Assembly: GCA_028715175.1 (NCBI GenBank)
Contig: JAQUSJ010000001.1
Coordinates: 610,386 to 674,385 of the forward strand
Reading direction: 5' to 3'
Source: Candidatus Daviesbacteria bacterium
GTDB lineage: Bacteria; Patescibacteriota; Microgenomatia; Daviesbacterales; UBA10151
DNA length: 64,000 nt
Shown here: one piece after another, positions 1 to 64,000 of the stretch
Position numbering within the stretch: position 1 is the stretch's first letter
Layout of the letters: every line of letters begins with the position of its first letter
Translations under genes and position numbers: made by a program
Notes under the pieces: generated by a model
Database searches by the model: none
What the model was told of the DNA's origin: nothing
Seen by the model: only the letters and a program-made list of their open reading frames with translations

Positions 1-272
1 TAACGGGCCCAAATTAGCTCCCGAATTAAAGGTGCGGCAACAGATTGCCCGTTTCCGCCTAAAATTAGCCTTCTTTTTAAAATTCTTTCAATAGTCGAGC
101 GCAGGATTACTTCGTCTTCTCTGTAATCAATCGCTGTACGGAATTTTTCATACCAGGTAGCAAGCTCAGCCACCAGTTGATTTACGGAAATTGTCTTATC
201 ATAATGCGGAGTAGCGGTTCTGTCATATGCTGCAATCAGAGCCTGCGAAAATTTGTTTACTGTTTTTGACAT
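1..272 (-). CDS. Hypothetical protein, N-terminal fragment; the gene continues beyond the window start
   Basis: The reverse complement of 1..272 reads MSKTVNKFSQALIAAYDRTATPHYDK... from an ATG (complement of 270-272) with no stop before the window edge. It overlaps the over-extended start of the 253..1428 ORF. Confidence 0.35.
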   Translation of the reverse strand, partial: MSKTVNKFSQALIAAYDRTATPHYDKTISVNQLVAELATWYEKFRTAIDYREDEVILRSTIERILKRRLILGGNGQSVAAPLIRELIWAR

Positions 273-303
273 TTTGTGTGCTATAGTAATATTATCACAA
301 TTT

Positions 304-1428
304 ATGACCAGCGAGGAAAAATTTAATCTAATCACCAGAAGTTTAGAAGAAGTTTTGACTGAAGAGGAGTTGAAAAGTCTAATTGAATCTGGAGTCCCCT
401 TGAAACACTATATCGGTTTTGAAATTTCCGGAAAAGTTCACTTGGGAACTGGCTTTGCTACTATGCAAAAGATAAAAGATCTACAACAAGCCGGTGTCCA
501 AACCACTATTTTTCTGGCAGATTGGCATACTTGGTTAAATAAAAAACTTGATGGCACGCTGGAAACTGCCAAAAAAATGGCCAGAGTTTATTTTGAAGAA
601 GGTTTAAAAGCTGCAGCTTTATGTGTGGGAGCTGATCCTGACAAAATTGAATTTGTTTTGGGAAGCGAGTTGTATGAAAAAATGGGACAAAGTTACTGGG
701 CTGATGTTATAAGAGTATCCAAAGCCACCACCATTGCCCGGATGCTACGCTCCACTACCATCATGGGCAGGAAAGAAAATGAGATTTCAGACAGTGCCAT
801 GTTAATTTATCCTGCCATGCAATCAGCTGATATATTTGCATTAGGTGTAACCATCATCCATGCCGGAACAGACCAGAGAAATGTTCATGTTGTAGCCAGG
901 GAAGCAGCGGGGGAGATAGGCAAGCAAAAACCAATTGCCATTCATCACCACTTACTTCAGGGCCTTATGCAACCGGTTTTTAAAACAGATGAAAATGGAA
1001 AAAAAGTCATGGATCTGGAGGCGGCAAAAATGAGTAAGTCCAAGCCGGACAGCGCTATCTTTATTCATGATGAACCGGATGAAATCAAGAAAAAGATCAC
1101 AAATGCCTATTGCCCGGAAGGGGAAGTTGAATTTAATCCAATCCTGGACTGGACTAAACACCTAATTTTCTACCCGTCAGCTTCGCAAGGCGTCCCCTTG
1201 CAAGTTCAACGCGATCAAAAATGGGGAGGGGATATAACTTATGCTACTTATGAAGAATTAGAAAAAGATTATGCAGAGAAAAAACTTCACCCCATGGATT
1301 TAAAAAATGCCGTGGCAGCATGGCTGATTAAAAAGTTAGAACCTGCTAGAAAATATTTCGAAGACCCGCAGCGAAAAGCTGCCTTAGAAGAGATTGAAAA
1401 ATTAACCCAATTGAAAATTAATTTATGA
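304..1428 (+). CDS. tyrS: Tyrosyl-tRNA synthetase, archaeal/eukaryal-type class I
   Basis: A HIGH-like motif (GKVHLGT) and a KMSKS motif are present. There is strong colinear similarity to archaeal TyrRS (YIGFEPSGKIHLG, AYCPxGxVExNPI, LHPMDLKNAVA). The start is placed at the internal ATG at 304 because 253-272 overlaps the upstream minus-strand gene. Confidence 0.8.
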   Translation: MTSEEKFNLITRSLEEVLTEEELKSLIESGVPLKHYIGFEISGKVHLGTGFATMQKIKDLQQAGVQTTIFLADWHTWLNKKLDGTLETAKKMARVYFEEGLKAAALCVGADPDKIEFVLGSELYEKMGQSYWADVIRVSKATTIARMLRSTTIMGRKENEISDSAMLIYPAMQSADIFALGVTIIHAGTDQRNVHVVAREAAGEIGKQKPIAIHHHLLQGLMQPVFKTDENGKKVMDLEAAKMSKSKPDSAIFIHDEPDEIKKKITNAYCPEGEVEFNPILDWTKHLIFYPSASQGVPLQVQRDQKWGGDITYATYEELEKDYAEKKLHPMDLKNAVAAWLIKKLEPARKYFEDPQRKAALEEIEKLTQLKINL

Positions 1429-1544
1429 TGTATTCAAATAAATTTAAAACTTTCTGGATAATTTTGTCTGTTGTGGCCGGACTGGCAATTATCCTTTTCT
1501 CTCTATTGCCTCTTTTAACCTCGCTTTAGTGTTAAAATAGCCAC

Positions 1545-3671
1545 ATGAATTTTAATACGCCTTTATTGCAACTACCGGGTATTGGTTATACGTATGCCAA
1601 AAGACTGGAGAGACTTAATCTTTTCACTCTTGAAGATTTAATTTATCATTTTCCCTTTAGGTATGATGATTTTTCCAATACCACCTCAGCTCTGCAAGCC
1701 AAAATAGGGGAGTCTGTGACTTTGCAGGGAGAAATTTGGACAATCCAAAATATTTATACCAGATCCAGAAAAATTATTACCAAAGCCGTATTTAATGATG
1801 GCACCTCACCAATAGAGTTAACCTGGTTTAACTCCTCCTGGCTGACCAAACAGATTCAAACAGGGGACAGGTTACAGGTTTCAGGGAAGATCAGTAAATA
1901 CAAAAACAAACTTTCTATAATCGCTCCTCACTGGGAGAAGTTAGATGCTGAACAAAAACAGCTTCCCACTCGTCAAGTGGGAACGCAAATTCATACCGGA
2001 AGGTTGGTACCCATCTACCCTGAAACCTATGGGGTGAGCTCCAAATGGCTGCGCACTAAAATTGCCCAGCTGCTACCCCAAGTCTTAGATGAAATAAGGG
2101 ACCCGTTACCAAACCCAATTCGAGGCGAAATGTTGCCACTTGCACCCGCTCTCCAACAAATCCATTTCCCAAAAAATTGGGAGCAGACGGAAAAAGCCAG
2201 AAACAGACTCGGTTTTGATGAACTTTTTTTTGTATCTTTAGCAACTCAAAAAACCCGTCTGGAATGGAGCAAAATTCCGCTAGTTAAACCATTAAAAATC
2301 AACCCTGACAAATTAAACCAATTTATAAAAAAACTCCCATTTAAACTGACCCGGGCCCAACAAAAAGTCCTGCAGGAAATTACTGTTGATTTTAAAAAGG
2401 ATCAACCGATGAACAGATTAATCCAAGGAGAAGTGGGTTCCGGAAAAACAGTAGTAGCTGCCGCTGCCATCTATCTTGTCCACTTAAATAATCTAAAAAC
2501 GCTGTTTATGACACCCACGGAAATTTTGGCATTCCAGCATTTTGAAACCTTAAAAAATCTTCTGGAACCATACGGAATCACGGTAGGAATTTATACAGGC
2601 AGTAGAAAGCAGCTATCAAGAAGCGCGGGTGACGGCGAGAAAGGTGTCCCGACGCGTAGCCGCAGGAGCGAAGCGATCGAGGATGCACGGCGGGATATCG
2701 AGCCGGCAGGACCCGCGCAGGTGATTGTTGGAACTCATGCCCTTCTTTCCCAGAAACTACCCACTGACAATATCGGACTAGTTGTCATAGACGAACAACA
2801 ACGTTTCGGGGTAGAGCAGCGAACCCTGCTTCGAAAAAGAGCCAAAATCCCGCATTTCCTCACCATGACAGCCACTCCGATACCCCGAACCGTAGCACTA
2901 ACTTTATACGGGGATCTGGATATGTCAATTATTGATGAGTTACCCGTCGGAAGACAACAGGTCAAAACATATGTTGTACCTGAAAAGAAGAGGTTAGATT
3001 CCTACAAATTCATTGCCAAAAAAGTTGCCGAAGGTGACCAGGTGTATATTATTACACCTTTAATTGAACCTTCGGAAACTCTAACAACCGTAAAGGCCGC
3101 CAGGGTGGAGTTTGAGAAACTTCAAAAAGTTTTTCCCCGTCTTAAATTAGACCTGCTTCACGGCAGGATGAAAGGAGCTGACAAGGACACTATCACCAAA
3201 AATTTCCGATCCGGCAAAACCGATATTCTGGTTTCCACTTCTGTAGTTGAAGTCGGCATGGATAACCCAAATGCCACCATCATCGTCATTGAAGGTGCGG
3301 AAAGATTTGGCCTGGCTCAGCTGCATCAACTCCGGGGCAGAGTAGGCAGAGGAACAAAAGAGTCTTACTGCCTGCTTTACACATCAAATGCCTCAAGCGA
3401 CGATACAAGACGATTGAAATATCTGGAAACTACTTTTGATGGATTAAAACTGGCGAACTTGGATCTTAAAATCCGGGGAAGCGGGGAAATTTTCGGTACT
3501 GCGCAATCAGGCAGATTTGAGTTTAAAATAGCTACTTTTTCCAACATTACCTTGCTGGAAAAAACCAGACAGGAAGCACAAGATTTATTATCCAAAGACC
3601 CCACCCTTGACAAATACCCACTCCTCAAGGCAAAATTACAAGATATTGCATCAGGAGTGATGCCTGATTAA
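1545..3671 (+). CDS. recG: ATP-dependent DNA helicase RecG
   Basis: N-terminal wedge domain; Walker A GEVGSGKTVVA; DEQQRFGV (DEAH-like); TATPIPRT; C-terminal helicase motifs. It carries a GC-rich in-frame insertion at 2618..2722. Confidence 0.85.
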   Translation: MNFNTPLLQLPGIGYTYAKRLERLNLFTLEDLIYHFPFRYDDFSNTTSALQAKIGESVTLQGEIWTIQNIYTRSRKIITKAVFNDGTSPIELTWFNSSWLTKQIQTGDRLQVSGKISKYKNKLSIIAPHWEKLDAEQKQLPTRQVGTQIHTGRLVPIYPETYGVSSKWLRTKIAQLLPQVLDEIRDPLPNPIRGEMLPLAPALQQIHFPKNWEQTEKARNRLGFDELFFVSLATQKTRLEWSKIPLVKPLKINPDKLNQFIKKLPFKLTRAQQKVLQEITVDFKKDQPMNRLIQGEVGSGKTVVAAAAIYLVHLNNLKTLFMTPTEILAFQHFETLKNLLEPYGITVGIYTGSRKQLSRSAGDGEKGVPTRSRRSEAIEDARRDIEPAGPAQVIVGTHALLSQKLPTDNIGLVVIDEQQRFGVEQRTLLRKRAKIPHFLTMTATPIPRTVALTLYGDLDMSIIDELPVGRQQVKTYVVPEKKRLDSYKFIAKKVAEGDQVYIITPLIEPSETLTTVKAARVEFEKLQKVFPRLKLDLLHGRMKGADKDTITKNFRSGKTDILVSTSVVEVGMDNPNATIIVIEGAERFGLAQLHQLRGRVGRGTKESYCLLYTSNASSDDTRRLKYLETTFDGLKLANLDLKIRGSGEIFGTAQSGRFEFKIATFSNITLLEKTRQEAQDLLSKDPTLDKYPLLKAKLQDIASGVMPD

Positions 3672-3683
3672 TCCAAAATAACC

Positions 3684-3881
3684 ATGGCCTCTGAACCAAA
3701 ACGAAGACATTCTAAAGCACGCAAACGTACAAGAAGAGCCGCAATAAAACTGGCGATTAATCTTGTAACTTGCAAAAACTGCAGTAAATTAACTTTACCT
3801 CATGTAGTCTGTAAAGAATGTGGATTTTACGGAGGAAAAGCTGTAACTGCAAAGCAAAAAGTCAAAGTAACGAAGGCATGA
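3684..3881 (+). CDS. rpmF: 50S ribosomal protein L32
   Basis: 65 aa and basic. A CxxC...CxxC zinc ribbon (CKNCSKL...CKECG) is typical of L32. Confidence 0.75.
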   Translation: MASEPKRRHSKARKRTRRAAIKLAINLVTCKNCSKLTLPHVVCKECGFYGGKAVTAKQKVKVTKA

Positions 3882-4243
3882 AGAAAAAGTCTGACCCAAG
3901 GCACCTGAAAAGAACGAAACTCGTGCAAGAGTTATTCTCTTGGCAATTCAAGGATGATAAAAAACCCCCCTTACAAATCCGCGAAATAGTTTCTCATTTG
4001 TCTAAAATTGATAAATTGATTGCTAAATCTGCGCCGGACCGGCCTATTGTACAAATTAATAAAGTTGATTTAGCCATCTTGCGTCTTGCTGTTTTTGAGA
4101 TGATAATAGATAAAGAGACGCCTCCGAAGGTGGTTATTGATGAGGCAGTTGAATTAGGCAAGGAATACGGCTCTGATTCTTCTGCGAGTTTTATTAACGG
4201 CGCCTTGGGAAAATTAGTTGAAATTAAAAAAATAAGGACTTAA
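3878..4243 (+). CDS. nusB: Transcription antitermination factor NusB
   Basis: The C-terminal region has ILRLAVFEMI...PPKVVIDEAVELGKEYGSDSSASFINGALGKL, a NusB signature. The ATG at 3878 overlaps the rpmF stop (ATGA), and the longer ORF from 3818 overlaps rpmF. Confidence 0.7.
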   Translation: MKKKSDPRHLKRTKLVQELFSWQFKDDKKPPLQIREIVSHLSKIDKLIAKSAPDRPIVQINKVDLAILRLAVFEMIIDKETPPKVVIDEAVELGKEYGSDSSASFINGALGKLVEIKKIRT

Positions 4244-4253
4244 CCTTGCCTTT

Positions 4254-4529
4254 TTGACTAATCGTCAAAAACGTAAAGACCTGAAACATAAAATGAATAC
4301 CGAAATAGAAATCATTAAAGCGATTGCGGAACATCTAGGCCTCACCTCGGAGGATCTGGATCGTCATGCGCTGCTGCAGGAGGAATTAAATTTAGGTCCA
4401 ATAGAGTTAAACGATCTTCTTTCAGATTTATCTCAAAAATTTGATGTAAGTTTTGATGCCGTAGAGATAGAAGATTTAAAAACCATAGATGATCTAATCG
4501 TTTTAATTGAGGATAATTTATTAGAATAA
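4254..4529 (+). CDS. Acyl carrier protein-like small acidic protein; the conserved phosphopantetheine-attachment Ser appears to be replaced by Pro
   Basis: The ACP-like helix pattern LNLGPIELNDLLSDLSQKFDVSFDAVEIEDL aligns with the ACP segment [20 protein letters not shown]. It lies directly upstream of rnc, as acpP does in Bacillus-type synteny. The true start is probably the MNTEIEII ATG at about 4293. Confidence 0.5.
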   Translation: MTNRQKRKDLKHKMNTEIEIIKAIAEHLGLTSEDLDRHALLQEELNLGPIELNDLLSDLSQKFDVSFDAVEIEDLKTIDDLIVLIEDNLLE

Positions 4530-5218
4530 TGTCGAATAATGATTTTACCGATCTTCTTGAAATTCTTAACTTAAAATTCAAAAACCCAAAACTACTGAAA
4601 CAAGCTTTTCTACACCGGTCTTATTTAAACGAGGTCAAAGTTAGCCTTCAATCCAACGAGCGTCTGGAGTTTTTGGGTGATTCTGTTTTATCCCTTGTGA
4701 TTTCTTATTACCTATACAACCTAAGAGCTACAGATACAGAGGGTGATTTAACAAATCTTAGGGCGCATATTGTCAAAACCAAATCATTGTATAAAGCCGC
4801 AAAAAACTTAAATTTAGGTAAATATTTAAGTCTTTCCAAAGGAGAAGAACTTTCAGGAGGCAGGAATAACCCTCAACTGCTGGCAAACACATACGAAGCA
4901 TTGATTGGAAGTTTATTTTTAGACCAGGGTTTGGAAATTACCAGGAAAGTTATAGACAAAACATTGCTTCCTTTTTTCGAAAAAGAGCTAAAGTTAGGCC
5001 CGCCAAAAGATGCAAAATCCTCATTGCAGGAAATAGTCCAACAAAAATTCAAGGAATCCCCGCACTACAAAATTTTGCAAACCTATGGGCCGGATCATGC
5101 CAAAAAATTCACCGTAGCAGTATATATTTCCGGCAAGGAAACAGGACGAGGTTCCGGAAGTAGTAAGCAGGTGGCCGAAGAACAAGCAGCAAAACAAGCT
5201 TTGCAAGGATTGACTTAA
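4529..5218 (+). CDS. rnc: Ribonuclease III
   Basis: The RNase III signature ERLEFLGDSVL is present, with a C-terminal dsRBD (AKKFTVAVYISGKETGRGSGSSKQVAEEQAAKQAL). Confidence 0.85.
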   Translation: MSNNDFTDLLEILNLKFKNPKLLKQAFLHRSYLNEVKVSLQSNERLEFLGDSVLSLVISYYLYNLRATDTEGDLTNLRAHIVKTKSLYKAAKNLNLGKYLSLSKGEELSGGRNNPQLLANTYEALIGSLFLDQGLEITRKVIDKTLLPFFEKELKLGPPKDAKSSLQEIVQQKFKESPHYKILQTYGPDHAKKFTVAVYISGKETGRGSGSSKQVAEEQAAKQALQGLT

Positions 5219-5245
5219 AGCTCCGTCATCTATATACTTAACCCC

Positions 5246-5815
5246 ATGCTAAAAATTCGTTTAATGAGAATCGGTGCCAGGAAAAAGCCATTTTACCGGG
5301 TGGTAGTTGTTGATGAACGTGCCAAAAGGACAGGCGCCTGTATAGAATTGCTCGGGACATACAATCCTTTAACAGAACCAAAAGATATCAAGCTTAAACA
5401 AGATAGAATTGATCACTGGGTTAAACAAGGGGCACAGATGTCCACCGGTTTCCTTAGAATCACCGGTAAAGCCCCTCAAAGGCCACCCAGAAAACCAAAA
5501 AAAGAAAGTAAACAGGCAACAGGTGACAGTGAACAGGTAAAAACAGAAAAACAAGTAGAAGAAACTCCTAAAGAAGAGGTAACCAAAGAGACAACAAAAC
5601 CCGAGCCAGAGGTAGGCGAGAAGAGCGAAGATGTTAAAGCCAGCGCAGACCAGTCTTTGTCTGAGCCAGGTGAGGATGGCCAAAAGGCTCAAGCTATGAC
5701 GAGCGTGACGCCATCCGAGCCGGTCACGAGCGGAGCGAGTGAGGCGAGTTTGACTGGCGAGCAGGCTAACATCGAGCCCGTCCCAGAAAGCGAGAAAAAT
5801 GAAAGATCTGCTTAA
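5246..5815 (+). CDS. rpsP: 30S ribosomal protein S16 with a long low-complexity K/E/P-rich C-terminal extension
   Basis: The N-terminal 80 aa (MLKIRLMRIGARKKPFYRVVVVDERAKRTG...) match S16. The C-terminal roughly 110 aa are low-complexity and partly GC-rich. Confidence 0.75.
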   Translation: MLKIRLMRIGARKKPFYRVVVVDERAKRTGACIELLGTYNPLTEPKDIKLKQDRIDHWVKQGAQMSTGFLRITGKAPQRPPRKPKKESKQATGDSEQVKTEKQVEETPKEEVTKETTKPEPEVGEKSEDVKASADQSLSEPGEDGQKAQAMTSVTPSEPVTSGASEASLTGEQANIEPVPESEKNERSA

Positions 5816-6074
5816 TTTTATCGTAACCAATTTGGTTACCAAGCCGGAAGCTGTTTCGGTTGAGGAACAAAAAGACAACGAAAATATCAATCTAAACCTG
5901 ACAGTTGACCCAACAGATATGGGTTTGATCATTGGAAAGAACGGCCAAACAATCAGAGCCATCCGCAAACTTTTAACTGTTAGAGCTATGGCTGAGAATA
6001 TCAGAGTAAATTTGCAATTAACTGAACCGCAGGAGGATAAGAGGAATGAGGATACGAGTGAAGAGTCTTCCTAA
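5799..6074 (+). CDS. KH-domain RNA-binding protein (YlqC/UPF0109 family)
   Basis: It has a GxxG KH motif (IIGKNGQTIRAIRKL) and lies between rpsP and trmD in the conserved position. Confidence 0.6.
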   Translation: MKDLLNFIVTNLVTKPEAVSVEEQKDNENINLNLTVDPTDMGLIIGKNGQTIRAIRKLLTVRAMAENIRVNLQLTEPQEDKRNEDTSEESS

Positions 6075-6114
6075 TTTGACTCATCACTAGAAACTCTTAT
6101 ACTCTTATCCTAAA

Positions 6115-6819
6115 ATGAAATTTTCTATCATAACCCTTTTCCCTGAAGTCTTTGAACCCATCCTAAATTCATCAATCCTTAAACGGGCACAAAAAAAAGG
6201 TTTGGTTGAATTTGAGCTAATTAACCTACGTGATTTTGGAGAAGGTAAACACAAAGTAGTTGATGACCGTCCATATGGTGGGGGAGCAGGGATGATTTTA
6301 CGGGCTGACATTCTGACCAAATCATTAAAATCTATACTTTCCAAACTACCAACTACCAACTATCAACTATCAACTATCCTCACCTCAGCATCAGGATACC
6401 CTTATAAACAGAAGAAAGCTCTGGAATTTTCCAAAATAAATCATCTGATCGTCATATGCGGACATTACGAAGGGGTGGATCAGCGGTTTATTGACAAATA
6501 TGTAGACGTCGAAATTTCTATAGGGGATTATGTTTTGACAGGAGGAGAGATCCCGGCCATGGTCATTATTGATTCCATCACCAGGCTGATTCCCGGCGTC
6601 CTGGAAAAACCCGAAGCTACTGTAAATGAATCTTTTTCAAAGGGACTACTTGAACATCCCCAATATACCAGACCGGAAGAATTTGAAGAATCAAAAGTAC
6701 CAAAAGTATTATTATCCGGAAATCATGCCGAGATAGCCAAATGGAGAGAACAAAAATCTTTGGAAAAAACCCAAAAAATCCGCCCGAACCTGCTCAAAAA
6801 TAATGCAAGAAACATGTAG
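6115..6819 (+). CDS. trmD: tRNA (guanine37-N1)-methyltransferase TrmD
   Basis: SPOUT TrmD motifs are present: ITLFPE, DDRPYGGGAGMIL and GHYEGVDQR. It contains an in-frame 7-nt tandem repeat at 6349-6380. Confidence 0.85.
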   Translation: MKFSIITLFPEVFEPILNSSILKRAQKKGLVEFELINLRDFGEGKHKVVDDRPYGGGAGMILRADILTKSLKSILSKLPTTNYQLSTILTSASGYPYKQKKALEFSKINHLIVICGHYEGVDQRFIDKYVDVEISIGDYVLTGGEIPAMVIIDSITRLIPGVLEKPEATVNESFSKGLLEHPQYTRPEEFEESKVPKVLLSGNHAEIAKWREQKSLEKTQKIRPNLLKNNARNM

Positions 6820-7408
6820 AAACGACTACTTTCCCTTTTATCGAGTGCCTGATGGCAAAATTGCAAAAGGATTACATAGTGATGTTTTTAGCCTGGATGA
6901 TCAATGGGTTGTAAAAAGAATTAAATCCGTTTGGCAAAGAAAGGGTTGGGAAGAAAGGCTTATCGGAGATCTTAAGTTGCTTGATCATTATTTGGGTCCA
7001 TTTATTCCATCGACCACTCTTGTTATATGCAGTGAGGATGATAAAACTAAGACTTTGCTTACAGTACAAAGAAGAATTTACGGAAAACCATTAAGAGACT
7101 TATCTTGGGAAGAATTGCTTAATAATAACCAAGCGGTTGAAAATCTACTTGAACTTGAACAACGTATAAAACAAATGTATAAAGAAACCGGTAAAACCCC
7201 GGATCTACATGGTGGAACTAGGAATTTTTTACGGCAATACGATTTTAAATATTCAAACAATCTCTTGATTACTACAGAAGGTCAGGTTTGGTGGACAGAT
7301 GTAGATAGACTCGGCCCTTTGTGGTCACCAAATTGGATAGGCGGCAAAATCCATATGGCCTTGATGATGAGATCTTTCTCAACTTTTATCCACAAACTCC
7401 AGAAATGA
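6803..7408 (+). CDS. Hypothetical protein; possible atypical kinase-like fold (very tentative)
   Basis: A 201-aa ORF overlaps the trmD end. A VVKRIK ... DLHGGTRNFL ... WWTDVD pattern is loosely reminiscent of APH/Kdo-kinase-like folds. No firm family assignment is possible. Confidence 0.35.
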   Translation: MQETCRNDYFPFYRVPDGKIAKGLHSDVFSLDDQWVVKRIKSVWQRKGWEERLIGDLKLLDHYLGPFIPSTTLVICSEDDKTKTLLTVQRRIYGKPLRDLSWEELLNNNQAVENLLELEQRIKQMYKETGKTPDLHGGTRNFLRQYDFKYSNNLLITTEGQVWWTDVDRLGPLWSPNWIGGKIHMALMMRSFSTFIHKLQK

Positions 7409-7431
7409 ATCTCCACGGCTTAAAAGCCGCA

Positions 7432-7472
7432 AATGAAACCGTGTCAACCTAACCCACCCCAGGGGTGGGATG
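7432..7472. repeat. REP-like hairpin (gtgtcaa-cctaa-CCCACCCCAGGGGTGGG-atgaa-ttgacac) upstream of the RAYT-like gene
   Basis: There is a perfect palindromic core, CCACCCCAGGGGTGG, with outer complementary arms gtgtcaa/ttgacac. Confidence 0.7.
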
Positions 7473-7509
7473 AATTGACACCGTACCATTTTTAGGATAA
7501 TCTCAAAAT

Positions 7510-8232
7510 ATGCCCTTTCGCAAAATTCCTGTTGTTGCTGGTGAAATTTATCACGTATTTAATAGAAGCGTAGCCAGACAACCAATCTTTCTTGCTACCA
7601 AAGACTTCAGCAGAGCTATTGAATGTATCAAATTTTATCTACATGGTGATCTGCCTCTGCGTTTTTCTCACTACAATCGTCTTCCTGTAGAACAAAAAGA
7701 CCAAATAACTAAGCAAATACAGAAATGTCCCCAAATAGTAGAAATCCTAAGCTTTTGTTTAATGCCCAACCACGTTCATTTCCTGCTTAAAGGTTTAACA
7801 GAAAAAGGGATAATTCAATTTATGAGTAATTTTCAAAATAGTTACGCAAAATACTTTAACTTAAGAACAGACCGAAGCGGTACTTTATTTCAGGCAATGT
7901 TTAAAGCAGTCAGGATAGAAACAGACGAGCAGCTTGTTCATGTTAACCGGTATATCCACTTAAATCCGGTCACTGCTTATATAGTCAATAATATTGGGGA
8001 CTTAGAGAATTATCCTTGGTCTTCATACCCTGCTTATTGCAAAGCAAAAAGCTTGTCTTATTTAGATTCTTCGTCAAGTTTCATAACTAAAGAACCTGTT
8101 CTAAACCTTTTTAAAGATATACCTGCCTTTAAAAAGTTCACCGCAGACCAAGTCGACTACCAGCGTAAATTAGATGAACCTAACCCACCCCTGGGGTGGG
8201 AAATGCATACACCATCTATTCAAACGGATTAG
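7510..8232 (+). CDS. IS200/IS605-family HUH (Y1) transposase-like protein, REP-associated tyrosine transposase (RAYT)-like
   Basis: An HxH motif (MPNHVHFLL) and a downstream catalytic-Tyr region (NRYIHLNPV) are present. The gene is flanked by inverted REP-like hairpins at 7432-7472 and 8176-8210. Confidence 0.55.
   Translation: MPFRKIPVVAGEIYHVFNRSVARQPIFLATKDFSRAIECIKFYLHGDLPLRFSHYNRLPVEQKDQITKQIQKCPQIVEILSFCLMPNHVHFLLKGLTEKGIIQFMSNFQNSYAKYFNLRTDRSGTLFQAMFKAVRIETDEQLVHVNRYIHLNPVTAYIVNNIGDLENYPWSSYPAYCKAKSLSYLDSSSSFITKEPVLNLFKDIPAFKKFTADQVDYQRKLDEPNPPLGWEMHTPSIQTD
8176..8210. repeat. REP-like hairpin (gaacctaaCCCACCCCTGGGGTGGGa), second copy at the 3' end of the RAYT-like gene
   Basis: It has the same core and flank (aacctaa) as 7432-7472. 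Confidence 0.7.
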
Positions 8233-8914
8233 TTTTTCCTCTTTGAGAAGTCGAAACAGCAGAAGAACTTGCAGTAAAACTGATCTTTGAGAGAGCAATC
8301 AGTAAATCTTCCTCTGTTTGGCTAAACGAAGGCAGAGGGGAATCTACTGCACCAAAAGTTTGGGGCATAGAAGAATACAAAGCTTCTATGACAACGCTTG
8401 TACTAATAGTTTCTGAGGCTTGATTGGATGAAATATCAATACTGCTTACTCTTATTATCCGGGGTAAGTTTTCCAAATTAGTTATGAAATTTTGAAATAG
8501 AGTCTTGGGCCCTTTAATCTCCAGCTTTATTTCGTAACTGTTCGCATTTCCGACTTTACCAGAGGTATTACTTAATGTAACGGAAGAAATTATGAATCCC
8601 GACTGCGCAGCCAATCCTTGCAGCAAACCTAAAACCTTACCATAATCTTTTTCCGTAGGAAAAACATTGAGGGTAATTCCTATTTTTTGAGCTAAATCTT
8701 CACCGTTTACGCTTTCCAGAGCAGCAACGTTTGTTGCTAAAAATTTAGATTTATTCATCAGATCTCCCGCAACTTTCTGATTTTCGATTAATTTAGCTGT
8801 TTGAGGATAAATTGCAAATATGATCAAAAAAAGGCTTGATAGCGCGACTACCGCAGGAAAAATATACAATTTGTAACGGGAATAAAACTGTAAAGCTATC
8901 TCTTTTTTCATCAT
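8216..8914 (-). CDS. pilO: Type IV pilus assembly protein PilO-like
   Basis: It has an N-terminal TM segment followed by a periplasmic domain, and sits last in the pilM-pilN-pilO series. The start is placed at the internal MMKKE ATG (8914), just downstream of the pilN stop; the longer ORF runs to 9007. Confidence 0.55.
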   Translation of the reverse strand: MMKKEIALQFYSRYKLYIFPAVVALSSLFLIIFAIYPQTAKLIENQKVAGDLMNKSKFLATNVAALESVNGEDLAQKIGITLNVFPTEKDYGKVLGLLQGLAAQSGFIISSVTLSNTSGKVGNANSYEIKLEIKGPKTLFQNFITNLENLPRIIRVSSIDISSNQASETISTSVVIEALYSSMPQTFGAVDSPLPSFSQTEEDLLIALSKISFTASSSAVSTSQRGKTNPFE

Positions 8915-8918
8915 GTTA

Positions 8919-9461
8919 TTATGGCTTAATTTTGAAACCAATTCTGTAAAAACCATCCCGACCCCGGTTGAGGGTTTCAACAGAAACTTGGCTAATTTTA
9001 CTTTCATTTGCTTCTTTGTTCGTCAAATTATTGACTAAGTTATCTAAACTTGCAGAATCGGGTACTGTTGCCAGAATTACCGCCCCGCCAGTCTTATCAA
9101 TGGTAATTGCGTTGATTAAGACGGAAACCGGAATTAATTTATCAATTAATTTATACATCGATGATTGCTGCGAAGATTTTCCAAAATATTGATTAATTCC
9201 ATTAAGCCGGTTTTTCAAAAGGAATAAAGATGCCTGAGTACCTTTCAGATCAGAAACTTTTTGTTCCTCCTGTGCCAACGTTGCTTGAATAACCGCAATA
9301 CTTTGACTCTGCAAAATCCGCAGAGCCAGCGTCAAAGAAGCCAGAAAAACCATTATCAGTACAATAATAATTCCGGCAAATTGAATCTTGTAAAATTTCG
9401 CTTTTTTTAACTCCTGCGCCATAATTTCGGGCGGGAGTAAATTGATTAAAATTCTAGCCAT
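8919..9461 (-). CDS. pilN: Type IV pilus assembly protein PilN-like
   Basis: It has the PilN/fimbrial-assembly N-terminus (LINLLP...) followed by a single TM segment and a periplasmic domain, and follows pilM. Confidence 0.6.
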   Translation of the reverse strand: MARILINLLPPEIMAQELKKAKFYKIQFAGIIIVLIMVFLASLTLALRILQSQSIAVIQATLAQEEQKVSDLKGTQASLFLLKNRLNGINQYFGKSSQQSSMYKLIDKLIPVSVLINAITIDKTGGAVILATVPDSASLDNLVNNLTNKEANESKISQVSVETLNRGRDGFYRIGFKIKP

Positions 9462-9483
9462 ATTTTTAACTAGCCGTCAGCCA

Positions 9484-10524
9484 TCAGTCTTCAGTTCTTA
9501 ATGCCAACCCGACTGCAGCCGAGTACGAAGAGTTGTCTTGTGACAGTTTCAAAACCACATCTTTTTCCTTCACAATTGAATACCATGGATCGGCTTCTTG
9601 TACTTCCAACCCAAAAACGTTCGCAAGGTAAATAACAAGCCCGGGCATTTTAGCACCGCCTCCTGAAACAATTACTCTTTTTATCGGGTTTGAGGGATAT
9701 TTTGTTTCAAAAGCTTGAATAACACGCCGTCCTTCTCCGGCTATAATATCTATTACCGGTTTCAGCGCTTCAAAGACCTTCCCCTCCAGTTGATCTTCCA
9801 TTATTCCATAGATTTTCTTATATTGCTCCGCTTGATTCATTTCAAAATTGAAATGCTGAACCAGCGACCTGGTCAATGCAATGCCTCCGGTTGAAATTGA
9901 ACGGGTAAGCCATATTAAACCCTTAGAAACAGCAGCAAAATCAGTAGTTGTCGCGCCAAGCTGCATAATCAAAGTACTGGGCGAAAAAGGATCATTCCCG
10001 ACCAGTGACCTGGTAACTGCTATTATCTCTGTCTCCAAAACTTTGGCGCGAAGCCCTGCTTTATCCAAAACTTTAATATATTTTAGTACTGCATTTTTAG
10101 GAGAGGCTATTACCAGCACTACCGTCTTAGCATTTCTCCCCTTTGCTTCGGAACGAACCAAAACCTGCCAATTTAAATTGACATCGGATAGAGGCATCGG
10201 AATAAATTCTTCGGCAGCATAATGTATGGCGCTGCTAAGCTCCGCATCTGTGAGATAAGGCAAATCATCGATAACTCTTGTAAAAACTTTTGATTCGGGT
10301 AGTGCCGCAATAACTTCTCTTTGATCAATATTTGCAGCTGTAAAAAGTTTTTTAATAGAATCTGCAAGAACCTCCAGGTCTTCATCAACATCAGAAATAA
10401 TACCGGGTTGGGGAGATGGGGTAGAACCCAAAGAAACAAGTTTGTACCGATCTTGATCTTTTGCCAGCGAAACTACTTTAATAGAAGAAAAGCCTATATC
10501 TAAACCAACATTAATTTTTGCCAT
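9484..10524 (-). CDS. pilM: Type IV pilus assembly ATPase-like protein PilM (actin/FtsA fold)
   Basis: The N-terminus (MAKINVGLDIGFSSIKVV) is a PilM/FtsA-like phosphate-1 motif. The size is 346 aa and it lies upstream of pilN/pilO. Confidence 0.75.
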   Translation of the reverse strand: MAKINVGLDIGFSSIKVVSLAKDQDRYKLVSLGSTPSPQPGIISDVDEDLEVLADSIKKLFTAANIDQREVIAALPESKVFTRVIDDLPYLTDAELSSAIHYAAEEFIPMPLSDVNLNWQVLVRSEAKGRNAKTVVLVIASPKNAVLKYIKVLDKAGLRAKVLETEIIAVTRSLVGNDPFSPSTLIMQLGATTTDFAAVSKGLIWLTRSISTGGIALTRSLVQHFNFEMNQAEQYKKIYGIMEDQLEGKVFEALKPVIDIIAGEGRRVIQAFETKYPSNPIKRVIVSGGGAKMPGLVIYLANVFGLEVQEADPWYSIVKEKDVVLKLSQDNSSYSAAVGLALRTED

Positions 10525-10527
10525 TGT

Positions 10528-10566
10528 TTTAATTGTAAATTGTAAATTGTAAATTGTAAATTGTCA
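10528..10566. repeat. Intergenic tandem heptamer repeat (ttgtaaa) x5
   Basis: The sequence reads aattgtaaattgtaaattgtaaattgtaaattgtca, between the pilM start and the stop of the upstream gene. Confidence 0.85.
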
Positions 10567-12495
10567 TTTTACCTGATACGTTCCTTTAACCAGGGAATAG
10601 GTGCCGGAAGGTCCTGATTGGAAAAGAGTACTGGATAAACCTGTCTCATAATTAAGGATACCATTATTTATAAGTTTTATTCCCCAGGCAGTTAATTCTT
10701 TAAAAGTATTTCTATTCCCCGGTTCAATGATACCTTTTGAGGCGTAGAAAACTCCTGAGTTGCCGGTATTGTTAATAACAATGGCAGACACCCCGTCCGA
10801 TCTGGAATCATAGTTAGATAAAATCATTAGCAAGCTACTACCGATCCCGGTTCCCCGTAACTGGTTATTACTACCCAAATTGACAATACCGCCACTAACC
10901 CCGTCTCCCACTACTATCACTCCGGATGTCAAACCATATTCCGAAGATAAGGTAAGAGTATTGTTGGTATTGAAAGTTAAGTTTCCGGTAATCCAGATGG
11001 GTGATTTTATGGTTACGGCGCAGTGACTGTCGAAAGTAACATTACCAACAATTTTACCGGGCCCTAAGACATTGACACAAGTTGTGATATCGCCTGTAGT
11101 TACACCGGCATCCCGTGCCTGACTTTCCCAATCTAAAACATTGGCATCAGAAATGGGGAAAACTTTAGGCGGGGAATCAGGGGAATTTGGGTGTAAGCTT
11201 GCAGCTGTAGAATTTTCAATAGTCTGATAATAAGCGTCTCCTTGCATATCAACATTTTTAATAGTATTGGCATGGACACTTCCTCCATTGCCTTGAGCGT
11301 CTTTTTTAACTAAAATACCTTTACCTACTCCGCCATCTACAATAGTTGGAGCACCTCCCATAAAGGTTTTAAAAGAAAGATCGTCGCCAGGACTGACGGC
11401 TGCCCAGCTGGGGTTGCCTGAAGACCAATCAGATGACCACATTCCAAAACAGAGATCCGGATTACCACAGGTATAGCTCTTGGCAAGATCGTTTTGCCAA
11501 GCCCAATAATTTGAAGAATTTGATGATGTATCAATCATGATCCAATAGGTAACACCGGTTGTCAAATTAGACAAAGTGTCGAAGGTAACATCTATCCAGT
11601 TATCAATTGGATAATTGGTGCTGACCAGATTGCTATATAATGTGCCGGTTGCTAAAATATGATTCTTATCAGGCTGACCAGATTTGTCTGCCATGATACG
11701 TACAGTCACATCCGAAGGATTACCGATTTTTTTCACTTTTAAAGACACTTTATTCAAAACATTTGATACTGACGGCTGAAAGCTTTGAGCCACATCCAGA
11801 CGGCTTGAACCCGAAACAGAAGTACCGAATATAAAATCTGTACAATTGGTGCCGGTACAATCAGTCTGCCGATCAGCTATTGCTTGTGGTCCTCCCGCCA
11901 CCCAAACATCTCCTGTAATTTCATTTCCGTTTCCACCCCCAACCGTACTTACCGAACCATTTGAATAAATTGTCCCGGTAATAATATTGCTATTGCCCAG
12001 CGTCAAACCTCCTTCTCCCACTTGTACCCCATAAACAAAAGCTGTACCCACGCCTCTTGATGCAGTTATTTTAATGCTTCTTTTCACTTTTGCCTTGGAT
12101 TTATCCGGTATATAACCTGTTGACTGAATAATTTTGGTGGTAGCGTCTTTGGAAGTTATTGTAACGGAATAGGATCCATCACCTAGAGCAGTTTCCGCTT
12201 CTCCCAAATAACTACCTCCTGTTTTATTTAAAGAAGTAATAGCTTTATCAACTCCTGCTTCGGCTATTACTGTTGCTTTCTCAACATCCAAAGAATAAGA
12301 TGAATTCTGATAATAAAGTTGAGCTCCCGCAATAATAGACAAAACCGTAAAAAGAACCACACCTAAAGCCACAAGGACTAAAAGGAAAATTTGTCCTGAT
12401 TGATTCAATGATGCTTTCCGACTTTCGACTTCCGACTTCCGCAATCGCGGTAGACGGTAGACGGTAGACGGTAGACATTTTTGCAACTTAATCAT
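10564..12495 (-). CDS. Large pilus-operon protein of unknown function (N-terminal TM anchor, Gly/Thr/Ser-rich extracellular region). Possibly a pilus-associated adhesin or PilY1-like component.
   Basis: It is 643 aa, with a TM helix (IFLLVLVALGVVLFTVLSIIA) after a short N-terminus. It lies between the minor pilins and pilM. Its ATG overlaps the upstream stop (ATGA). The first 25 codons consist of 7-nt tandem repeats. Confidence 0.5.
   Translation of the reverse strand: MIKLQKCLPSTVYRLPRLRKSEVESRKASLNQSGQIFLLVLVALGVVLFTVLSIIAGAQLYYQNSSYSLDVEKATVIAEAGVDKAITSLNKTGGSYLGEAETALGDGSYSVTITSKDATTKIIQSTGYIPDKSKAKVKRSIKITASRGVGTAFVYGVQVGEGGLTLGNSNIITGTIYSNGSVSTVGGGNGNEITGDVWVAGGPQAIADRQTDCTGTNCTDFIFGTSVSGSSRLDVAQSFQPSVSNVLNKVSLKVKKIGNPSDVTVRIMADKSGQPDKNHILATGTLYSNLVSTNYPIDNWIDVTFDTLSNLTTGVTYWIMIDTSSNSSNYWAWQNDLAKSYTCGNPDLCFGMWSSDWSSGNPSWAAVSPGDDLSFKTFMGGAPTIVDGGVGKGILVKKDAQGNGGSVHANTIKNVDMQGDAYYQTIENSTAASLHPNSPDSPPKVFPISDANVLDWESQARDAGVTTGDITTCVNVLGPGKIVGNVTFDSHCAVTIKSPIWITGNLTFNTNNTLTLSSEYGLTSGVIVVGDGVSGGIVNLGSNNQLRGTGIGSSLLMILSNYDSRSDGVSAIVINNTGNSGVFYASKGIIEPGNRNTFKELTAWGIKLINNGILNYETGLSSTLFQSGPSGTYSLVKGTYQVK
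12425..12478. repeat. Tandem heptamer repeats (ctaccgt x4, then gaagtcg-like x3 on the coding strand) inside the 5' coding region of the 643-aa gene
   Basis: The sequence is gactttcgacttccgacttccgcaatcgcggtagacggtagacggtagacggtagac. An alternative-frame ORF at 12281..12478 overlaps it. Confidence 0.85.
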
Positions 12496-13060
12496 TTCTC
12501 AAATTTGCTTCCGTTGTAGCCGTACTTGTTGTAAAGCCGGTACCAATTTTTGTGTTTAAGGTCAAAGTGACGCGAACCTTGGCAGCGCTTGCAGAAATTA
12601 CTTCAACCGGAGGATTTGCAGAATCCAAATATTGAAATTTTAAGTTATCAACATTTGTCGCAAAGACACGATCTAGCGCTTTTCTGGAACTTACAGCATC
12701 CGGAAAAATTTTAAGATGAACAGCCTTCTGATCCAAATACAAAATAAAATAGTCAAAAATATTATCGATAATATTGCCGGCATCATCAATAGAAGATACT
12801 TTCAAGACAAGCTGACTGGCATTTGACGAGTATGTAGTTAAACCGTCCGTATAAGACGGCGCCACTGCGCTCGCTTGCTTTATATCTCTCCGCAGAGCAG
12901 AAAGAGTATCATTGCTATTTAAACCCTCCTGAACCTTTGAAGATTGCTCTGTAAACAGTCCGGCGCTATTTACAATAATAACCAGGAGCAACGCTCCCGC
13001 TGTGGCAGCAATCCCCATAGCCACTAAAACCTCAATTAAAGTTAGTCCTTTTTCTTTCAT
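12488..13060 (-). CDS. Type IV minor pilin / pseudopilin (prepilin-type N-terminal cleavage/methylation domain)
   Basis: MKEKG|LTLIEVLVAMGIAATAGALLL is a class III signal with an invariant Glu at +5. Confidence 0.6.
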   Translation of the reverse strand: MKEKGLTLIEVLVAMGIAATAGALLLVIIVNSAGLFTEQSSKVQEGLNSNDTLSALRRDIKQASAVAPSYTDGLTTYSSNASQLVLKVSSIDDAGNIIDNIFDYFILYLDQKAVHLKIFPDAVSSRKALDRVFATNVDNLKFQYLDSANPPVEVISASAAKVRVTLTLNTKIGTGFTTSTATTEANLRND

Positions 13061-13518
13061 TGGTTAATTCCTCCTTCTCCAATCATTGCTTTGAGTGTTA
13101 GAGTTTGTGTCTTGTTATTATCCAGCCAATTCAGCGAAACTGTGATCTCTTTAATCTGTTCTCCGTTTGTGCAAATAGTCGGATCACAATCTCCGACAGT
13201 AACTGTCCCACTGCCTTGAGGCAATGCAGCCAAGCGCGAATCGCTAATCGGGGAATTATCCGTAACTAAATTCGCATAGTTTATTGTCCTTTTATCTTCA
13301 ATCTGCTTAACAGCTATTTCCCGGGCCAAGCTTACGTGCTTGCTCTTAGTAATAAGTATTAAGGAGTTCGGGATACTTGCAAGCAAAAATACCAGCAATC
13401 CAACCACCACCACAACCAACAGGGATTCAATAAGAGAAAAACCGCTTTCACTTTTCATTTTCGTAAGAAAATAGTCCACATCTCTAATCTGATTAGGATT
13501 ATAGTCCATGTCTATCAC
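13057..13518 (-). CDS. Type IV minor pilin (prepilin-type N-terminus)
   Basis: The motif is ...MKSESG|FSLIESLLVVVVVGLLV. The real start may be the internal ATG at about 13458, which gives a 6-aa leader. The 13518 ATG overlaps the upstream stop. Confidence 0.55.
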   Translation of the reverse strand: MIDMDYNPNQIRDVDYFLTKMKSESGFSLIESLLVVVVVGLLVFLLASIPNSLILITKSKHVSLAREIAVKQIEDKRTINYANLVTDNSPISDSRLAALPQGSGTVTVGDCDPTICTNGEQIKEITVSLNWLDNNKTQTLTLKAMIGEGGINQ

Positions 13519-14402
13519 TTATTTATTGCGCCTGTAGAGAAGATGGCGTAATCGAGATATGACGGGACCACCTTATTTATTTGGAACAATTTAACTTTTC
13601 TCTGTGTTGTACCAGCCGTACCGGTAGAAATTATACTTCTCGCTTGCGGAGGAAGGGAACAATTTGCACCACAAGTGCCGACTGCCTGTACTGCAAAGGG
13701 CTGAGAGGCGGTATTATATAAAAGTCTCGCACGAAGCAACATTAAACCCGAGGGTAACGGACCATTATTTATTCCGCTGCTATTACCCAGCTGTTTATAG
13801 CATTGATAATTATTTGAGCCTAGTTGAGACCCGTTGCAATTTGCGCTTTTGTCAAAGTTATTCGCCGGATCCCTTGTGACCGAAGAATTATCAAGATACC
13901 ATTTCCGGCTGGTGTATTTGCTGCCATCATAATAAATGAGTGTCAATTCCAAAGCAGCCTTATCTGTAGATGAATTACCCCAATAAACATCCAACGAGGA
14001 CTGAGTATAGGCTGCTGCAGGAGGGTTTGAGCTCGAGGTATAATCCGCCAGCCAAATCTGGGCAACTTCTTCTTTGGCTAAAGGCGGGTATTCCAGAGGA
14101 CCCTGACGGGTACCTGCAACAGGAACTACCGGCGTCAAATCACCGCCTGAAACCTGGGCTGTTGCACTATTTTCTGCAAAATTCACACTGCCCGAGCCTC
14201 CAATTAGTTTATTTTCTATCCCGGCTTCTGCTGCGGAAAATGCCCTTGAGGATTGTTCTACTTTGGAAGCAGTTGAAATATCCAATATCGACCGCTGAAT
14301 TACGGAAATTCCAATAGCTAAGGCAACAGTCATCACTAAAATCAGCACCAAAATTACTTGTCCTGTTTCGTTTCTCATTAACCAATTCCTTTTATTACTC
14401 AT
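13515..14402 (-). CDS. PilX-like minor pilin (PilX N-terminal domain)
   Basis: RNETGQVILVLILVMTVALAIGISVIQRS...RAFSAAEAGIE matches the PilX_N pattern. Confidence 0.55.
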   Translation of the reverse strand: MSNKRNWLMRNETGQVILVLILVMTVALAIGISVIQRSILDISTASKVEQSSRAFSAAEAGIENKLIGGSGSVNFAENSATAQVSGGDLTPVVPVAGTRQGPLEYPPLAKEEVAQIWLADYTSSSNPPAAAYTQSSLDVYWGNSSTDKAALELTLIYYDGSKYTSRKWYLDNSSVTRDPANNFDKSANCNGSQLGSNNYQCYKQLGNSSGINNGPLPSGLMLLRARLLYNTASQPFAVQAVGTCGANCSLPPQARSIISTGTAGTTQRKVKLFQINKVVPSYLDYAIFSTGAINK

Positions 14403-14434
14403 TGTCAGTTTTTTCTCCTAAATTGTCAATCAAC

Positions 14435-15058
14435 TTACCGCAACTCAATAGTCGTCCGATTGATTACAGAACCTATCTGGTTTCTAACTATTTGAGGCAC
14501 GTCAACTCCGGGCCCCAGGGTAAAGTTCACCGTAACAACAGCTTTGAAACCGGACGGTTTGCTTACAGTAAATAATCCGCTGTCAATTGAAACTCCGGTC
14601 AAAGAATTAGTATCAGTCAGAATCTGTGCCGAAGACATTGGATCGATCGAACCGCATATCCTATTGAAGAATAATTGAGGGGTGATTTCCGATGGCGAGG
14701 GCGTAGGGTTATCCAGAATAATACAACCATTTTTCCCTGTGCCAATACAAACAGCAGGGGCTGAACCAGGAGTACTGTTTGCAGAAACAACCCTATACCT
14801 GCTATATGTACCATTTTTTACAATCACAATAGTATCGCTGGATCCTGAAACAGGACAGGCTACACCATCCGAGTTCCTAATAACTCTATCTATGCTATCC
14901 AGCACTGCTTGACCATTTTGCTTCATAATCGAAAGAATCTGGGATTTATTACTGCCTCGCAAAGTATTTGTAAAAATCACCACCATTATCAGTCCGACAA
15001 TTGCTACAATTGCCATAACCACCAGAATCTCAGCTAAGGTGAAACCCTTGTTTGTCAT
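14435..15058 (-). CDS. Type IV minor pilin
   Basis: MTNKG|FTLAEILVVMAIVAIVGLIMVVI is a prepilin signal. Confidence 0.6.
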   Translation of the reverse strand: MTNKGFTLAEILVVMAIVAIVGLIMVVIFTNTLRGSNKSQILSIMKQNGQAVLDSIDRVIRNSDGVACPVSGSSDTIVIVKNGTYSRYRVVSANSTPGSAPAVCIGTGKNGCIILDNPTPSPSEITPQLFFNRICGSIDPMSSAQILTDTNSLTGVSIDSGLFTVSKPSGFKAVVTVNFTLGPGVDVPQIVRNQIGSVINRTTIELR

Positions 15059-15567
15059 AGTTTCCCTAATATCGTAGTTAATTTTGAGTCATGAGAGCCT
15101 GTGGAGTCATTCCATTGGACAATAACTGTGGCTGTTTTTTGAATAGTGTAGCTTGTAGCATCATCAGATAAAATAACTACCCGTTTAAATTGATCTATTG
15201 TCTCCGCTGCTGAAGGAATAGAGGAAGCTCCGATAAGATATTGCAGCTCTCCAGAAGAATTTATATTAAAATAACAATTAGGAGTACAGTTTGGGCTGAT
15301 TTGATTTGACCAAAGATCAGGATCCCACGAAGTGATATTAAAACCATTGATTTGAAAATTGCCGGCTATCGGCACATTTCTATCTCTACCTGTTCTCACA
15401 CTCTCAATCCCTTCCTGAGCCAGCTTTGTGGCTTGGGCAGAATTTTTGGCAAAATTGGCATTCCTAAGAGAAAAAATGGTGGCAAATGTCAAGGCAGAAA
15501 CTACTAAAATTCCGACAGTTGCAGCCACTATTACTTCTATCAAACTTTGACCTTTTTCACTGCCCAT
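15055..15567 (-). CDS. Type IV minor pilin
   Basis: MGSEKGQ|SLIEVIVAATVGILVV is a prepilin-like signal. The start is placed at the internal ATG (15567); the longer ORF extends to 15690 and overlaps the upstream gene. Confidence 0.5.
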   Translation of the reverse strand: MGSEKGQSLIEVIVAATVGILVVSALTFATIFSLRNANFAKNSAQATKLAQEGIESVRTGRDRNVPIAGNFQINGFNITSWDPDLWSNQISPNCTPNCYFNINSSGELQYLIGASSIPSAAETIDQFKRVVILSDDATSYTIQKTATVIVQWNDSTGSHDSKLTTILGKL

Positions 15568-16075
15568 AAATCCTGCCTCCTTGTTCAGTAGTAAAAGATT
15601 TTGTGCTTCCGGTTTTATTGTTTTGCAGAGTAATTGTAAGTGACGTACATCTTGAATCTCCAAAACCAACCTTGCCTGTAAGTGGATCAAAATTTATTGT
15701 AAACGGAGGTAGCGTTGGACAATTAAACCCTGTTCCGGTTATTGGTGGTTTTAGTGTATTATTTGCGTCCAGTTGCAATGTCTTTTTAAGAACCGAAGAA
15801 GATACAGGCTCCATACACTTTAGATTAATAGTTACTAAATTAGCAAATTCAACTTGCCATATGGCACCATACCCGATATTGCATTTTGCATTAGCAGTGG
15901 CGTTTGTTTGCGCCTGCCGAAGCAGGCTTTGAATATCTAAACTTGCATTTTTAAGATTCTGGTCTTCTCCAAAAGATCTGGAATTTATAAGTGTATAAAT
16001 TCCTATTACTGCTGTAATTGCAATAACAACCAAAAGCTCAATTAGAGTAAAGGCATTTGGGACAGTCCTGGGCAT
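15557..16075 (-). CDS. Type IV pilin-like protein
   Basis: MPRTVPNA|FTLIELLVVIAITAVIGI is a prepilin N-terminus. Confidence 0.6.
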   Translation of the reverse strand: MPRTVPNAFTLIELLVVIAITAVIGIYTLINSRSFGEDQNLKNASLDIQSLLRQAQTNATANAKCNIGYGAIWQVEFANLVTINLKCMEPVSSSVLKKTLQLDANNTLKPPITGTGFNCPTLPPFTINFDPLTGKVGFGDSRCTSLTITLQNNKTGSTKSFTTEQGGRIYGQ

Positions 16076-16165
16076 GTTTTAATTGTACCACAGCTAAAAC
16101 ACCTCCGAGGTGGGCTTTGTTCCATCGGACGTCTTCTCCTCGGAGGTGAAGTAATTACATTCCTT

Positions 16166-16654
16166 TTACGGAGGAGAGACAAAGAAATTGTAACCGCTAG
16201 AATACGAACAACCCGTAGGTAAAGATGGAACGGGGGAAAGAGGAATGTCTAATTTAGAAGTAAGACAATAACTATTACATTGAGTCGCAGTAGTAACATT
16301 TGTACAACCGATACTTCCATTCCTTATAGCTTCATACCTATACGGAGTACTCACATTTGAATCGTTCGGGACATTATTTATATATGTTTTGGTGCTTGAA
16401 CAAGGCGAAGTTGGATTCCCTGTACAATTATTAAGAGAGCTCCCGAAAGGTAAATTACCGGCTGGATAAAAACCCTGGTCGCTATAATACTGCTCCAGAG
16501 CCGATTGGATTGATCGCAAATCCGACTGTCTTTTTGAATCCTGACCTTGTTTTATGACATTTGAATAAACAACCAAGCCAATTGCAGAAAGTATGGCAAT
16601 AATACTAACTGTTACAAGAAGTTCGATTAAAGTGAAACCGCGACCTTTAAACAT
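16166..16654 (-). CDS. Type IV pilin (PilA-like)
   Basis: MFKGRG|FTLIELLVTVSIIAILSAIGLVVY is a prepilin N-terminus. The C-terminus is Cys-containing. Confidence 0.7.
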   Translation of the reverse strand: MFKGRGFTLIELLVTVSIIAILSAIGLVVYSNVIKQGQDSKRQSDLRSIQSALEQYYSDQGFYPAGNLPFGSSLNNCTGNPTSPCSSTKTYINNVPNDSNVSTPYRYEAIRNGSIGCTNVTTATQCNSYCLTSKLDIPLSPVPSLPTGCSYSSGYNFFVSPP

Positions 16655-16659
16655 TAAGG

Positions 16660-17073
16660 TTATTGCTGGTTAGACTGGCAGTAACATGTGGCGCCAGTAG
16701 CAGAACACGTCCCTGCAGCATCTCCTAATGTTGCGCAAACTTTGTATGTATCAGCCCCGGCTGATTCATTTGCTCCTGAAGCATAATTATAACTACTGCC
16801 AGTACTGGGATCCTTCGGTATATTGCCGCTTGCAAACCATGTTCCTTGCAGGAGCGGATAATAAGGCGAAGTTTTAGAAATATTAGCTTCCCAGGCTTTA
16901 CTGATACTATCTATATCCGCTTTTCTTCTTGCATCTCTCGCATTCTTTTGCACACCTGAAAATATAGTAATTCCAATAATGGATAAAACGGCAATAATAG
17001 ATACAACAACAAGCAGTTCAACCAAGGTAAAACCAGAAGGATTGTTGGTAAACTTGGGCAGAAATTTCTTCAT
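16660..17073 (-). CDS. Type IV pilin (PilA-like)
   Basis: MKKFLPKFTNNPSG|FTLVELLVVVSIIAVLSIIG is a prepilin N-terminus. C-terminal Cys residues are present. Confidence 0.7.
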   Translation of the reverse strand: MKKFLPKFTNNPSGFTLVELLVVVSIIAVLSIIGITIFSGVQKNARDARRKADIDSISKAWEANISKTSPYYPLLQGTWFASGNIPKDPSTGSSYNYASGANESAGADTYKVCATLGDAAGTCSATGATCYCQSNQQ

Positions 17074-17152
17074 AAAGAATAATTATTTCGTTAATTTATT
17101 ATTCATACAAACTAAACTGTTTGTCAAGACACAACTATGTAAACTAGTTTTA

Positions 17153-18073
17153 TCAAGGGATAAATGTACCTAATTTTAAATACCAATCGATAATCTGATT
17201 TCCCCAAAAAAGAGTTATCAAGCTTCCCAAAACCAAAAATGGGCCAAAGGGAATTGTTTGACCAAAATGTTTTTTACCGGCAATAATAAGCGCTACTCCG
17301 AATATCGCGCCTGTAAAAAATGCCAAAACCAAAGCTATTAGCGCTTGCGGAAACCCCAGCATTATTCCGATAAATGCTCCTAATTTTACATCCCCTCCGC
17401 CCATTCCTTTCCCGCGGGTAATAATTATTAACCCCCAGAAAAATCCGCCAATCAAGAGTCCCATCAATAATGATAAGAGAAACGGCTGGACTACCATTAA
17501 CGCATGTCTTTGGAAGTATCCACTACTCGGAGGAAGAAGTTGTCTACCGATCGGCGTTTGAGCTAAGTAGTAGTACAAGTATCCTACCTTATATGCGGTA
17601 ATAACCAGCAGGGAAATTGTCCCGATCAGAATAGCCGGTTTAATAATTCTATCCGGAATCAGCATTCTTTTAATATCCGTAATAAAAAGAATTGCCAGAA
17701 TTACAATAAAAAAAGTCTTAAAAAGTAAATCAAAAATAAAAATTAAAAATTTGAAATTTGAAATTAGCTGAAGACTGAAGACTGAAGACTGAAGACTACT
17801 GAACTCTTGCCAAAACAAAAACCCAATCAAAACTCCCACAACAGCCTCAACAATCAAATATTCTATACTGATCCGATTCTTACAATATCTGCATTTTCCT
17901 CTAAGCAAAACGTAGGAAAGAATAGGAAAAAGGTCGTACACAGCCAGCGTATGCCGACACCTCAAGCAGTACGACCTTCCCCAAAAAGATTTATTGCTTA
18001 AACTACGATCAGCCAATGCTTTTACCAAGCTTCCCAAGACTATACCAATCAAAAATCCGGCTGATCCCCACAT
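17153..18073 (-). CDS. pilD: Prepilin peptidase (A24 family) PilD
   Basis: It has an N-terminal CxxC...CxxC zinc-binding domain (CLRCRHTL...CRYCKNRIS), a multi-TM body, and GGGDVKLGAFIG (the catalytic Asp region). It contains an in-frame (tcttcag)x4 repeat at 17766-17800. Confidence 0.8.
   Translation of the reverse strand: MWGSAGFLIGIVLGSLVKALADRSLSNKSFWGRSYCLRCRHTLAVYDLFPILSYVLLRGKCRYCKNRISIEYLIVEAVVGVLIGFLFWQEFSSLQSSVFSLQLISNFKFLIFIFDLLFKTFFIVILAILFITDIKRMLIPDRIIKPAILIGTISLLVITAYKVGYLYYYLAQTPIGRQLLPPSSGYFQRHALMVVQPFLLSLLMGLLIGGFFWGLIIITRGKGMGGGDVKLGAFIGIMLGFPQALIALVLAFFTGAIFGVALIIAGKKHFGQTIPFGPFLVLGSLITLFWGNQIIDWYLKLGTFIP
17766..17800. repeat. Tandem heptamer repeat (ctgaaga x4, + strand) in frame within pilD
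   Basis: gctgaagactgaagactgaagactgaagactactga encodes SSLQSSVFSLQL in PilD. Confidence 0.85.
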
Positions 18074-18077
18074 AGCG

Positions 18078-18608
18078 TTAATAAGTACAAGTTCCTCCCG
18101 AAGGAGAAGTAAGCTTCAAATTAGAACCGACCTCATACAATACTGGATCATCTCCACCATCAGGTAACATCTTGCCTGATTGCTGTGTTGATTCCAGTTT
18201 TGCATCAATCTCCCAGGCGTTGCCATCTGAACAATATATGTAATGATTTGTCGCATCATTAATCGGATCGATTGGTAAGGTGGGCACCGACACACTCTTC
18301 TGAGAAGACATATCAACCTTCACCCAGCCTGTTCCATCAGAACCCCTGCCAGCTATATTGCTTAACCCATTACATGGCGCACTACCGCCGCTGCAAAGAA
18401 TAGTAGCCGCAGATCCGGTTGCTTCCTGAACTGCCACGTTAATTGCTTGCTGTAAATTTGACAAATCAGTAAGTCTGGCCGCATCACGACCTCTACGGGT
18501 AAGCTCTAACGGGTTAATAATTAAAACAACGACTGCTGCCAATATGGCAATAATTGCAATAACAACCAAAAGTTCCACTAATGTGAAACCATGAGCAGAT
18601 TTTTTCAA
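18078..18608 (-). CDS. pilA: Type IV pilin (PilA-like, candidate major pilin)
   Basis: MKKSAHG|FTLVELLVVIAIIAILAAVVV is a prepilin N-terminus. A C-terminal Cys pair is present. Confidence 0.7.
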   Translation of the reverse strand: MKKSAHGFTLVELLVVIAIIAILAAVVVLIINPLELTRRGRDAARLTDLSNLQQAINVAVQEATGSAATILCSGGSAPCNGLSNIAGRGSDGTGWVKVDMSSQKSVSVPTLPIDPINDATNHYIYCSDGNAWEIDAKLESTQQSGKMLPDGGDDPVLYEVGSNLKLTSPSGGTCTY

Positions 18609-18673
18609 AATTTCTCACCCCCTCGCATACATTGTATTCACAACTTCTAATACTTAGTCAAGTAGCATCTTGA

Positions 18674-19873
18674 TTAAAATGACGTGGTTAATTTGTAAAT
18701 AGGCAATATTATTGAGATAACTAAAAAAGCTACGCCAATCCCTAGGATGATTAGAACAATTGGCTCGATCGCTACAGTCAAATTCTTAACCATATGGTCT
18801 GATTCAGATTCAAAATAGTCAGCCAGCTTAAAAAATATTTCATCTACTTTTCCTGTTTCTTCACCCACTCTAACCATCTGGCTGATAATTTTTGGGAAAA
18901 TATTGGCTGTAAGAAGAGAAGAAAACGGCAATCCTTTTTCTACTCCGGAGTAACTTTCTTTGAGTGCATTTTTAAACACCGGATTATCCATTAAATCCGA
19001 TACTATACCAATAGAATCAAGTAACGGTATGCCTGCAGAAATCAGCAGCCCAAACGTACGGTTGAAATTTGTCAGTGCAACATTTGCCACAACCTTTCCC
19101 GCAATTGGGATTCTTAGAATCAATTTGCCTAAGAAAAGATTCCCCTCGGGGGTCCGTTTCCATCTGTCTATCCCAATGTATCCTCCAATTAAAATAATAA
19201 GTCCCAACCACCAATAGTTCACAAAAAGATTTGACGTAGTAATCAATATTTTGGTAGGCAATGGCAATTCCATTGTTGATTGAGAATACAAAGTTAAAAG
19301 CTTCGGGATAACAAAAATCATCATTATAACAAGCACTACCAGCATCATAGATAAAACTAACACCGGATAGATCATTGCTCCTTTAATTTTTGCTTGAAAT
19401 TCTCTTTCTTTCTCCAACCCGTCAGCCATCTGTAAAAGAATAGAATCAAGCTTACCGGAGGCCTCACCGGCCTTAATTAAATTAACATAAAGATGGGGAA
19501 AAATATCAGGATATTTACTAAAGGCTTGTGCCAACGTTAAACCTCCTTTGATGTCCTGGGAAATGTCATTCAAAGCTTTCTTCAGATTTTTATTGGTTTG
19601 CTGGTCTTCCAGAATATCTATCGCTTCTGATAAAACTAGTCCGCTGCTCACCATTGTTGCCAACTGTCTAGTGAAAATAACTACTTCAGAAAAACCTACC
19701 CTATTTATAAAACGGTCCAGCAACCTGTTTACAGGAGGCGTTTTAGGAGACAGTGAAATAACAATCAGACCCTCCTTTCGTATAGTCACAGCAGCAGAAT
19801 GAGCATCGGGAGATTTAACGCTGCCGACGTGTTCCTGACCCTGTATATCTTTTGCTTTGTAGATAAATTCCAT
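18674..19873 (-). CDS. pilC: Type IV pilus inner-membrane platform protein PilC (GspF family)
   Basis: It shows the duplicated GspF domain architecture, with TM segments and a conserved LPLP-type region. It lies between pilA/pilD and pilT. Confidence 0.85.
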   Translation of the reverse strand: MEFIYKAKDIQGQEHVGSVKSPDAHSAAVTIRKEGLIVISLSPKTPPVNRLLDRFINRVGFSEVVIFTRQLATMVSSGLVLSEAIDILEDQQTNKNLKKALNDISQDIKGGLTLAQAFSKYPDIFPHLYVNLIKAGEASGKLDSILLQMADGLEKEREFQAKIKGAMIYPVLVLSMMLVVLVIMMIFVIPKLLTLYSQSTMELPLPTKILITTSNLFVNYWWLGLIILIGGYIGIDRWKRTPEGNLFLGKLILRIPIAGKVVANVALTNFNRTFGLLISAGIPLLDSIGIVSDLMDNPVFKNALKESYSGVEKGLPFSSLLTANIFPKIISQMVRVGEETGKVDEIFFKLADYFESESDHMVKNLTVAIEPIVLIILGIGVAFLVISIILPIYKLTTSF

Positions 19874-19880
19874 AATAATA

Positions 19881-19960
19881 GTCGTCAGTCATCAGTCTTC
19901 AGCTATCAGACTTTCTTGTTTTTGTCTGACGACTGAAAGCTGATCGCTGATAGCTATTTC
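19881..19960. repeat. Palindromic element built of 7-nt NNNTCAG units (gtcgtcag tcatcag tcttcag ctatcag ac-loop-gtctgacgactgaaagctgat...), in the pilC-pilT intergenic region
   Basis: There is an imperfect inverted repeat around a ctttcttgtttttg loop. Related copies occur at 47004-47090, 61679-61755 and 63049-63128 and inside gyrB, murD and gyrA. Confidence 0.8.
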
Positions 19961-21006
19961 AAAAGCTTGCTTAATAATTCCGGACGCAGAGCAAATCGGA
20001 GTGCCACTTCCTGAGAAATTTTCCCTCCTTTTACCAAAACAGCAAGAGAGCGCTCAAGAGTTTGCATCCCAAGTTCTGCTGATGTTTCAATAATATTGTC
20101 TATCAAATATGTCTTTGCCTCGCGAATAATATTCCTTACGGCAGGAGTAGTAAATAATATTTCAGATGCCAAAATCCTTCCCGGTTCAATGGTCGGAACC
20201 AGACGAAGCGACAGAATTGCCTCCAGGGTCGATGCCAGCTGAAGTCTGATTTGTGGTTGTTGTATTTCGGGAAAAACATCAATAATCCGGTCAATAGATT
20301 GCGTAGATGAATTTGTATGAAGAGTTGCAAAAACCAAATGACCGGTTTCTGCAATGGTCATAGCTGAAGATATAGTTTCTAAATCCCTCATTTCACCGAT
20401 TAAAACTACATCCGGATCTTCCCGTAAAGCTGAACGCAGGGCATTTCCCCAGGATCTTGTGTCAGAATACATTTCCCTTTGTTCAATCAAAGATTTTCCC
20501 GGAGGGTACATATATTCAATTGGGTCTTCAACGGTAAGGACATGGACTGCCCGGGTCTTGTTAATCTTATTTATAAATGAAGCTAACGTTGTGGATTTAC
20601 CATGACCGGTCGGTCCGGTCACTAAAATAAAACCTTGCTTTAAATCTATCAGACGGTTGACAACGGAAGGAAAACCCAATTCTTCAACTTCCGGTATGCG
20701 ATAGGGGATAAGCCGCAAAGCCGCCGACGGGTAACCTTTTTGTCTATACAGGTTAACCCGAAATCTAGCTTTAGATTCAAATTCAAACGAAAAATCAAGT
20801 TCAAAAACTTGTTTATAGATATTTTTTTGAATATCCGAGAGAAGAGGTTGAATCAAGCTATCAATTTGTTCCGGAGTAGTTGGTACTTCACCGGGTACGG
20901 GAAAAAGATCACCATGAATTCGGAGGATAGGCGGAGATCCGACAGATAAATGTAAATCAGAAGCATTTCTTTGAATAGTTAAATCTAATAATTGTTGTAT
21001 GTTCAT
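19954..21006 (-). CDS. pilT: Twitching-motility retraction ATPase PilT
   Basis: It is colinear with PilT: SDLHLSVGSPPILRIHGDL, the Walker A motif GPTGHGKSTT, and the TVEDPIEY, REDPDVVLIGEMRD and GHLVFATLHT motifs. The size is 350 aa. Confidence 0.85.
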   Translation of the reverse strand: MNIQQLLDLTIQRNASDLHLSVGSPPILRIHGDLFPVPGEVPTTPEQIDSLIQPLLSDIQKNIYKQVFELDFSFEFESKARFRVNLYRQKGYPSAALRLIPYRIPEVEELGFPSVVNRLIDLKQGFILVTGPTGHGKSTTLASFINKINKTRAVHVLTVEDPIEYMYPPGKSLIEQREMYSDTRSWGNALRSALREDPDVVLIGEMRDLETISSAMTIAETGHLVFATLHTNSSTQSIDRIIDVFPEIQQPQIRLQLASTLEAILSLRLVPTIEPGRILASEILFTTPAVRNIIREAKTYLIDNIIETSAELGMQTLERSLAVLVKGGKISQEVALRFALRPELLSKLLK

Positions 21007-21013
21007 TTAATTT

Positions 21014-22732
21014 CTAATCCTGGGCCACTCTCAGGACTTCTTCCATGGTAGTTATACCCTCCAATACTTTCATATAACCATCCTGTTTCATCGTGATCAT
21101 ACCTTCTCCCACAGCAGCTTCTTCAATTACGCCGGATGATGTATGCTCTAAGACTAGCTTGGATATTTTGTCTGTTAAACTTAAAACTTCAAATATTCCA
21201 ATCCTGCCTAAATATCCGGTATTACCGCAAAAACTACACCCCTTACCCTTGTATAATTTCATATTTGCCGATTGGGATTGCGGGATAAATTTTCCTAAAA
21301 CTTGTTTAATATTGCCGATTACTTCCGGGGGAGCATTAAATTCCACCTTACAATGCGGATCAATTTTCCTGACAACTCTTTGTCCAACAATAGCATTTAG
21401 AGCAGACGTCAACAAAAAAGGTTCAACTCCCATATCTAAAAGCCTGGGAGGCGCACCGGCTGCGGAATTCGTATGAACAGTAGAAAACACTTGATGACCT
21501 GTTAGCGCCGCCTGTATTGCCAACTCCGCAGTTTCGGTATCTCTTATCTCACCAACCATTATGATATTCGGATCTTGCCTTAAAAAGCTTCGTAAGGTCG
21601 ATGCAAAAGTTAAGCCGACGCCGGTATTGACTTGAACTTGATTAACTCCGGGAATCTGGTATTCAACCGGATCTTCAATCGTTACCACATTCACCCTGGT
21701 GGTTGATATTTTGGTTAAAATTGAATAAAGTGTTGTGGTTTTACCGGAACCGGTTGGTCCGCAAACCAGGATAATGCCATGCGCGCGAAGCAATTGGCTT
21801 TCCAAAGCTTTAAGAGAAGCTCCTCTCAGACCCAGTTCCAAAAGCGATGGCGCGCCTGTTGATTTGGGAAGCAACCTCAAAACTACTTTCTCTCCGAATA
21901 CAGTCGGCACTGTGGAAATCCTAAGATCTACAATATTTTGTCCATAGGTAAAAGTAAACCTGCCATCCTGGGGCAGACGTTTTTCATCAATTTTCAAAAC
22001 GGCAAGGATTTTAATTCTTGAAACAAGCGCATCATGCACGCCTTTTGGAAGAAGAATTTTCTCTTGTAATATCCCGTCTATCCTATATCTAACCCTAGTT
22101 CTGTTTTCTTGAGGCTCGATATGGACATCAGAGGCCCTATTTTTTATGGCATATTCTAAAAGCTGGTCAATAATGTTGGAAACAGGTGCCTCGCGTAAAA
22201 TCTCGGGCCCCACTTGAACCTCTTTCATTGGCCTAACAGCTGCAACTTCCTTGAGCGCAGAAGTTACTTCTGAAGTTAAGTTTTGAGCATATTGATCTGA
22301 GATGTCCTGCAGAATGTCTTCTGCAAGCGCCAAATACGGCTTCACTCTAAGTCCGGTCCTTTTTTCGACAAATTGAGTAATCTGGATATCTAAAGGATCT
22401 GCCATTGCCACCCATAATTCTTCTCCTTTTTTTTCAAATGGAATTATTTGATAACGGCGGGCTGCAACTTCCGGCACTAAATTTAAGACATCCGCCGCAA
22501 TGGCCCGACCGGCCAGGGAAATATAAGGAACATTTAAAATCTGCGCTTTGGCTTGAGCTATTTTGTTATTCGGCACCAAATTCCGCTGAATTAAGATTTT
22601 TTCCACCGGTGTACCGGAATTAATACTTTCCAGCTTTATTGCAGAAACCTGATCTGAGCTTATCACTCCTTCTTTAAAAAGGATTTCCTCCAGTGTAGAA
22701 CCGGACGGATTTTGGGCAAGATTACTGGGCAT
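21014..22732 (-). CDS. pilB: Type IV pilus assembly (extension) ATPase PilB (GspE family)
   Basis: It has the GspE N-terminal domain, the Walker A motif GPTGSGKTTTLYS, the TIEDPVEY motif, and a tetracysteine-like region CSFCGNTG. The size is 572 aa. Confidence 0.85.
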   Translation of the reverse strand: MPSNLAQNPSGSTLEEILFKEGVISSDQVSAIKLESINSGTPVEKILIQRNLVPNNKIAQAKAQILNVPYISLAGRAIAADVLNLVPEVAARRYQIIPFEKKGEELWVAMADPLDIQITQFVEKRTGLRVKPYLALAEDILQDISDQYAQNLTSEVTSALKEVAAVRPMKEVQVGPEILREAPVSNIIDQLLEYAIKNRASDVHIEPQENRTRVRYRIDGILQEKILLPKGVHDALVSRIKILAVLKIDEKRLPQDGRFTFTYGQNIVDLRISTVPTVFGEKVVLRLLPKSTGAPSLLELGLRGASLKALESQLLRAHGIILVCGPTGSGKTTTLYSILTKISTTRVNVVTIEDPVEYQIPGVNQVQVNTGVGLTFASTLRSFLRQDPNIIMVGEIRDTETAELAIQAALTGHQVFSTVHTNSAAGAPPRLLDMGVEPFLLTSALNAIVGQRVVRKIDPHCKVEFNAPPEVIGNIKQVLGKFIPQSQSANMKLYKGKGCSFCGNTGYLGRIGIFEVLSLTDKISKLVLEHTSSGVIEEAAVGEGMITMKQDGYMKVLEGITTMEEVLRVAQD

Positions 22733-22757
22733 ACCTCCATTATGTTAGAATCTCCGT

Positions 22758-23438
22758 ATGATTGCAAGGCTTTTAATTTCACCTAATATTGAAAGAGGGG
22801 TAGAGGAGATAAAAAAGATACTGGCTTCCCACATTCCAGGTGGAAATACAAACCACCCTGATTTATTATACATTAAGGCTGGAGAAAAACTTGGCATTGC
22901 TGAGGCTAAAAGGATAAAAGGATTTTTCTCCTTGAAACCATATTCTGCTTCCGGAAGAGCAGTTGTCCTGGAAGACACATCAACTTTAACTGCCGAAGCC
23001 CAAAATGCCCTGTTAAAAACCCTTGAGGAGCTGCCTAGGGAAGCAATCTTGATTCTGGGTGCTGCCTCCGACGACAATCTCTTACCAACTATCCTGTCAA
23101 GATGCGAGATCATCAGACTTAAACCTAAAAGTGATGATACACTAGAGTATCATAGTAAATACACTGAAGATCTGGATAAACTATTAAATACCTCTTTGGA
23201 AGAACGGTTTGAATATATAGAAAAATTAAAAGACCGGGAAGAATTTTTGCATTACATGGTATACTTCTTCCGCCAAAAAATGGTTGAACCTATTACGCAC
23301 GCAAGGCCTAGCCTTGCAAGGCTAGAAGTAACAGGCTTTTTAAAAGAGCTCTTGCAAGCAGAAAAATGGGCCAAACAAAATGTCAACATCAGGGCCATTT
23401 TGGAATATCTAATGCTAAAAATGCCCAAGAAGGATTAA
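22758..23438 (+). CDS. holB: DNA polymerase III delta-prime-like clamp-loader subunit (short form)
   Basis: NALLKTLEELP (the clamp-loader NALLKTLEEPP signature) and ILSRCE (sensor motif) are present. The N-terminal P-loop region appears to be absent. Confidence 0.5.
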   Translation: MIARLLISPNIERGVEEIKKILASHIPGGNTNHPDLLYIKAGEKLGIAEAKRIKGFFSLKPYSASGRAVVLEDTSTLTAEAQNALLKTLEELPREAILILGAASDDNLLPTILSRCEIIRLKPKSDDTLEYHSKYTEDLDKLLNTSLEERFEYIEKLKDREEFLHYMVYFFRQKMVEPITHARPSLARLEVTGFLKELLQAEKWAKQNVNIRAILEYLMLKMPKKD

Positions 23439-23439
23439 T

Positions 23440-24057
23440 ATGCGCTTGAATCCAGAAAGCAATACACAGGTCCCAAAAAAGCTAGTAGTTATAACAGGTT
23501 CTTCAGGTACAGGTAAATCAACTCTGGCAGTATGCCTAGGAAAAGAATTTGGCTATCCAATCGTCTGTAAGGACATCTATGCTTCAATATTCCCTGCTTC
23601 ATATGGAGACGAGTACCAACAGTTATACCGTTCCGATACACATCAAAAAATGCGAGAAGCAATAAAAATACTTTTATCCCTGGGGTGCAGCGTTATTGTT
23701 GATGTTGTCCACAGCAAGGAGGTTAAAAAACCGGACTGGGATGGTTGGATACCTTGGTATACTCAAGTAGGTAAACTTTATCAAGCTGAAGTTGATTTCA
23801 TCAGAGTTATTGTAACAGAAAAAGATCAAAGAGAAAGACTAGAAAGACGCAACTCGCCCTTTGATGCAGATAAACTTAGCTCGCCTGAAGCATGGCAACG
23901 TTTTCAAAAAGAACAACCTATTAATATTGATACGCATCCTGAAAATGGTTTAATCGTCTGGAATAGCAGACCTTTTGCAGAAACTTTTGCAGAAACTAAG
24001 GCATTTCTATTACGTCCGCGTCCGGCCCTATCCCTAGTAAGAAGTAGTTTATTATAA
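23440..24057 (+). CDS. P-loop NTPase, predicted kinase-like (AAA_33-like), hypothetical
   Basis: It has the Walker A motif GSSGTGKST and a Walker B-like IVDVV. The specific family is not recognised. Confidence 0.4.
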   Translation: MRLNPESNTQVPKKLVVITGSSGTGKSTLAVCLGKEFGYPIVCKDIYASIFPASYGDEYQQLYRSDTHQKMREAIKILLSLGCSVIVDVVHSKEVKKPDWDGWIPWYTQVGKLYQAEVDFIRVIVTEKDQRERLERRNSPFDADKLSSPEAWQRFQKEQPINIDTHPENGLIVWNSRPFAETFAETKAFLLRPRPALSLVRSSLL

Positions 24058-24080
24058 GAGAGGATTATGTTAAACTATAG

Positions 24081-26191
<2,111 letters not shown>

Positions 26192-26194
26192 GAT

Positions 26195-26851
26195 ATGGAT
26201 GATTTAACAGAAAGACAAGAGTTTGCACAACGAATTACCGAGGAACTCAAGAGACAGTGGCAATTTTGGCATAATCTGGTTGAAATCAAGGGCGAAGAAG
26301 ACGATATGCCTGACACGAAAGAATATCAATTTGTAATAGATAGAAGAACTGAGGACGAATCGCTTTTTACCGCAGATAGCGTAACAATTCTTAGTCTAGG
26401 GAATATACCCTTAGAAGATTGGACGAGAACTATACCAGAACTGACGACAAGAGCGAATGAGGAATGGATCCAAATTACTGTAGATCCTAAAAACCCATAC
26501 AATACTAAGTTAGGCATTTACTCTGGAGAAGATGTTTTTCTTTCTGGGAAGAAAAATGATTTTTACTATACGGAAGTATTAGATGTCTTTTTGTCAAATC
26601 AAGGTAGAGCATTCGAACATACCACGTGGGATTGGGTTGCAATACCATCTTCCTATCCATCTCAATATGAACATCGCTCTTACTTAAAAAGGTGTCCTAC
26701 GCCGGAAGAAATTCAAGTTACATTTACAACAGAACCAGAAGAGGAATATACTGAACCCTTTCAGCCTTTAAAGGGATTTAGTCTAGAAAGATTAGGTTTT
26801 TTAGTGATGAAAGTCAAAATGGGTGAAATCATAGAACCGCCGTCTCAATAA
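26195..26851 (+). CDS. Hypothetical acidic protein
   Basis: A 218-aa ORF with good coding density and no recognisable motifs. Confidence 0.4.
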   Translation: MDDLTERQEFAQRITEELKRQWQFWHNLVEIKGEEDDMPDTKEYQFVIDRRTEDESLFTADSVTILSLGNIPLEDWTRTIPELTTRANEEWIQITVDPKNPYNTKLGIYSGEDVFLSGKKNDFYYTEVLDVFLSNQGRAFEHTTWDWVAIPSSYPSQYEHRSYLKRCPTPEEIQVTFTTEPEEEYTEPFQPLKGFSLERLGFLVMKVKMGEIIEPPSQ

Positions 26852-26947
26852 CTCCAATAAAGTTAAGTCCACCTGCCAAGCGAATTGTATTGGCGCCTAC
26901 ACCTTTCTCGCATAAAAATACAAAAAATCATATAATGTAGCCTGATT

Positions 26948-28282
26948 ATGGCTAAAAGAATACATTTTTTGGGAATAGGGGGGAGTGGGGCATCGGCTGC
27001 TGCTGCTATTGCAGAGGGTCAGGGTTTTGAAGTAACCGGATGCGATCTACAACCCCACAACGAATTTACTACCCAATTCAAAAACTCCCAACTTCTAGTA
27101 GGCCACAACCCCAAACATTTACATTTGAGCGTCCACCCCGGGGGTGTCCATACAAATATCTTGGTTACAAATATCTTGGTTGTTACGCCGGCTATTTTTT
27201 CTTTGGATCCGGAAAATCCGGAACTTTTGGCAGCCAAGAAAAAAGGTATTCCAATCATGACCTGGCAGAAGTTTACAGGAGAGTATCTGACTAAAGGTAA
27301 ATTTGTGATTGCTGTTTGCGGTACCCACGGCAAAACCACCACCACAGCCATGATTGCAAAAATACTGGAGGATAATGGACTTGACCCAACAGTACTCCTG
27401 GGAGCAATAGTGCCTAAGTGGGGGACAAACTATCGCATACCACGACAAAAAGTTCACGATCGTGAATATTTTATCATCGAAGCTGATGAGTTTAATGATA
27501 ATTTTTTACACCTCAAACCTGACATCAATGTTGTTACTAATATCGAGATGGATCACCCGGAATATTTTAAGGATTTTGAAGCAGTTAAGAAAAGCTTTAA
27601 AAAATTCCTGCTCCAAACAAAAACAACTGTTGTAGCAAACTTAACTGATTCCGGTGTTGCGGAAGTAGTAAAAGTTACCATGAAGCAATCCGGTATACAG
27701 TATTTGGATTATTCTAAAAACGAATTAGGCATTACTCTTAAAATTCCCGGAGAATTTAACAAATCAAATGCCCGGGCAGCATTTCAAGTTGGACTCTTGT
27801 TGGGAATTGATCCCCGGATCATCCAGAAAAGTTTATCCGGTTACCCGGGAGTAAGCAGAAGGTTTGAATATATTGGAGAATACCGGGGTAGTAAAGTTTA
27901 CTCTGACTTCGGTCATCACCCCACAGAGATTGCTAAAACCATGGAAGCAGCCCGTCAGAAATTCCCAAAAGAAAGAATTTGGCTGATTTATGAACCGCAT
28001 ATGTTCACCAGAACCAAGGCTTTATTTGATGATTTCGTAAAAGTGTTTAGGCAAATTCCGACAGATAAAATCATCATCACTGATATTTATCCCAGTAGGG
28101 AAGTTGACGAAGGAATTGTTTCCTCAAAACAACTGGCCGAAGCTGTAGGCTATGATAGACTAGTCTATCATAGTAAAAATGAACCACTATCAATTCTCAA
28201 AAGTCAAATCCAAAAAGGAGATATTGTCTTTTTTATGGGAGCAGGGAATATAGATAAACTGGCTAAAGAGTTGGCAGGGTAA
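26948..28282 (+). CDS. murC: UDP-N-acetylmuramate--L-alanine ligase MurC
   Basis: The N-terminus HFLGIGGSGASAAAA, the Mur ligase P-loop GTHGKTTTTAMIA, and the central and C-terminal Mur ligase domains are present. It contains a REP-like in-frame insertion and a 12-mer duplication at 27131-27190. Confidence 0.85.
   Translation: MAKRIHFLGIGGSGASAAAAIAEGQGFEVTGCDLQPHNEFTTQFKNSQLLVGHNPKHLHLSVHPGGVHTNILVTNILVVTPAIFSLDPENPELLAAKKKGIPIMTWQKFTGEYLTKGKFVIAVCGTHGKTTTTAMIAKILEDNGLDPTVLLGAIVPKWGTNYRIPRQKVHDREYFIIEADEFNDNFLHLKPDINVVTNIEMDHPEYFKDFEAVKKSFKKFLLQTKTTVVANLTDSGVAEVVKVTMKQSGIQYLDYSKNELGITLKIPGEFNKSNARAAFQVGLLLGIDPRIIQKSLSGYPGVSRRFEYIGEYRGSKVYSDFGHHPTEIAKTMEAARQKFPKERIWLIYEPHMFTRTKALFDDFVKVFRQIPTDKIIITDIYPSREVDEGIVSSKQLAEAVGYDRLVYHSKNEPLSILKSQIQKGDIVFFMGAGNIDKLAKELAG
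27131..27190. repeat. REP-like palindrome (tCCACCCCGGGGGTGtcca) plus a tandem 12-mer (aatatcttggtt x2) in frame in murC
   Basis: It encodes LSVHPGGVHTNILVTNILVV. The palindrome core is related to the REP at 7432 and 8176. Confidence 0.65.
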
Positions 28283-29099
28283 TTTGTTGTAACTTACCAT
28301 TTAAAATCTTTCCAAAAAATCGGCTGGCCACCTGTAAAACTCTCTCAGGCGCATCTGTGACATAAAATTCATATCTTGGTTTCTTATTTGAAAGCAATCT
28401 TTTCTCTTCTAAAATCTTTCTTAAACTTTGAGCCGTTGGTTTTGCAGAATCCACTAAGCTAACTTTTCTTCCCATCACCGCCTGAATAATTTTACTAAGT
28501 AGAGGATAATGGGTACATCCTAAAATCAATGTATCAATTTGTCTTTTCTTCAATCCTTTAAGATAACCTTCGGCTAGCAATTTTGTCGCCTGATGAGTTT
28601 CCAAGCCTTCTTCAGCAATTGGCACAAAAAGCGGGCAAGGAATGCTATCGACCTCTATCTTTGGATTTATTTCATGGATTTTTTTATCATAAGTTTTGCT
28701 ATTTATCGTTCCTACTGTACCGATAACACCAATTTTTCGATTTTTGGTTGTTTTGATAGCCAACTGTATCGTGGACTCAACAACGCCCAGCACTGGAACA
28801 GGGGAAATTTTTTTTATCTCTTCCAGGGCAACGGAAGAAACAGTATTGCATGCCACCACCAAACACTTAACATTCCTCTTTAAAAGAAAATTAGTTAACT
28901 CTTTGGCAAACCTGGTGATAATTTCTTTTGATCTTGTTCCGTATGGAACTCTGGCAGTATCTCCTATATAAATGATGCTCTCATCTGGCAACTGTTTAAC
29001 AATTTCTTTTGTAACAGTCAGTCCGCCAATGCCGGAATCAAAAATTCCAATTGGATTGTTGTTCACAAGATAAGTATAATACCATCTTATGGCAAACAA
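28263..29099 (-). CDS. murI: Glutamate racemase MurI
   Basis: IGIFDSGIGGLTV, the CNT(V/A)S catalytic Cys motif (VACNTVSS) and GCTHYPLL are present. Confidence 0.8.
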   Translation of the reverse strand: MFAIRWYYTYLVNNNPIGIFDSGIGGLTVTKEIVKQLPDESIIYIGDTARVPYGTRSKEIITRFAKELTNFLLKRNVKCLVVACNTVSSVALEEIKKISPVPVLGVVESTIQLAIKTTKNRKIGVIGTVGTINSKTYDKKIHEINPKIEVDSIPCPLFVPIAEEGLETHQATKLLAEGYLKGLKKRQIDTLILGCTHYPLLSKIIQAVMGRKVSLVDSAKPTAQSLRKILEEKRLLSNKKPRYEFYVTDAPERVLQVASRFFGKILNGKLQQITLPTL

Positions 29100-29712
29100 T
29101 GGGCAAAATTATTGCACTCTTTATATAGTTCGTCATGGCCAGACCGACTGGAATCTTAAGGAAATAACTCAGGGAGAAACAAATATTCCTTTAAACAACA
29201 AAGGCATTAAACAAGCAAAAGCTCTAGGGAAAAATTTAAAGAATATTCACTTTGATGTGGTATTTTCTTCGGATCTAATTCGTGCCAAACAAACTGCAGA
29301 AGTGATCAATCTGGAAAGAAAACTTGCTATTAAAACTGCCAAAGCTTTACGGGAAAGGCGCTATGGTAAACACGAGGGCACTCCTCAATCAGAAATGAAA
29401 GAAATTTATGATACTTGGGAAAAGTTAAGCAAAAAAGAAAGATTAAGTTACAAACCCTATGAAAGCTATGAAACTGATGAAGAAATAATCGGGAGATATA
29501 TTACATTTTTGCGGGAAGTCGCTGTTTTATACTTAGGCAAAACAGTTTTGATTGTCTCTCACGGGGGAGTAATGAGAGTTTTATTAAATCATTTATCAGA
29601 AAAAATATATTTTACAAATTCTATTTCTAATGCAGCCTTTATTAAATTAGAGTCTGATGGAGTGGACTTTTTTATTAAAGAACTGAAAGGTATTAAAAAT
29701 CCCGATGAATAG
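29089..29712 (+). CDS. Histidine phosphatase family protein (phosphoglycerate mutase-like)
   Basis: It has the RHGQTDWN catalytic motif, with a C-terminal SHGGVMR. Confidence 0.65.
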   Translation: MANNGQNYCTLYIVRHGQTDWNLKEITQGETNIPLNNKGIKQAKALGKNLKNIHFDVVFSSDLIRAKQTAEVINLERKLAIKTAKALRERRYGKHEGTPQSEMKEIYDTWEKLSKKERLSYKPYESYETDEEIIGRYITFLREVAVLYLGKTVLIVSHGGVMRVLLNHLSEKIYFTNSISNAAFIKLESDGVDFFIKELKGIKNPDE

Positions 29713-31105
29713 TTTTAAAAAAGTTTTGGTCTTTGGATTAGGGCTTAATGAGGGTGGGGTGGGATCTGCCAGATTTTTTGCAAGACAAGGAGCCAAAGTC
29801 AGGGTAACTGATTTAAAAACTAAAGAAGTTTTAAAACCTTCTTTGCATGAGTTAAGAAATTTTCCGCAAATAGAATATACCTTAGGTAAACACAAAAATA
29901 AGGATATAGATTGGGCGGATTTAATTATCAAAAACCCGGCAATTAAACCAGGAAATCCTTACCTGGAATATGCCACAAAATTGGGTAAACAGATTGACAC
30001 AGACATGGGAATTTTTCTGCAATATGTACGACCTGACCAGATCATTGGAGTAACCGGAACCAAAGGCAAATCCACTACTGCCTCGCTAATTTATGAGGTA
30101 CTCAGCAAATCCTTAGGTGTCAACCTATCCCACCCCAGGGGTGGACAACGCACACACCCCTGGAAAAATGTTATTCTGGCCGGCAATATCGGCAAAAGCG
30201 TTCTGGAAACAATTTCGTTTGTTAAAAACAATACCTTAGTGGTCCTGGAGTTATCTTCATTCCAGCTGGAAGCATATGATACGCACAAAGTTTCTCCAAA
30301 ATGGGCAGTAATCACAAACATCACTCCTGACCATCTTAATTATTACCAAACAATGGCAGAATATATTAAATCTAAAAAAATAATAGGCAAATATCAAAGC
30401 AAAACCGATTATCTTTTTTTGCGGAAAAATGATCCGATTACTACCATACCTGACTTCTTAAAGGAACTAAAGGGAAAAATTATTTATTATTCTAAAAATG
30501 ATTTACCAGAAAACTTTCGTCCTCAACTTTTAGGCAGTCATAATCTGGAAAATATTGCTGCCGCACTGTCTTTAACAAAAACCTTTGGAATTGATAAAAA
30601 ATCTGCTCTCAAAATTCTATCAAAGTTCAAAGGTGTCCCATTTCGGATGGAGTTAATCAAGAAGTGGAATGGAGTGAAAATATACAATGACACTGCTGCC
30701 ACCAGCCCGGAAGCAGGAATCCAGGCTGTAGAAACCTTAGGTGGCAACCTAACTTCACCCCTAGGGTGTCTAATCTTAATTTGCGGGGGAATGAACAAAA
30801 AAATGGATTATACAAAATATACGAGGGTCGTAGCTAAATTTGCCAAAAAGGTTTTCTTTTTGGAAGGGGACTCAACTGATGAAATAAATAAACAGCTGTC
30901 AGCTTTCAGTCGTCAGACGTCAGACAAAATTGCAGGGACCTATGATAATTTAGAAAAACTTCTCGCGGACGTCAAGAAAATTATAAAACCAAAAGATATT
31001 GTTCTGTTTTCGCCTGCCGCCACTTCTTTTAATTTATTTCAAAATGAATTTGACAGGGGTAGAAAATTTAATCAAGCTGTCAAAAAAGTTTTTAAAGATG
31101 CTTAA
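29705..31105 (+). CDS. murD: UDP-N-acetylmuramoylalanine--D-glutamate ligase MurD
   Basis: The N-terminal Rossmann region (VLVFGLGLNEGGVGSARF) and the P-loop GVTGTKGKSTTASLI are present. It contains in-frame REP-like copies (30112-30155, 30748-30782) and a TCAG-heptamer element (30893-30928). Confidence 0.8.
   Translation: MNSFKKVLVFGLGLNEGGVGSARFFARQGAKVRVTDLKTKEVLKPSLHELRNFPQIEYTLGKHKNKDIDWADLIIKNPAIKPGNPYLEYATKLGKQIDTDMGIFLQYVRPDQIIGVTGTKGKSTTASLIYEVLSKSLGVNLSHPRGGQRTHPWKNVILAGNIGKSVLETISFVKNNTLVVLELSSFQLEAYDTHKVSPKWAVITNITPDHLNYYQTMAEYIKSKKIIGKYQSKTDYLFLRKNDPITTIPDFLKELKGKIIYYSKNDLPENFRPQLLGSHNLENIAAALSLTKTFGIDKKSALKILSKFKGVPFRMELIKKWNGVKIYNDTAATSPEAGIQAVETLGGNLTSPLGCLILICGGMNKKMDYTKYTRVVAKFAKKVFFLEGDSTDEINKQLSAFSRQTSDKIAGTYDNLEKLLADVKKIIKPKDIVLFSPAATSFNLFQNEFDRGRKFNQAVKKVFKDA
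30112..30155. repeat. REP-like copy (caacctatCCCACCCCAGGGGTGGacaacgcacacacccctgg) in frame in murD
   Basis: It encodes LSHPRGGQRTHPW. A second degenerate copy, aacctaacttcacccctagggtgtc, lies at 30748-30782 and encodes NLTSPLGCL. Confidence 0.65.
30893..30928. repeat. NNNTCAG-heptamer element (agctgtcag ctttcag tcgtcag acgtcag acaaaa) in frame in murD
   Basis: It encodes QLSAFSRQTSDK near the murD C-terminus. Confidence 0.75.
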
Positions 31106-32231
31106 ATTTCTAAATTCCTTTAAAAAAGGGTATGAAACTTTAAATAAAATTGAAGTTTCGCGGGATAATTTGCTGTACAACTATCATTATTTATCCTTAC
31201 TTAATAAAAAAGTGAGAATTGCTCCTGTTGTAAAAAGCAATGGTTATGGTCATGGCATTGTAAACGTAGCAAAAATTTTAGACCCGCTACAAACTCCATT
31301 TTTCTGTGTTGACAGTTTATTTGAAGCTTATGAATTACAAAAAGCCAAAATTAAAACTCCGATTTTAGTAATGGGTTATACCAATCCGGAAAATCTAAAG
31401 ATTAAAAAATTGCCATTCTCATTTACCGTTTATGATATTGATACGGCTAACATATTAAATCAATTCCAACCTGGTTGCAAAATCCATATTTTTGTCGATA
31501 CCGGAATGTACCGGGAAGGAATTCCTATAAAGGATTTACCGAATTTCTTAACAGCAATGAAACAATTTAACAATTTAACAATTGAAGGACTCATGTCACA
31601 CCTTGCCTCATCCGAAAGTAAAACCGATCCACTGTTTGTAAATCAAATAAAACAATTCAAAAAAGCAAAAGACAAATGTAAAAAATATGGCATTAATCCC
31701 AAATGGATCCATATTTCAGCAACAGGAGCTCTGATTAATCCTGAAACAAGAAAAATAATAGAAAAAATTTCCAATTTAACCCGGGCAGGACTTTCTTTAT
31801 ACGGTTTCTCCTCATCAACTTATGACGAAAATCTAAAACCAGCTTTAACATTAACAACTAAAATTATCCAAATAAAGAAAGTTTCAAAAGGTGAAAAATT
31901 AGGCTATGATGGAACATTCACTGCTAAAAAAGATACACTGATTGGGGTTGTACCGATAGGCTATTATGATGGTGTTGACAGAAGATTGTCTAACAAAGGA
32001 ACATTTTTAACGGATAATATAGAATGCCCTATACTTGGAAAGGTCTGTATGAATATAAATATAATTGATTTAAGCAGGTTGCCAAACCCAAAAGCAGGAC
32101 AAGAGGTTATTGTGTATTCTCGCAACCCCAAAGATAAAAATTCTATTGCAAACTCTGCCAGACTTTGCAAAACTATTCCCTATGATCTTTTGGTAAATTT
32201 GGCAGAAACAACCAGAAGGGTAATTATATGA
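31098..32231 (+). CDS. alr: Alanine racemase
   Basis: The PLP-lysine motif VVKSNGYGHG is present, followed by the C-terminal beta domain. The start is placed at the ATG at 31098, which overlaps the murD stop; the longer ORF from 30999 overlaps murD. Confidence 0.75.
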   Translation: MLKFLNSFKKGYETLNKIEVSRDNLLYNYHYLSLLNKKVRIAPVVKSNGYGHGIVNVAKILDPLQTPFFCVDSLFEAYELQKAKIKTPILVMGYTNPENLKIKKLPFSFTVYDIDTANILNQFQPGCKIHIFVDTGMYREGIPIKDLPNFLTAMKQFNNLTIEGLMSHLASSESKTDPLFVNQIKQFKKAKDKCKKYGINPKWIHISATGALINPETRKIIEKISNLTRAGLSLYGFSSSTYDENLKPALTLTTKIIQIKKVSKGEKLGYDGTFTAKKDTLIGVVPIGYYDGVDRRLSNKGTFLTDNIECPILGKVCMNINIIDLSRLPNPKAGQEVIVYSRNPKDKNSIANSARLCKTIPYDLLVNLAETTRRVII

Positions 32232-33133
32232 AAATATTACTGATAACCGGTGGTGCAACATCTGAGAGACGAATTTCTTTAATGTCAGCAAAATGTGTTA
32301 AAGCAGGGCTTGAGGAAAACAGTTACGAAGTTAAATTATTTGACTTAAAAAAAGAGGGGATTTCCAAAAATTTGGTAAAAGATTTTGATATAGTTTTTCC
32401 AGTCTTACACGGCGAAGAAGGCGAAGGAGGAAGTTTGCAAAAGCAATTATCCACTTTAGGTATACCGTTTGTAGGAGGCAACCCAAAAGGATTTCAACAG
32501 GGTTGGTATAAGATTTCTTTTAAGGAATTTTGTGACAGAGAGCATATTTTAACCTCGCCTTGGAAAAAAATAAAAAACCAAAGCGATATTGTCAAATTTG
32601 GTTTTCCTTGTGTTTTAAAAAGTTCCAGCGGGGGATCGTCAAGAGAAGTGGTGATTTTAAAATCAGTAAAAGATCTAAAAAACAGTCTTTGCCGGAAATT
32701 GCTTAAATCCGGCTTGCCGCTTTTTGTGGAAAGATACTTACCGGGGATTGAGGTAACTGTCGGTATATTGAAAGACAAAGCTTTGCCGGTTGTAGAAATT
32801 ATTCCGCCGGCAGGAGGCTGGTTTGATTACAAAAATAAATACTGGGGAAATACCAATGAAATTCCTAATGCTCCATCTTTAACTCCTCAGCTTAAAAAAA
32901 TGGTTCAAAAAATAGCTCTTAGGATTCACAATACTTTGAACCTTGGCCATTATTCAAGAATAGACTTTATAATTTCAGATGGTAAGCCACATGTCTTAGA
33001 AGTAAACACAATTCCGGGACTGACAGCTTCTTCGCTTTTCCCTAAAGCAGCTGCGGCAGTTGGATTAACTTTCCCAAAATTATTAGATAAAATGGTTAAA
33101 TTAGCATCAAACAGCGCGGAAAAACTGGCCTAA
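32228..33133 (+). CDS. ddl: D-alanine--D-alanine ligase
   Basis: The N-terminus KILLITGGATSERRISL...FPVLHGEEGEGGSLQ and the ATP-grasp C-terminus (EVNTIPGLT) are present. Confidence 0.8.
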   Translation: MKILLITGGATSERRISLMSAKCVKAGLEENSYEVKLFDLKKEGISKNLVKDFDIVFPVLHGEEGEGGSLQKQLSTLGIPFVGGNPKGFQQGWYKISFKEFCDREHILTSPWKKIKNQSDIVKFGFPCVLKSSSGGSSREVVILKSVKDLKNSLCRKLLKSGLPLFVERYLPGIEVTVGILKDKALPVVEIIPPAGGWFDYKNKYWGNTNEIPNAPSLTPQLKKMVQKIALRIHNTLNLGHYSRIDFIISDGKPHVLEVNTIPGLTASSLFPKAAAAVGLTFPKLLDKMVKLASNSAEKLA

Positions 33134-33218
33134 AAAACACCCTTTACCCCTTGCTTAAAGAGAGTCAAAAAAGGTATAATTAACTCGGGTCTAAACCCTT
33201 TTTTTGTACCCCAAACCA

Positions 33219-35783
33219 ATGAGTAACATCGGCAAAATACAACCAGCTCCTATTATTGAAGAAATGCAAAAGTCCTATTTGGACTATGCCATGTCTGTTA
33301 TTGTTTCCCGGGCGCTACCGGACGTCCGTGACGGCCTAAAACCGGTCCAAAGAAGAATTATTTACGCAATGCACCAGCAAGGTTTACACCACACATCCCG
33401 CTTCCAAAAATCAGCTGCAGTTGTCGGTGAAGTTATGAAAAACCTCCATCCTCATGGTGATGCTCCTATATATGAAGCTATGGTCCGGATGGCGCAAAAT
33501 TTTTCCATGAGATATATGCTGGTTGACGGCCAGGGGAATTTTGGATCAATTGATGGAGACTCGCCCGCGGCAATGCGGTATACGGAGGCCAGACTTTCTG
33601 CAATTTCCGAGGAGCTACTTCGTGACATTAATAAAAACACTGTCAATTTTGTGGATAACTATTCCGGTACTACACAAGAACCAGTATTACTTCCTTCTGT
33701 TATACCCAACCTATTGTTAAACGGCGCCTCCGGCATTGCTGTTGGTATGGCCACCCAAATCCCGCCACATAATCTGGGAGAAGTCGTCGATGCGCTGGTT
33801 TACATGATAGAACATCCCGAAAATAAGTCGGAAAACTCAGAAAAACTCAGAAAATCAGAAGATCAGAATTCCGGTGAATCTGATTTCCCTGACAAATCTG
33901 GTACACCGAGTCCTTCCGAATCTTTCCGATCCACTGCCACTGTGGAAAATCTCCTGCAATTTATCAAAGGTCCTGATTTTCCAACCGGCGCTTCCATCTA
34001 TGACCAAACCGAAATCCTTGCGGCTTATGCCACCGGTAAGGGCCGGATTGTAATGAGAGCCAAAGCTGAAATAGATGAATCCGGCGCAGCCGGAGGAAAA
34101 ATGCAAATTATCGTTTCGGAGCTGCCATACCAGGTGAATAAAGCTACCTTGATTGCCAGGATTGCCGAGCTGGTAAAAGATAAAAAATTAGAGGGCATTG
34201 CGGATTTACGGGATGAGTCAGACCGTAAACAAATGGTCAGAATTGTATTTGACTTAAAAAGAGACGCCAAACCCCAGGCAATCTTAAATAGTCTTTATAA
34301 ATATACTGCCATGCAATCGGTTTTTAATATCAACCTGGTCGCTCTTTCAGACGGAGTCCCGCATCTGCTGACATTAAAACGGGTATTAGAAGAATTTATT
34401 CACCACAGGCAAGTAGTCATTAGAAAACGCTCCGAATTTGAACTTGCCGAAGCCAAAGCAAGAGAACATATCCTAGAAGGCTTAAAAATTGCTGTTGATA
34501 ATATTGATGCGGTTGTGGAAACCATTAAAAAAAGTGCTGACGCAGATTCTGCAAAACAGAATTTAATGACCCGATTTAAATTAACAGAAATCCAAGCTTT
34601 GGCTATTTTGGATATGCAACTTCGAAGGTTAGCTGCGCTGGAGCGCCAAAAAATTGAAGATGAACTAAAAATGATCCGGGAAACAATTGCCTATTTGGAA
34701 GATTTGCTGGCTCATCCGGAAAAAATCTTAAAAGTTATCAAGGATGAACTCGTAAAAATTAAACTAAGATACGGAGATGACAGACGAACCCGTGTTTATA
34801 AACAAAAAGTCGGGGAATTTTCCGAAGAAGATTTAGTACCAAACGAAACAACTATTGCTACCATCACCGAAGGCGGTTATATCAAACGCCAAGCTCCGAT
34901 GTCTTTTAGGGTACAACAGCGGGGCGGCAAAGGGGTGATGGGAATTGCCACCAAAGAAACAGATGCAGTTTCTCACATTTTCTATACCCAAACACATGAC
35001 AGTATTTTATTCTTTACCGACAAAGGCAGGGTTTTCCAAATCAAGGTTTGGGAAATTCCGGAAACACAACGCGCAGCCAAAGGTCAGGCTATTGTCAACT
35101 TGATCAATGTTGAACAGGAGGAAAAAGTTACGGCAGTTTTAACCACCAGGCAAAAAGGCGAAAGCGCCAAATACTTCTTTATGTGTACTAAAGGCGGCAC
35201 TGTCAAAAAAACTTCCCTTACAGAATATGCCAATATCCGCAAAAATGGTCTGGTAGCAATCAAGTTGGATCCGAGCGACGAACTGGGATGGGTGACCCCA
35301 ACCTCAGGCAAGGATGATGTTGTTATTGTTTCAAAAAATGGCAAATCGATCCGTTTTTCCGAAACCCAAGTCAAACCAACGCACCGGGATACTTCCGGAG
35401 TAAGAGGAATTAAGCTAACCAGTAACGATGAGGTAGTCTCCTTAAATTTGGTCCAAGGTAATGATGATGAGCTTTTGGTAATTATGCAAAACGGTTTAGG
35501 TAAAAAAACCAGATTTTCCGCCTGGAGCAGACAGGGCAGGGGAGGACAAGGAGTTAAAGCTGCGCAGGTGACTGCCAAAACCGGACCAATTGTTACAGCA
35601 GAGGCCATTGATAAAAAAATGGACACGTTGGTATTAACTTCCACCAAAGGACAACTTATAAAGATGAATTTAGCAGAAGTACCGACCCTGCAGCGTCAAA
35701 CTCAAGGTGTAATCTTAATGAGAGTCAGACCCGGGGAAAAAGTAGCAGCAGCTACGGTTGTTTGTTCTAAAGAAAAAACATAG
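33219..35783 (+). CDS. gyrA: DNA gyrase subunit A
   Basis: [25 protein letters not shown], the active-site region (AAMRYTE) and the C-terminal beta-pinwheel repeats are present. There is an in-frame insertion at 33825-33900. Confidence 0.9.
33825..33900. repeat. TCAG-rich repeat / hairpin inserted in frame in gyrA (…actcag aaaaactcag aaaatcag aagatcag aattccggtgaatctga…)
   Basis: It encodes [27 protein letters not shown] between the conserved VYMIEHPE and GPDFPTGA regions. Confidence 0.7.
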
Positions 35784-35993
35784 ATGTCTAAAGAAAAACT
35801 TGTTTCTACCATAGCTATAATTTACTTCATGTTTGGGTTTGTATTTGCTGTGGCTTTTGCAATATATTACCGCTGGCCTTATCTTTCTTTTCTATCACCG
35901 GGGTTTTATAGCGTTATTTTAACCTGGCCGCTGCAGGCAATCGGCTTTACAAAAGACTTTATTATGTATGGCCTCGCCGGCAAACCAATCTAA
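35784..35993 (+). CDS. Small membrane protein (2 predicted TM), hypothetical
   Basis: A 69-aa ORF starts 1 nt after the gyrA stop. It is hydrophobic. Confidence 0.3.
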   Translation: MSKEKLVSTIAIIYFMFGFVFAVAFAIYYRWPYLSFLSPGFYSVILTWPLQAIGFTKDFIMYGLAGKPI

Positions 35994-36027
35994 TTTCTAT
36001 TTATCGCTCCGAACTCAACAATCTAAA

Positions 36028-38385
36028 TCAGATCTTAAATAATGACCTTAAAGGAGGAAAAACCATTATTAAAACTTGTATGAAAAGAACCATAACGACT
36101 GAGGCAAGCAGCTTTTTATTGGACAAAATCCCGTGATGTCTTCTCATAATAAAAGGCAGCATCATTTGCAGAATAATCATAACGGTAAAGGTGATGGCTC
36201 TGGAAGTTTGAAGTCCCAAACTTTCAAAGGTAAAATAAAAAGCAAAAAAACAAAAAGCAGAAATTGCCACCCCGCCGAAAATAATAAAATGTAGAGAATC
36301 TTTACTAAGTAAACCTAATTTCTTGCGGGGCGGTATTTGCATCAGATGCCTTGAAGCGGTATCAAAACCCAAAGCCAGAGCAGGAGGTCCGTCTGTGACA
36401 AAATTGATCCAGAGAATCTGAATTGGCAGAAGCGGCGACGGCAGACTGAAAATTGCTGCTACTCCTATCAAAAGCATTTCCGACAAATTCCCGGCAAGTA
36501 AAAACTTAATGACTTTTAAGATATTGTTGTAAATTAGTCTTCCTTGCTCAATGGCCACAGTCAGGGTCGCAAAGTTATCATCAAGCAAAATAATATCTGA
36601 GGCTTCTTTTGACACATCAGTGCCGATTTTACCCATGGAAACCCCGACTTCTGCTTGTTTTAAGGCCAACACGTCATTTACCCCGTCACCTGTCACAGCT
36701 ACTACCTCTCCTAAGCTTTGATAAGCTTTAACAATTCTAAGTTTCTCCTGCGGAGTAATCCTGGCAAAAATTTTGACTTTACCGATTCTTTGTAAAAGAT
36801 CTTCTTCGCTTAAGTCATTGAGCTGACTGCCAATCATAATTTCATCACCAAAGGATAATAGTCCAACCTCTTCACCAATGCTTCTAGCTGTCAGCTCATT
36901 ATCGCCGGTCACCATCACTACCTTAATCCCGGCCTGCTTTGTCAGCGCAATAGCTTCTTTTACCTCAGGACGGACTTCATCAGCAATCCCAGCTAACCCT
37001 AAAAACTCTTTATCCTTTGAAAACGCCAACACCCGCAATCCCTTTTTAGCCATTTGCTGATACCTAAATTCCCACTTCTTTTGATCCGCTTCGGACAACT
37101 TAGATTCAAAAAGTAAAACTTCCGGAGCGCCTTTGGTATACTGCGTCTTTTCCTTACCCTCCTCCCATAAAACAGTCATTTTCCGGGTTTCCAAATTAAA
37201 AGGAATTTCTTCGATTAGTTTGCCTTGCAATCTCATCAGATCAATATCCTTACCCTGATCTTTTGCCCAAAGCAGGAGAGCGCCTTCAGTTGTATCGCCA
37301 AAAATATCAAAACTGCCTTCATCTTCTTTTAATATCAAACTGGCGCTATTACAAAATACCGCGCATTTTAGAAAATCTGCTTCTTTAGTATCTTTAATAC
37401 TGACCTCTTTAACCCGCATTTCATTTTTAGTCAAAGTTCCGGTCTTATCCGTACAAATCACTGTGGCAGTACCCAAAGATTCAATCGCAATCATCTTTCT
37501 AACCAAAGCCTTTTTCCGATACATCTTCCGCATACCTAAGGCCAAAATTATAGTTACCACGGCAGGTAAACCTTCCGGCACTACAGCTACCATTAAAACA
37601 ATGCTGAAAAGAAGAGTGGAAGACACATCATAACCCTGCAATATCCTTAAAATAAAAATCAGGGCTGAAACCGCTAAGGCCCCCAACCCCAGAACTTTAC
37701 TAAAGGAGGCCAGAGCTTTTTCAAAAGGAGTTTGTTCGTCTTCAATGCTGCTTAAAGTTTCTGCTAAGGCGCCAAATTTAGTTCTTGCTCCTGTCTGCAA
37801 AATAAGAACCTTGCCTCGGCCAAAGACAACGGTGGTGGCAAAAAAGACTAGGTTTTCCTCCTTTTTCGCAGATTTAGCAACAGGTAAAGATTCACCGGTT
37901 AAGACAGATTCATTGACCTGCAAAGCATAACTCTCTAAAATTTGCCCGTCTGCTGGAATCCTGTCGCCGGATTCTAAAATTACAATATCACCGGGGACAA
38001 TCTCTGATGAGGGGATTTCCGTCTGCTTACCGCCTCTTTCCACCCTGGCATATTCCACCTCCAGTTTCCGCAACTCTTCCAGCTCTTTGGAAGCTTTATA
38101 TTCCTGCCAAAAACCCAAAATTGAATTTAAAACTAAAATCCCGCCGATTAAAAAGCTGTCCAATTTATCCCCGATGACGGCCGAAAGAATTGTGGCTCCC
38201 AAAAGCAGGTAGGCAAAGGGGGTTTTCATCTGCCGCAGGAAAACCTCCGCAGCAGAAGTTGTTTTTCTCTGCGGCAGCTCATTTAAACCATATCTTTTTA
38301 GCTGTTCCCCGGCCTGATGAGAAGTCAATCCAATTTTTTCGGCAGGATACTTCATAATCTTAAGTTTAACAGAAAACATTGACAT
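36028..38385 (-). CDS. Cation-transporting P-type ATPase (Ca2+/Mg2+-type, P2 subfamily)
   Basis: The DKTGTLT phosphorylation motif (ICTDKTGTLTKNEM), TGDGVNDVLALKQAEVGVSMG, the actuator region TGES and about 10 TM segments are present. Confidence 0.85.
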   Translation of the reverse strand: MSMFSVKLKIMKYPAEKIGLTSHQAGEQLKRYGLNELPQRKTTSAAEVFLRQMKTPFAYLLLGATILSAVIGDKLDSFLIGGILVLNSILGFWQEYKASKELEELRKLEVEYARVERGGKQTEIPSSEIVPGDIVILESGDRIPADGQILESYALQVNESVLTGESLPVAKSAKKEENLVFFATTVVFGRGKVLILQTGARTKFGALAETLSSIEDEQTPFEKALASFSKVLGLGALAVSALIFILRILQGYDVSSTLLFSIVLMVAVVPEGLPAVVTIILALGMRKMYRKKALVRKMIAIESLGTATVICTDKTGTLTKNEMRVKEVSIKDTKEADFLKCAVFCNSASLILKEDEGSFDIFGDTTEGALLLWAKDQGKDIDLMRLQGKLIEEIPFNLETRKMTVLWEEGKEKTQYTKGAPEVLLFESKLSEADQKKWEFRYQQMAKKGLRVLAFSKDKEFLGLAGIADEVRPEVKEAIALTKQAGIKVVMVTGDNELTARSIGEEVGLLSFGDEIMIGSQLNDLSEEDLLQRIGKVKIFARITPQEKLRIVKAYQSLGEVVAVTGDGVNDVLALKQAEVGVSMGKIGTDVSKEASDIILLDDNFATLTVAIEQGRLIYNNILKVIKFLLAGNLSEMLLIGVAAIFSLPSPLLPIQILWINFVTDGPPALALGFDTASRHLMQIPPRKKLGLLSKDSLHFIIFGGVAISAFCFFAFYFTFESLGLQTSRAITFTVMIILQMMLPFIMRRHHGILSNKKLLASVVMVLFIQVLIMVFPPLRSLFKI

Positions 38386-38421
38386 TTTAAAAAATTTGAT
38401 TCACTATTAAGTAAAGAGGGG

Positions 38422-38787
38422 GTGAGAAATTTGCAAATTCTTATAGCCTTGGTCTTAAATGCGGCAGCATTGCTTTTAACGGCTAATATTGTACCTGGAT
38501 TCCGGGTTGAAAACTTTACTACAGCCATTTTTGCGGCCATAGTTTTGGGGGTGGTTAATACTTTTATTAAGCCAATCCTAAGCTTTCTAAGCGCACCCTT
38601 AACAATTGTTACTTTAGGGTTGTTTGCTTTTGTGGTCAATGCAGTGGTCTTATTCATAGTGGCAGCAGTGGTGCCGGGAGTAAAGATTGAAGGATGGCTT
38701 CCAGCCATATTGGCAGCAATTGTTTTATCAATTGTCGCAACAATCTTAAATGCGGTATTGAAAGATTTAGGGAAACTAACAAAGTGA
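38422..38787 (+). CDS. 4-TM membrane protein, phage-holin-family-like (DUF360/YvlD-type)
   Basis: It has a GTG start with an upstream RBS (AAGAGGGGG). Four hydrophobic helices show the internal repeat VPGFRVENF / VPGVKIEGW, which is characteristic of this family. Confidence 0.5.
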   Translation: MRNLQILIALVLNAAALLLTANIVPGFRVENFTTAIFAAIVLGVVNTFIKPILSFLSAPLTIVTLGLFAFVVNAVVLFIVAAVVPGVKIEGWLPAILAAIVLSIVATILNAVLKDLGKLTK

Positions 38788-39669
38788 TTACAATTTACCG
38801 GAGCAGAGGCGGTAAATTTGAGTAGTTGAGATATTGGAATGTCCAAGCGTTTTCTGGACTGACCGGATGTCTACTCCGTTAATTAATAAATCTGTGGCAA
38901 AGGAATGACGCAGTATTTGTGGTGTGGCTTTGATGGCAATTCTCAGCTTTTTTGCATATTTTTCTACAATCCGTTCAATGGAACGGGAAGTTAACCTCAT
39001 GGCTTCTCCTTCGTTAGTGGGATCAATTTTACCCTGAAAACGGATAAAAAGAGGTTTAAATTTGTCTTGACGGATTGCTAAGTATTTTCCTAAAAACTCA
39101 CAAGCACCGTCAGATAAAAATACCCCCCGCTCTTTTCCTCCTTTACCAACTATACTAAACTCACGTCCGTCCAGGTTGATGGTATCACGGTTTAATCCGA
39201 CCAGCTCAGATACCAGCAGACCTGTAGAAAACAATGTCTCCAGGATTGCCCGATCCCGTAGTCCGTCTTTTTTACTTGTATCCGGAGCTTTAAGGAGCAA
39301 TCTAAGTTGAGTCTCATCCAACACTTTAAGAGGAAGCCTGGAATTATTCTTTCTCAATTCAACTTTTTCGGCCGAAAGCGTTTGCACACCAGTTCCTGCC
39401 AGATACCGAAGAAATGTTCTAAGAGCTATCATAAAATAATTTTGAGTCACCCTTTTTAAAGATTCTTTGGTTTTCGGATCCGTCCATCTGGAAAGGTATA
39501 GTCTGTATTTTCCGACTAAGCTTAAGGTTATATCCTGCGGGTTTATATCACCACTAAATTCCAAAAATCTCTTTAAGCAGTGATCGTAATTTCTGATTGT
39601 TAACCGGGAGGCATTTCGCTCAAGTTCCAGATATTCCAGAAAATCTGTGATAAGAGAGGATAAGGACAT
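38788..39669 (-). CDS. Tyrosine site-specific recombinase (XerC/XerD-like)
   Basis: It has an N-terminal SAM-like core-binding domain and the C-terminal catalytic motifs R...HxxR...Y (LRHSFATDLL...GHSNISTTQIY). Confidence 0.75.
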   Translation of the reverse strand: MSLSSLITDFLEYLELERNASRLTIRNYDHCLKRFLEFSGDINPQDITLSLVGKYRLYLSRWTDPKTKESLKRVTQNYFMIALRTFLRYLAGTGVQTLSAEKVELRKNNSRLPLKVLDETQLRLLLKAPDTSKKDGLRDRAILETLFSTGLLVSELVGLNRDTINLDGREFSIVGKGGKERGVFLSDGACEFLGKYLAIRQDKFKPLFIRFQGKIDPTNEGEAMRLTSRSIERIVEKYAKKLRIAIKATPQILRHSFATDLLINGVDIRSVQKTLGHSNISTTQIYRLCSGKL

Positions 39670-39683
39670 ATTTGAATTTTGAA

Positions 39684-40430
39684 CTAAAGAAGCGCTAATC
39701 CCAAAATTCCCAGCACAGTTAAAACCCCTCCAAAAATTGCTACGGTAAAAGTAAATTGCTCTGAACCGGCCGGCGGCAAAACTGTCTTCTTAACCGGCAG
39801 GGGCGCAATGGTTGCCGACGGAGTAGACGTTGTTGAACTTCCTATTGGTTTATAAACAACTGCAATCGGGGATGCCAATGGGGTAGTAGTAGTGCCGCAA
39901 GTTCCGGTTCCAACCGTATAATTTCCGTTTACGACCGAGTTTAATATATCTACTATTGTTGCCCGTTGTACAACATTGGAATCCGTAGTTTTAGCTTTAT
40001 TATTAGGATCAAAGTCAAAAGTAATTTGAGTTGCTCCGGTAGGCGCCGAATCTTTCACTGTAAAATTCAAGGTAGCCAGAGTACCTTTGCCGGTAAAAGG
40101 CGTCGCCACAGAAGCAAGTCCTGAAATGGTGATTTTGCCTGCGGCCTCATCTACATTATTACCGGGAAAGTCAGGATACACGGCTGTATTTGAAGTAATC
40201 GAACTGGTAGTAATGCTGAGCCTGGAGGAATCATAAAATAAAATTGCATCAGTACCATCTGTTTGGGCTCCGCCTGTATCAAGATTAATATTTAGAGAGA
40301 AAGGGCAGTTTCTGTTAAATGTGCCTGTGGCCGGATCCAAGGATAAAGTGGCCACCTGGGCAAAAACTCCGGTCGGAGAAACTAAAAACCATAAAACAAA
40401 CGTAAAAAAAGAAATCGCATATTTTATCAT
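39684..40430 (-). CDS. Secreted surface protein with a cohesin-like domain and a C-terminal LPPAG plus hydrophobic anchor
   Basis: It has a signal peptide and ATLSLDP...FSLNINLDTGG...AILFYDSSRLSIT (a cohesin-like beta-sandwich pattern). The C-terminus is VLPPAGSEQFTFTVAIFGGVLTVLGILGLALL. Confidence 0.45.
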   Translation of the reverse strand: MIKYAISFFTFVLWFLVSPTGVFAQVATLSLDPATGTFNRNCPFSLNINLDTGGAQTDGTDAILFYDSSRLSITTSSITSNTAVYPDFPGNNVDEAAGKITISGLASVATPFTGKGTLATLNFTVKDSAPTGATQITFDFDPNNKAKTTDSNVVQRATIVDILNSVVNGNYTVGTGTCGTTTTPLASPIAVVYKPIGSSTTSTPSATIAPLPVKKTVLPPAGSEQFTFTVAIFGGVLTVLGILGLALL

Positions 40431-41059
40431 TGCACAACAAGCTCCAAATTTACAACCTGTTCGACTATATCTTTAGCTGTACTAGCCTCTACCAGGTTGG
40501 AATCTATAGTAGACCCTTTGTCCTTAAAATCAACAGTCAATGATGTCTTCCCTGAGGCAATTTTAGTTTTAAAATTTATAGTTGCAAATTGTCCTGTACC
40601 TTTAAACACGTTCTGCAAACTGTTAATACCTGAAATAGCAATCAAACCTTTACTCGCATCCACAATCATAGTCGGATATTCCTCAAAAAGACGGCCTTTG
40701 ATTAGTCCTCCGGAAGTAGCCTCAAGAACTTTAGGATCATAATGGATTACGACATCAACTCCGTTTATTGCTTGTGAACCAGTCTCGATATTCACGGCAA
40801 CAGGCACAATTTCATTTATCCGGTATGTGTTTTTGGGAACATTTAATGAAATTGTCCCTACTTTTGATTGTAGTGGAACCTTACCTGCAATCGGGGGAGC
40901 AGGCAATGTTAATACCCGAATTGCATATATTAATTCCGCCAAAAGTATCAATCCTAAAACCAAAAAAATAAATTTGGGAAGAGAAACAAATTTTTTTATT
41001 TGCATTACAGGCTTATTCTCCTGATTATTTTGTTGTACATTTAAATCATCCATATACAT
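40427..41059 (-). CDS. Membrane-anchored protein with a cohesin-like domain
   Basis: It has an N-terminal TM anchor and VDVVIHYDPKVLEA, which resembles the cohesin YDPxVL strand. Confidence 0.45.
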   Translation of the reverse strand: MYMDDLNVQQNNQENKPVMQIKKFVSLPKFIFLVLGLILLAELIYAIRVLTLPAPPIAGKVPLQSKVGTISLNVPKNTYRINEIVPVAVNIETGSQAINGVDVVIHYDPKVLEATSGGLIKGRLFEEYPTMIVDASKGLIAISGINSLQNVFKGTGQFATINFKTKIASGKTSLTVDFKDKGSTIDSNLVEASTAKDIVEQVVNLELVVQ

Positions 41060-41093
41060 ATATTTTGTACTACAATTACCGAACTTTTACCAG

Positions 41094-43415
41094 TCACAGC
41101 GGTGAAAGGCTTGAGCTAGAAGTTGCAGTTGGGTTTGGACTTGGACTTGTGACAAAAGACGAAATTGTTGGTTCCGGATCATCCACTTGACCGAAATCAT
41201 ATCTCATGCAAGCCCAATCAATAGAATTAACCCTACAATCTCTATTGAAATCTCCGGGTCTATCACAGCTGTCTTCAGCAATGATAAACTCGCGGATTAA
41301 CTGCGCATGATCAAAAGGATTTATTGCACCGTCACGGACGTCTAATGGGAAAATGTCGCCAATAGGCAAAATGAAATTGGGGATGCTGACTATGCCGTCG
41401 CCGGCTGTAAATCGGGCAATCCTCCGCAACGATTTCGGCGCCTTAAGTGACACAATATATCTCTTACCGACTTCCAGTTTTTGAGTCAATCCCTGAACAA
41501 CTCCATCTTTATCGATCTTTACTGTTTGCCGTGTCTTTTTTCCTGTTTCATCCACCAGAACCATATCTACATTCTCTGTATCATGAGAAGCCGGCGCCCT
41601 GCAAAAAACCTTGGCTCCTAAGGCAAGCTGTGAAATAGCACCGCACTGTCCGGTTCCTGTTTGTTCGTCTGTATTTGTGAAAGTTATTGGCAAAACTTGT
41701 CCTGTTTGCGCATTCTGCAAAACCGCCTGAATGCTATTATCGCTCCATGACTTTATTTCCAAATTAGTATCACCGCTTTTTACTGTACCCTTTTCTGATC
41801 CAAAATTTTGCCCCGTTAAATTCAGGATGGTCTTGCTGTCTTCAAAACTCAAAGAACAACTGGTCATGGTCGGACCAGACCCAAGCAGTTCAATTTGGGC
41901 TTGACACTTCGGACAATCGGCTGCAGTGGTTACCTTATTGGTAGAATCCATAAATTGCACAAAGATAAACTTCTGCCCTGGTGTTACATCCTTGAAAGTA
42001 TAATCAAGCGGGTTTGATGCAACAGCAATTGTATAATCCCGCCATGGAGCGCTAGCTAAATCAGTCGGATTTTCCGCAATCCTAAATTGCTTAGTATAAG
42101 CAGGAGCAGGAGCTGAACTGGAAGCAGGAGAAGAGGCGGGAGAGGAAGAAGGCGAAGTAGCAGACGTTCCTCCACAGCTTGAAGCGCACTGACCCGTTTT
42201 CACACCTTGACAGCCGCTTGGATCAATCTGGCACCAATTTTTAACAACATTTGCCTGGTTACCACAGCTTGTATCCCATCCATTGCTTTCATAAAAAGGT
42301 AAAATATCTGTTCTTTTTAGCAAAACACATTCACTGCATGCATCCAGCCCTTGGCATCCGGCAGGCCCGCCACTACCTTCTCCCGAAGCACAACTTGCTT
42401 CTGATCCCGTTCCAATGTATCTAAGTTGCATACATTTATTGTTGTTGGTAGAAATACCGTCTGTATCTTTGAATTCATAACACCAAGCACTGGTGTCAGG
42501 ATTGATAAAATTTGGCTGGTCTGTATTCGGCGGGCAATCTTTGTTGGGATCAGCAAAGTTTTTTGTAGGACATGAAGAATTACAATCTGCAACATATTGA
42601 TGTAGTCTGTCGCATACACCTGGACTATTAATCCCCAGTTCGCTTGGTTTAAAAGTTGCTTTGCACACTATAGTACCCTTACTTGTGCCACCGCTTGTAC
42701 CACTACCACTACAAGGCTCCGCACAACCCTTGTCGTTATCACAGTAGTTTTGACCACCGAAGTTGCAGGCATAGTGTTCATATGCAGTACATGTTTTCCC
42801 ATCTTTAGTGCAGGTTCCTGCTGCACTGCCAGGATTACATGCATGGTAACCCGCAGCTATACAGTAGTTATCTGTTCCACCACCTCCACCGCTACTGCCA
42901 GTACATGGTGAATCACAGTTTGAATGATCGCAATAATTCTGCCCCCCAAAGTTACATTGGTAGGCTTCATATGCTGTACATGATTGTCCGTCTTTTGAAC
43001 AGCTGCCCGCAACACTACCTACATTACATGCATGGAAACCAGCAGCAATACAGTAATTATCTTCAGCATAAGCGGTTTTCACCAAGCCTTTGGGCAAAAA
43101 ACTTAACGGTGAATCTTTTGACTTCACAGTTTGAATAGAAGATTGTGCCGGGCCCAGCGGGGAAGTAAGCTGAACTTGAATCTGGGGCTTGGTGGCAACC
43201 CAGGTACCATCACTCTTTTTACTAACATTTGAACCTGTAAATACAATTGGATCTACAGCAGCGCGGGATTTAATAATTTGCTGCGTCCTGACAAGATTAA
43301 CACCCAATGGAATACCCAGAATAAGTATACCTAAAACAAGTAGACTAACAAGATTTTTTTTATTACGAAACAAGTTTCCTGTTTCGTTTTTGAAGTAATC
43401 TAAAATTGCTCCCAT
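41094..43415 (-). CDS. Large cysteine-rich surface protein with tandem Cys-rich modules, a shared ~60-aa Cys domain and a dockerin-like C-terminal segment
   Basis: It has an N-terminal TM/signal anchor. A duplicated ~55-aa module reads NYCIAAG(F/Y)HACN...C(S/T)KDG(Q/K)(S/T)CTAYE.Y.CNFGGQNYCD. The domain ...CSECVLL...FYESNGWDTSCGNQANVVKNWCQ...C...KTGQCASSCGG is also found twice in the 58465..61677 protein. The C-terminus DVRDGAINPFDHAQLIREF...DFNRDCRVNSIDWACMRYDF resembles dockerin Ca-binding repeats. Confidence 0.5.
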   Translation of the reverse strand: MGAILDYFKNETGNLFRNKKNLVSLLVLGILILGIPLGVNLVRTQQIIKSRAAVDPIVFTGSNVSKKSDGTWVATKPQIQVQLTSPLGPAQSSIQTVKSKDSPLSFLPKGLVKTAYAEDNYCIAAGFHACNVGSVAGSCSKDGQSCTAYEAYQCNFGGQNYCDHSNCDSPCTGSSGGGGGTDNYCIAAGYHACNPGSAAGTCTKDGKTCTAYEHYACNFGGQNYCDNDKGCAEPCSGSGTSGGTSKGTIVCKATFKPSELGINSPGVCDRLHQYVADCNSSCPTKNFADPNKDCPPNTDQPNFINPDTSAWCYEFKDTDGISTNNNKCMQLRYIGTGSEASCASGEGSGGPAGCQGLDACSECVLLKRTDILPFYESNGWDTSCGNQANVVKNWCQIDPSGCQGVKTGQCASSCGGTSATSPSSSPASSPASSSAPAPAYTKQFRIAENPTDLASAPWRDYTIAVASNPLDYTFKDVTPGQKFIFVQFMDSTNKVTTAADCPKCQAQIELLGSGPTMTSCSLSFEDSKTILNLTGQNFGSEKGTVKSGDTNLEIKSWSDNSIQAVLQNAQTGQVLPITFTNTDEQTGTGQCGAISQLALGAKVFCRAPASHDTENVDMVLVDETGKKTRQTVKIDKDGVVQGLTQKLEVGKRYIVSLKAPKSLRRIARFTAGDGIVSIPNFILPIGDIFPLDVRDGAINPFDHAQLIREFIIAEDSCDRPGDFNRDCRVNSIDWACMRYDFGQVDDPEPTISSFVTSPSPNPTATSSSSLSPL

Positions 43416-43576
43416 TTGTAGAATGTAAACCTTACTTTAATAGTGAACCAAATCATATAACTTTGTCAACTACGTCATGTTAACTGAACGTAGTCAACCC
43501 CTTGCAAACTGTTAAGGTGAATCTAAAAAGATACATATAAACGAAATCTCAAATGATACAAATTAATGTGTTATCA

Positions 43577-43644
43577 TGTCATTCTGGCTTGTCCAGAATC
43601 GCTTTTAATAGATTCTGGAGTCGTTTCACTCCCCAGAATGACAG
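43577..43644. repeat. Palindromic element bounded by TGTCATTCTGG ... CCAGAATGACA
   Basis: The sequence is tgtcattctggcttgtccagaatcgc...ttctggagtcgtttcactccccagaatgaca. It lies between the Cys-rich protein gene and the tyrosine recombinase gene. Confidence 0.7.
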
Positions 43645-43693
43645 TCTTCCTAAAACTATATCAATTGAGATTTCCGATTACAAAGCAGGCTTT

Positions 43694-44704
43694 CTATTTT
43701 TCAGGTCTTTCAGCCAGGGGATGATACCGTCTATGTGAATCTTCGGCAAACCGGTCAGAAGCATTAACATATCTGGTAGTAGTATTTAATGACTCGTGTC
43801 CCAAAAGCATCTGGATGGCCACGGGAGAAGCGCCTTCTTCCGCCAAATATGTAGCAAAACCATGACGCAAAGAATGGGCGCTTGTTGGAACAATAATACC
43901 AAGTTTTTCGCGATAACTTTTGATTTTAGCTTGTAAATAATTCGGAGATATTCGACAATCTCTTTGGCCCATTCTTTTGCCTTTCTGGGGAACAAAAAGC
44001 GCCGGAAGAGCATCTTTCCTAAGTTTTAAATAGTTATCTATATAAAATTTGGCCCGTTCGGTCAAATACACAAACCGCTCTTTTTTACCTTTACCGATAA
44101 TAAAAATTCTACCGGATGAATCAATATCGCGACGGTTCAAAGACAAAAGCTCCGATATTCTCATCCCTGTTGCAAACAGTACTTCTAACATGGCTCGGTT
44201 TCGTGTAGCTACTACAGAATTTTTTTCGAAAGTTGAAGGTGACTCAATTAATGATATTAATTCGTTGAGCTCCGCTACTTTATAATGCTTTTTCTCTTTA
44301 CGAACCATCCTTACGCTTTCTGGAACAACAGGTATTTTATAGTCCTGAAAAATTAGAAATTTTAAATAACTCCTAAAAGATGACAGTATCCTATTGATCG
44401 AGCCGCTCTGCAATTTTAAAGAAGTTTCCTGTTCCGAAATAGCGGTTTTACGGTCTGTCGATAAAAGGTATGCTTTATAGCGTTCCACATCTGCTTTAGT
44501 TATTTGTTCAAATTCTTTTTGTATTTCATGTTCCAAAAAATAGGTGAGTGTAAGCAAATCACGTTCATAGTTATACATTGTCTCTTGAGAGTAGTTATCG
44601 GTTTGCAGATGTAATAAAAACTCATCAAATAGCGGCAAGGAAATTTTCTTTTTTGTTTCAATAGACGAGCTTAACATAATGAGTGTTTGAATGATTATAC
44701 TCAT
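43694..44704 (-). CDS. Tyrosine recombinase / phage-integrase family protein
   Basis: The C-terminal catalytic region AHSLRHGFATYL...LLGHESLNTTTRY (HxxR...Y) and a long N-terminal SAM-like domain are present. It is flanked by TGTCAT-bounded palindromic elements. Confidence 0.75.
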   Translation of the reverse strand: MSIIIQTLIMLSSSIETKKKISLPLFDEFLLHLQTDNYSQETMYNYERDLLTLTYFLEHEIQKEFEQITKADVERYKAYLLSTDRKTAISEQETSLKLQSGSINRILSSFRSYLKFLIFQDYKIPVVPESVRMVRKEKKHYKVAELNELISLIESPSTFEKNSVVATRNRAMLEVLFATGMRISELLSLNRRDIDSSGRIFIIGKGKKERFVYLTERAKFYIDNYLKLRKDALPALFVPQKGKRMGQRDCRISPNYLQAKIKSYREKLGIIVPTSAHSLRHGFATYLAEEGASPVAIQMLLGHESLNTTTRYVNASDRFAEDSHRRYHPLAERPEK

Positions 44705-44771
44705 AATACCAAGGCTAAATAGGTCTTGTCAAGCATTAAAGTAGCATTAATTCAGTTTTCTCCAGCGAATT

Positions 44772-44879
44772 TGTCATTCTGATCCGGCTTTGCCGGAGAA
44801 GAATATAACTGAAAGTATAGATCCTTGCGTCACCGCTAAAGCTATGGCGGCACGCGGTCGCTAGTCGCTCAGGATGACA
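44772..44879. repeat. GC-rich element bounded by TGTCATTCTGA ... TCAGGATGACA, with internal hairpins
   Basis: The sequence is tgtcattctgatccggctttgccggag...cgctcaggatgaca. Its local GC content is much higher than that of the surrounding sequence. Confidence 0.6.
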
Positions 44880-45599
44880 GTATGTGCTGGATTCACGCAA
44901 ATGAGGCTAGCCAGGCACGAGGCCCGTAAATGGCCCAAAAACGGCTTTTCAGGGGATAAGACGTAGGATAGATCATCAAGGGTTTAGGTTGTTAGAAAAA
45001 CCTAAACAAATTATTGGTAATCTTTATTTATAGACGAAAAATTAACAAGAAATTTGGACGGGAATTACCATAATTTAAGTACATGAAATTTTTCCTTATT
45101 TTTGTACTCTTGCCGATTAAATGCCGTACCTGTGGGTAATTAAACCACTTCTCCGTTTTTTACTGTTTCACATATTGTACGACATCAAAATATAGGGAAG
45201 TTTGTATAACCTTTCTCGCAAGGAGGAGTATACAGAAACAGTATCTAAATAAACACACCTGTTTCTGCTAGAAACATCTAATTAAGGTTGCATAAAGACA
45301 GAGAGAAGCACCTCTCTTCTCCAGGGAGCTTCGTTAGGTTTCGGGAAACCTACGTCCGGTATTATTTAGCACTTATCCACAAAGTATGCCATTGTTAGGC
45401 TCAATAGATCCTATAGCAAAACGTCTTCGTGCTTAGTCGCTATATCAAACCATATCAACTATTCTTTTCACGAAATTTACTCTAATTTTTCACACTTCGA
45501 CTCTCCGGCTACGCCGGATCGCTCAGTGTAAACTCTCTCACTTCCCTACTTTAGCTTATTCTGTCAATATAATTTTGAACTTTTAACTTTGAATTATAT

Positions 45600-46382
45600 T
45601 TATCCGCTCCATGATGTTGTAAAAAAACTAACCAAAAGTACAATTGCCCCTATAATCAAGTACTCCCGCATCATTCTCCTAGTCATCTTACCCCTTAAGT
45701 ACTGAGTAGTTAAACCTAAAAGAATATACATGGCGGAAGATAAAGACAGCGACCAAATTGTTGTCGGAGACGGCCAAAATGAGAAACTTAAGGCCAACTC
45801 TCCCAGGATTAAACTTAAGACAAAACTCTGTATAATAATTGCTACCGAAACCGTATCCTCCATTTTAAAAGTCCAAAGCACTTGTAGAATTAATAAAAAA
45901 CTTACTGCCATGACCGCTACCCCATTCCACAGAAAAAATAAATTAAAAGCGGAAATTACATGGTATATAAAAAAAGCTGAAAGAAGCGTAAAAAGGAAAC
46001 TCGCCGTTGATGCTGCCCTGTATAAAGGAATCGTCCGCAAAGATGCCACATTAAATACATTCTGCGCCAAAAGCAACAGATAGAAAGTCAGGCCAAATAT
46101 AAAAGCTACCGGCAGCCTCGTTAGCCAGCGCACAGGTAAAAGAAAATAAAAGCTTGCGACAGCCACTGTAAAAAAGGTCGGTAAAATCAAAAGCATAAAT
46201 GCTTTGGTTACATTTAAACCCTCCCAAAGAGACCAGAAGGAAAGAATATATGCGAAAACCGCAAGCCCTCCCAAAAATCTAAACCTCAGATTAAAATCAA
46301 CCAATTGCGTTGAAAGTAATCCTATAGTTAATAAAAATGAGCTGATAACTATTTTTTGCCGTTTGTTTAGGTTTAGTTTCAT
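45600..46382 (-). CDS. Polytopic membrane protein, hypothetical
   Basis: The 260-aa protein has about 7 hydrophobic helices. No family was recognised. Confidence 0.5.
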   Translation of the reverse strand: MKLNLNKRQKIVISSFLLTIGLLSTQLVDFNLRFRFLGGLAVFAYILSFWSLWEGLNVTKAFMLLILPTFFTVAVASFYFLLPVRWLTRLPVAFIFGLTFYLLLLAQNVFNVASLRTIPLYRAASTASFLFTLLSAFFIYHVISAFNLFFLWNGVAVMAVSFLLILQVLWTFKMEDTVSVAIIIQSFVLSLILGELALSFSFWPSPTTIWSLSLSSAMYILLGLTTQYLRGKMTRRMMREYLIIGAIVLLVSFFTTSWSG

Positions 46383-46468
46383 ATTCCCCTCTCTATTGGC
46401 TATCCGGATTCTCCTATCGAGATCCTTCGTCGCTGTTTCGCCCCTCAGGATGGTTGCTCGTTACCTCG

Positions 46469-47002
46469 TTACTTCGCAACCAATTTCAAAACATGACAGA
46501 TAGCAATTGCCAGCGCATCTGTGGCATCATCCAGGTGTCCACCTTTCCAATTTACTTTAAGCTTATTCCGTTTTCTGCCGGAGGTTCCCAGGAACTTCCT
46601 TACCCCATCATGGACTTGATTTTTATCAGCTCTGCCTGACCCGGCAACCAAAAGTTTCACCTGCAAACCCGTATAATCTTGAAACGGAATGTTATGCTGA
46701 GAAGCTGTTAACATAATCACTCCCCTCGCCTGTCCTACCATAATGGCAGTTCTGGTATTGGCCCCGAAAAATAACATCTCGCAAATCATCTGGTCCGGCT
46801 GATATTTTTTTATAACCGAGGTTAGTTCGCTGTGTATCATATGCAAGCGATCCTGCATTAGTTTATCTTTGGGCGTGCTGATATTTCCATAAGCTATCAA
46901 TTCTATATTGTAGTTAAATTCCCGACTTAATATGTCATCCGGTATTTTTATGACTCCATAACCAGTGGTAGCTGTTCCAGGATCAATTCCTAAAATAATC
47001 AT
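46469..47002 (-). CDS. ruvC: Crossover junction endodeoxyribonuclease RuvC
   Basis: The N-terminus MIILGIDPGTATTGYGVI, the size and the acidic catalytic residues fit RuvC. Confidence 0.85.
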   Translation of the reverse strand: MIILGIDPGTATTGYGVIKIPDDILSREFNYNIELIAYGNISTPKDKLMQDRLHMIHSELTSVIKKYQPDQMICEMLFFGANTRTAIMVGQARGVIMLTASQHNIPFQDYTGLQVKLLVAGSGRADKNQVHDGVRKFLGTSGRKRNKLKVNWKGGHLDDATDALAIAICHVLKLVAK

Positions 47003-47003
47003 A

Positions 47004-47090
47004 GTCGTCAGTATCGCTTCGCTCTCAGTCTTCAGCTTTCAGACTTGTTTTGTCTGACGACTGATGACTGATAGCTGATAGCTATTCTTG
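47004..47090. repeat. NNNTCAG-heptamer palindromic element filling the yebC-ruvC intergenic region
   Basis: The sequence is gtcgtcagtatcgcttcgctctcagtcttcagctttcagac-ttgtttt-gtctgacgactgatgactgatagctgatagct, an inverted repeat around a ttgtttt loop. Confidence 0.85.
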
Positions 47091-47840
47091 TTCTATCTCA
47101 AAATTAGCATACACCTTTTGTACATCATCTAAGTCCTCCAGCTTCCCTATAAAATCCAAAACTTTTTTGGCTGTTTCCGGATCATTTATTGAAACTAAAG
47201 TATTTGGTTTAAAGACTAGCTCCTGTGACTCTACTGTGTATCCTGCCTGAGTAATTTTATTACCCATAGTATTTAATTCTGGGCTCTCTGTATATACTAA
47301 ATACATTTGTCCGCCAGCTGGCGGATTATCTTCAATATAGTCTTCAACGTCTTTCGCGCCAAGATCTATCAGTTCCAGCATTTCTTCCTCTGCGTTACCA
47401 CCTTTACTCCTTACTCTAATTTCTCCCACCCTGCCAAACATATATGCTACACTTCCCTGTCCGGCCAAACTTCCCCCACTTCTTTCAAAAATATTTTTAA
47501 TTTCCTGTAAAGTTCGCAGTTTATTATCAGTTACCCCTTCTATCAAAAATGCCACTTTACCAGGCCCAAAACCTTCATAAACCACTTCTTCCAGAGTTTG
47601 ACCGGGTAATTTGCCTAATCCCCTGTCAATGGCCCGCTGCACATTTTCCTTGGGCATATTTACGCTTTTTGCCTCCTCCATTACCACTCTCAATCTTGGA
47701 TTGGATTCCGGATCACCGGATCCTCCCATTTTCACAGCAATGGTAATGGCATTTGCAAGCTTGGTAAAGGTTTGTCCTCGTTTGATATCTGCTACCCCTT
47801 TTTGCCGCTTGATTGTACTCCACTTGCTATGTCCTGACAT
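47082..47840 (-). CDS. yebC: YebC/PmpR-family transcriptional regulator
   Basis: The N-terminus MSGHSKWSTIKRQKG is a highly conserved YebC signature. Confidence 0.85.
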   Translation of the reverse strand: MSGHSKWSTIKRQKGVADIKRGQTFTKLANAITIAVKMGGSGDPESNPRLRVVMEEAKSVNMPKENVQRAIDRGLGKLPGQTLEEVVYEGFGPGKVAFLIEGVTDNKLRTLQEIKNIFERSGGSLAGQGSVAYMFGRVGEIRVRSKGGNAEEEMLELIDLGAKDVEDYIEDNPPAGGQMYLVYTESPELNTMGNKITQAGYTVESQELVFKPNTLVSINDPETAKKVLDFIGKLEDLDDVQKVYANFEIEQE

Positions 47841-47885
47841 AACTAATAGATATTAACGTTTGGGGTTCAATTTTGCAATACAAAT

Positions 47886-48350
47886 GTGGTATACTTTGCC
47901 TCCATGACTGAACCTGATAGAACGATCATAGATCCTGTTGTAAGGCTTATGGCATATGGTGCACCAGAGGGACGTATCAGAGCCTGTATAGAATACTTGC
48001 CACAAGTAACCACCCCAGACGAACTTGATGAACTGTTGGGAAAATTAGGTACAACCATTGACTGGGCGCAACTTTTAATGTTCGTCTTTATACCTATCTA
48101 TCAACACGAGCCACCCATTCAAAAACAGGCACAAGAAGCATTACATGGAATGGGTATTCCTAATGCCATAGTTGATGAATATTTGGGCGGGTTCGGCACT
48201 CATCCTTATCTAATGCTCAGGCTCAAGTATGGGGATTCATACCCCGAAGAGGTGTGTGAACCTTTCATTAATGCTGCTGCACAAGTAGTTCTCAATACTG
48301 TAAAATCCTATCTTGGTTTGATGCCAAAAGAACCGCAACCTGGTCCCTAA
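47886..48350 (+). CDS. Hypothetical protein
   Basis: A 154-aa ORF with slightly GC-richer codon use than its neighbours and no recognisable motifs. Its start may be the internal MTEPDR ATG. Confidence 0.35.
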   Translation: MVYFASMTEPDRTIIDPVVRLMAYGAPEGRIRACIEYLPQVTTPDELDELLGKLGTTIDWAQLLMFVFIPIYQHEPPIQKQAQEALHGMGIPNAIVDEYLGGFGTHPYLMLRLKYGDSYPEEVCEPFINAAAQVVLNTVKSYLGLMPKEPQPGP

Positions 48351-48354
48351 ATTG

Positions 48355-48727
48355 CTGTCATTCCTGCGAATGCAGGAATCTAATTAACAGAATAATTTAA
48401 TGTCATAATAGGACCATGTATTATGTTTATATTTTAACTACTGGCAGAAATGGTACTTTGTATGTTGGAGTCACTGATAATTTAGTCACAAGAGTTTATC
48501 AACATAAAAATAATCTAATAAAAGGGTTTACTCAAAAATATAATATTCATAATCTCGTCTACTTTGAACAACACCAGGATATTAATGAGGCTATATTAAG
48601 AGAAAAACAAATCAAGAAATGGAAAAGGTTTTGGAAGATAAAGTTGATTAATAAGATGAACCCGAAGTGGAAGGATTTATTTAACTCTATTGCCTAATTG
48701 GATCCCCGCCTGCGCGGGGATGACAGA
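48355..48727 (+). mobile_element. Mini-element bounded by imperfect inverted repeats (ctgtcattcctgcgaatgcaggaatc ... ggatccccgcctgcgcggggatgacag) and carrying a GIY-YIG nuclease gene
   Basis: There are terminal hairpins on both sides. The ends, TGTCAT(T/C)CC, are shared with the elements at 43577 and 44772. Confidence 0.5.
48416..48697 (+). CDS. GIY-YIG nuclease family protein (YhbQ/UPF0213-like)
   Basis: It has the N-terminal YYVYIL...GxLYVGVTDNLVTRVYQH (the GIY...YIG motif) and a size of 93 aa. Confidence 0.7.
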   Translation: MYYVYILTTGRNGTLYVGVTDNLVTRVYQHKNNLIKGFTQKYNIHNLVYFEQHQDINEAILREKQIKKWKRFWKIKLINKMNPKWKDLFNSIA

Positions 48728-48830
48728 AGAAACAAAAACAATAAAAAAAGAAACAAAGATAATAACAGGATCAAACAAAACACGAAACGTTGACAACCTG
48801 TCTGCTTTCTATCTATACTTCATCACTTAG

Positions 48831-49589
48831 ATGGACAACTCCTTTGAACCTGCAAGCCTTCACGAGCAAGCAATTAATGCAGCGCTGGATTCCAATTGGG
48901 AACTGGCAATTAAACTTAATAAACAAGTCATAAAAATTGACCCGCAAAACGTAGATGCCCTCAACCGCCAGGCTAAAGCTTACATGGAGCTTGGCAGAGC
49001 GAATTTGGCAAAAAAATACTACTCGGAAGCCTTAAGCGTTGATCCTTATAACCCGATTGCCCAAAAAAACTTAAAGATTATAAAATCTTTTAAATCCAAC
49101 CGGTGCAAACTAACGACTCAGGGCCCTAATAACAAACAATCCTCCGCCGGCTGCGTCCATACCAAACTTTCCCCATCCCTTTTTTTACAAGAACCGGGTA
49201 AAACAAAAATTGTGAGTCTTTTGAAAGTAGCCGAACCTCAAAAACTTGTCTCCGCCTTTTGCGGAATGAAGGTAGAAATGGCAATAAAAAACAGAAAAAT
49301 TACCATCACTGATTTAAACGGGGATTATCTTGGGGTGCTGCCCGACGACATTAACCATCATTTGCTGAGACTGTCCAAAGGAGGCAACAAATATGAATTA
49401 TTTGTCAAGTCTGTCAGAATAAACAGCCTGTCTGTCATTATTAAAGAAACTTTCCGAAGTAAAAAATTTAAAAACCAGCCGTCTTTTTTGGAATATTCTA
49501 ACTCCAGTGTCACAACAGACATCTTGACCTCGTTTGATGGAGCCAATAGCGAAGAAGATGAAGATGTTGAAGAGGAACAAGAAACCTAA
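48831..49589 (+). CDS. TPR-repeat protein with an acidic C-terminal tail
   Basis: TPR-like helices (AYMELGRANLAKKYYSEALSVDPYNPIAQKNL) are present. The C-terminus is EEDEDVEEEQET. Confidence 0.5.
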   Translation: MDNSFEPASLHEQAINAALDSNWELAIKLNKQVIKIDPQNVDALNRQAKAYMELGRANLAKKYYSEALSVDPYNPIAQKNLKIIKSFKSNRCKLTTQGPNNKQSSAGCVHTKLSPSLFLQEPGKTKIVSLLKVAEPQKLVSAFCGMKVEMAIKNRKITITDLNGDYLGVLPDDINHHLLRLSKGGNKYELFVKSVRINSLSVIIKETFRSKKFKNQPSFLEYSNSSVTTDILTSFDGANSEEDEDVEEEQET

Positions 49590-50269
49590 ACCTTTAAAAG
49601 ACGCATTATCCCTTCGGAATCTAAAATTGGTCCGGAATTGTTTTTGCTGAAACTTCTTGTTTTGTAGAATTCAATCATTTGTTTATTTGAAAACGGTCTT
49701 GGGATTTTAACAAGTCCTCCGGCATTCAAATTTTGCGCTGATGCAAGTATTTTCTTTCGTATGGGGTCCCTGGAAGAAACTGCAGCCCGGATTTGAGCTT
49801 GATCTTTACTAAGTATCACTTGCCAAAAAAAATGCTCATCCGGTTCAAGTTTAGGAAGATTGCTAAAAATATCACTGAAATGATCGGGGTTTAACTTGGC
49901 GGCCTCTTTTACTCCTACTTCCCAAACGAAAACTCTGCTGTCTGTAAATTCCGCCGCATAATCTTCCAATTCTAATAGATTTAGCTCGTTTTGAAACCTA
50001 TATAGAATATTTTTCGGACCAAAGACAGTAAGCGCTGTCTCGGACCCTTTTAAAAGCCTTTCAAAACTAACTATTCCCCCTTTGACAAGTACCTCTTGAC
50101 GGATGGTATCCAGAATTTTGACATCAAAAGTTTTAACCTGGCGTATGAGAAATAAACTATAATCCACATTGACTTTTTGAGGTATCTCCTGGTAATCCCT
50201 CATTGACCGGAATGCTAAAATAAACGATATCCCGATAACCAGTAAAAAAAGTAGTAGCCACAAAATCAT
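49586..50269 (-). CDS. Membrane-anchored hypothetical protein
   Basis: It has an N-terminal TM helix. No family was recognised. Confidence 0.4.
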   Translation of the reverse strand: MILWLLLFLLVIGISFILAFRSMRDYQEIPQKVNVDYSLFLIRQVKTFDVKILDTIRQEVLVKGGIVSFERLLKGSETALTVFGPKNILYRFQNELNLLELEDYAAEFTDSRVFVWEVGVKEAAKLNPDHFSDIFSNLPKLEPDEHFFWQVILSKDQAQIRAAVSSRDPIRKKILASAQNLNAGGLVKIPRPFSNKQMIEFYKTRSFSKNNSGPILDSEGIMRLLKV

Positions 50270-50281
50270 GGTGATAATAAA

Positions 50282-51283
50282 TTATTTGTTTAAGTAATCT
50301 TCTCCGATAAATAAATTTATCTGGGCGCGAGAAGAAGTTACATCTTCTGAAGAACCAATTGTATCACAAAAAACCTGCCGTATTCTTTTTAAAGTAAGCG
50401 ACTCCTCTCCCTGCGCTGTTGTCTTTTTTAATCTTTCCCTGGCATTATTCATAATAATCACGTTACCGCCCAGATTCGTAATTAGCCTAGCCCATTTCCC
50501 CGCCAGCTGAACCTTATCTGTTGCATTGAAAACCGCAATAGTTTTATGTTCCGAAACAATCGCAGGATCTACAAAATCAGATAAAACGCTGTCCAGCTTA
50601 ATTGGATCTGTTATCAGCACCCCTGTACCATCAGGAAGATTCTCCCGCTCCAGCACGCCAAGATCAACAAGATCCAATTCTTTAACCTTGTCAAACCTCA
50701 CCCTGCTTAGGCTAACTTTAAGCCTTAAAAGCTCCCATATTGTTAAGTCAGTCTTTAAAGAAGATAATAAATTTAAGCCTGAAAAAGGATTTTTCTTAAG
50801 TATTTCCACTATTTCGGAAGCGGATTTTGACGGTTGAAGCGAGCTAAAATCCAAAAATCCGTCAATGGGCACGGCAAAAAAACTCGTTAACGTATCCTTT
50901 AATAAACGGTCTCCACCCATCCCCTTTTGAGTTTGTCCAAGTTCGTATACGGCACGGAGCTGCCATAACCCAAATCCAAAAGGCACGTCTAAAAAAAGCT
51001 CGTCCGGCGCTTTTATGATAGTTATTTTTTCTTCTTTCGGGTTATAAGAGAACAAAGCGATATGCGAAGTTCTAACTAACAGATTGATATTAAATTCCCC
51101 ATTCCAGACATAGTTTCGCTGCTGATTGACTGCTCCTAAAGGGCTAAATAGGCGCTGCGTAAATTGAATTACCCAGGACAGAATCAACATTCCCGCTACC
51201 AATGCTAAAACGAAAATCGCAAGTTTTGTTCTTCTGTTCTGCTTTATTCTGGATTGAACATCCTTCCAGCCTTTTTTCCGCAT
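50282..51283 (-). CDS. LytR-CpsA-Psr (LCP) family cell-envelope phosphotransferase-like protein
   Basis: It has an N-terminal TM segment, an LCP-like core (RTSHIALFSYNPKEEKITIIKAPDE) and a C-terminal LytR_C-like domain (IAVFNATDKVQLAGKWARLITNLGGNVI). Confidence 0.55.
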   Translation of the reverse strand: MRKKGWKDVQSRIKQNRRTKLAIFVLALVAGMLILSWVIQFTQRLFSPLGAVNQQRNYVWNGEFNINLLVRTSHIALFSYNPKEEKITIIKAPDELFLDVPFGFGLWQLRAVYELGQTQKGMGGDRLLKDTLTSFFAVPIDGFLDFSSLQPSKSASEIVEILKKNPFSGLNLLSSLKTDLTIWELLRLKVSLSRVRFDKVKELDLVDLGVLERENLPDGTGVLITDPIKLDSVLSDFVDPAIVSEHKTIAVFNATDKVQLAGKWARLITNLGGNVIIMNNARERLKKTTAQGEESLTLKRIRQVFCDTIGSSEDVTSSRAQINLFIGEDYLNK

Positions 51284-51365
51284 ACTCTCATGTTACCTAA
51301 TCGGGTATTGACCTGGCAACTAGTTATTAGTTAAAGTGAATAATGAAGGGGGGTGAATTAAAATA

Positions 51366-51578
51366 ATGGATGATCAAAATAATCCCGGAGGCGCTATTCC
51401 AACTGACCCAAACCAGGGCCAGCCGGCAGAACCAACTGTTCCGCCGCCAGCAGAACCTGAAGTGCCAGGTGTGCCGCAAACTCCTGAGCCACAAGCTCCT
51501 GAGCAACCTACACCCTCTTTACCTACTGAACCTGAAAATGGAAGCGGTGAACAAGGTGGAAACGCACCAGCGGTTTAA
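51366..51578 (+). CDS. Small Pro/Glu-rich secreted or disordered protein, hypothetical
   Basis: A strong SD (GAAGGGGGGTGA) sits upstream of the ATG. The 70-aa low-complexity product is GC-rich. The overlapping ORF at 51370..51630 is judged spurious. Confidence 0.35.
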   Translation: MDDQNNPGGAIPTDPNQGQPAEPTVPPPAEPEVPGVPQTPEPQAPEQPTPSLPTEPENGSGEQGGNAPAV

Positions 51579-51580
51579 AA

Positions 51581-51913
51581 CTATATATGGGTATATGAGG
51601 TATGCAAAGTTAAAATTGTGTACCTCATAACCCATAGAGGCCTCCTTTGTATTACCTGACCGTATAAGTTACTGTGTGAATCTATTGCAACAAACATGAT
51701 CTCAGTAGTTTTCTTTCTATAAATGGCTCGCAGGTCACCCGTTATATTAATGCTTCTATATCCTGAATACTTACCTTTTAATGAATGATTATTTAAGACA
51801 GGATTGAATTCATCATCCTCGAAAAGGAATATTCTCTTTTCAAATTTTTCTTTTATTTTTTTAGATAATCTCTGATAAGCTTTTTTAAAACCTTTATTGT
51901 AGAGAATAATCAT
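51581..51913 (-). CDS. Type II toxin, RelE/YafQ-family mRNA interferase
   Basis: KGKYSGYRSINITGDLRAIYR...SHSNLYG is colinear with YafQ (WKGYRDAHVEPDWILIYK...). It overlaps the upstream antitoxin gene by 4 nt. Confidence 0.6.
   Translation of the reverse strand: MIILYNKGFKKAYQRLSKKIKEKFEKRIFLFEDDEFNPVLNNHSLKGKYSGYRSINITGDLRAIYRKKTTEIMFVAIDSHSNLYGQVIQRRPLWVMRYTILTLHTSYTHI
51590..51643. terminator. Long imperfect hairpin between convergent genes (atatgggtatatgaggta...tacctcataacccatag)
   Basis: It has a roughly 15-bp stem and sits between the 51366..51578 (+) gene and the yafQ-like (-) gene. Confidence 0.5.
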
Positions 51914-52185
51914 GGGGAATTAAGAGATTCAAGAAAATCTTTTGCTGTTTTAAAACGGGGAGACAGATTACGATCATGCTTTATATCGTCTTCTACTCTA
52001 TCCAGCAATTTTTCCAGTTCAGGAGTCATTTGAGGAATATCGGAAAAGACAACTTCCCTGGTTCTGATAAAATTCCGGAGAGCTGCGTTGATTACATCAG
52101 ACAAGGATAATCCCAAATCTTTGGCTGCTTTTTGAGCATTCTTTTTAACTTCATAATCAGCTTTAATATGGATTACTGTAGTCAT
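51910..52185 (-). CDS. Type II antitoxin, RelB/DinJ family
   Basis: IKADYEVKKNAQKAAKDLGLSLSDVINAALRNF resembles the DinJ ribbon-helix-helix N-terminus. It lies immediately upstream of the toxin. Confidence 0.6.
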   Translation of the reverse strand: MTTVIHIKADYEVKKNAQKAAKDLGLSLSDVINAALRNFIRTREVVFSDIPQMTPELEKLLDRVEDDIKHDRNLSPRFKTAKDFLESLNSP

Positions 52186-52218
52186 ATAACTAAAGTATAC
52201 ACAATGGTTACATAGTTG

Positions 52219-53925
52219 TCAACCCCAGGACAGTGTTTTACGGGAGAGTTTTTCCAGTTCAATTCTGGGCCGGTCTTTAAAATAACTTTTCTCGCTTAAA
52301 TGATCTCTTAACATATCCAATAACAAATCTCCTGCCATTACTTCCGGCAGTATAACTAAATCCGCTCCCAGTTTATACAACCCTTGGGCTTCTCTGATGG
52401 TTTCTGCCCTGACTATTATCGGTATGTTAATATTCCTAAGCTTTAAATCTTCCAGTAAAGTTTTACTATCCCCGAGGTCGGGTGCGGTTGAAATAATCAT
52501 TTTTGCCGTATCTAAATTTAGTATGTCTAAAACTTCCGGGTCGGACATATCCCCGTAAATAACGGGTATTTCCTCTTTCAATAACGTTTCAACCTGATGG
52601 GGATTAAAATCCAGAACTACCATCGGATGTTTTTCCTTTTTTAAAAACCTGACTATCTCCCCGCCCACCCGATGAGCCCCTACCACCACTACATGATCTG
52701 ATAATTCCGCATCCGCTTCTTTTTCAAATACCAGATGCTTCCTTCTTTCAAAAAATGAAACTGCGGAAGAAACCAATTTGTAGATCGTATGAGATTTCGA
52801 GATTATCAAAGATGATGCAATAAATGAAATAACAGAAGACAGGGCAATTACCGTCAAAGCATTCTGGCTAACCAGATTTGCCTTAAATCCGATTAGCAGG
52901 ATAATCATGGAAAATTCGGAAACCTGTGATAAGTTAATCGCGGTTTTAAACATGGTATGCTTTCTAAAACCGAATAGACCAAACAGAAGCAAGAAAATCA
53001 CCGGTTTAATCAAAATTACATAAGTTGTAAAAATTAAAATCAGCGGCAACAGAGAGATATTGTTTAGCGAAAAATTAACCCGTGTACCTAAATAGACAAA
53101 GAAAAGGGCGGTAAAAAAATCCCGCATGGGTTTAATCTTACCTTGAATATGGAAATGATAAGGGCTGGATGCCAAAGCCACCCCGGCCAAAAAAGCCCCG
53201 ATGAGTATGGAAAAACCCATTAACATAGACAAGGTGATAAATCCGAAACACCAAGCTAGCGCAGTTAATAAAAGCAGCTCGCCTGAATCGGAGATAGCCT
53301 TAAAAACAACGGATAAAATATAACGGCTTATCAGGATCGCCATAGAAAAAAGAATCACCACTTTAAGAACCAGGACAGAAAGCGACATGATATTAGATTC
53401 TCCTATGTTCAAGATTGACATCGAAGAACCTATGATCAAAAGAATAACAACAGCCAGTAAATCTTCCAAAAGCAGCACCCCGACTGACAGTTTCCCGTAT
53501 AGAGAAGTTAAGTCCTTTTTGTCAATCAGCAATTTTACTACCAGCATAGTTGATGAAAAAGATAAACCCAACCCCAAATATATTGCTTCCCGGGTATTAA
53601 AACCAAAACTCTGGGCAATGTATGTGCCGAGTGTAGCGGTAATAACCACTTGCAAAATACCGGCAGTCAGGATTTGTCTGCCAAAATTCTTAAGTTCCCG
53701 GAGATCCAACTCCATCCCCACTAAAAATAAAACAAAAGCAATGCCGATATCAGGTAAAAAAGATAAAGCCAAAGACTTGCTAACATCAAAAGTAGCGGCA
53801 ATAGAAAGCAGTAAACCGGTGACAAGATAAGCGATTAAAAGGGGTAATTTAAACTTATAAACAATCATCCCCAGGATGGATGAAAAGCTTAAAATAATGG
53901 CAAGTTGTATAAAAATATTGTTCAT
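52219..53925 (-). CDS. Cation:proton antiporter (CPA2, Kef-type) with a C-terminal RCK/TrkA-N domain
   Basis: It has about 12 TM segments plus the Rossmann motif VVVVGAHRVGGEIVRFL...VVLDFNP. Confidence 0.8.
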   Translation of the reverse strand: MNNIFIQLAIILSFSSILGMIVYKFKLPLLIAYLVTGLLLSIAATFDVSKSLALSFLPDIGIAFVLFLVGMELDLRELKNFGRQILTAGILQVVITATLGTYIAQSFGFNTREAIYLGLGLSFSSTMLVVKLLIDKKDLTSLYGKLSVGVLLLEDLLAVVILLIIGSSMSILNIGESNIMSLSVLVLKVVILFSMAILISRYILSVVFKAISDSGELLLLTALAWCFGFITLSMLMGFSILIGAFLAGVALASSPYHFHIQGKIKPMRDFFTALFFVYLGTRVNFSLNNISLLPLILIFTTYVILIKPVIFLLLFGLFGFRKHTMFKTAINLSQVSEFSMIILLIGFKANLVSQNALTVIALSSVISFIASSLIISKSHTIYKLVSSAVSFFERRKHLVFEKEADAELSDHVVVVGAHRVGGEIVRFLKKEKHPMVVLDFNPHQVETLLKEEIPVIYGDMSDPEVLDILNLDTAKMIISTAPDLGDSKTLLEDLKLRNINIPIIVRAETIREAQGLYKLGADLVILPEVMAGDLLLDMLRDHLSEKSYFKDRPRIELEKLSRKTLSWG

Positions 53926-54698
53926 ATACAGGATGACAATTGCTGAAGCGCTTTCTCAAGATCCTCAGGCAAGAGACTCGTTAGCTCCATCCACTCCCCG
54001 CTTACCGGATGCCTAAACCCGATTTTAGCCGCATGTAAAAACATTCTCGGACACCATCTTTTATCTAATCTGACCATCTTACGGCCGGCGTACTTTTCGT
54101 CTGAAACGATTGGATGATTGATATATTTTAAATGTACCCTAATTTGATGTGTCCGTCCAGTTTTTGGTTTACACTTTAAAAGAGTAAAAAGTTGGTAGTT
54201 CATAGTTCGTAGTTTACGAAGTTGAATCTTATTGAATCCTTCAAAAATCTTTTCTATCAACTCCGAACTCATAACTAATAACTTGACGGGTTCATATTCC
54301 GTCACTGCCTCCCTCGCCTCCAGGGGGACGCCTTGCGAGGCTACAGTAAACTTTTCTCTATTTAATGGATTTCTGATGATAGATGCATCCACTATCCCAA
54401 TGTCTTTAATATGCCCATGAACCAATGCTAAATATTCTTTTTTGACTATTCTTTCTTTAAATTGGCTTTGTAAATTTTCCAAAACTGCTTGAGTTTTAGC
54501 TATCAAAATTAATCCCGAAGTATCTTTATCCAACCTGTGCGCTATCCCGCCACGGAAAAGCTTAATGTTAAAGTCTTTTTGCAAAATATCAGCTAAAGTT
54601 TCTCCCTTAACGCTTTCAGCAGGATCAACTACTAACCCCGGAGGTTTATCCAATACCAATAACTGGTTATCCGAATAAATAATTTTTGGGATAATCAT
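53922..54698 (-). CDS. RluA-family 23S rRNA/tRNA pseudouridine synthase
   Basis: It has the catalytic Asp motif GIAHRLDKDTSGLILIAKT and a downstream HQIRVHL. Confidence 0.8.
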   Translation of the reverse strand: MIIPKIIYSDNQLLVLDKPPGLVVDPAESVKGETLADILQKDFNIKLFRGGIAHRLDKDTSGLILIAKTQAVLENLQSQFKERIVKKEYLALVHGHIKDIGIVDASIIRNPLNREKFTVASQGVPLEAREAVTEYEPVKLLVMSSELIEKIFEGFNKIQLRKLRTMNYQLFTLLKCKPKTGRTHQIRVHLKYINHPIVSDEKYAGRKMVRLDKRWCPRMFLHAAKIGFRHPVSGEWMELTSLLPEDLEKALQQLSSCI

Positions 54699-55084
54699 TA
54701 ACTCTTTTGCAGGTAACTTTTGACCTCTGTTAAAACTTGATCCGGGTTTAAGGCGGATTTAATTAAATACCCTGCTGCCCCTAAATCAAAACACTCTTTG
54801 ACAACCGAATCCTGCCCTAAATTTGTTAAGATGACAACAGTCACATTTGACGACTTGGCAGGCTTTAGTTTAAGATCTCTTAAAATCTGCACGCCATCTT
54901 TTTTAGGAAGCATAATATCCAAGAGAACCAGGTTGTATTCATTACTTTGTATTTTAGATAAACCGACCTCTCCGTCCGCCGCAACATCTATAAAATAACC
55001 CTCCGCCTGTAAAAGCTCTTGATAAAACTCCCTTAAAAACTGGTCGTCTTCTACAAGAAGAATTTTCTTTTGTTGATTATCCAT
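54698..55084 (-). CDS. Response regulator receiver-domain protein (stand-alone, CheY-like)
   Basis: ILLVEDD...LVLLDIMLPKKDG with the conserved Asp and Lys positions. It is 128 aa with no output domain. Confidence 0.75.
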   Translation of the reverse strand: MDNQQKKILLVEDDQFLREFYQELLQAEGYFIDVAADGEVGLSKIQSNEYNLVLLDIMLPKKDGVQILRDLKLKPAKSSNVTVVILTNLGQDSVVKECFDLGAAGYLIKSALNPDQVLTEVKSYLQKS

Positions 55085-55096
55085 AGTTTATCTATA

Positions 55097-56071
55097 TCAT
55101 AAAATGGCTGTAGGTTCCAATCCCTTGGCTTCACCTTTTGGTTTTACCTGATATTTATTTATATCTTTCAAAACAGCAGGTGTCGCAACTGGCAAAGACA
55201 CAATAAAAGTCGTTCCTTTGTTTGCTCCTTCGGACTTTGCCCAAATCCTCCCATGCATAAGTTCAACTAAATTTTTGGATATATAAAGTCCCAAACCGGT
55301 TCCTCCGGAAGTTGCAGCTGCCGTATAAGAAGTATCTAATCTGCCGAATTTATGGAACAATTTGCTTAGATCCTCTCTTGATATTCCTATTCCTGTATCT
55401 GATACTGAAATTTCAACTGTTTTGCCGTCACTAAAAAAATCGAAACTGATTTTTCCTCCGTTTGGGGTAAACTTCAGGGAATTTCCCACTAAATTAAGAA
55501 ATACCTGTCTAAGTTTTTCCGGGTCGGCAAATGCTTTGGGGACTTTAGCCTCTGACACAATAAATTGTATATTCTTCTCTTCCGATTTCGAATAATAAAC
55601 TTCATCAACAATATCCCGGATTAAAGAAAGAACGTCAATCGGTTCAGGGCTAATCTCAATTCTGCCTGATTCTATTCTGGAAATATTCAGCATATCGTTA
55701 ACCAGGTTGATTAAACGCTCGGTTGATATTAAAACTCTAACCAAATACTTCTCTAAAGTCTTGGATAAGGGAATATCGCTGCGGTGCAGCGCCATCCAGG
55801 CATAAGAACGGATTGCGGCCATTGGTGTACGCAGTTCATGCGAAGTAACTGATACGAAATCGTCTTTGGTCTTATCAAGCGCTTTTAATTTCTGATTGGC
55901 TTCTTCCAAAAGATTCAATGCCCGATGTAGCTCCTGATTAATTTTGATGTTATCCAAAGTGAGCGCTGTCAGTTTTTTGTTGATTGCTTCTAAATCCTTA
56001 ATTTTTCTATTGTAGAAAAAATTAATTATTAAAATGACTATCAAAAGTCCAACACTAACAGGAATTATCAT
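55097..56071 (-). CDS. Sensor histidine kinase
   Basis: It has an N-terminal TM segment, the H-box SHELRTPMAAI, N/G boxes (NLVGNSLKFT, DTGIGI, GGTGLGL), and sits adjacent to the response regulator. Confidence 0.8.
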   Translation of the reverse strand: MIIPVSVGLLIVILIINFFYNRKIKDLEAINKKLTALTLDNIKINQELHRALNLLEEANQKLKALDKTKDDFVSVTSHELRTPMAAIRSYAWMALHRSDIPLSKTLEKYLVRVLISTERLINLVNDMLNISRIESGRIEISPEPIDVLSLIRDIVDEVYYSKSEEKNIQFIVSEAKVPKAFADPEKLRQVFLNLVGNSLKFTPNGGKISFDFFSDGKTVEISVSDTGIGISREDLSKLFHKFGRLDTSYTAAATSGGTGLGLYISKNLVELMHGRIWAKSEGANKGTTFIVSLPVATPAVLKDINKYQVKPKGEAKGLEPTAIL

Positions 56072-56141
56072 TAAATTAAATTATATCGCATCTCTCGTTT
56101 TTTTACTAAATATTGCTTTTTTGCCTGGATGGCATTAGAAT

Positions 56142-56435
56142 GTGTTTAACATGCAAATACTGTTGCCGCTTACTATAAAAATAGTCATTGATAAACGTTC
56201 TAAAGATGCACCATTTGTAGCTTATACCCCGGAACTTGATGTTGCTTCCTGCGGTTTTACCGAAGAAAAGGCCCGAAAAAATCTGCAAGAAGCGGTAACT
56301 ATTGTTTTAGAAGAGGTAAAGAAAAAGGGCAAACTCAATGAATTACTTGAGGAATTGGGATTTCAGAAAGAAAAACAACAATGGATACCTCCCAGAATAA
56401 GCTTTGAACCCTTTTCCATTCCCCTTTCCAATTAA
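56142..56435 (+). CDS. Type II antitoxin HicB-like (UPF0150)
   Basis: FVAYTPELDVASCGFTEEKARKNLQEAVTIVLEE matches the HicB N-terminal domain pattern. Confidence 0.5.
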   Translation: MFNMQILLPLTIKIVIDKRSKDAPFVAYTPELDVASCGFTEEKARKNLQEAVTIVLEEVKKKGKLNELLEELGFQKEKQQWIPPRISFEPFSIPLSN

Positions 56436-56438
56436 CTT

Positions 56439-56669
56439 ATGCCTAAATTAAGCCCAATCCACTATAGGAAACTGGCAAAGGTATTTGAAAAGAAAGGATT
56501 TGTGTATGTACGCACCCAGGGAGACCATCTTGTTTATCAAAAAGTTGGAATCCTCCGGCCAATTGTAATTCCAAAATATAAAGAAATTCCAGAGTTTATC
56601 ATCTTAAAAAATCTCAAAACTGCAGGCATAACTAGAAAAGAATATTTGAACTTGCTCCAAAAAGTATAG
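56439..56669 (+). CDS. Type II toxin HicA-like (YcfA) mRNA interferase
   Basis: The 76-aa protein reads LAKVFEKKGFVYVRTQGDHLVYQK...RPIVIPKYKEIP, which is colinear with HicA. Confidence 0.55.
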   Translation: MPKLSPIHYRKLAKVFEKKGFVYVRTQGDHLVYQKVGILRPIVIPKYKEIPEFIILKNLKTAGITRKEYLNLLQKV

Positions 56670-56749
56670 CTACTTCTCTCACCTACAACAGCGGTTTAAC
56701 AACATCCTGCCTATCCTCTACCATAAAAACACCGCATCTTTATCAAGAT

Positions 56750-56758
56750 GTGGTATAA
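56750..56758 (+). promoter_or_regulatory. Extended -10 promoter element TGgTATAAT upstream of the duplicated gene pair
   Basis: A perfect TGnTATAAT at 56750-56758 is followed by a hairpin (ccgttaccaattaacgg) and an SD (GGGGGT) before the ATG at 56909. Confidence 0.4.
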
Positions 56759-56908
56759 TATACTAATAATATAGGTTAAAACCTATGACTAAGAATATAG
56801 GTTTGGAACTCGAGCTGCCAGACCCAAAAGAAAAACAGTACTTCTTCCAGGAAATACCGTTACCAATTAACGGTACATTAAAATTGGGTTTCAGTCAAGG
56901 GGGTAATT

Positions 56909-57772
56909 ATGGCTGGTGAAACTGTTACCCCATTTCCCGGTCCTTTTGAACATCATCCCAATCCTTTTGAACGTTTAGGCCACAAAGTCGAAACTGTTCT
57001 TCCGTGGCTTGGTAGACATTGGAAATCACTTTCTTTAGCTGCAGCCGCTGCAATAATTCCTGCGGCTGGTGCTGTTTATCTGTTTATTACCCATGACAGA
57101 GGTCCACAAACTTCCCCACAACCCAATAATCCTACCTCAGATACAATCAAAGATCCTAGTACGGAAATAGGCGCAACTATACCGACTCTTGTACCTAGAG
57201 AAGTTCCACCAACAGCTACTGCAACAGCAACTGCTACTTCTACCACTACCCCAGAAGTAAGGAAAGATATTCCTTGTGTCATTCTTCCAATTGAATATTG
57301 TTCTAAAGCAGAACTTGTAGAACGTATCAGTGCAAAAGGAGAATCTAGTAAGGGAGTTGGGGTTAAAGTAGATCCAGGCACTAAAATATTTTCACCTATA
57401 GCTGGTTCAGCCTCAAAAAGAGAATCTGATACTGGTTTTGTGGCTACTATTAATAATCCTAATGATCCTACTGGTCTAGTGCATGGTATACAAGGTGATA
57501 TAGTATTTTACAACCCAAATACAGAAGACAAAGTTGAAAAGGGACAAGAAATAGGATATGTTGGCACAAAACACTATCCCTCCCCTTTAGGTGATTATAA
57601 CCTCCGTATTAGTTCAAATATCATTGAAAATGGTAAGCTAGTTGATAATCCTGGTGCACTACAAAAGCTTTTTCCAGAGGCATTTGAAAATGGCGTTGTA
57701 AGGGTAATTGATCTGCGTAATTCTGATTCTACCTCTGCCAAAACAACATATTTAACTCCTTCGTACCGATAA
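56909..57772 (+). CDS. Membrane-anchored Pro/Thr-rich protein with a C-terminal degenerate LytM/M23-like domain (paralog 1)
   Basis: It has a TM anchor, then a PT-rich linker, then the domain VGVKVDPGTKIFSPIAGSA...GIQGDIVFYNPNTEDKVEKGQEIGYVG (M23-like topology without the HxH motif). Confidence 0.45.
   Translation: MAGETVTPFPGPFEHHPNPFERLGHKVETVLPWLGRHWKSLSLAAAAAIIPAAGAVYLFITHDRGPQTSPQPNNPTSDTIKDPSTEIGATIPTLVPREVPPTATATATATSTTTPEVRKDIPCVILPIEYCSKAELVERISAKGESSKGVGVKVDPGTKIFSPIAGSASKRESDTGFVATINNPNDPTGLVHGIQGDIVFYNPNTEDKVEKGQEIGYVGTKHYPSPLGDYNLRISSNIIENGKLVDNPGALQKLFPEAFENGVVRVIDLRNSDSTSAKTTYLTPSYR
57294..57732. repeat. 439-bp segment apparently 100% identical to 57990..58428 (3' halves of the paralog genes)
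   Basis: Direct comparison of the two stretches shows identity throughout; the divergence points are at 57293/57989 and 57733/58429. Confidence 0.85.
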
Positions 57773-57808
57773 TTGACATTTATACTCCTCGTCTTCTATT
57801 GTTAAGGT

Positions 57809-58468
57809 ATGGGATCTTTCTGGGAAAAGCCCATTTTCTGGATCATATTTGTACTGCTAGTACTGATTTCTATACCTGTGTTAACTTATTTTTTCAAGCC
57901 ACAAATTTTATCCGGCATAGGTTATATACCCAGTAAGATAAAAAACCTGCAAGCTCCTAAACCGGGAAAGTGTCTAATTCTTGAAGGAAAATATTGTTCT
58001 AAAGCAGAACTTGTAGAACGTATCAGTGCAAAAGGAGAATCTAGTAAGGGAGTTGGGGTTAAAGTAGATCCAGGCACTAAAATATTTTCACCTATAGCTG
58101 GTTCAGCCTCAAAAAGAGAATCTGATACTGGTTTTGTGGCTACTATTAATAATCCTAATGATCCTACTGGTCTAGTGCATGGTATACAAGGTGATATAGT
58201 ATTTTACAACCCAAATACAGAAGACAAAGTTGAAAAGGGACAAGAAATAGGATATGTTGGCACAAAACACTATCCCTCCCCTTTAGGTGATTATAACCTC
58301 CGTATTAGTTCAAATATCATTGAAAATGGTAAGCTAGTTGATAATCCTGGTGCACTACAAAAGCTTTTTCCAGAGGCATTTGAAAATGGCGTTGTAAGGG
58401 TAATTGATCTGCGTAATTCTGATTCTACTGGAAGTGGAATTTTGAATCCTTCCTATAACAAACAATGA
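57809..58468 (+). CDS. Membrane-anchored protein with the same degenerate LytM/M23-like C-terminal domain (paralog 2)
   Basis: It has a different N-terminal TM anchor. The C-terminal ~146 aa are identical to paralog 1. Confidence 0.45.
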   Translation: MGSFWEKPIFWIIFVLLVLISIPVLTYFFKPQILSGIGYIPSKIKNLQAPKPGKCLILEGKYCSKAELVERISAKGESSKGVGVKVDPGTKIFSPIAGSASKRESDTGFVATINNPNDPTGLVHGIQGDIVFYNPNTEDKVEKGQEIGYVGTKHYPSPLGDYNLRISSNIIENGKLVDNPGALQKLFPEAFENGVVRVIDLRNSDSTGSGILNPSYNKQ

Positions 58469-61400
58469 AAAACAAAAGAATTATTTTTCTTAAACTTACA
58501 ATACAGCTTGTTCTACTGTTTATTTTTCTCATTCTGCTTACCCTTGATGTCCCTTTAGTTCAAGCTGATACTAGTTATGTCACACCATTGTATTTACCTG
58601 CCGCAGGTGGTCTCGGATACATACCATGTAATGATGCTAGCGAATGTAATCTGGGCGCTTGTTTTAATAGCCAGGCTGTGGGAGTAACTGATTGTGGACA
58701 ACCTTGTCAAGGTGGAATTACCTGGACAAAATATGACTACTATGGCTGTCAACAAAACTGGATCAATTTTGACACGGGAGAAGAAGAATGTCGACCAATT
58801 TACATTCAAGGCGGTTCTGTCTGTTCTACCGGGGATAAATGCGTCTCAGGAGAAACAGGATTAAGATCTGGAAGCTGTAGTTGTGGCGGTTATAGTTCAA
58901 GCATATACAAGTACTGTTGTACCTCTGCAGGAGCAGCTGAAGCATGCACTACTGCTGGCGCCACTCAAGACAATAATCCTCCACCGGAAGGACGGTGTCC
59001 GGGAGGGTATATTACAGATGAAAATAGAGTAAGAAGTTCTGCTTGTACTGCTTCCCCTACTCCAACCCCTTCCCCTGCACCCATCTGTCAGAATAACTCT
59101 GACTGTGGGACTTGTAGAAGATGCTGTATAAATCCGCCAAGTAACTATTGCTCTACTTTAAACTATGAATGCTCCGGGACTTTAATCCCTGGCTGTGTCA
59201 GCTGTCAGTGCCAGTATAGCCAAACTTGTAACAGCGGGGCAGGAGTCCAGACTTGCAATGGCAGATATAATAGCTCTGGTATTTGTGTCTACTCCTCTCT
59301 CTGTGATCCAAATTGCAGCGAATGCACTTCCTCTTCCAATCCTCCTCCTGCCACCCCTCCTCCTGCTCCTCCCCCTCCTCCTCCCGGATGTTCTTTTTCC
59401 AACTGTGGTGCTTCAGGCTGCCAGCCTGACCAAAGATATGTTTCCGGAACTTGTTCATATGCCTGGTACTTTGGTCCTGCCTGTTACTATGATGCAAGCT
59501 GTGGTGGTGGGGGTGGCGGGGATAATTATGTTGCACCCACCACCGGCCCAAATTGCACTTCCGATGACATCATGTATTTTGATCCTCCAGCCCCTAAACA
59601 AGATCAACCTTTTACGATTAATGTTTTGTCCAAAGGACCCTCGGGAAGGTATCTTTCCATAGCTTTGGATATTACCACCCCTTTAGACCCGGCTGGTGTT
59701 CAGGTAGTCACCTCCCCGTCATACCCGGACATCCCTTCCTTTTATCAGGTCCAGGGTTATCAATACAGCTGGCAATGGCTGATTGGTAAAGCTGAAAGTG
59801 GACCCACTCCCTATCTTTTTGAGTTCAGCATCAATGGCCGCAGCCAATACTGTGTTTCCAATATACTTTATGTTGATCCTCCCAGCATCTCTGCCTGGAT
59901 AAAAGCTTCCGGAGACGTTCACAGCAATGACTGGATAAGAGCTTCCGGTGGACCGGATGCCATTACCTACCAGGGTATAATTTGTCCTGCCCAAAGCCAA
60001 AACCCCAGGGTAACAGGAGGATTAATCACTACTTACGGCTTATCTGATAATTTTGGCAATTCCGAAGCTATCTGTGTGGTGGGCAGTTCTGCTCCTTTTG
60101 CTCCTTTTAAGCTTCTTACTTATGATGATCTAAAATCACTCTACTTTACCCAATCCAAACTTGGTCCGGATCAAAAAATTACTTTGACCGGTAACCAAAC
60201 CCAATCCTCCCTCACAAATCCCATTAACTTATCCTCCCAGGCATTACTACCTCAACCCACTAACTTCCTAGCCAGCTTTAAAAACCTCATCCAAAAACTG
60301 GTTAACCCCATCTCAGAAGTCTTTGCCCAATCAGCGCCTGCCTGTTCCGGGGATATATGTACTGATTGTCTGATCAATAACCAGGGAGATCCAACTGCTT
60401 TTCTTAAGTTTTATGAAGATAATGGCTGGGACATAAGTTGCGGCAGTCAAACAGGCATAATCCAGAATTGGTGTAACGCTACCAGCGAGCAGGCCACAGC
60501 TCAATGCAATTCCATGAAGAGTGGTGTTTGTGCCATAGCATGTGGTAATACCCCCAGTCCAGGCACAAATCAGTTGACCGGTAATCTCTGGGACGGCACT
60601 AATTTTAATACGCCTGATGGCGGCGCCCCATCCGGACCTTCCTTATCAGCTCCGGTTCCTGACACAGCCACAGCCTTAGATCAAAACTGGGGTACCGGTG
60701 CGCCAAACTCCACTGTGGGATCTGATACTTTCTCAGGCAGATGGCAGGGTAACTTTACCTTTAAGGCAGGAACTTACACCTTTTATGCCGGAGCGGATGA
60801 CGGGGTCAGACTGAAAATTGACGGAGTAACCAGGATCAACAGCTGGGTTGATACAGGCTATACTGAGAGAAGCTATACTCAAATATTTTCTTCCCAGGCC
60901 AAACACCTAATCGAGCTTGAATACTATGAAAATGGCGGAGATGCCAGAGTTTCTTTGCGCTGGAGTCATGCAGCGTTTGCCTGTTCCGGGGATACATGCA
61001 CGGATTGTCTGATCAGCAAGCAGGGAGATCCTCCTAATTTCCTCCGGTTTTATCAAAATAATGGCTGGGACATAAGTTGCAGTAACCAGACTGCCATAGT
61101 TGCCAACTGGTGCAACACCACTGATCCTTCAGGCTGTACTGCTTTAAAGTCCGGCAGCTGTGCCACAGCATGTGGTTATGTAGCCCCTACTCCCACACCA
61201 ACCCCTACTCCAACACCTCCTGTACTGGATAAGCTCTATCATATTACCGGAGACTTAACTGTAGAAAGCAACATGACTGTTGGTAAAACAGGAATTATTT
61301 TCATAGATGGCAATTTATCGATTAACACTAATCTGACTCATACAAGTAGTAATGCCGGATTGGTATTGGCGGTAAAAGGAGATGTCACTGTCAATCCTTC

Positions 61401-61677
61401 AGTTACCCGGATTGATGCAGTTATTATCTCTTCCGGGAAAATCTACACTGCAGGTTCCGGCTGCAACCACGGCTCACCTGTGACTGCCAACCAGCTGGTC
61501 ATTAACGGCAGTTTAATATCTTTAGACAGCAACAAAAACATTGAATTTTGCCGGACTCTTGGAAGCAACAACAATACCACCAAGCCGGCCGAACTGATCA
61601 ACAACCAGCCCAAATATCTGGTCATTTTGCGCAATCTCTTTTCCCAAACCTACCAGAAATGGGAAGAAATACCATAA
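58465..61677 (+). CDS. Giant secreted Cys-rich/Pro-rich protein with a PA14 domain, two copies of a ~70-aa Cys-rich module and a C-terminal beta-helix-like region
   Basis: It has a signal/TM N-terminus. PA14 is identified by FSGRWQGNFTFKAGTYTFYAGADDGVRLKIDG...ELEYYENGGDARVSLRW. ACSGD(I/T)CTDCLI..QGDP..FL.FY.(D/N)NGWDISC..Q..I..NWCN occurs twice. There are PPPAPPPPPPG and PTPTPTPTPTP linkers. Confidence 0.6.
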   Translation: MKNKRIIFLKLTIQLVLLFIFLILLTLDVPLVQADTSYVTPLYLPAAGGLGYIPCNDASECNLGACFNSQAVGVTDCGQPCQGGITWTKYDYYGCQQNWINFDTGEEECRPIYIQGGSVCSTGDKCVSGETGLRSGSCSCGGYSSSIYKYCCTSAGAAEACTTAGATQDNNPPPEGRCPGGYITDENRVRSSACTASPTPTPSPAPICQNNSDCGTCRRCCINPPSNYCSTLNYECSGTLIPGCVSCQCQYSQTCNSGAGVQTCNGRYNSSGICVYSSLCDPNCSECTSSSNPPPATPPPAPPPPPPGCSFSNCGASGCQPDQRYVSGTCSYAWYFGPACYYDASCGGGGGGDNYVAPTTGPNCTSDDIMYFDPPAPKQDQPFTINVLSKGPSGRYLSIALDITTPLDPAGVQVVTSPSYPDIPSFYQVQGYQYSWQWLIGKAESGPTPYLFEFSINGRSQYCVSNILYVDPPSISAWIKASGDVHSNDWIRASGGPDAITYQGIICPAQSQNPRVTGGLITTYGLSDNFGNSEAICVVGSSAPFAPFKLLTYDDLKSLYFTQSKLGPDQKITLTGNQTQSSLTNPINLSSQALLPQPTNFLASFKNLIQKLVNPISEVFAQSAPACSGDICTDCLINNQGDPTAFLKFYEDNGWDISCGSQTGIIQNWCNATSEQATAQCNSMKSGVCAIACGNTPSPGTNQLTGNLWDGTNFNTPDGGAPSGPSLSAPVPDTATALDQNWGTGAPNSTVGSDTFSGRWQGNFTFKAGTYTFYAGADDGVRLKIDGVTRINSWVDTGYTERSYTQIFSSQAKHLIELEYYENGGDARVSLRWSHAAFACSGDTCTDCLISKQGDPPNFLRFYQNNGWDISCSNQTAIVANWCNTTDPSGCTALKSGSCATACGYVAPTPTPTPTPTPPVLDKLYHITGDLTVESNMTVGKTGIIFIDGNLSINTNLTHTSSNAGLVLAVKGDVTVNPSVTRIDAVIISSGKIYTAGSGCNHGSPVTANQLVINGSLISLDSNKNIEFCRTLGSNNNTTKPAELINNQPKYLVILRNLFSQTYQKWEEIP

Positions 61678-61678
61678 T

Positions 61679-61755
61679 AGCTGTCAGTCTTCAGCTATCA
61701 GCTTTCAAACCAGTAACAAAAAGTCTGACGACTGACGACTGAAAGCTGATAACTA
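61679..61755. repeat. NNNTCAG-heptamer palindromic element between convergent genes (PA14 protein / dksA-like)
   Basis: The sequence is gctgtcagtcttcagctatcagctttcaaaccagtaacaaaaagtctgacgactgacgactgaaagctgataact. Confidence 0.8.
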
Positions 61756-62115
61756 TTTCCCGAAATTTTTCTTTGAACAGGCTACACAGTACTGAGCTGT
61801 AGGCATGGCTAAAAGCCTGCCAATCTCAATCTGTTTACCGCAATTCTCACATTTTCCATAAGTGCCGTTCTTAATCTTTTGCAGAGCTACCTTTATACTG
61901 GTTTTAGCATCTGTCAACTTTTTTCCCAACACTATACTTTTACCGTGAGTTTCAGCAATATAAGAATCCGTACCTGGTTCCGAGGATTCTACCAGAGCAG
62001 GTGATTTTGCCGGATCGTCTTCGGTAACAAGCTTTAAATTTTTCTCTACCTCTTTTTGCTGCCTTAAGAGGTGTTTTTGGATAAACTCAAGGGTTTTTTT
62101 AGGAAAATTTGACAT
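61753..62115 (-). CDS. DksA/TraR-family C4-type zinc-finger protein
   Basis: A C-terminal CxxC...CxxC (CENCGKQIEIGRLLAMPTAQYCVAC) follows a coiled-coil N-terminus. Confidence 0.6.
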   Translation of the reverse strand: MSNFPKKTLEFIQKHLLRQQKEVEKNLKLVTEDDPAKSPALVESSEPGTDSYIAETHGKSIVLGKKLTDAKTSIKVALQKIKNGTYGKCENCGKQIEIGRLLAMPTAQYCVACSKKNFGK

Positions 62116-62986
62116 TTGATCTCCGCAATATCTTCTTCAGATTCCGTAATCTCCAACCAATTGCCGTTTTTTGATTATACCAAGTTTTGCTTAAAGTTTG
62201 TACAACATCTTTTCTGGTATCGGGATCAGTAAAAAACTTTATTAAAAATTGTCCTAAAATTTTCAAATGCTCTATTGGGGTTTGTTTATTAAGACGGTAA
62301 AAAATAGTAGCTCCCAGAAGTATAAAAACTACCGAAAATATTACTCCCGAGTGATCCTGCCTGAAAGGCTCAAGAACCAGTTTAGAGATTCCAATATAGA
62401 CAAGTGCCAAACTCACTATCTTGCCCCTTTGATGAAAATGGGTCGCCTGGGACCAAACGTTTACCAAACTTACGGTTAAAAATAACGCCTCCATGATTTG
62501 AATAGGCCACCTTTTACCTATGCTTCCTATCATAGTTACTGCAAAAAATGCTTTGGAAGAAGAACCAACATCGCATCCTCCTAAAAAACAGCCGATATCG
62601 GACATGATTAACCCCCCCAATAGCCCAACTACGGCAATATCAGCCAATTGCCAAAAATTCAGGCGTTTCCGCCTGGCAAGGAAATATAGGGTAAGCCAGC
62701 CACCCAAAATCCCGCCCCAAAAAGACAGTCCCGGAGCTTTATTAATCAAAATCAGGTCCAAAGGCGAGCTAAAATCTTGCAGGTGCTCTATTGCAAAATA
62801 AATCCTTGCGCCTAAAAGTCCCCCCAAGAACGTGAGAAGCGTTATATCCAAAGTTTTTTCTTCATCCAACTCCCAGGCGCGGCCTAATCTCCAAACCAAA
62901 AAAATACCTAACAAAAACCCCATTGCCAAAAATACCCCAAATGAAGATAAGGGGTAGCGGCCAATAGAAAATAGTACCGGAAACAT
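62099..62986 (-). CDS. lgt: Prolipoprotein diacylglyceryl transferase
   Basis: It has the Lgt N-terminal helix (SFGVFLAMGFLLGIFL) and the size and multi-TM architecture of Lgt. Confidence 0.75.
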   Translation of the reverse strand: MFPVLFSIGRYPLSSFGVFLAMGFLLGIFLVWRLGRAWELDEEKTLDITLLTFLGGLLGARIYFAIEHLQDFSSPLDLILINKAPGLSFWGGILGGWLTLYFLARRKRLNFWQLADIAVVGLLGGLIMSDIGCFLGGCDVGSSSKAFFAVTMIGSIGKRWPIQIMEALFLTVSLVNVWSQATHFHQRGKIVSLALVYIGISKLVLEPFRQDHSGVIFSVVFILLGATIFYRLNKQTPIEHLKILGQFLIKFFTDPDTRKDVVQTLSKTWYNQKTAIGWRLRNLKKILRRSNVKFS

Positions 62987-63048
62987 ATGCTTGAGGTTAC
63001 CATACTTTAAGGGTTTGAATCAAATTGACAAAACGTGATACACTGAGT

Positions 63049-63128
63049 GATAGCTTTCAGCCATCAGTCTTCAGCTTTCAGATTTTTTTGAGTTATCTAA
63101 CGACTGATAGCTGACATCTGACGACTAT
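63049..63128. repeat. NNNTCAG-heptamer palindromic element in the divergent lgt / 63134 intergenic region
   Basis: The sequence is gatagctttcagccatcagtcttcagctttcagatttttttgagttatctaacgactgatagctgacatctgacgact. Confidence 0.75.
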
Positions 63129-63133
63129 TACAA

Positions 63134-63577
63134 ATGACCGCTACCACACATGCACTTATTGGAGGGGTAATTACCCAATATGTTCCGGATCCGACCATAG
63201 GAATATCCCTTTCTGCCATTTCTCACCCGATTGTAGACATAATTCCCCATTGGGATTTTGGTTTAGGCTGGAAAAGTAAAAAAAAAGCATTGCTTTTTTG
63301 TCAAACCAGCGCTGATTTTATTTTTGGAGTTATCTTAACTTTCTTAATTTTTGGCAATACCACAAATCATTTATACCTCCTCATCTGCATACTTATCTCC
63401 GAATCCTGGGATATTTTACAAATGCCGTATTTACTGCTAAATTGGAAATTCTTACCTTTTTCGGCGTTTTACCACGTTGGAAGTGCTACAAATAATAAAG
63501 CTGGCATGTTCTGGGGTGTTATTTCGCAAATTGCAACTGTCGGAGTATTAGTTTTAATTCTTAGAACTATTCACTAA
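63134..63577 (+). CDS. Hypothetical membrane protein (possibly DUF457-like membrane-bound hydrolase)
   Basis: It is 147 aa with 3-4 hydrophobic helices. Family assignment is weak. Confidence 0.35.
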   Translation: MTATTHALIGGVITQYVPDPTIGISLSAISHPIVDIIPHWDFGLGWKSKKKALLFCQTSADFIFGVILTFLIFGNTTNHLYLLICILISESWDILQMPYLLLNWKFLPFSAFYHVGSATNNKAGMFWGVISQIATVGVLVLILRTIH

Positions 63578-64000
63578 TTCTTGAAGAAACGCGCTAAATT
63601 CTTCACCTATCTCAGGATGAGATCTGGCCAGCTCTACTACTGTTTTCATATACTCCAGCTTGTTTCCGGTATCATAATACTTGCCGTTTTCAATCTCTAC
63701 GGCATAAATCGGAACTCCTTCGTCACGTAACATATTGATGGCATCAACCAGCCAAATTTCCCCGTTTTGACCAGGATTGAGCCGCTTAAGCGCGCCAAAT
63801 ATCTCCGGAGGCAGAATATAAGCCCCATGAGTGGCAATGTTGGAAGGTGCCTGCTCCGGATTGGGTTTTTCCACAATGGCCTTAATTTTATAAACATTTC
63901 CTTCCACCGGTTCCAAATCAGCGATACCATAACGGCTTAAATCTTCTTTTTTTTGAATCTTAACACCCGAAATAACAATACCCCCATATTTCTCGTGAAC
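63554..64000 (-). CDS. galU: UTP--glucose-1-phosphate uridylyltransferase (GalU-like), C-terminal part; the gene continues past the window end
   Basis: GAYILPPEIF...GEIWLVDAINML...YAVEIENGKYYDTGNKLEYMK is colinear with the GalU C-terminal half. The reading frame stays open to position 64000. Confidence 0.65.
   Translation of the reverse strand, partial: VHEKYGGIVISGVKIQKKEDLSRYGIADLEPVEGNVYKIKAIVEKPNPEQAPSNIATHGAYILPPEIFGALKRLNPGQNGEIWLVDAINMLRDEGVPIYAVEIENGKYYDTGNKLEYMKTVVELARSHPEIGEEFSAFLQELVNSSKN

Follow-up and report, generated by a model that had tools for sequence, protein, structure and literature searches.

Candidatus Daviesbacteria probably carries a REPtron-like unit, in which a domesticated, single-copy gene of the RAYT type and two cognate hairpins occupy a fixed chromosomal site, and solo copies of the hairpin lie inside genes. 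The unit was analysed in a 64-kb stretch of DNA, called the window in the following, and lies between trmD on one side and pilO-pilN-pilM on the other. Most descriptions of RAYT/REP systems come from Proteobacteria, and the repeats are described as almost exclusively extragenic; the present case would extend them to the Candidate Phyla Radiation (CPR), with a large share of hairpins surviving within essential cell-wall and DNA-repair genes in a single reading frame. RAYT/REP systems, intragenic REPs, and coding palindromes as such are already known. New here are the CPR lineage, the tagless hairpin, the non-canonical protein, the low copy number, the high intragenic share, and the single frame. 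The features of the window are collected in the table.

Table. Features of the putative unit and of the hairpin-related sites in the window (CM, covariance model)
Feature	Coordinates	Strand	Remarks
Upstream REP-like hairpin	7437..7485	+	aACCGTGTCAACCTAA-CCCACCCC-A-GGGGTGGG-ATGAATTGACACCGTA; CM 69.3 bits, E=4.5e-17
RAYT-like Y1 HUH transposase gene	7510..8232	+	240 aa; HUH at H88/H90, catalytic Tyr at Y148
Downstream REP-like hairpin	8175..8213	+	left outer arm lost, inside the 3' end of the ORF; encodes PNPPLGWEMHTP
Inner palindrome only, hypervariable loop of murC	27133..27147	+	CCACCCCGGGGGTGT; encodes VHPGGV; CM 12.9 bits, E=0.29
Full-length REP copy in murD, in frame	30113..30161	+	encodes (S)LGVNLSHPRGGQRTHPW; CM 61.4 bits
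Probable REP copy in murD, old and diverged, with a partial deletion	30736..30768	+	CTTAGGTGGCAACCTAACTTCACCCCTAGGGTG; encodes LGGNLTSPLGC

The preliminary description of this DNA had reported an open reading frame (ORF) of 240 aa with an HUH motif and a downstream Tyr motif, and all of this was recovered. The motifs read NHVHFLL and RYIHLNP, and H88, H90 and Y148 are invariant across an alignment of 52 homologs. The Pfam family Y1_Tnp (PF01797) matched the ORF with 36.9 bits (E=4.5e-9), above its gathering cutoff of 23, but the top NCBIfam match, REP_Tyr_transpos (NF047646, E=3.7e-14), reached 52.9 bits and stayed below the RAYT equivalog cutoff of 80 bits. An AlphaFold2 (AF2) model of the protein was built from the 52 homologs (pLDDT 86). 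When this model was used for a fold search, 4er8_A ranked first (E=4e-7), followed by the TnpA proteins of IS608 and ISDra2. The entry 4ER8 is E. coli TnpA-REP (RayT/YafM) bound to a REP hairpin. A sequence search of the PDB with the single protein as query returned no relevant match, and profile searches of the PDB were weak, with ISDra2 TnpA on top (E ~0.01) and 4er8 at E ~0.2; among the PDB comparisons, the fold search alone was informative. Taken together, profile and modelled fold support the assignment of the ORF to the IS200-family HUH/Y1 proteins of the RAYT type.

The RAYT signature published in PMC2817692 comprises an N-terminal Thr that is conserved and, downstream of the Tyr, NP(L/V)(R/K)xG. 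Compared by eye, the ORF lacks the N-terminal Thr, as the strand reads YHVFNRS, and has NPVTAY after Y148-IHL; NPV is kept, with T in place of R/K and Y in place of G. The signature is therefore only partly kept, and the protein is not a canonical RAYT: on the predicted fold and the sequence context it is RAYT-like, yet no canonical member. The RAYT organisation proposed in the preliminary description holds to the same extent, for the best structural match is 4er8 and hairpins flank the gene, but the signature motifs are incomplete and the score is under the NCBIfam cutoff. The database contains 1638 homologs of the protein, one of which is named Candidatus Daviesbacteria. The typical homolog is 222 aa long and ends in ...DYQRKLDEIKHLxLE.

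The chromosomal position of the gene is conserved. Syntenic orthologs were found in at least four other assemblies, with amino-acid identities to the window ORF of 91% (L002), 82% (L065), 80% (L003) and 75% (L006). In all four, the gene stands before pilO, and before pilO-pilN-pilM where the contig extends far enough; in L003 and L006, it is preceded by trmD. One copy of the gene is present in the window. The dN/dS ratio lies between 0.05 and 0.18 in all pairs (0.107 for window versus L002), with dS up to saturation, and the identity gradient of the homologs is similar to that of host genes. The comparison of sequences thus indicates a fixed, vertically inherited gene under purifying selection, and no jumping insertion sequence (IS). 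The properties by which Bertels/Rainey recognise a RAYT, namely a single-copy gene at the same position within a lineage, vertical inheritance, and purifying selection, were all found. Those of an autonomous IS200/IS605 element would be several copies at unrelated sites with a patchy distribution; one copy at a conserved locus was found instead.

As for the hairpin, the core given in the preliminary description, CCACCCCWGGGGTGG, indeed occurs four times in the window at up to two mismatches, versus 0.02 occurrences expected from shuffles; the GC content of the window is 40%. The true element, however, is longer, about 48 nt, and has two stems. Its consensus is tACGGTGTCAACCTAW-CCCACCCC-N-GGGGTGGG-...ACACCGTa or, written arm by arm, tAC GGTGTCAACCTAW CCCACCCC N GGGGTGGG ATACGCAC ACACCGT a. 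The outer stem is formed by ACGGTGT and ACACCGT, and the inner G+C stem extends to 11 bp in part of the copies. With 23 copies as input, a covariance model was made and used for an unfiltered scan of the window. Three significant matches were obtained, at 7437-7485 (69.3 bits), at 30113-30161 (61.4 bits) and, partial and covering model positions 8-42, at 8175-8209 (38.7 bits); all three score better on the plus than on the minus strand.

Folded as single-stranded DNA (ssDNA), the upstream copy reaches -12.5 kcal/mol and beats every shuffle (z=-3.2). The DNA surrounding the full-length murD copy (30113-30161) likewise beats every shuffle (z=-3.2), and its minimum-energy fold consists of two small hairpins other than the element's own stems. 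The ssDNA folds of the downstream copy, the murC site (z=-0.3) and the second murD site (z=-0.8) are no better than those of shuffles. Within the 23-copy alignment, 73% of the cells are paired, versus 26-40% with the partner slid, and of the two controls this one alone speaks for the pairing. Base-pair covariation in this alignment does not go beyond the shuffle control (56/500), and therefore compensatory evolution is not claimed as proof of the hairpin structure. Rfam holds no family for the hairpin and gave no gathering-level matches in the window; a scan of related loci returned a single sub-threshold miRNA match, by chance. The GTAG/CGTC tag next to the stem is absent from the consensus, the nearest sequence being WTAG on the complementary strand.

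In all four syntenic loci (L002, L003, L006, L065), the gene has this hairpin at either end, one copy some 25 nt ahead of the ATG and the other directly behind the stop codon. The downstream hairpin occupies a convergent intergenic gap of 50-65 nt. Within a locus, the flanking copies share their variants. Both hairpins read CACACC-T-GGTGTG in L003, both carry CACACC with an A-G mismatch in L002 and in L065, and both carry CACCCC in the window and in L006. Such homogenisation within genomes includes the solo copies. It is the product that would be expected of spread from a master copy or of homogenisation between copies, and it is no proof of selection for pairing. Homologs at 46% identity from other CPR lineages (L042, L068, L029) are flanked by the same hairpin family as well. 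Clearly inverted flanks, in which the canonical arm is turned towards the gene, are seen in L042 and L068, and L068 has a tandem, BIME-like array downstream of the gene. The window had been described as carrying two inverted hairpins that bracket the ORF. A hairpin is present at each end, but the second is inside the 3' end of the ORF, and the inverted orientation was not confirmed, since both window copies score higher on the plus strand and would be direct, the upstream copy being nearly symmetric.

The upstream hairpin, about 25 nt from the ATG, includes TTGACA in the arm nearer to the gene, and TAATCT follows 17 nt later. L042 and L068 share with the window this arrangement of TTGACA and, at a distance of 17-18 nt, a TAnnnT hexamer. 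A consensus promoter scan found no promoter-like sites; the upstream hairpin as the promoter of the gene was set aside, the conserved TTGACA-N17/18-TAnnnT being the only sign of it. A paralog with 40% identity (L011, L022) was also considered as the driver of the hairpin family. The search for GC-rich hairpins found a different, simpler one at its flanks, CAACCT-GAA-AGGTTG, which corresponds to the element's outer part, and the paralog was therefore rejected as the driver of the ~48-nt family.

The position of the downstream hairpin inside the ORF is explained by DNA comparison. At this point, L002, L003 and L006 read ...GATGAA ATTAAACATCTTGTACTTGAGTAA CTGGAC GGTGTCAACCTA...; set against the window's GATGAA-CCTAA..., the orthologous loci have GATGAA-ATTAAACATCTTGTACTTGAGTAA-CTGGAC-GGTGTCAA-CCTA.... 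Through a 38-nt deletion, the window has lost the final seven codons together with the stop codon, the spacer, and the hairpin's outer arm on the left. Translation of the ORF therefore continues into the hairpin as PNPPLGWEMHTPSIQTD, with a 17-nt overlap with pilO, and in the protein alignment the conserved last seven residues, IKHLxLE, are replaced by 17 hairpin-encoded residues. Judged by these alignments, the deletion joined the hairpin to the ORF, and therefore the hairpin was never inserted into the gene. Because the lost C-terminal residues include nearly invariant positions, the window's own transposase copy may be impaired; the remainder of the gene is still constrained according to dN/dS.

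Outside this locus, the clearest copy in the window is the full-length one in murD. It corresponds to a 16-aa insertion between the helix after the P-loop and the strand leading to GNIG, with a 16-residue gap in the PDB MurD structures 8dp2 and 3lk7. The insertion is present in three orthologs (P0122, P0123, P0133) and missing from close ones (P0124, P0132, P0142, P0150 and others); many MurD orthologs of 65-73% identity do not have it. In the AF2 model of MurD, residues 137-154 are coil with a pLDDT of about 52, the lowest in the model. Alignment and model support an in-frame insertion of the full-length hairpin into murD, at a loop predicted with low confidence. The preliminary description had placed an in-frame REP here, at 30112-30155, and had argued that REPs are tolerated inside essential peptidoglycan genes; both points are borne out by this copy.

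Copies were then counted with frame-agnostic patterns in one genome per species and in a metagenome collection, which gave 15 loci in species-representative genomes and 49 in metagenomes. The window has three copies, and related metagenome-assembled genomes (MAGs) have about 7-8 each with the exact pattern; GCA_964551605.1 has six exact matches on four contigs, plus variants. Solo hairpins without the gene occur on several contigs of related MAGs. A large share of the hairpin copies is intragenic. Besides MurD, intact Daviesbacteria-type copies were found inside a DinB-type polymerase, UvrC, MurT, UvrB, and a PEP-utilising enzyme (identified with Pfam), the UvrC copy at the same site in two lineages. 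Hairpins upstream of the likely start codon, in SecA (L032) and L048, were left out of the in-gene set. All six independent in-gene copies have one orientation and one frame, which encodes GVNL(S/T)H(P/T)(R/W)GG. Because about 3.5 of the six frames are open, according to a reading of the consensus, a single frame in all six is unlikely to be due to chance (about 0.002). A copy in a PMT_2 glycosyltransferase from a different lineage (L041) is read on the opposite strand. The features by which coding, RPE-like palindromes are recognised, that is, in-frame insertion relative to orthologs, loop position, and constant frame, are all present.

TnpA-REP and IS608 TnpA suggest, by analogy, how the unit may work. 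The hairpin, folded on ssDNA, would be bound by the protein and the DNA beside it cut, with Tyr148 covalently joined to the DNA in the intermediate; the strand would then be rejoined at another place, and this would slowly seed solo hairpins around the genome. Many copies would survive inside genes because these genomes of about 1 Mb leave hardly any room between genes. Where genes are so dense, selection may spare only loop-compatible copies with an open frame, and the survivors would be 48-nt (16-aa) insertions of a Gly/Pro-rich peptide into surface loops of housekeeping enzymes, the murD copy among them. Older, decayed remnants would remain at the second site in murD and at the one in murC. 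Owing to the 38-nt deletion, the ORF in this genome runs through its 3' hairpin. Several observations count against the REPtron-like reading: the copy number is far below that of classical REPs, the protein falls short of the RAYT cutoff and signature, no presence/absence polymorphism of copies was found between very close strains, covariation is at shuffle level, and the window gene is without the nearly invariant C-terminal motif.

Two other explanations of the locus have to be weighed. The gene and its hairpins could be an ordinary autonomous IS of the IS200/IS605 type, in which the two hairpins mark the left and the right end and all ~780 bp transpose as a unit. The match to Y1_Tnp, the rank of ISDra2 TnpA as the top PDB sequence-profile match, and the location of both hairpins on the same strand by CM, like the LE/RE hairpins of IS200/IS608, would fit. 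Nevertheless, this is very improbable, as the same chromosomal neighbours recur in at least four other assemblies with saturated synonymous sites, the window has one copy, the protein has 222 aa in place of about 140, dispersed hairpins occur alone with no gene beside them, and the top structural match is TnpA-REP and no IS transposase. It is also unlikely, if less remote, that the hairpins are host regulatory or structural elements, such as a bidirectional terminator or an operator/promoter, and that the Y1 protein is a domesticated, non-mobilising DNA-binding factor. The dispersed copies would then be old fossils or would spread by another route such as template switching or gene conversion. 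The downstream hairpin in the convergent gap between the gene and pilO, the spaced TTGACA and TAnnnT hexamers in three loci, and the low copy number agree with a regulatory role, as does the report that RAYTs of groups 1, 4 and 5 are single-copy and without REPINs (bioRxiv 10.1101/2021.07.10.451892). Yet intact full-length copies in six different genes cannot serve as terminators or operators, the promoter scan was empty, the sole terminator-like site is elsewhere, and the hairpin variants are homogenised within genomes, solo copies too.

A separate question is whether the two weaker sites are derived from the REP-like hairpin. The preliminary description had listed a second murD copy with the same core at 30748-30782; its core differs, the CM scan gave 8.3 bits for 30737-30762 (E=5.5, below significance), and the coordinates are rather ~30736-30768. 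Here, CACCCCTAGGGTG stands behind a stretch that agrees with CTTAGGTGTCAACCTA in 15 of 16 positions, and the left arm is followed by a hairpin of 5 bp. The site adds 8 aa relative to orthologs reading KTFPGCILICGG, is common to P0121-P0124, P0126 and P0129, and is coil in the AF2 model, with a pLDDT below 50 at residues 350-353. Of the murC copy described at 27131-27150, the inner palindrome of 13-15 nt was found, but its CM score is not significant. Compared with PDB MurC, the murC loop has 10-14 additional aa, five of them from a 15-nt tandem duplication, and [SVFTN]HP[RGKWE]G appears in 23 of 120 MurC orthologs at three different sites. Alignment of the MurC and MurD orthologs thus bears out the 16-aa insertion at the first murD site, but at the other two sites it yields longer loops without proving a REP origin. 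The similarity could stem from chance or convergent GC-rich palindromes or from a loop motif selected in the protein, which is possible but doubtful. The E-values at both sites and the folds at shuffle level point that way, as does the hypervariability of the two loops, which in other lineages contain unrelated insertions. On the other side, the 13-nt palindrome CACCCCNGGGGTG occurs in this window of 40% GC only at the four listed sites, the second murD site agrees with the left arm at 15 of 16 nt, among them the flank CTTAGGTG that the first murD copy also has, and clearer versions stand at the same sites in orthologs (GVKLVHPEGG in P0161 for murD; SHPRGV in P0247 and P0294 for the murC loop). 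It is plausible that both sites are best read as old, degenerate REP remnants, for which the peptides [SV]HPxG[GV] and GVKLVHPEGG, recurring in orthologs at these loops, are indirect support, and the murC site may be a REP relic.

A further idea, put forward tentatively and rather unlikely to hold in full, is that the hairpin is a coding-adapted REP which colonises ORFs as a harmless Gly/Pro loop in CPR genomes with hardly any intergenic DNA, and that a RAYT-type protein drives loop variation in Patescibacteria. The right arm of the master copy reads ATACGCACACACC, where a perfect palindrome would give TTAGGTTGACACC. This departure removes a TGA in the GVNLSHP frame, and therefore the element could be translated. 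Other in-frame repeat families are present at the same MurC and MurD loops; taken with these, and if true, short mobile hairpins would be a general source of protein-loop variation in Patescibacteria.

REP families typically have more than 100 copies, which are mostly extragenic. Unlike such REPs with their hundreds of copies, the Daviesbacteria hairpin has tens at most, many of them intragenic. The REPtron-like unit resembles the REPtron of E. coli RayT/TnpA-REP (YafM; PDB 4ER8) in the Y1 HUH fold, the single-copy chromosomal gene, and the vertical inheritance, and it resembles the E. coli REP/BIME system in that its own hairpins flank the gene and solo hairpins are dispersed. In contrast to the E. 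coli system, the hairpin lacks a GTAG tag on its 5' side, and the protein, at 222 aa, has an extra C-terminal helical region. With the TnpA proteins of IS200, IS608 and ISDra2, it would share, by homology, the HUH/Tyr chemistry and the recognition of subterminal hairpins known for them; those proteins have ~130-150 aa and their whole units are mobile in multiple copies, whereas the Daviesbacteria gene is syntenic and single-copy.

REPINs are almost exclusively extragenic and linked only to RAYT groups 2 and 3 (bioRxiv 10.1101/2021.07.10.451892). REPs inside genes, many of them replication or repair genes (uvrA, uvrB, recB), were reported by Di Nocera et al. 2013, as were TIRYTs/TIRtrons, with longer RAYT-like proteins, inverted repeats without GTAG, and moderately abundant families (PMC3733652). 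The Daviesbacteria hairpins likewise have repair genes as hosts (uvrB, uvrC, dinB), but differ from the intragenic GTAG/CGTC REPs and TIRtrons in the CPR lineage, the hairpin sequence, and the one frame of the Daviesbacteria-type copies. The RPEs of Ogata et al. (2000, 2002), as a review summarises them, are in-frame palindromes in Rickettsia housekeeping genes that encode a fold-compatible conserved peptide (PMC10969869). The palindromes described here are similarly in frame, in housekeeping genes of a reduced genome, and encode a conserved peptide; RPEs measure about 100-150 bp, whereas the Daviesbacteria element has 48 nt and a linked, conserved Y1 transposase gene. To our knowledge, RPEs have no known cognate transposase.

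Literature searches returned no RAYT/REP system described in CPR bacteria. The pair of a 222-aa enzyme and its 48-nt putative substrate is a concrete handle on how REP-like elements spread. It could help to explain the tolerance of selfish DNA in tiny genomes packed with genes, and the many short loop insertions by which orthologous proteins differ in these lineages. GC skew tracks gene orientation, and no replication direction can be read from it.

In the window, a second repeat family is commoner than the REP-like hairpin that flanks the RAYT-like transposase ORF. It consists of palindromes of about 80 nt, and their arms are built from TCAGnnn/CTGAnnn units with a period of 7 nt. Four full palindromes and four further copies were found, two of the latter in frame inside genes (see table). 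Ortholog comparison at the murD site showed that the insert is present in some MurD orthologs and absent in others.

The same surface loops of MurC and MurD hold differing short inserts across Daviesbacteria lineages and are hot spots, which suggests that there are several in-frame repeat families. An SHIGSG insert was found in 14 of 120 MurC and 8 of 120 MurD orthologs, and an SSLRAxRSNLKIxGPY insert occurs in 19/120 MurD orthologs. MurD orthologs range in length from 428 to 655 aa, the longest forms carrying an extra His_Phos_1 domain. In the window's murC, a 15-nt unit, ACAAATATCTTGGTT, is perfectly duplicated in tandem directly 3' of the GC palindrome. TNILV is thereby encoded twice (the protein reads ...HTNILVTNILVV...), and the duplication was found in none of the 119 other aligned MurC homologs.

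The transposase ORF itself contains an insertion of 8 aa, AYCKAKSL, common only to the window protein and its two closest homologs (P0001 and P0002). Its coding stretch includes a small AAGC/GCTT palindrome, and the inserted residues are of low confidence in the structure model.

Coordinates of repeats, insertions and transposase paralogs
Feature	Position	Remark
Full ~80-nt palindrome	19878-19958	
Full ~80-nt palindrome	47011-47086	
Full ~80-nt palindrome	61677-61757	
Full ~80-nt palindrome	63050-63129	
TCAGnnn/CTGAnnn copy	9456-9507	
TCAGnnn/CTGAnnn copy	17762-17800	
TCAGnnn/CTGAnnn copy	25806-25873	in gyrB, in frame
TCAGnnn/CTGAnnn copy	30878-30932	in murD, in frame; encodes ...LSAFSRQTSDKIAG...
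Tandem duplication	27160-27189	in murC
AYCKAKSL insertion	8032-8055	in transposase ORF
Direct repeat, 300 nt	57275-57574 / 57971-58270	97% identity
Direct repeat, 151 nt	60332-60482 / 60971-61121	77% identity
CCCCT-type repeats	59054-59381	rich in proline codons
Y1 transposase paralog	L011:1403-2020	related MAG
Y1 transposase paralog	L022:2250-2867	related MAG

Related Daviesbacteria MAGs encode a second Y1 transposase paralog with 40% identity, which was not found within the window. A simpler hairpin, CAACCT-GAA-AGGTTG, lies on both its flanks, the upstream one ending 8 nt from the ATG. Seven MAG loci (L009, L010, L012, L018, L019, L022 and L023, from CAZDEH01 and CAZKCV01) are titled 'uncultured Gammaproteobacteria'. 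These titles look like mislabels, since the proteins and gene order agree with the Daviesbacteria window.

Copies of the REP-like hairpin from wider CPR metagenomes are extended on the left by a conserved flank, TCCYKA|GGTGTCAACCTAA, giving a full palindrome of about 57 nt (loci L026, L035, L006:5623-5671, L032, L049, L054, L060, L073 and L068). In many copies the right arm gives way to a tandemly repeated unit made up of GGGGTGTG and some 5 nt more; alternatively, the entire hairpin unit is tandemly arrayed (L068). Several copies are located directly upstream of genes, e.g., secA.

The window's large direct repeats and CCCCT-type repeats are probably parts of repetitive genes for surface proteins.

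Follow-up and report, generated by a model that had tools for sequence, protein, structure and literature searches.

The Candidatus Daviesbacteria DNA analyzed here, a stretch of 64,000 nt that we call the window, contains a family of inverted repeats assembled from TCAG heptamers, with five full and three half copies at eight loci. The reading that we prefer, and hold at about even confidence, is that these elements are lineage-specific, small, non-autonomous dispersed repeats of the REP/MITE type, with a convergent architecture of (AGyyNTC)n, a loop, and (GANrrCT)n. Under this reading, a trans-acting protein would read the repeated TCAG heptads with one unit per binding module, fixing their polarity. 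We infer a putative transposase, recombinase or other heptad-binding protein in this role. The RNA hairpin would be a by-product, although at operon junctions it may hold the stop and start codons near each other. Its tolerance most likely reflects ends that rebuild stop and start codons and a TCAG reading that stays open. In design, the Daviesbacteria family belongs to a far wider class of polarity-constrained TCAG-heptad palindromes.

The full copies are about 80 bases in length and follow the design (AG-YY-N-TC)3-4, a T/A-rich loop, and (GA-N-RR-CT)3-4. An alignment of nine copies gave the consensus nATAG-nnnTCAG-nCnTCAG-nnnTCAG-CTnTCAGAC, a T-rich loop, and TCTGACGACTGA-nGACTGA-nnnCTGA-nAGCTATT, and loops of the form CAGACTTT(C/T)TTGT...TCTGACGACTGA are common across loci and genomes. 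The preliminary description of this DNA had given the unit as NNNTCAG. The 7-nt spacing of the TCAG core stands, and the free NNN does not, since units in the Daviesbacteria lineage are restricted to the tighter form AG-(TC/CT)-N-TC. In the window, which has about 40% G+C, the motif TCAGN3TCAGN3TCAG (at most one mismatch) was matched 23 times where 0.22 matches were expected, and the loop-proximal motif GTCTGACGACTGAN3CTGA (at most three mismatches) was matched 19 times where 0.05 were expected. A repeat search of the window sorted the copies into families D3, D5 and D8. These matches are far above chance, and the original proposal of a genuine repeat family that is sited at gene boundaries and would be co-transcribed is supported. 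The copies are as follows, with the strand given where one applies.

19878..19957, no strand assigned: full element between the pilT stop CTA (19954-19956) and the pilC start CAT (19871-19873), flanked by AT at both ends; the left arm spans 19880-19911, the loop 19912-19923 and the right arm 19924-19955
47001..47085, no strand assigned: full element, an exact fill of the spacer from the yebC stop CTA (47082-47084) to the ruvC start CAT (47000-47002)
61677..61756, no strand assigned: full element between convergent stops, the TAA at 61675-61677 of a large putative surface-protein gene (58465-61677), named the PA14 gene in the preliminary description, and the TAG at 61753-61755 of a dksA-like gene
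63050..63128, no strand assigned: full element in a divergent spacer, ending 5 nt short of the ATG that opens ORF 63134-63577
25822..25914, plus strand: full element in gyrB, between the Toprim and C-terminal domains, translated in frame
30894..30932, plus strand: half element in murD, consisting of the TCAG arm and a partial loop, translated as QLSAFSRQTSDK
9472..9497, minus strand: half element at the pilM end, reading (CTGAAGA)(CTGATGG)(CTGACGG)CT on the transcribed minus strand
17768..17797, minus strand: one-armed array in the prepilin peptidase (pilD) ORF 17153-18073, reading (CTGAAGA)4 on the plus strand

The four intergenic copies first noticed are all present, with core AG...CT spans of 19880-19955, 47003-47083, 61679-61754 and 63052-63126, and so is the partial copy at the pilM end (9472-9497), which supplies pilM with its in-frame TGA stop and leaves 10 nt to the ATG of the following gene. 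The copies within ORFs, namely the full element in gyrB and the half element in murD, had been overlooked. The tandem array near 17766 had been called unrelated, yet its unit has the same core; it is read as TCTTCAG codons within the prepilin peptidase ORF and is kept, with one variant unit, in the syntenic relative L120 (GCA_028712705.1). The arrays at 6344, 10531 and 12416 do differ from the TCAG element in unit sequence, as described. The original gene names hold by Pfam for those tested (PilC, PilT, PilM, YebC, RuvC, DksA-like and Lgt). Three copies fill their entire spacers, as had been proposed for all; the lgt-side copy does not, as 62 nt with a conserved -35/-10-like stretch separate it from the lgt start. 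The arms are not uniformly preserved: the left arm of the yebC/ruvC copy is partly degenerate, and a 20-nt mini-palindrome breaks the right arm of the gyrB copy.

Evidence for the manner of insertion comes from the yebC/ruvC junction, which we compared in metagenome-derived relatives. An ATGA stop/start overlap is kept at this junction in 12 relative loci (ten distinct sequences), and an element is present in the window and in its closest relative, L127. The window reads GAACAAGA-AT-[AG...CT]-AT-GATTATT. Removal of the bracket together with one AT yields GAA TGA overlapping ATG ATT, and the same operation in L127 yields CTC ATA TGA. In both cases the in-frame stop is restored and the C-terminus has a length equal to that in the relatives. 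A TA target duplication of the IS630/Tc1-like kind was rejected, as the TA parse restores no stop at this junction. We propose that the element enters the ATGA overlap of coupled genes either beside an AT dinucleotide or with duplication of it. The comparison supports this for yebC/ruvC, and from it we infer the general route. The T of the AT and the terminal AG would supply a TAG stop to the upstream gene, and the second AT would supply the ATG of the downstream gene, leaving both flanking proteins unchanged and making the element exactly the new spacer. Rebuilding of TAG and ATG by the element ends would explain both the exact spacer fill and the abutting genes that end in TAG.

AT is found at both ends of six of the eight full intergenic copies examined across genomes, the remaining two being copies from the distant relative L023 with GT and AC on one side. 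Since AT is self-complementary, a duplication is indistinguishable from a terminal inverted repeat. At pilT and dksA the AT-duplication parse gives no stop codon and the model fails at both junctions; it rests on the yebC/ruvC junction, where the window and L127 copies may derive from one shared event. In the high-GC viral set described below, a search for AT flanks or an abutting ATG gave no flank consensus beyond the terminal AG/CT, and a weak excess of ATG. Within ORFs the constraint is of another kind. Three or more CTGA units place TGA in all three frames, so that copies in ORFs survive only in the TCAG reading, and the in-ORF copies do run in the TCAG direction with a CTGA arm that is shortened or frame-compatible.

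Comparison of copies between loci and between relatives argues for movement. The yebC/ruvC and gyrB copies share a 47-nt stretch that is 91% matched, including 32 identical nt that span the non-repetitive loop. The likeness between loci thus survives alignment, and the alignments show that unlinked copies descend from one another by copy-and-paste. They also show that copies are gained, lost or replaced while the flanking genes differ by only 2-5%. L120, which is 95-98% identical to the window in pilC/pilT, has no element between these genes (4-nt spacer ACAG), giving a clean 76-nt difference. The dksA-side element is missing in L126, where dksA ends AAA TGA. The presence/absence variation at orthologous junctions for which a check had been suggested is therefore found at both of these junctions. 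Elsewhere the site is occupied by something else or by nothing: gyrB of L120 has an unrelated palindrome, GTCATTCTGG...CCAGAATGAC, at the site of the element, L126 has an unrelated palindrome where the window has the lgt-side copy, and many Daviesbacteria GyrB proteins have no insert at the element site.

After insertion, as the same alignments show, the arms change by gain or loss of whole heptamers. The murD copy of L120 has 21 extra nt, which amount to three heptamers and keep the frame. L124 and L125 (Lgt 87% identical) have an orthologous copy on the dksA side with an identical right arm and one left-arm unit, compared with four in the window. In gyrA, L120 contains an (AGTCGTC)4 heptad element where the window has a variant of period 8-10. 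L023, a distant Daviesbacterium (76% nt identity), contains TCAG elements at pilC/pilT and at pilin/pilD, the latter spacer being 4 nt in the window. The pilC/pilT copies of the window and L023 are 82% identical, to be read against a baseline of 55-79% given by the invariant cores alone. Their presence at one junction in both genomes implies either two insertions at the same site or retention over a long time, the second of which would hint at a function. At the yebC/ruvC junction of other lineages we observed heptad palindromes with the units GCYAAWA, NTGAACT, or AGTTCAT/ATGAACT. Different heptad or palindrome families at the same junctions could also be explained by turnover in situ.

Heptamer periodicity extends beyond the TCAG elements. 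In the window (64 kb) there are 8 tandem arrays at lag 7 and 0-1 at the other lags from 4 to 12; in 495 kb of other Daviesbacteria loci there are 34 at lag 7 and at most 10 at the other lags from 4 to 12. The units of these arrays in Daviesbacteria are diverse. The 7-nt periodicity, remarked on early as distinctive, is borne out as a trait of the lineage. Most lineages encode a loop of YebC with (AAGGGTA)n, and in other lineages the same codons are occupied by (AGTCGTC)4, (AGTCATC)4, (AGAGTCA)4 or (AAGTCAA)n, which indicates that coding arrays turn over in place.

These arrays raise the question of whether mobility is needed at all. The elements might have grown in place by polymerase slippage at heptamer microsatellites, with inverted pairs formed by local fold-back and the likeness between loci reflecting a shared short unit. 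Heptamer SSRs have been known since 2007 to be over-represented in many bacteria, and slippage has been suggested as the cause (PMC4692102). The enrichment of lag-7 arrays of many unit types, the exchange of heptamer arrays in the YebC loop and the shifts of arm length by whole units would all be expected from such a process. It would not be expected to give 32 identical nt across a non-repetitive loop in unlinked copies or a clean 76-nt indel between near-identical genomes. It predicts homogeneous arrays, and among 144 viral-contig elements only 24% of neighboring units are identical to each other; nor does it predict a polarity bias across phyla or specificity for one core. We therefore regard growth without mobility as highly improbable. 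Other readings were set aside: CRISPR/TIGR-like arrays (wrong period, no spacers); inverted pairs of Neisseria-type DNA uptake sequences (low density, array units, presence in phages); and heptamer addition of a telomere-like or double-strand-break-repair kind, which would explain independent arms and is contradicted by the shared loops. The resemblance of the loop to V(D)J-like heptamer/nonamer signals was taken as coincidence.

The mobile-repeat interpretation is joined by a second line of evidence from other organisms, as pattern searches place the TCAG-first design in phage contigs and in no fewer than seven bacterial phyla. A scan of GTDB species genomes for GTCTGAN3CTGAN3CTGAN3CTGA returned at least 119 loci. 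Among the matches listed, 23 have the order TCAG arm, loop, CTGA arm and 1 has the mirror arrangement, and the carriers are Acidobacteriota (including the isolate Geothrix alkalitolerans), Gemmatimonadota, Verrucomicrobiota, Planctomycetota, Acidimicrobiia, Desulfobacterales and Omnitrophota. We scanned IMG/VR with a pair of symmetric, unbiased patterns for the TCAG-first and mirror orders, and with control cores, with the following results.

TCAG-first: at least 120 stretches
Mirror orientation: 9 stretches
Control cores TGAC and GACT, in the orientation not compatible with TCAG: 3-5 stretches
Control cores, in the TCAG-compatible orientation: 20-28 stretches

Several of the TCAG-compatible control matches sit in loci that also carry TCAG-first elements. 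The viral matches lie mostly in high-G+C contigs, and a 34-kb siphovirus-like contig (tape measure, tail tube, gp17) contains at least 14 copies between co-directional genes. A BLAST search with two elements against 50,697 cultured phage records gave no match, possibly due to the low-complexity filter. The position relative to genes is also biased. In 41% of element-strand tests the last 25 nt before the TCAG arm contain the end of a long ORF, compared to 6% for random positions, and in 28% the first 25 nt beyond the CTGA arm contain a long-ORF start, compared to 14% for random positions. Because both polarities make the same duplex, the bias in polarity points to protein recognition, a directional mechanism, or a functional need that is symmetric between strands.

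If a protein recognizes the element, it need not be one that moves it. By analogy with known systems, the heptads might instead be double-stranded DNA sites, each 7-bp unit bound by one module of a small nucleoid-associated protein or global regulator, a reading that we judge to be quite unlikely. The invariant core of 4-5 nt, the two free positions per unit, the modal arm of four cores and the fixed convergent polarity fit protein recognition better than RNA pairing. The omega protein of pSM19035, with its direct and inverted heptad arrays, offers a model: it binds WATCACW heptads, each 7-bp unit being bound by a ribbon-helix-helix dimer, at sites located in promoters or parS. The 7-bp periodicity and conserved core of these operators have an analog in the TCAG elements. 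A further precedent comes from Geobacter metallireducens, in which eight opposite-strand pairs of arrays, each with about five tandem MTYCTGA heptanucleotides and one pair lying between the operon genes proB and proA, were termed "class 3 predicted global regulator binding sites" (Aklujkar et al. 2009, PMC2700814). Compared by consensus, these pairs share with the TCAG elements a CTGA core, variable bases and opposite-strand pairing; they belong to the Desulfobacterota and comprise only 16 sites, and mobility, polarity, coding copies and insertion sites are not covered in that report (PMC2700814). Speaking against such a regulator, we found no candidate protein, the elements are sited mostly at the 3' ends of genes and inside operons and ORFs rather than at promoters, and they turn over rapidly in presence and absence. 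The high density in the 34-kb phage contig would be odd for a host regulator, yet it would fit a protein that acts on the element itself.

The structure of the elements as nucleic acid was examined by folding. As RNA, the full copies are predicted to fold on both strands at -20 to -34 kcal/mol, with z-scores between -2.5 and -8.5, and the gyrB copy reaches -47 kcal/mol (z -8.5). The predicted DNA folds are far weaker, at -8 to -16 kcal/mol, and the murD half copy alone has no predicted fold. A long hairpin on each strand, as first envisaged, is thus predicted. That it is the conserved feature is not supported. The predicted stems consist of 5-6-bp blocks centered on TCAG/CTGA with one mismatch every 7 nt, and the arms, which had been described as approximate reverse complements, pair through these cores plus some flanking wobble pairs and nothing more. 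Orthologous copies vary in arm length. Among the 144 viral-contig elements that share this design, the complementarity of the variable triplets between arms is 1.48 of 3 in register and 1.5-1.66 when shifted by one or two units. As the in-register match is no higher, pairing beyond the cores is not maintained. Within an element the first variable base is uniform in 92% and the other two vary freely, and the modal arm in the wider class has four cores. Judged by these comparisons, the conserved feature is the phased TCAG core, not a perfect hairpin.

A role as terminator or attenuator, one of the functions suggested at the outset, finds no support. No terminator-like site spans a whole element in the window, and no copy there is followed on its 3' side by a T/U tract. 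The single terminator-like call that touches a copy (61700-61675) covers part of an arm and has a weak tail. Of the copies, two come between genes whose translation is coupled in relatives, one is located between convergent stops, one lies upstream of a conserved promoter-like stretch, and four are inside ORFs, those in gyrB, murD and pilD being read in frame. We therefore rejected an intrinsic (Rho-independent) terminator. Rfam 15 at gathering score gave no matches in the window, and only a tRNA in 14 element-rich loci.

Other RNA functions deserve closer consideration. In polycistronic mRNAs, the elements might serve the host as intercistronic stabilizing or processing hairpins (for example, RNase III substrates) or as a stop-and-restart module. 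In the latter, the CUGA array, which is always on the 3' side, would be an initiation platform independent of a Shine-Dalgarno (SD) motif, directly before the next start codon. The predicted RNA hairpins are stable on both strands and far more so than the DNA folds, and the window encodes an RNase III. The CTGA arm lies 0-10 nt from start codons: 0 nt at ruvC, 6 nt at pilC, 7 nt at ORF 63134, 10 nt at the gene after pilM, and 0 nt at both pilD of L023 and ruvC of L127. In the phage contigs, about 41 long ORFs begin 0-14 nt after the last CTGA, most of them with no SD-like motif. TCAG-first is furthermore the only polarity that gives a 3'-side CUGA array on both strands.

A parallel is provided by the TAACTGA direct heptamers of marine Beggiatoaceae, cyanobacteria and some Bacteroidetes, which have a patchy spread across phyla (MacGregor 2015, PMC4679880). 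These repeats are mostly intergenic and face forward toward start codons without an RBS, the commonest class ending 1 nt upstream; some overlap the end of the upstream ORF, and they comprise 169 direct sets and one inverted repeat (PMC4679880). Inside ORFs they are tolerated only in the reverse (TCAG) reading, because the forward reading gives stop codons (PMC4679880). Both kinds of repeat are thus heptamers with a CTGA core, sited at start codons and read in ORFs only as TCAG. TAACTGA is one fixed unit in direct sets, whereas the TCAG elements have variable triplets and form convergent inverted pairs around a loop. The Daviesbacteria elements do not contain TAACTGA as such, and the relatedness is of kind, not identity.

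Several of our observations fit poorly with such a host function in mRNA. Copies are present or absent between genomes that are 95-98% identical, some lie between convergent stops or upstream of a promoter, and those within gyrB, murD and pilD are translated. The stems are not upheld by complementary variable bases and differ greatly in length between orthologous copies. The enrichment at ORF ends (41% versus 6%) also exceeds that at ORF starts (28% versus 14%). On balance, a functional RNA appears unlikely to us.

Under the preferred reading of a mobile repeat, a cognate enzyme is expected. No transposase or other partner linked to the elements was found in the 64-kb window, and neither was a cognate full-length IS with matching ends. 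The one gene there that resembles a transposase, a RAYT-like Y1 ORF (7510-8232), is flanked by a different palindrome, CCCACCCCWGGGGTGGG. The copy counts for this genome cover 64 kb, and any genome-wide number is an extrapolation from them. A REP is one palindrome, 20-40 nt long, whose head is a conserved GTAG or CGTC. The TCAG elements resemble the REP/BIME-RAYT system in being short, dispersed, imperfect and non-autonomous palindromes located just after stop codons, in a window with a RAYT-like gene. They differ in being heptad arrays of about 80 nt with variable heads (TAGTCG, TAGCTG, TAGCTT) in place of a single palindrome with a conserved one, and the RAYT-like gene of the window is not flanked by them in the manner of REPs.

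The ends of nearly all full copies read AT-AG(yy)NTCAG ... CTGAN(rr)CT-AT and thus form terminal inverted repeats (TIRs) as in MITEs, with the difference that the TIR of the element is an array of units and that of a MITE is unique sequence. Rickettsia palindromic elements and Correia/NEMIS are small palindromic MITEs that enter coding regions and show presence/absence polymorphism. Correia elements form co-transcribed hairpins that RNase III can cut, and have a TA duplication and a defined TIR. The arms of these MITEs are unique sequence, while those of the TCAG elements are heptamer arrays with a 4-nt invariant core, and we know of no MITE of the Rickettsia or Correia type with such a construction.

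The elements also have the features of heptameric SSRs or STRRs, being tandem 7-nt units with a conserved core, about 4-5 in number, dispersed and mostly intergenic. Like heptameric SSR pairs, they comprise two arrays on opposite strands that are convergent, close together and just downstream of an ORF. The GGGAATC repeats of Xanthomonas form about 185 arrays per genome, with a mode of four units, 89-93% of them intergenic and near the end of the upstream ORF, and include 70-75 convergent opposite-strand pairs whose lengths vary extensively between close species (Rehm et al. 2015, PMC4692102). Cyanobacterial STRR/GGGGAYT heptamer repeats are a further case (Mazel et al. 1990, as cited in PMC4692102). 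These arrays match the TCAG elements in heptamer unit, convergent pairing, siting at ORF ends and modal number of four. They differ in their G-rich core, for which G-quadruplexes have been studied, and neither in-frame copies in essential genes nor insertion at stop/start overlaps is reported for them (in PMC4692102).

The element had not been recognized among the described REP/BIME/MITE classes. As a claim that the family is undescribed, this holds for Rfam, where it is missing, and is too strong with regard to the literature, in which CTGA-core arrays or inverted heptamer pairs have been reported from Geobacter, Beggiatoaceae, cyanobacteria and Xanthomonas. In our limited literature search, neither a mechanism nor a polarity rule was given in PMC2700814, PMC4679880 or PMC4692102. 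The Daviesbacteria family is most likely a CPR variant of a broad kind of repeat that has been noticed before and left unexplained.

A more sweeping reading, which we put forward tentatively and consider doubtful, is that TCAG-heptad convergent palindromes of the form 5'-(NNNTCAG)~4, loop, (CTGANNN)~4-3' constitute a single class of cis-element across at least seven phyla and phages, read by a conserved machine that fixes their polarity. The machine could be a dedicated heptad-binding mobilizing protein. Alternatively, it could be the translation apparatus, for which the elements would provide a bidirectional stop in all frames and an SD-independent restart module. If this were true, one system would exist in local versions, among them the Daviesbacteria family, the MTYCTGA pairs of Geobacter and the TAACTGA arrays of Beggiatoaceae. 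A specific protein or machine is suggested by the strict polarity, the TCAG core with free neighbors, the four-unit arms and the presence of elements in phages, and phylogenetic profiling or pull-down with simple synthetic DNA or RNA as bait now offers a way to look for it.

In tightly packed CPR genomes of about 1 Mb, an active small repeat of this kind can insert where coupled genes overlap by 4 nt, and into linkers of GyrB, GyrA and MurD, without breaking the genes. Its entry into these linkers would account for some of the length variation in core proteins. Element copies may also account for contig breaks in assemblies; for example, the L124 contig ends 126 nt past a copy of the element.

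The window also contains heptamer arrays built from units other than those of the TCAG elements (the ~80-nt convergent inverted repeats of 7-nt TCAG-core units). Three are perfect or near-perfect tandem arrays and a fourth is an inverted pair.

Heptamer arrays with other units in the window.
6344-6378: tandem array (AACTATC)5
10531-10564: tandem array (AATTGTA)5
12413-12481: inverted pair (TTCCGAC)n-CGCAATCGCG-(CGGTAGA)n, within ORF 10564-12495, minus strand
17727-17766: tandem array (AAATTAA)6

The (AATTGTA)5 array separates the start of pilM from the stop of the neighboring ORF 10564-12495. The inverted pair has a predicted DNA fold of -14.4 kcal/mol (z -3.6), and its non-TCAG core shows that the heptad-palindrome design in this genome is not confined to TCAG.

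At window 33830-33930, gyrA carries a TCAG-containing palindrome with periods of 8-10 nt; at the identical codon position, a relative (L120, 19778-19880) has a regular (AGTCGTC)4 heptad element. In yebC, the stretch encoding the internal loop GEIRVKGKGGS, ~420 nt into the gene, is heptamer-periodic (relatives' loci L128-L163) and is swapped for arrays of other heptamers in different lineages, (AGTCGTC)4 among them; example loci are L149 (2347-2381) and L130 (3422-3462). In GyrB, the linker that joins the Toprim domain to the C-terminal domain is hypervariable among Daviesbacteria (window 25800-25920; homologues P0002, P0011 and P0034; L120 11700-11830), being insert-free in some proteins, of 644-649 aa, and carrying differing inserts in others. 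One repeatedly seen insert is the palindrome GTCATTCTGG...CCAGAATGAC, which is translated as ..VILGSEATPE..EDSGQARMTK. Separately, five GyrB homologues from Daviesbacteria/Patescibacteria (P0012, P0039, P0075, P0083 and P0105; ~1,080-1,110 aa) contain an intein (PF14890).

TCAG-heptad palindromes are also abundant on the siphovirus-like contig IMGVR_UViG_3300045936_000120 (loci L231, L249 and L250; 34 kb, G+C 0.6), which encodes a tape measure protein, a tail tube protein, tail completion gp17 and two DNA methylases. At least 14 are present, and their loops resemble one another (CTAAA(A)CGC...). Most lie between genes that run in one direction, and several finish in ...AGCT with an ATG immediately after.

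A different palindrome family accompanies a transposase-like ORF in the window.

Y1 transposase-like ORF and associated palindromes.
7441-7482: nested palindrome GTGTCAA..CCCACCCCWGGGGTGGG..TTGACAC
7510-8232, plus strand: Y1 HUH transposase-like ORF, 240 aa, motifs NHVHFLL and RYIHLNP
8172-8213: second of the two flanking copies of the palindrome
30107-30144: third copy, within the murD ORF

The ORF matches Pfam Y1_Tnp with 36.9 bits and the NCBIfam REP-associated tyrosine transposase (RAYT) model with 52.9 bits, under the family cutoff of 80. It looks like a RAYT having its own REP family, distinct from the TCAG elements.

Long direct repeats were observed within or adjoining the large surface-protein gene (window 57275-58270 and 60332-61121), one of 300 nt at 97% identity with a spacing of 696 nt and another of 151 nt at 77%.

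Follow-up and report, generated by a model that had tools for sequence, protein, structure and literature searches.

Two tyrosine recombinases bracket a set of surface-protein genes in a genome of Candidatus Daviesbacteria (CPR), a tiny groundwater bacterium, and this arrangement raises the question of whether the recombinases move or switch the genes between them or serve the chromosome itself. The locus was analyzed within a stretch of 64,000 nucleotides, referred to here as the window. The open reading frames, recombinases, cohesin-like proteins and palindromes listed in a first-pass annotation were all found on the minus strand, and their positions, together with those of features recognized in this study, are given in Table 1.

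Table 1. Coordinates of genes, candidate sites and repeat elements at the recombinase-bracketed locus
Feature	Position in window	Strand	Basis
Rec1, Xer-family tyrosine recombinase, 293 aa, last gene of the putative cassette operon	38788..39669	-	Pfam, NCBIfam, synteny
Coh1, cohesin-like surface protein, 248 aa	39684..40430	-	Pfam Cohesin 30.7 bits; conserved in Daviesbacteria loci
Coh2, cohesin-like protein, 210 aa, N-terminal membrane anchor	40427..41059	-	Pfam Cohesin 37.3 bits
Large secreted or anchored protein, 773 aa	41094..43415	-	Pfam, PDB matches, cross-species alignment
Dockerin-like segment of large protein, aa 684-742, GDIFPLDVRDGAINPFD ... GDFNRDCRVNSIDWACM	41190..41366	-	Sub-threshold Pfam and weak phmmer matches
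Hypervariable Cys-rich module of large protein, aa 103-245	42681..43109	-	Alignment with L028
TGTCAT element A, 67 nt, MITE-like	43577..43643	.	Four ATTCTGG/CCAGAAT arms between TGTC and GACA
Rec2, Xer-family tyrosine recombinase	43694..44677	-	Profile matches, active-site comparison; longest ORF to 44704 (336 aa)
Candidate Rec2 site (dif2), 10-6-10 palindrome ATGAGTATAA-TCATTC-AAACACTCAT (minus strand)	44679..44704	.	Conservation 5' of Rec2
Predicted Rec2 promoter, sigma-70-type TTGACA-18-TATTAT, TG-extended	44703..44732	-	11/12 matches in promoter scan
TGTCAT element B, 108 nt, MITE-like	44772..44879	.	Termini as element A, 2 mismatches
Conserved non-coding 3' block of gap	44895..45157	-	Present in 33/33 related loci, with or without Rec2
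dif-like remnant (site 1), ATGTCGTACAA-TATGTG-AAACAGTAAAA, left arm alone conserved	45158..45185	-	Alignment with relatives
Conserved non-coding 5' block of gap	45200..45500	-	Alignment of related loci
DUF5656 membrane protein, RuvC, YebC	45600..47840	-	Housekeeping context anchoring locus; Pfam matches and synteny

Gene order and the surface-protein cassette

The order YebC-RuvC-DUF5656-gap-(Rec2)-variable region-large protein C-terminus-Coh2-Coh1-Rec1-ATPase was observed in ~35 Daviesbacteria species or loci with RuvC identities of 63 to 99%, and the orientation of all locus genes was identical in each Daviesbacteria locus compared. In every locus reaching that far, a Rec1 orthologue (57-92% identity, the window itself excluded) directly followed the second cohesin gene. 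Rec2 was present in some relatives and absent from others, and the content between Rec2 and the cohesin genes ranged in length from 2.3 to 6.3 kb, depending on the species. At the boundaries of the segment, neither att-like direct repeats nor flanking inverted repeats exceeded chance level, and no silent copy of the variable surface module was present in the window. The conserved order and orientation, the missing boundary repeats and the lack of silent copies in the window do not support the first-pass proposals of an integrated, possibly still mobilisable module or of an invertible or excisable surface-variation locus.

DUF5656-gap-Rec2 synteny was also observed in Woykebacteria, which have no cohesins at this locus, and in other lineages. 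In another Microgenomates lineage, Rec2 was followed by 2.4 kb of unrelated small ORFs, two copies of GTCGTACAAT and a Rec1 orthologue. Because the Rec2/Rec1 bracket occurs in this lineage, and because the Woykebacteria locus lacks cohesins, the two-Xer bracket is, as judged by these comparisons, older than the cassette.

The cassette is predicted to be a cohesin/dockerin-like surface operon specific to the Daviesbacteria lineage. Coh1 and Coh2 both exceeded the Pfam Cohesin gathering score of 24.1 bits, and the best PDB sequence matches of Coh2 were cellulosomal scaffoldin cohesins (E = 0.013). Coh1 has a signal peptide and a cohesin domain as well as a Thr/Ser/Pro linker; its LPPAG motif and hydrophobic C-terminal tail appear by inspection to form a sortase-type sorting signal. 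The large protein combines a TM segment at its N-terminus with Cys-rich repeats and a Ser/Pro linker. Its C-terminal half is conserved and contains a TIG domain and a dockerin-like double F-hand; across species, only the C-terminal ~330 aa were conserved. Its Dockerin_1 score of 16.8 bits was below the Pfam cut-off of 22.9, and the segment GDFNRDCRVNSIDWACMR gave weak phmmer matches to the type I dockerins 5nrm, 5nrk, 2vn5, 2mte and 1daq. Membrane-anchored Coh2 and the apparently sortase-anchored Coh1 would hold this dockerin-like C-terminus at the cell surface, and the operon may be co-transcribed with Rec1. In the nearest relative (L028), an unrelated Cys-rich module that cannot be aligned occupies the place of the hypervariable module, while the remainder shows at least 95% identity. 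Modules related to it were found in other species. The N-terminal module may be exchanged among strains through ordinary recombination.

The TGTCAT palindromes and the non-coding gap

Elements A and B, which flank Rec2, share the ends TGTCATYC...GRATGACA with a GIY-YIG-carrying copy at 48356-48725, in agreement with the first-pass annotation. In the window, TGTCATTCTG (at most one mismatch) occurred 12 times versus 4.1 expected, and a census of the family found 18 copies in 1.37 Mb, with or without the GIY-YIG ORF. Element A forms a strong nested palindrome (DNA fold z = -6.0), and its orthologous copy in L028 has kept the arms with a diverged loop. The overall fold of element B is weak (z = -1.9), and in L028 its Rec2-proximal hairpin alone was kept, with compensatory stem changes. 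Insertion polymorphism was directly observed: two loci (L092 and L106) carry GIY-YIG-containing copies at the place equivalent to element B, the L028 gap carries an extra 68-nt copy where the window has none, and the elements were absent from orthologous positions in other species. These comparisons indicate that the TGTCAT elements are mobile, MITE-like relatives of the small GIY-YIG element, polymorphic between close relatives, and on these grounds they were rejected as att sites. In its full version, this small element with hairpin ends carries the GIY-YIG nuclease gene, and the TGTCAT palindromes would be non-autonomous copies of it that inserted between genes around Rec2.

The gap at 44705-45599 contained no ORF of at least 60 aa, no tRNA and no Rfam match, but it is not empty. 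About 600 nt of its ~900 bp are conserved, and positions 44900-45500 aligned in all 33 related loci extending beyond DUF5656, which marks the gap as a conserved element and not a spacer. The 3' block contains a hairpin, TTTAGG..CCTAAA, with G-T variants fitting the minus orientation, and the motif AAGCCGTTTTTGGGGCC. The 5' block contains two copies of CGTGAAAA with 22 bp spacing, two copies of TGATATAG, a DnaA-box-like TGTGGATAA, and CTTCCCTATAT; the part from TGATATAG to CTATAGG was also found in Woykebacteria. The suspicion that the gap and the palindromes mean something more than housekeeping genes was thus borne out for the gap, which holds a dif-like site, and for an Xer-type palindrome 5' of Rec2, but not for the TGTCAT palindromes, which are unrelated insertions.

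Recombinases, dif-like sites and the replication terminus

Both recombinases matched the Pfam Phage_integrase and SAM-like N-terminal domains, and among NCBIfam profiles XerC/XerD scored best, although the 186-201 bits reached fall short of the equivalog cut-offs (~330 bits). The Rec2 family is spread across the CPR at 62-66% identity. Rec2 probably starts at the ATG at 44677, giving 327 aa, because a gene of this length was called on an identical Logan contig. In sequence comparison, its active site was intact (R, K, HxxR, H, Y). Rec1 of the window has Leu at residue 152 (STGLLVSEL) in place of the catalytic Arg-I; Leu is also found there in L014, and Gln in L028. Other Rec1 lesions are fragmentation in L020, loss of the Tyr in L025 and an internal deletion in L004. 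Rec1 was therefore damaged in six of the eight assessable Rec2-carrying genomes versus none of the ten Rec2-less genomes, all of which kept the Arg. Since the window Rec1 ORF is full-length and conserved, it may still function despite the Arg-I change.

At the position of site 1, Rec2-less relatives have a full 28-bp 11-6-11 palindrome, ATGTCGCACAA-TGTATC-TTATGCGACGT, with an arm symmetry of 9/11, which matches E. coli dif at 18 of 28 positions and is a near-match at its center (16/18). More than 120 metagenome contigs each carried a single copy of the 22-nt core of this dif-like site, single-copy status referring to the fetched loci only, and about two-thirds of these contigs had unrelated gene contexts. 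All 11 loci with the full palindrome were without a second recombinase, absence being scored at the locus and not genome-wide, and all 21 loci with the left arm only had one, a count that includes L026, where the contig breaks off at the Rec2-type palindrome. The two states were interleaved on a YebC+RuvC+DUF5656 tree, which implies at least six switches. In all Rec2-containing genomes, the former dif site has kept a strongly conserved left arm, and simple decay does not account for this. Site 1 and Rec2 lie ~450 bp apart, and physical linkage during lateral locus replacement could explain part of the association between site form and Rec2.

The dif2 palindrome lies between the Rec2 promoter, whose TTGACA and TATTAT were kept upstream of Rec2 orthologues, and the start codon. 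Of 19 Daviesbacteria loci examined, 17 carried it 5' of Rec2 (the exceptions being L025 and L030), as did L157 and L160, and by lineage it occurs in Woykebacteria and two others outside Daviesbacteria; upstream of Rec2-like genes in the Parcubacteria loci L158 and L163 it was weak or absent. Its arms occur in two variants, GAGTATAA/TTATACTC and TCTTGTAA/TTACACGA, which change together with two Rec2 subfamilies, and the palindrome is perfect in L020, with an arm symmetry of only 7/11 in the window. Among 160 loci, dif2 was present in 20, always adjoining Rec2, and in none together with the full dif-like palindrome. Because it overlaps the transcription start region, dif2 could be a mere autoregulatory operator or 5'-UTR hairpin. 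Its placement resembles that of xerS-difSL modules, in which the site lies directly 5' of the recombinase gene, and difSL-xerS is a published precedent for a single module (PMC1914069).

dif sites sit at the shift point of GC skew (Kono et al. 2011, PMC3025954). GC skew was higher to the left than to the right of the dif-like site in 34 of 34 metagenome loci, with 17 sign flips from positive to negative and none in reverse, and also in 23 of 23 Daviesbacteria loci, where the sign never changed. A breakpoint scan of the window, corrected for gene strand, placed the best breakpoint at 44.5-46.0 kb (residual sum of squares 386 to 307), a shift that is modest and confounded by gene strand. Rec2-like genes were located at terminus-type skew drops in five of six other CPR loci, and at the pivot of a symmetric inversion between L163 and L165. 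The first-pass alternative of housekeeping Xer recombinases was right in kind, since both proteins are Xer-family members adjoining a dif-like site at a terminus-type skew shift.

Alternative explanations and the proposed modules

Xer-like recombinases are known to drive surface-gene inversions in Mycoplasma and Ureaplasma, and a mobilisable island or switch driven by Rec1 and Rec2, with the TGTCAT palindromes as sites, would agree with the variable content between Rec2 and the cohesins, the swapped N-terminal module of the large protein between near-identical genomes, and the presence or absence of Rec2 among relatives. However, the cassette was constant in place and orientation in all Daviesbacteria loci, bounding repeats above chance and, in the window, silent cassettes were lacking, the TGTCAT elements were missing at orthologous positions elsewhere and polymorphic even against L028, and the dif-like sites of the recombinases themselves lie elsewhere in the locus. 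This explanation is largely refuted by synteny, and we regard it as highly improbable. Somewhat less remote, but still improbable, is that the palindromes are transcription-factor operators or hairpins of a small RNA derived from the gap, with the recombinases as mere neighbors. Beyond Daviesbacteria, 3-11 nt of complementary bases that are not themselves conserved extend the 22-nt core, so that the outer stem co-varies; the stem shows some C-G to T-G variation, a terminator-like hairpin follows the core in some contigs, and GTCGYACAAT half-sites adjoin promoters. Neither an operator nor a small RNA predicts a core at a terminus-type skew drop in all 34 loci, and the central match to E. coli dif, the single core per contig, the dependence of site form on recombinase content, the missing Rfam match and an only weak consensus structure also argue against it.

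A classical two-recombinase system of the XerC/XerD type, in which Rec1 and Rec2 would jointly act on the asymmetric site at 45158-45185, the conserved left arm serving Rec1 and the A-rich right arm serving Rec2, with dif2 as a mere autoregulatory operator, deserves more weight, although we consider it unlikely. XerCD sites are asymmetric and typically have one poorly conserved arm, whereas single-Xer sites are palindromic, and the same relation holds here, the site being palindromic with one recombinase and asymmetric with two. XerC/XerD profiles gave the best scores for both proteins, their genes are co-located in more than one lineage, and GAAAYAGNAAAAAA is common to the right arms of close relatives. 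Yet the right arm is almost unconserved across Rec2-containing genomes even though Rec2 is highly conserved, the inactivation or fragmentation of Rec1 in six of eight Rec2 genomes is hard to square with an obligate partner, and dif2 has Xer-type geometry, with arms co-varying with the Rec2 subfamily.

In conclusion, the segment is probably a dif/Xer dimer-resolution region at the replication terminus, which exists as two alternative single-recombinase Xer/dif modules and is not an island or switch. In the first module, Rec1 would be paired with the 28-bp dif palindrome, canonical in appearance, that lies downstream of DUF5656 in the conserved gap, and GTCGYACAA half-sites adjoin the promoter of the operon ending in Rec1. 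In the second, Rec2 would act on its own 10-6-10 palindrome between promoter and start codon, in the xerS-difSL arrangement. The second module appears to be intact in the window, with a complete Rec2 active site and the palindrome at 44679-44704, and the first appears to be decaying, with the right arm of dif lost, the half-site at the operon promoter gone and Arg-I of Rec1 changed to Leu, which would leave Rec1 as a DNA-binding relic at best. Given these two states, Rec2 most likely resolves chromosome dimers in this bacterium on its own, as a single recombinase.

Gene order, surface genes and TGTCAT elements

The first-pass annotation had described this region as a mobile or invertible surface-protein cassette bracketed by two recombinases, here called Rec1 and Rec2. 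Its genes and two TGTCAT-ended palindromes (elements A and B) were located as described there, and the termini of these elements were common with those of a copy that carries a GIY-YIG gene. The longest ORF of Rec2 probably starts nine codons too early.

Features of the recombinase locus and their coordinates in the window
Feature	Coordinates	Strand	Remark
P-type ATPase	36028-38385	-	gene after Rec1 in locus order
Rec1	38788-39669	-	Xer-like recombinase
Coh1 and Coh2	39684-40430 and 40427-41059	-	cohesin-domain proteins (Pfam)
Large Cys-rich protein, 773 aa	41094-43415	-	
Element A	43577-43643		TGTCAT-ended palindrome
Rec2, longest ORF	43694-44704	-	Xer-like recombinase
Rec2 palindrome	44679-44704		candidate dif2
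ORF-free gap	44705-45599		
Element B	44772-44879		TGTCAT-ended palindrome
dif-like site	45158-45185		remnant in the gap
DUF5656 membrane protein, RuvC, YebC	beyond gap	-	housekeeping neighbours
TGTCAT copy with GIY-YIG gene	48356-48725		

Comparison by tblastn covered the 35 loci returned by a RuvC query, which were assigned to Candidatus Daviesbacteria by title or shared synteny (approximately 12 of them are filed as 'uncultured Gammaproteobacteria', 'Patescibacteria group' or 'bacterium'). These loci displayed a single order in a single orientation, YebC-RuvC-DUF5656-gap-(Rec2)-variable region-C-terminal half of the large protein-Coh2-Coh1-Rec1-ATPase, and Rec1, which is 100% identical to a Daviesbacteria protein, directly followed Coh1 in all loci long enough to show it. 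Differences between loci were limited to Rec2 and to the length of the variable region. Rec2 was found in 18 loci, its place was taken by another Xer paralogue in two, and 11 lacked it; Rec2 and Coh2 were 2.3-6.3 kb apart, and wherever the loci reached that far the cohesin genes and Rec1 were constant. The uniform order and orientation point to a chromosomal locus that is conserved apart from its variable middle, and not to a recent insertion.

Accordingly, the proposal of an integrated mobile island was not borne out, since neither boundary repeats nor att-like direct repeats were found at 38.8 kb or at 44.9-45.6 kb, the cassette was found in all loci covering it, and the cohesin genes and Rec1 were never missing from the orthologous site where the loci reached it. 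The alternative proposal, a recombinase-driven invertible switch, also failed: the best pair of inverted sites flanking the cassette had 24 nt and 83% complementarity, which is the chance level, all tblastn matches in the search for both-orientation variants lay on one strand in the 35 loci, and no silent copies were found in the window. A 24-nt inverted repeat (38387-38410 / 43437-43460), which encloses Rec1 through the large protein, was rejected because it was no better than other chance pairs. Like the vpma, vsa and mba systems of Mycoplasma and Ureaplasma, the locus combines a small genome with an Xer-like gene beside variable surface-protein genes, but it differs from them in having no inverted recombination sites, silent copies or orientation variants among 35 relatives. 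As a caution for annotation, surface genes located between two integrase-like genes do not, on their own, prove an island.

Coh1 and Coh2 matched the Pfam Cohesin family (PF00963) with 30.7 and 37.3 bits, respectively, at a cut-off of 24.1. Coh2 has an N-terminal anchor and gave weak matches to scaffoldin cohesin structures, and a PDB sequence search with Coh1 returned no match. Coh1 has a signal peptide and a C-terminus (39684-39800) consisting of VLPPAGSEQ and a 23-residue hydrophobic tail that is kept in orthologues, which is a predicted sortase-type sorting signal with an LPxAG motif. The large protein comprises a TM segment, Cys-rich repeats, a TIG domain and a dockerin-like end. This end was sub-threshold for the Pfam dockerin family (PF00404; 16.8 bits, cut-off 22.9); with phmmer, the alignment to type I dockerins (E = 0.04-0.9) spanned DFNRDCRVNSIDWACMR, weak similarity to structures of this type was located at GDFNRDCRVNSIDWACMR, and the first dockerin repeat was degenerate by inspection. 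Cohesin-dockerin pairs were reportedly found by Peer et al. in 2009 to be widespread outside cellulosome producers. Like such pairs, the cohesins and the dockerin-like module lie in one predicted operon with no glycoside hydrolases, but here the dockerin scored below threshold and contains Cys, one of the cohesins has a sortase-like signal, and the predicted partner is a Cys-rich modular protein.

Relative to the related locus L028, residues 103-245 of the large protein were swapped for an unrelated Cys-rich module while the remainder was at least 95% identical. No silent copies of this variable module were found in the window, and each variable module has relatives in other species; the module variation is between strains and due to ordinary recombination, not programmed switching. 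In the CPR locus L164, Rec2 is followed by 2.4 kb of small ORFs and a Rec1 orthologue (58% identity), making a two-Xer bracket without cohesins, and in Woykebacteria the DUF5656-gap-Rec2 order is followed by glycogen-metabolism genes. These two arrangements suggest that a terminus-proximal slot was filled with cohesin-dockerin genes specifically in Daviesbacteria.

The TGTCAT palindromes are MITE-like insertions, polymorphic for presence, and not sites at which the tyrosine recombinases act. Their architecture is TGTC-hairpin-(cargo)-hairpin-GACA, with termini of the form TGTCATYCTGAG...CTCAGRATGACA, and they are either empty (60-180 nt) or carry a gene for a GIY-YIG nuclease of approximately 90 aa. 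The window holds three copies, one with the GIY-YIG gene, and CPR loci totalling 1.37 Mb contained 18 copies, at least three of them with a GIY-YIG ORF. In L028, element A has an orthologous copy, half of element B is conserved with compensating changes in its stem, and the gap holds an extra 68-nt copy whose place is empty in the window. Two GIY-YIG copies (L092:398-776 and L106:2571-2994) lie approximately 300 nt after the dif-like site, in the place of window element B and beyond the gap 3' block; further family loci are L054, L085, L111, L125, L129, L134 and L148. Like MITEs and REP/RAYT elements, these are short intergenic hairpin elements with terminal inverted repeats, some of them gene-carrying, that are polymorphic between close relatives, but their cargo is a GIY-YIG nuclease and not a DDE or Y1 transposase. 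Our literature search found no description of a TGTCAT/GIY-YIG family, which could be an undescribed nuclease-associated MITE system.

The dif-like site and the replication terminus

Positions 44900-45500 of the window aligned in all 33 related loci reaching past DUF5656 (67-85% identity), and no conserved ORFs were found in this 33-locus alignment. In Rec2-less genomes, the position of the dif-like site is occupied by a palindrome of 11-6-11 geometry and 9/11 arm symmetry, with the arms ATGTCGCACAA and TTATGCGACGT around TGTATC, which matched E. coli dif at 18/28 positions overall and at 16/18 central positions. In the window, the left arm alone survives (symmetry 3/11), and no further dif-like core copies were found in the rest of the 64 kb. 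A single copy of the 22-nt core was found in each of more than 120 metagenome contigs, about two-thirds of which had wholly different flanking genes, and the core was also found in one viral contig. The latter (L036, IMGVR_UViG_3300035698_008332), classed as viral, has the exact core at 6110-6131 and is identical to L077, a metagenome locus; possible readings are a dif-integrating element exploiting the host Xer and a misclassified CPR fragment.

The form of the site varied with the recombinase content of the locus. No second recombinase was found after the gap in any of the 11 genome loci with the full palindrome, and all loci with only the left arm (GATGTCGYACAATAT) had one, including the two loci with a different paralogue and counting L026, whose contig ends at a Rec2-type palindrome. 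The two states were interleaved on the YebC+RuvC+DUF5656 tree, with at least six switches. Immediately downstream, a 20-nt stretch (GGAGAAGTGG or GGAGGAGACC) was incompletely linked to the form of the site, which argues against pure hitch-hiking.

In each of the 34 metagenome loci that extend at least 2.5 kb in both directions, the left side of the site had the higher GC skew; the sign changed from + to - in 17 of them and in reverse in none. The left side was also the higher one in 23 of 23 Daviesbacteria loci. Such a high-to-low change is a terminus signature in either orientation. In the 64-kb window, with gene strand as covariate, the best skew breakpoint was at 44.5-46.0 kb, the shift at approximately 45 kb showing up once gene strand is modelled. 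By its GC-skew shift point in these locus-level data, the dif-like site probably sits at the replication terminus; dif sites are known to coincide with the shift point (PMC3025954). Rec2-like genes were found at terminus-type skew drops in five of six other CPR loci examined, and one is the pivot of a symmetric inversion between two Parcubacteria-type loci (L163 and L165). The blocks on either side of the gene, MurD-FtsW-MurG-GluRS-M23 peptidase and L27-L9-CtpB-CysS-DnaB-RecR, were swapped and inverted between these two loci.

Conservation is strong in the left arm and in both blocks (5' and 3') of the gap. On the minus strand, the 5' block (45200-45500) contains CGTGAAAA twice, 22 bp apart, TGATATAG twice, 11 bp apart, an inverted CTATAGG and a DnaA-box-like sequence without mismatches, TGTGGATAA, and its conservation extends in part to Woykebacteria (L157:9375-9430); it might hold accessory recombination sequences or binding sites of a terminus protein. 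A replication origin, prompted by TGTGGATAA, was rejected on the direction of the skew change, which is that of a terminus, and LexA or another operator is argued against by the terminus position, no usable literature motif having been found. A 24-nt hairpin insert (GGACGTAGGTTTCCCGAAACCTAA, 45334-45357) was identical in the window, L012 and L024 and missing from 29 other aligned gaps, and looks like a separate tiny mobile insertion.

The 3' block (44895-45157) contains a hairpin TTTAGG..CCTAAA, often in the form TTTGG/CTAAA, which pairs by G-U in the minus orientation only and so hints at transcription in the gene direction, and a 17-nt variable stretch between conserved GATGA and CCCC. Searches for known RNAs, with Rfam at gathering and permissive thresholds on the window, seven related loci and eight short contigs and with ARAGORN, found nothing relevant, and RNAalifold (both strands of the 3' block, and the 5' block) and a covariation scan yielded no more than short helices with weak support. 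A small ORF in the 3' block was rejected because 1-nt indels shift its frame in L002 and L026 and its substitutions have no codon periodicity.

The two recombinases and the Rec2 palindrome

Both recombinases had XerC/XerD as best NCBIfam matches (186-201 bits, not reaching the equivalog cut-offs of 330-335), and both scored below the cut-offs of the XerA (170-190 bits, cut-off 220) and XerS (93-102 bits, cut-off 267) profiles; their Xer scores far exceeded those for integron integrases or invertases. By these profiles, Rec1 and Rec2, which are 31% identical to each other, are Xer-like by rank order only and equivalogs of no named Xer.

The catalytic set R-K-H-R-H/W-Y of Rec2 is complete (ATGMRISEL, GKGKKER, LRHGFAT, LGHESLNTTTRY) and kept in all orthologues. 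Window Rec1 lacks the full set, with the first catalytic arginine replaced by leucine (STGLLVSEL); this residue (STGLRVSEL) is leucine also in L014 and glutamine in L028. Rec1 is damaged in other ways in L020 (split gene), L025 (Tyr region missing) and L004 (internal deletion), and it is intact in L011, L016 and 10 of 10 Rec2-less genomes. Rec1 thus appears to decay where a second recombinase is present. GTCGYACAAT half-sites adjoin the promoter of the operon ending in Rec1 ('site 2') or, in L014, L027 and L164, lie directly 5' of Rec1, a placement that fits binding of this arm by Rec1; site 2 is lost in the window and L028.

At the Rec2 position, two Daviesbacteria genomes have a third type of Xer-like gene (L004:4166-5029 and L033:12405-13247) with a GKGGHPR motif, 44-45% identical to Rec1 and 29-30% to Rec2, and L004 also retains a 100-aa Rec2 fragment, suggesting that the slot after the gap was refilled more than once. 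Between the ATPase and Rec1, an ORF of 118-121 aa (38422-38787) lies on the opposite (+) strand and matched Phage_holin_4_2 (PF04020) in the gene call precomputed for an identical contig; equivalent small membrane ORFs come after Rec1 in L025, and different ones in L004 and L020.

A 10-6-10 palindrome was found between a TTGACA-N17/18-TATTAT promoter and the start codon in 17 of the 19 Daviesbacteria Rec2 genes examined, and none was found in the other two (L025 and L030). Variant A, with ATGAGTATAA and TTATACTCAT around TCAACC, is perfect in L020 (symmetry 11/11), and the window copy has ATGAGTATAA and AAACACTCAT around TCATTC (symmetry 7/11); variant B, with TTCTTGTAA and TTACACGAA around TCAGCA, belongs to a more distant Rec2 subgroup. 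Both arms change in step with the Rec2 protein subfamily. Rec2-like genes of Woykebacteria and of three other CPR loci have the palindrome on their 5' side as well. Among 160 fetched loci (1.45 Mb), it was found in 20, always beside Rec2 and never with a full dif palindrome. The Rec2 family comprises 4631 homologues; Rec2 is 62-66% identical to members in Parcubacteria, Woykebacteria and Gottesmanbacteria, and some same-locus Daviesbacteria orthologues are only 52-61% identical, which suggests lateral exchange of the module.

Interpretation of the locus

Most likely, Rec2 would act alone on the palindrome before its start codon in resolving chromosome dimers at the terminus, an older module would survive as its leftovers Rec1 and the half-site in the gap, and the surface operon would be a passenger at the terminus. 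The layout of Rec2 and its palindrome is that of XerS/difSL in streptococci and lactococci and of XerH/difH in Helicobacter and Campylobacter. In difSL-xerS, a single tyrosine recombinase lies beside its own atypical terminus dif as one module that replaces the classical system, and a site position between promoter and xerS gene was also proposed (PMC1914069). Rec2, however, scored 186 and 175 bits with the XerC and XerD profiles against 93 with XerS, its palindrome is near-symmetric whereas difSL is 31 bp and asymmetric, and its module coexists with the remains of an older dif/Xer pair. Archaeal XerA is likewise a single Xer acting on a dif-like site, but the window proteins fall below its profile cut-off, the host is bacterial and the site adjoins the gene.

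The main rival is a classical heterotetramer of Rec1 and Rec2 on the asymmetric site in the gap, which we consider unlikely. Like XerC and XerD of Escherichia coli and Bacillus, both proteins belong to the Xer family, and the Rec2-less site shares with their dif the 11-6-11 geometry, the match over the central positions and the place at the skew shift. The locus nevertheless differs from XerC/XerD-dif in that the full site of Rec2-less genomes is near-symmetric and accompanied by one Xer gene within the fetched locus, both window xer genes are no more than 6 kb away from the site and score far below the equivalog cut-offs, the window site is half lost, and Rec1 is without its catalytic Arg. 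It is also conceivable, if doubtful, that CPR bacteria have two interchangeable, laterally exchanged single-recombinase modules competing for the terminus, with the losing Rec1 becoming a dead DNA-binding regulator of its operon. The modules would be Rec1 with a canonical palindromic dif and Rec2 with its promoter-embedded palindrome; the catalytic Arg of Rec1 would have been lost independently in the window/L028 lineage and in L014, reflecting repeated conversion and not loss, and dead Rec1 would stay on GTCGYACAA half-sites to regulate the co-transcribed cohesin-dockerin surface operon.

The Candidate Phyla Radiation is a huge, uncultured share of bacterial diversity with genomes of 0.5-1 Mb, and our literature search found no dif site or Xer system described for it. 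This locus provides a testable dif/Xer system for CPR bacteria. The dif-like sequence ATGTCGCACAATGTATCTTATGCGACGT is a terminus marker for many CPR contigs and can help to close and orient metagenome-assembled genomes and to estimate replication rates. Replacement of the Xer/dif system in streptococci is inferable only after the fact; here, related species show intermediate states in which one Xer/dif module is apparently replacing another.
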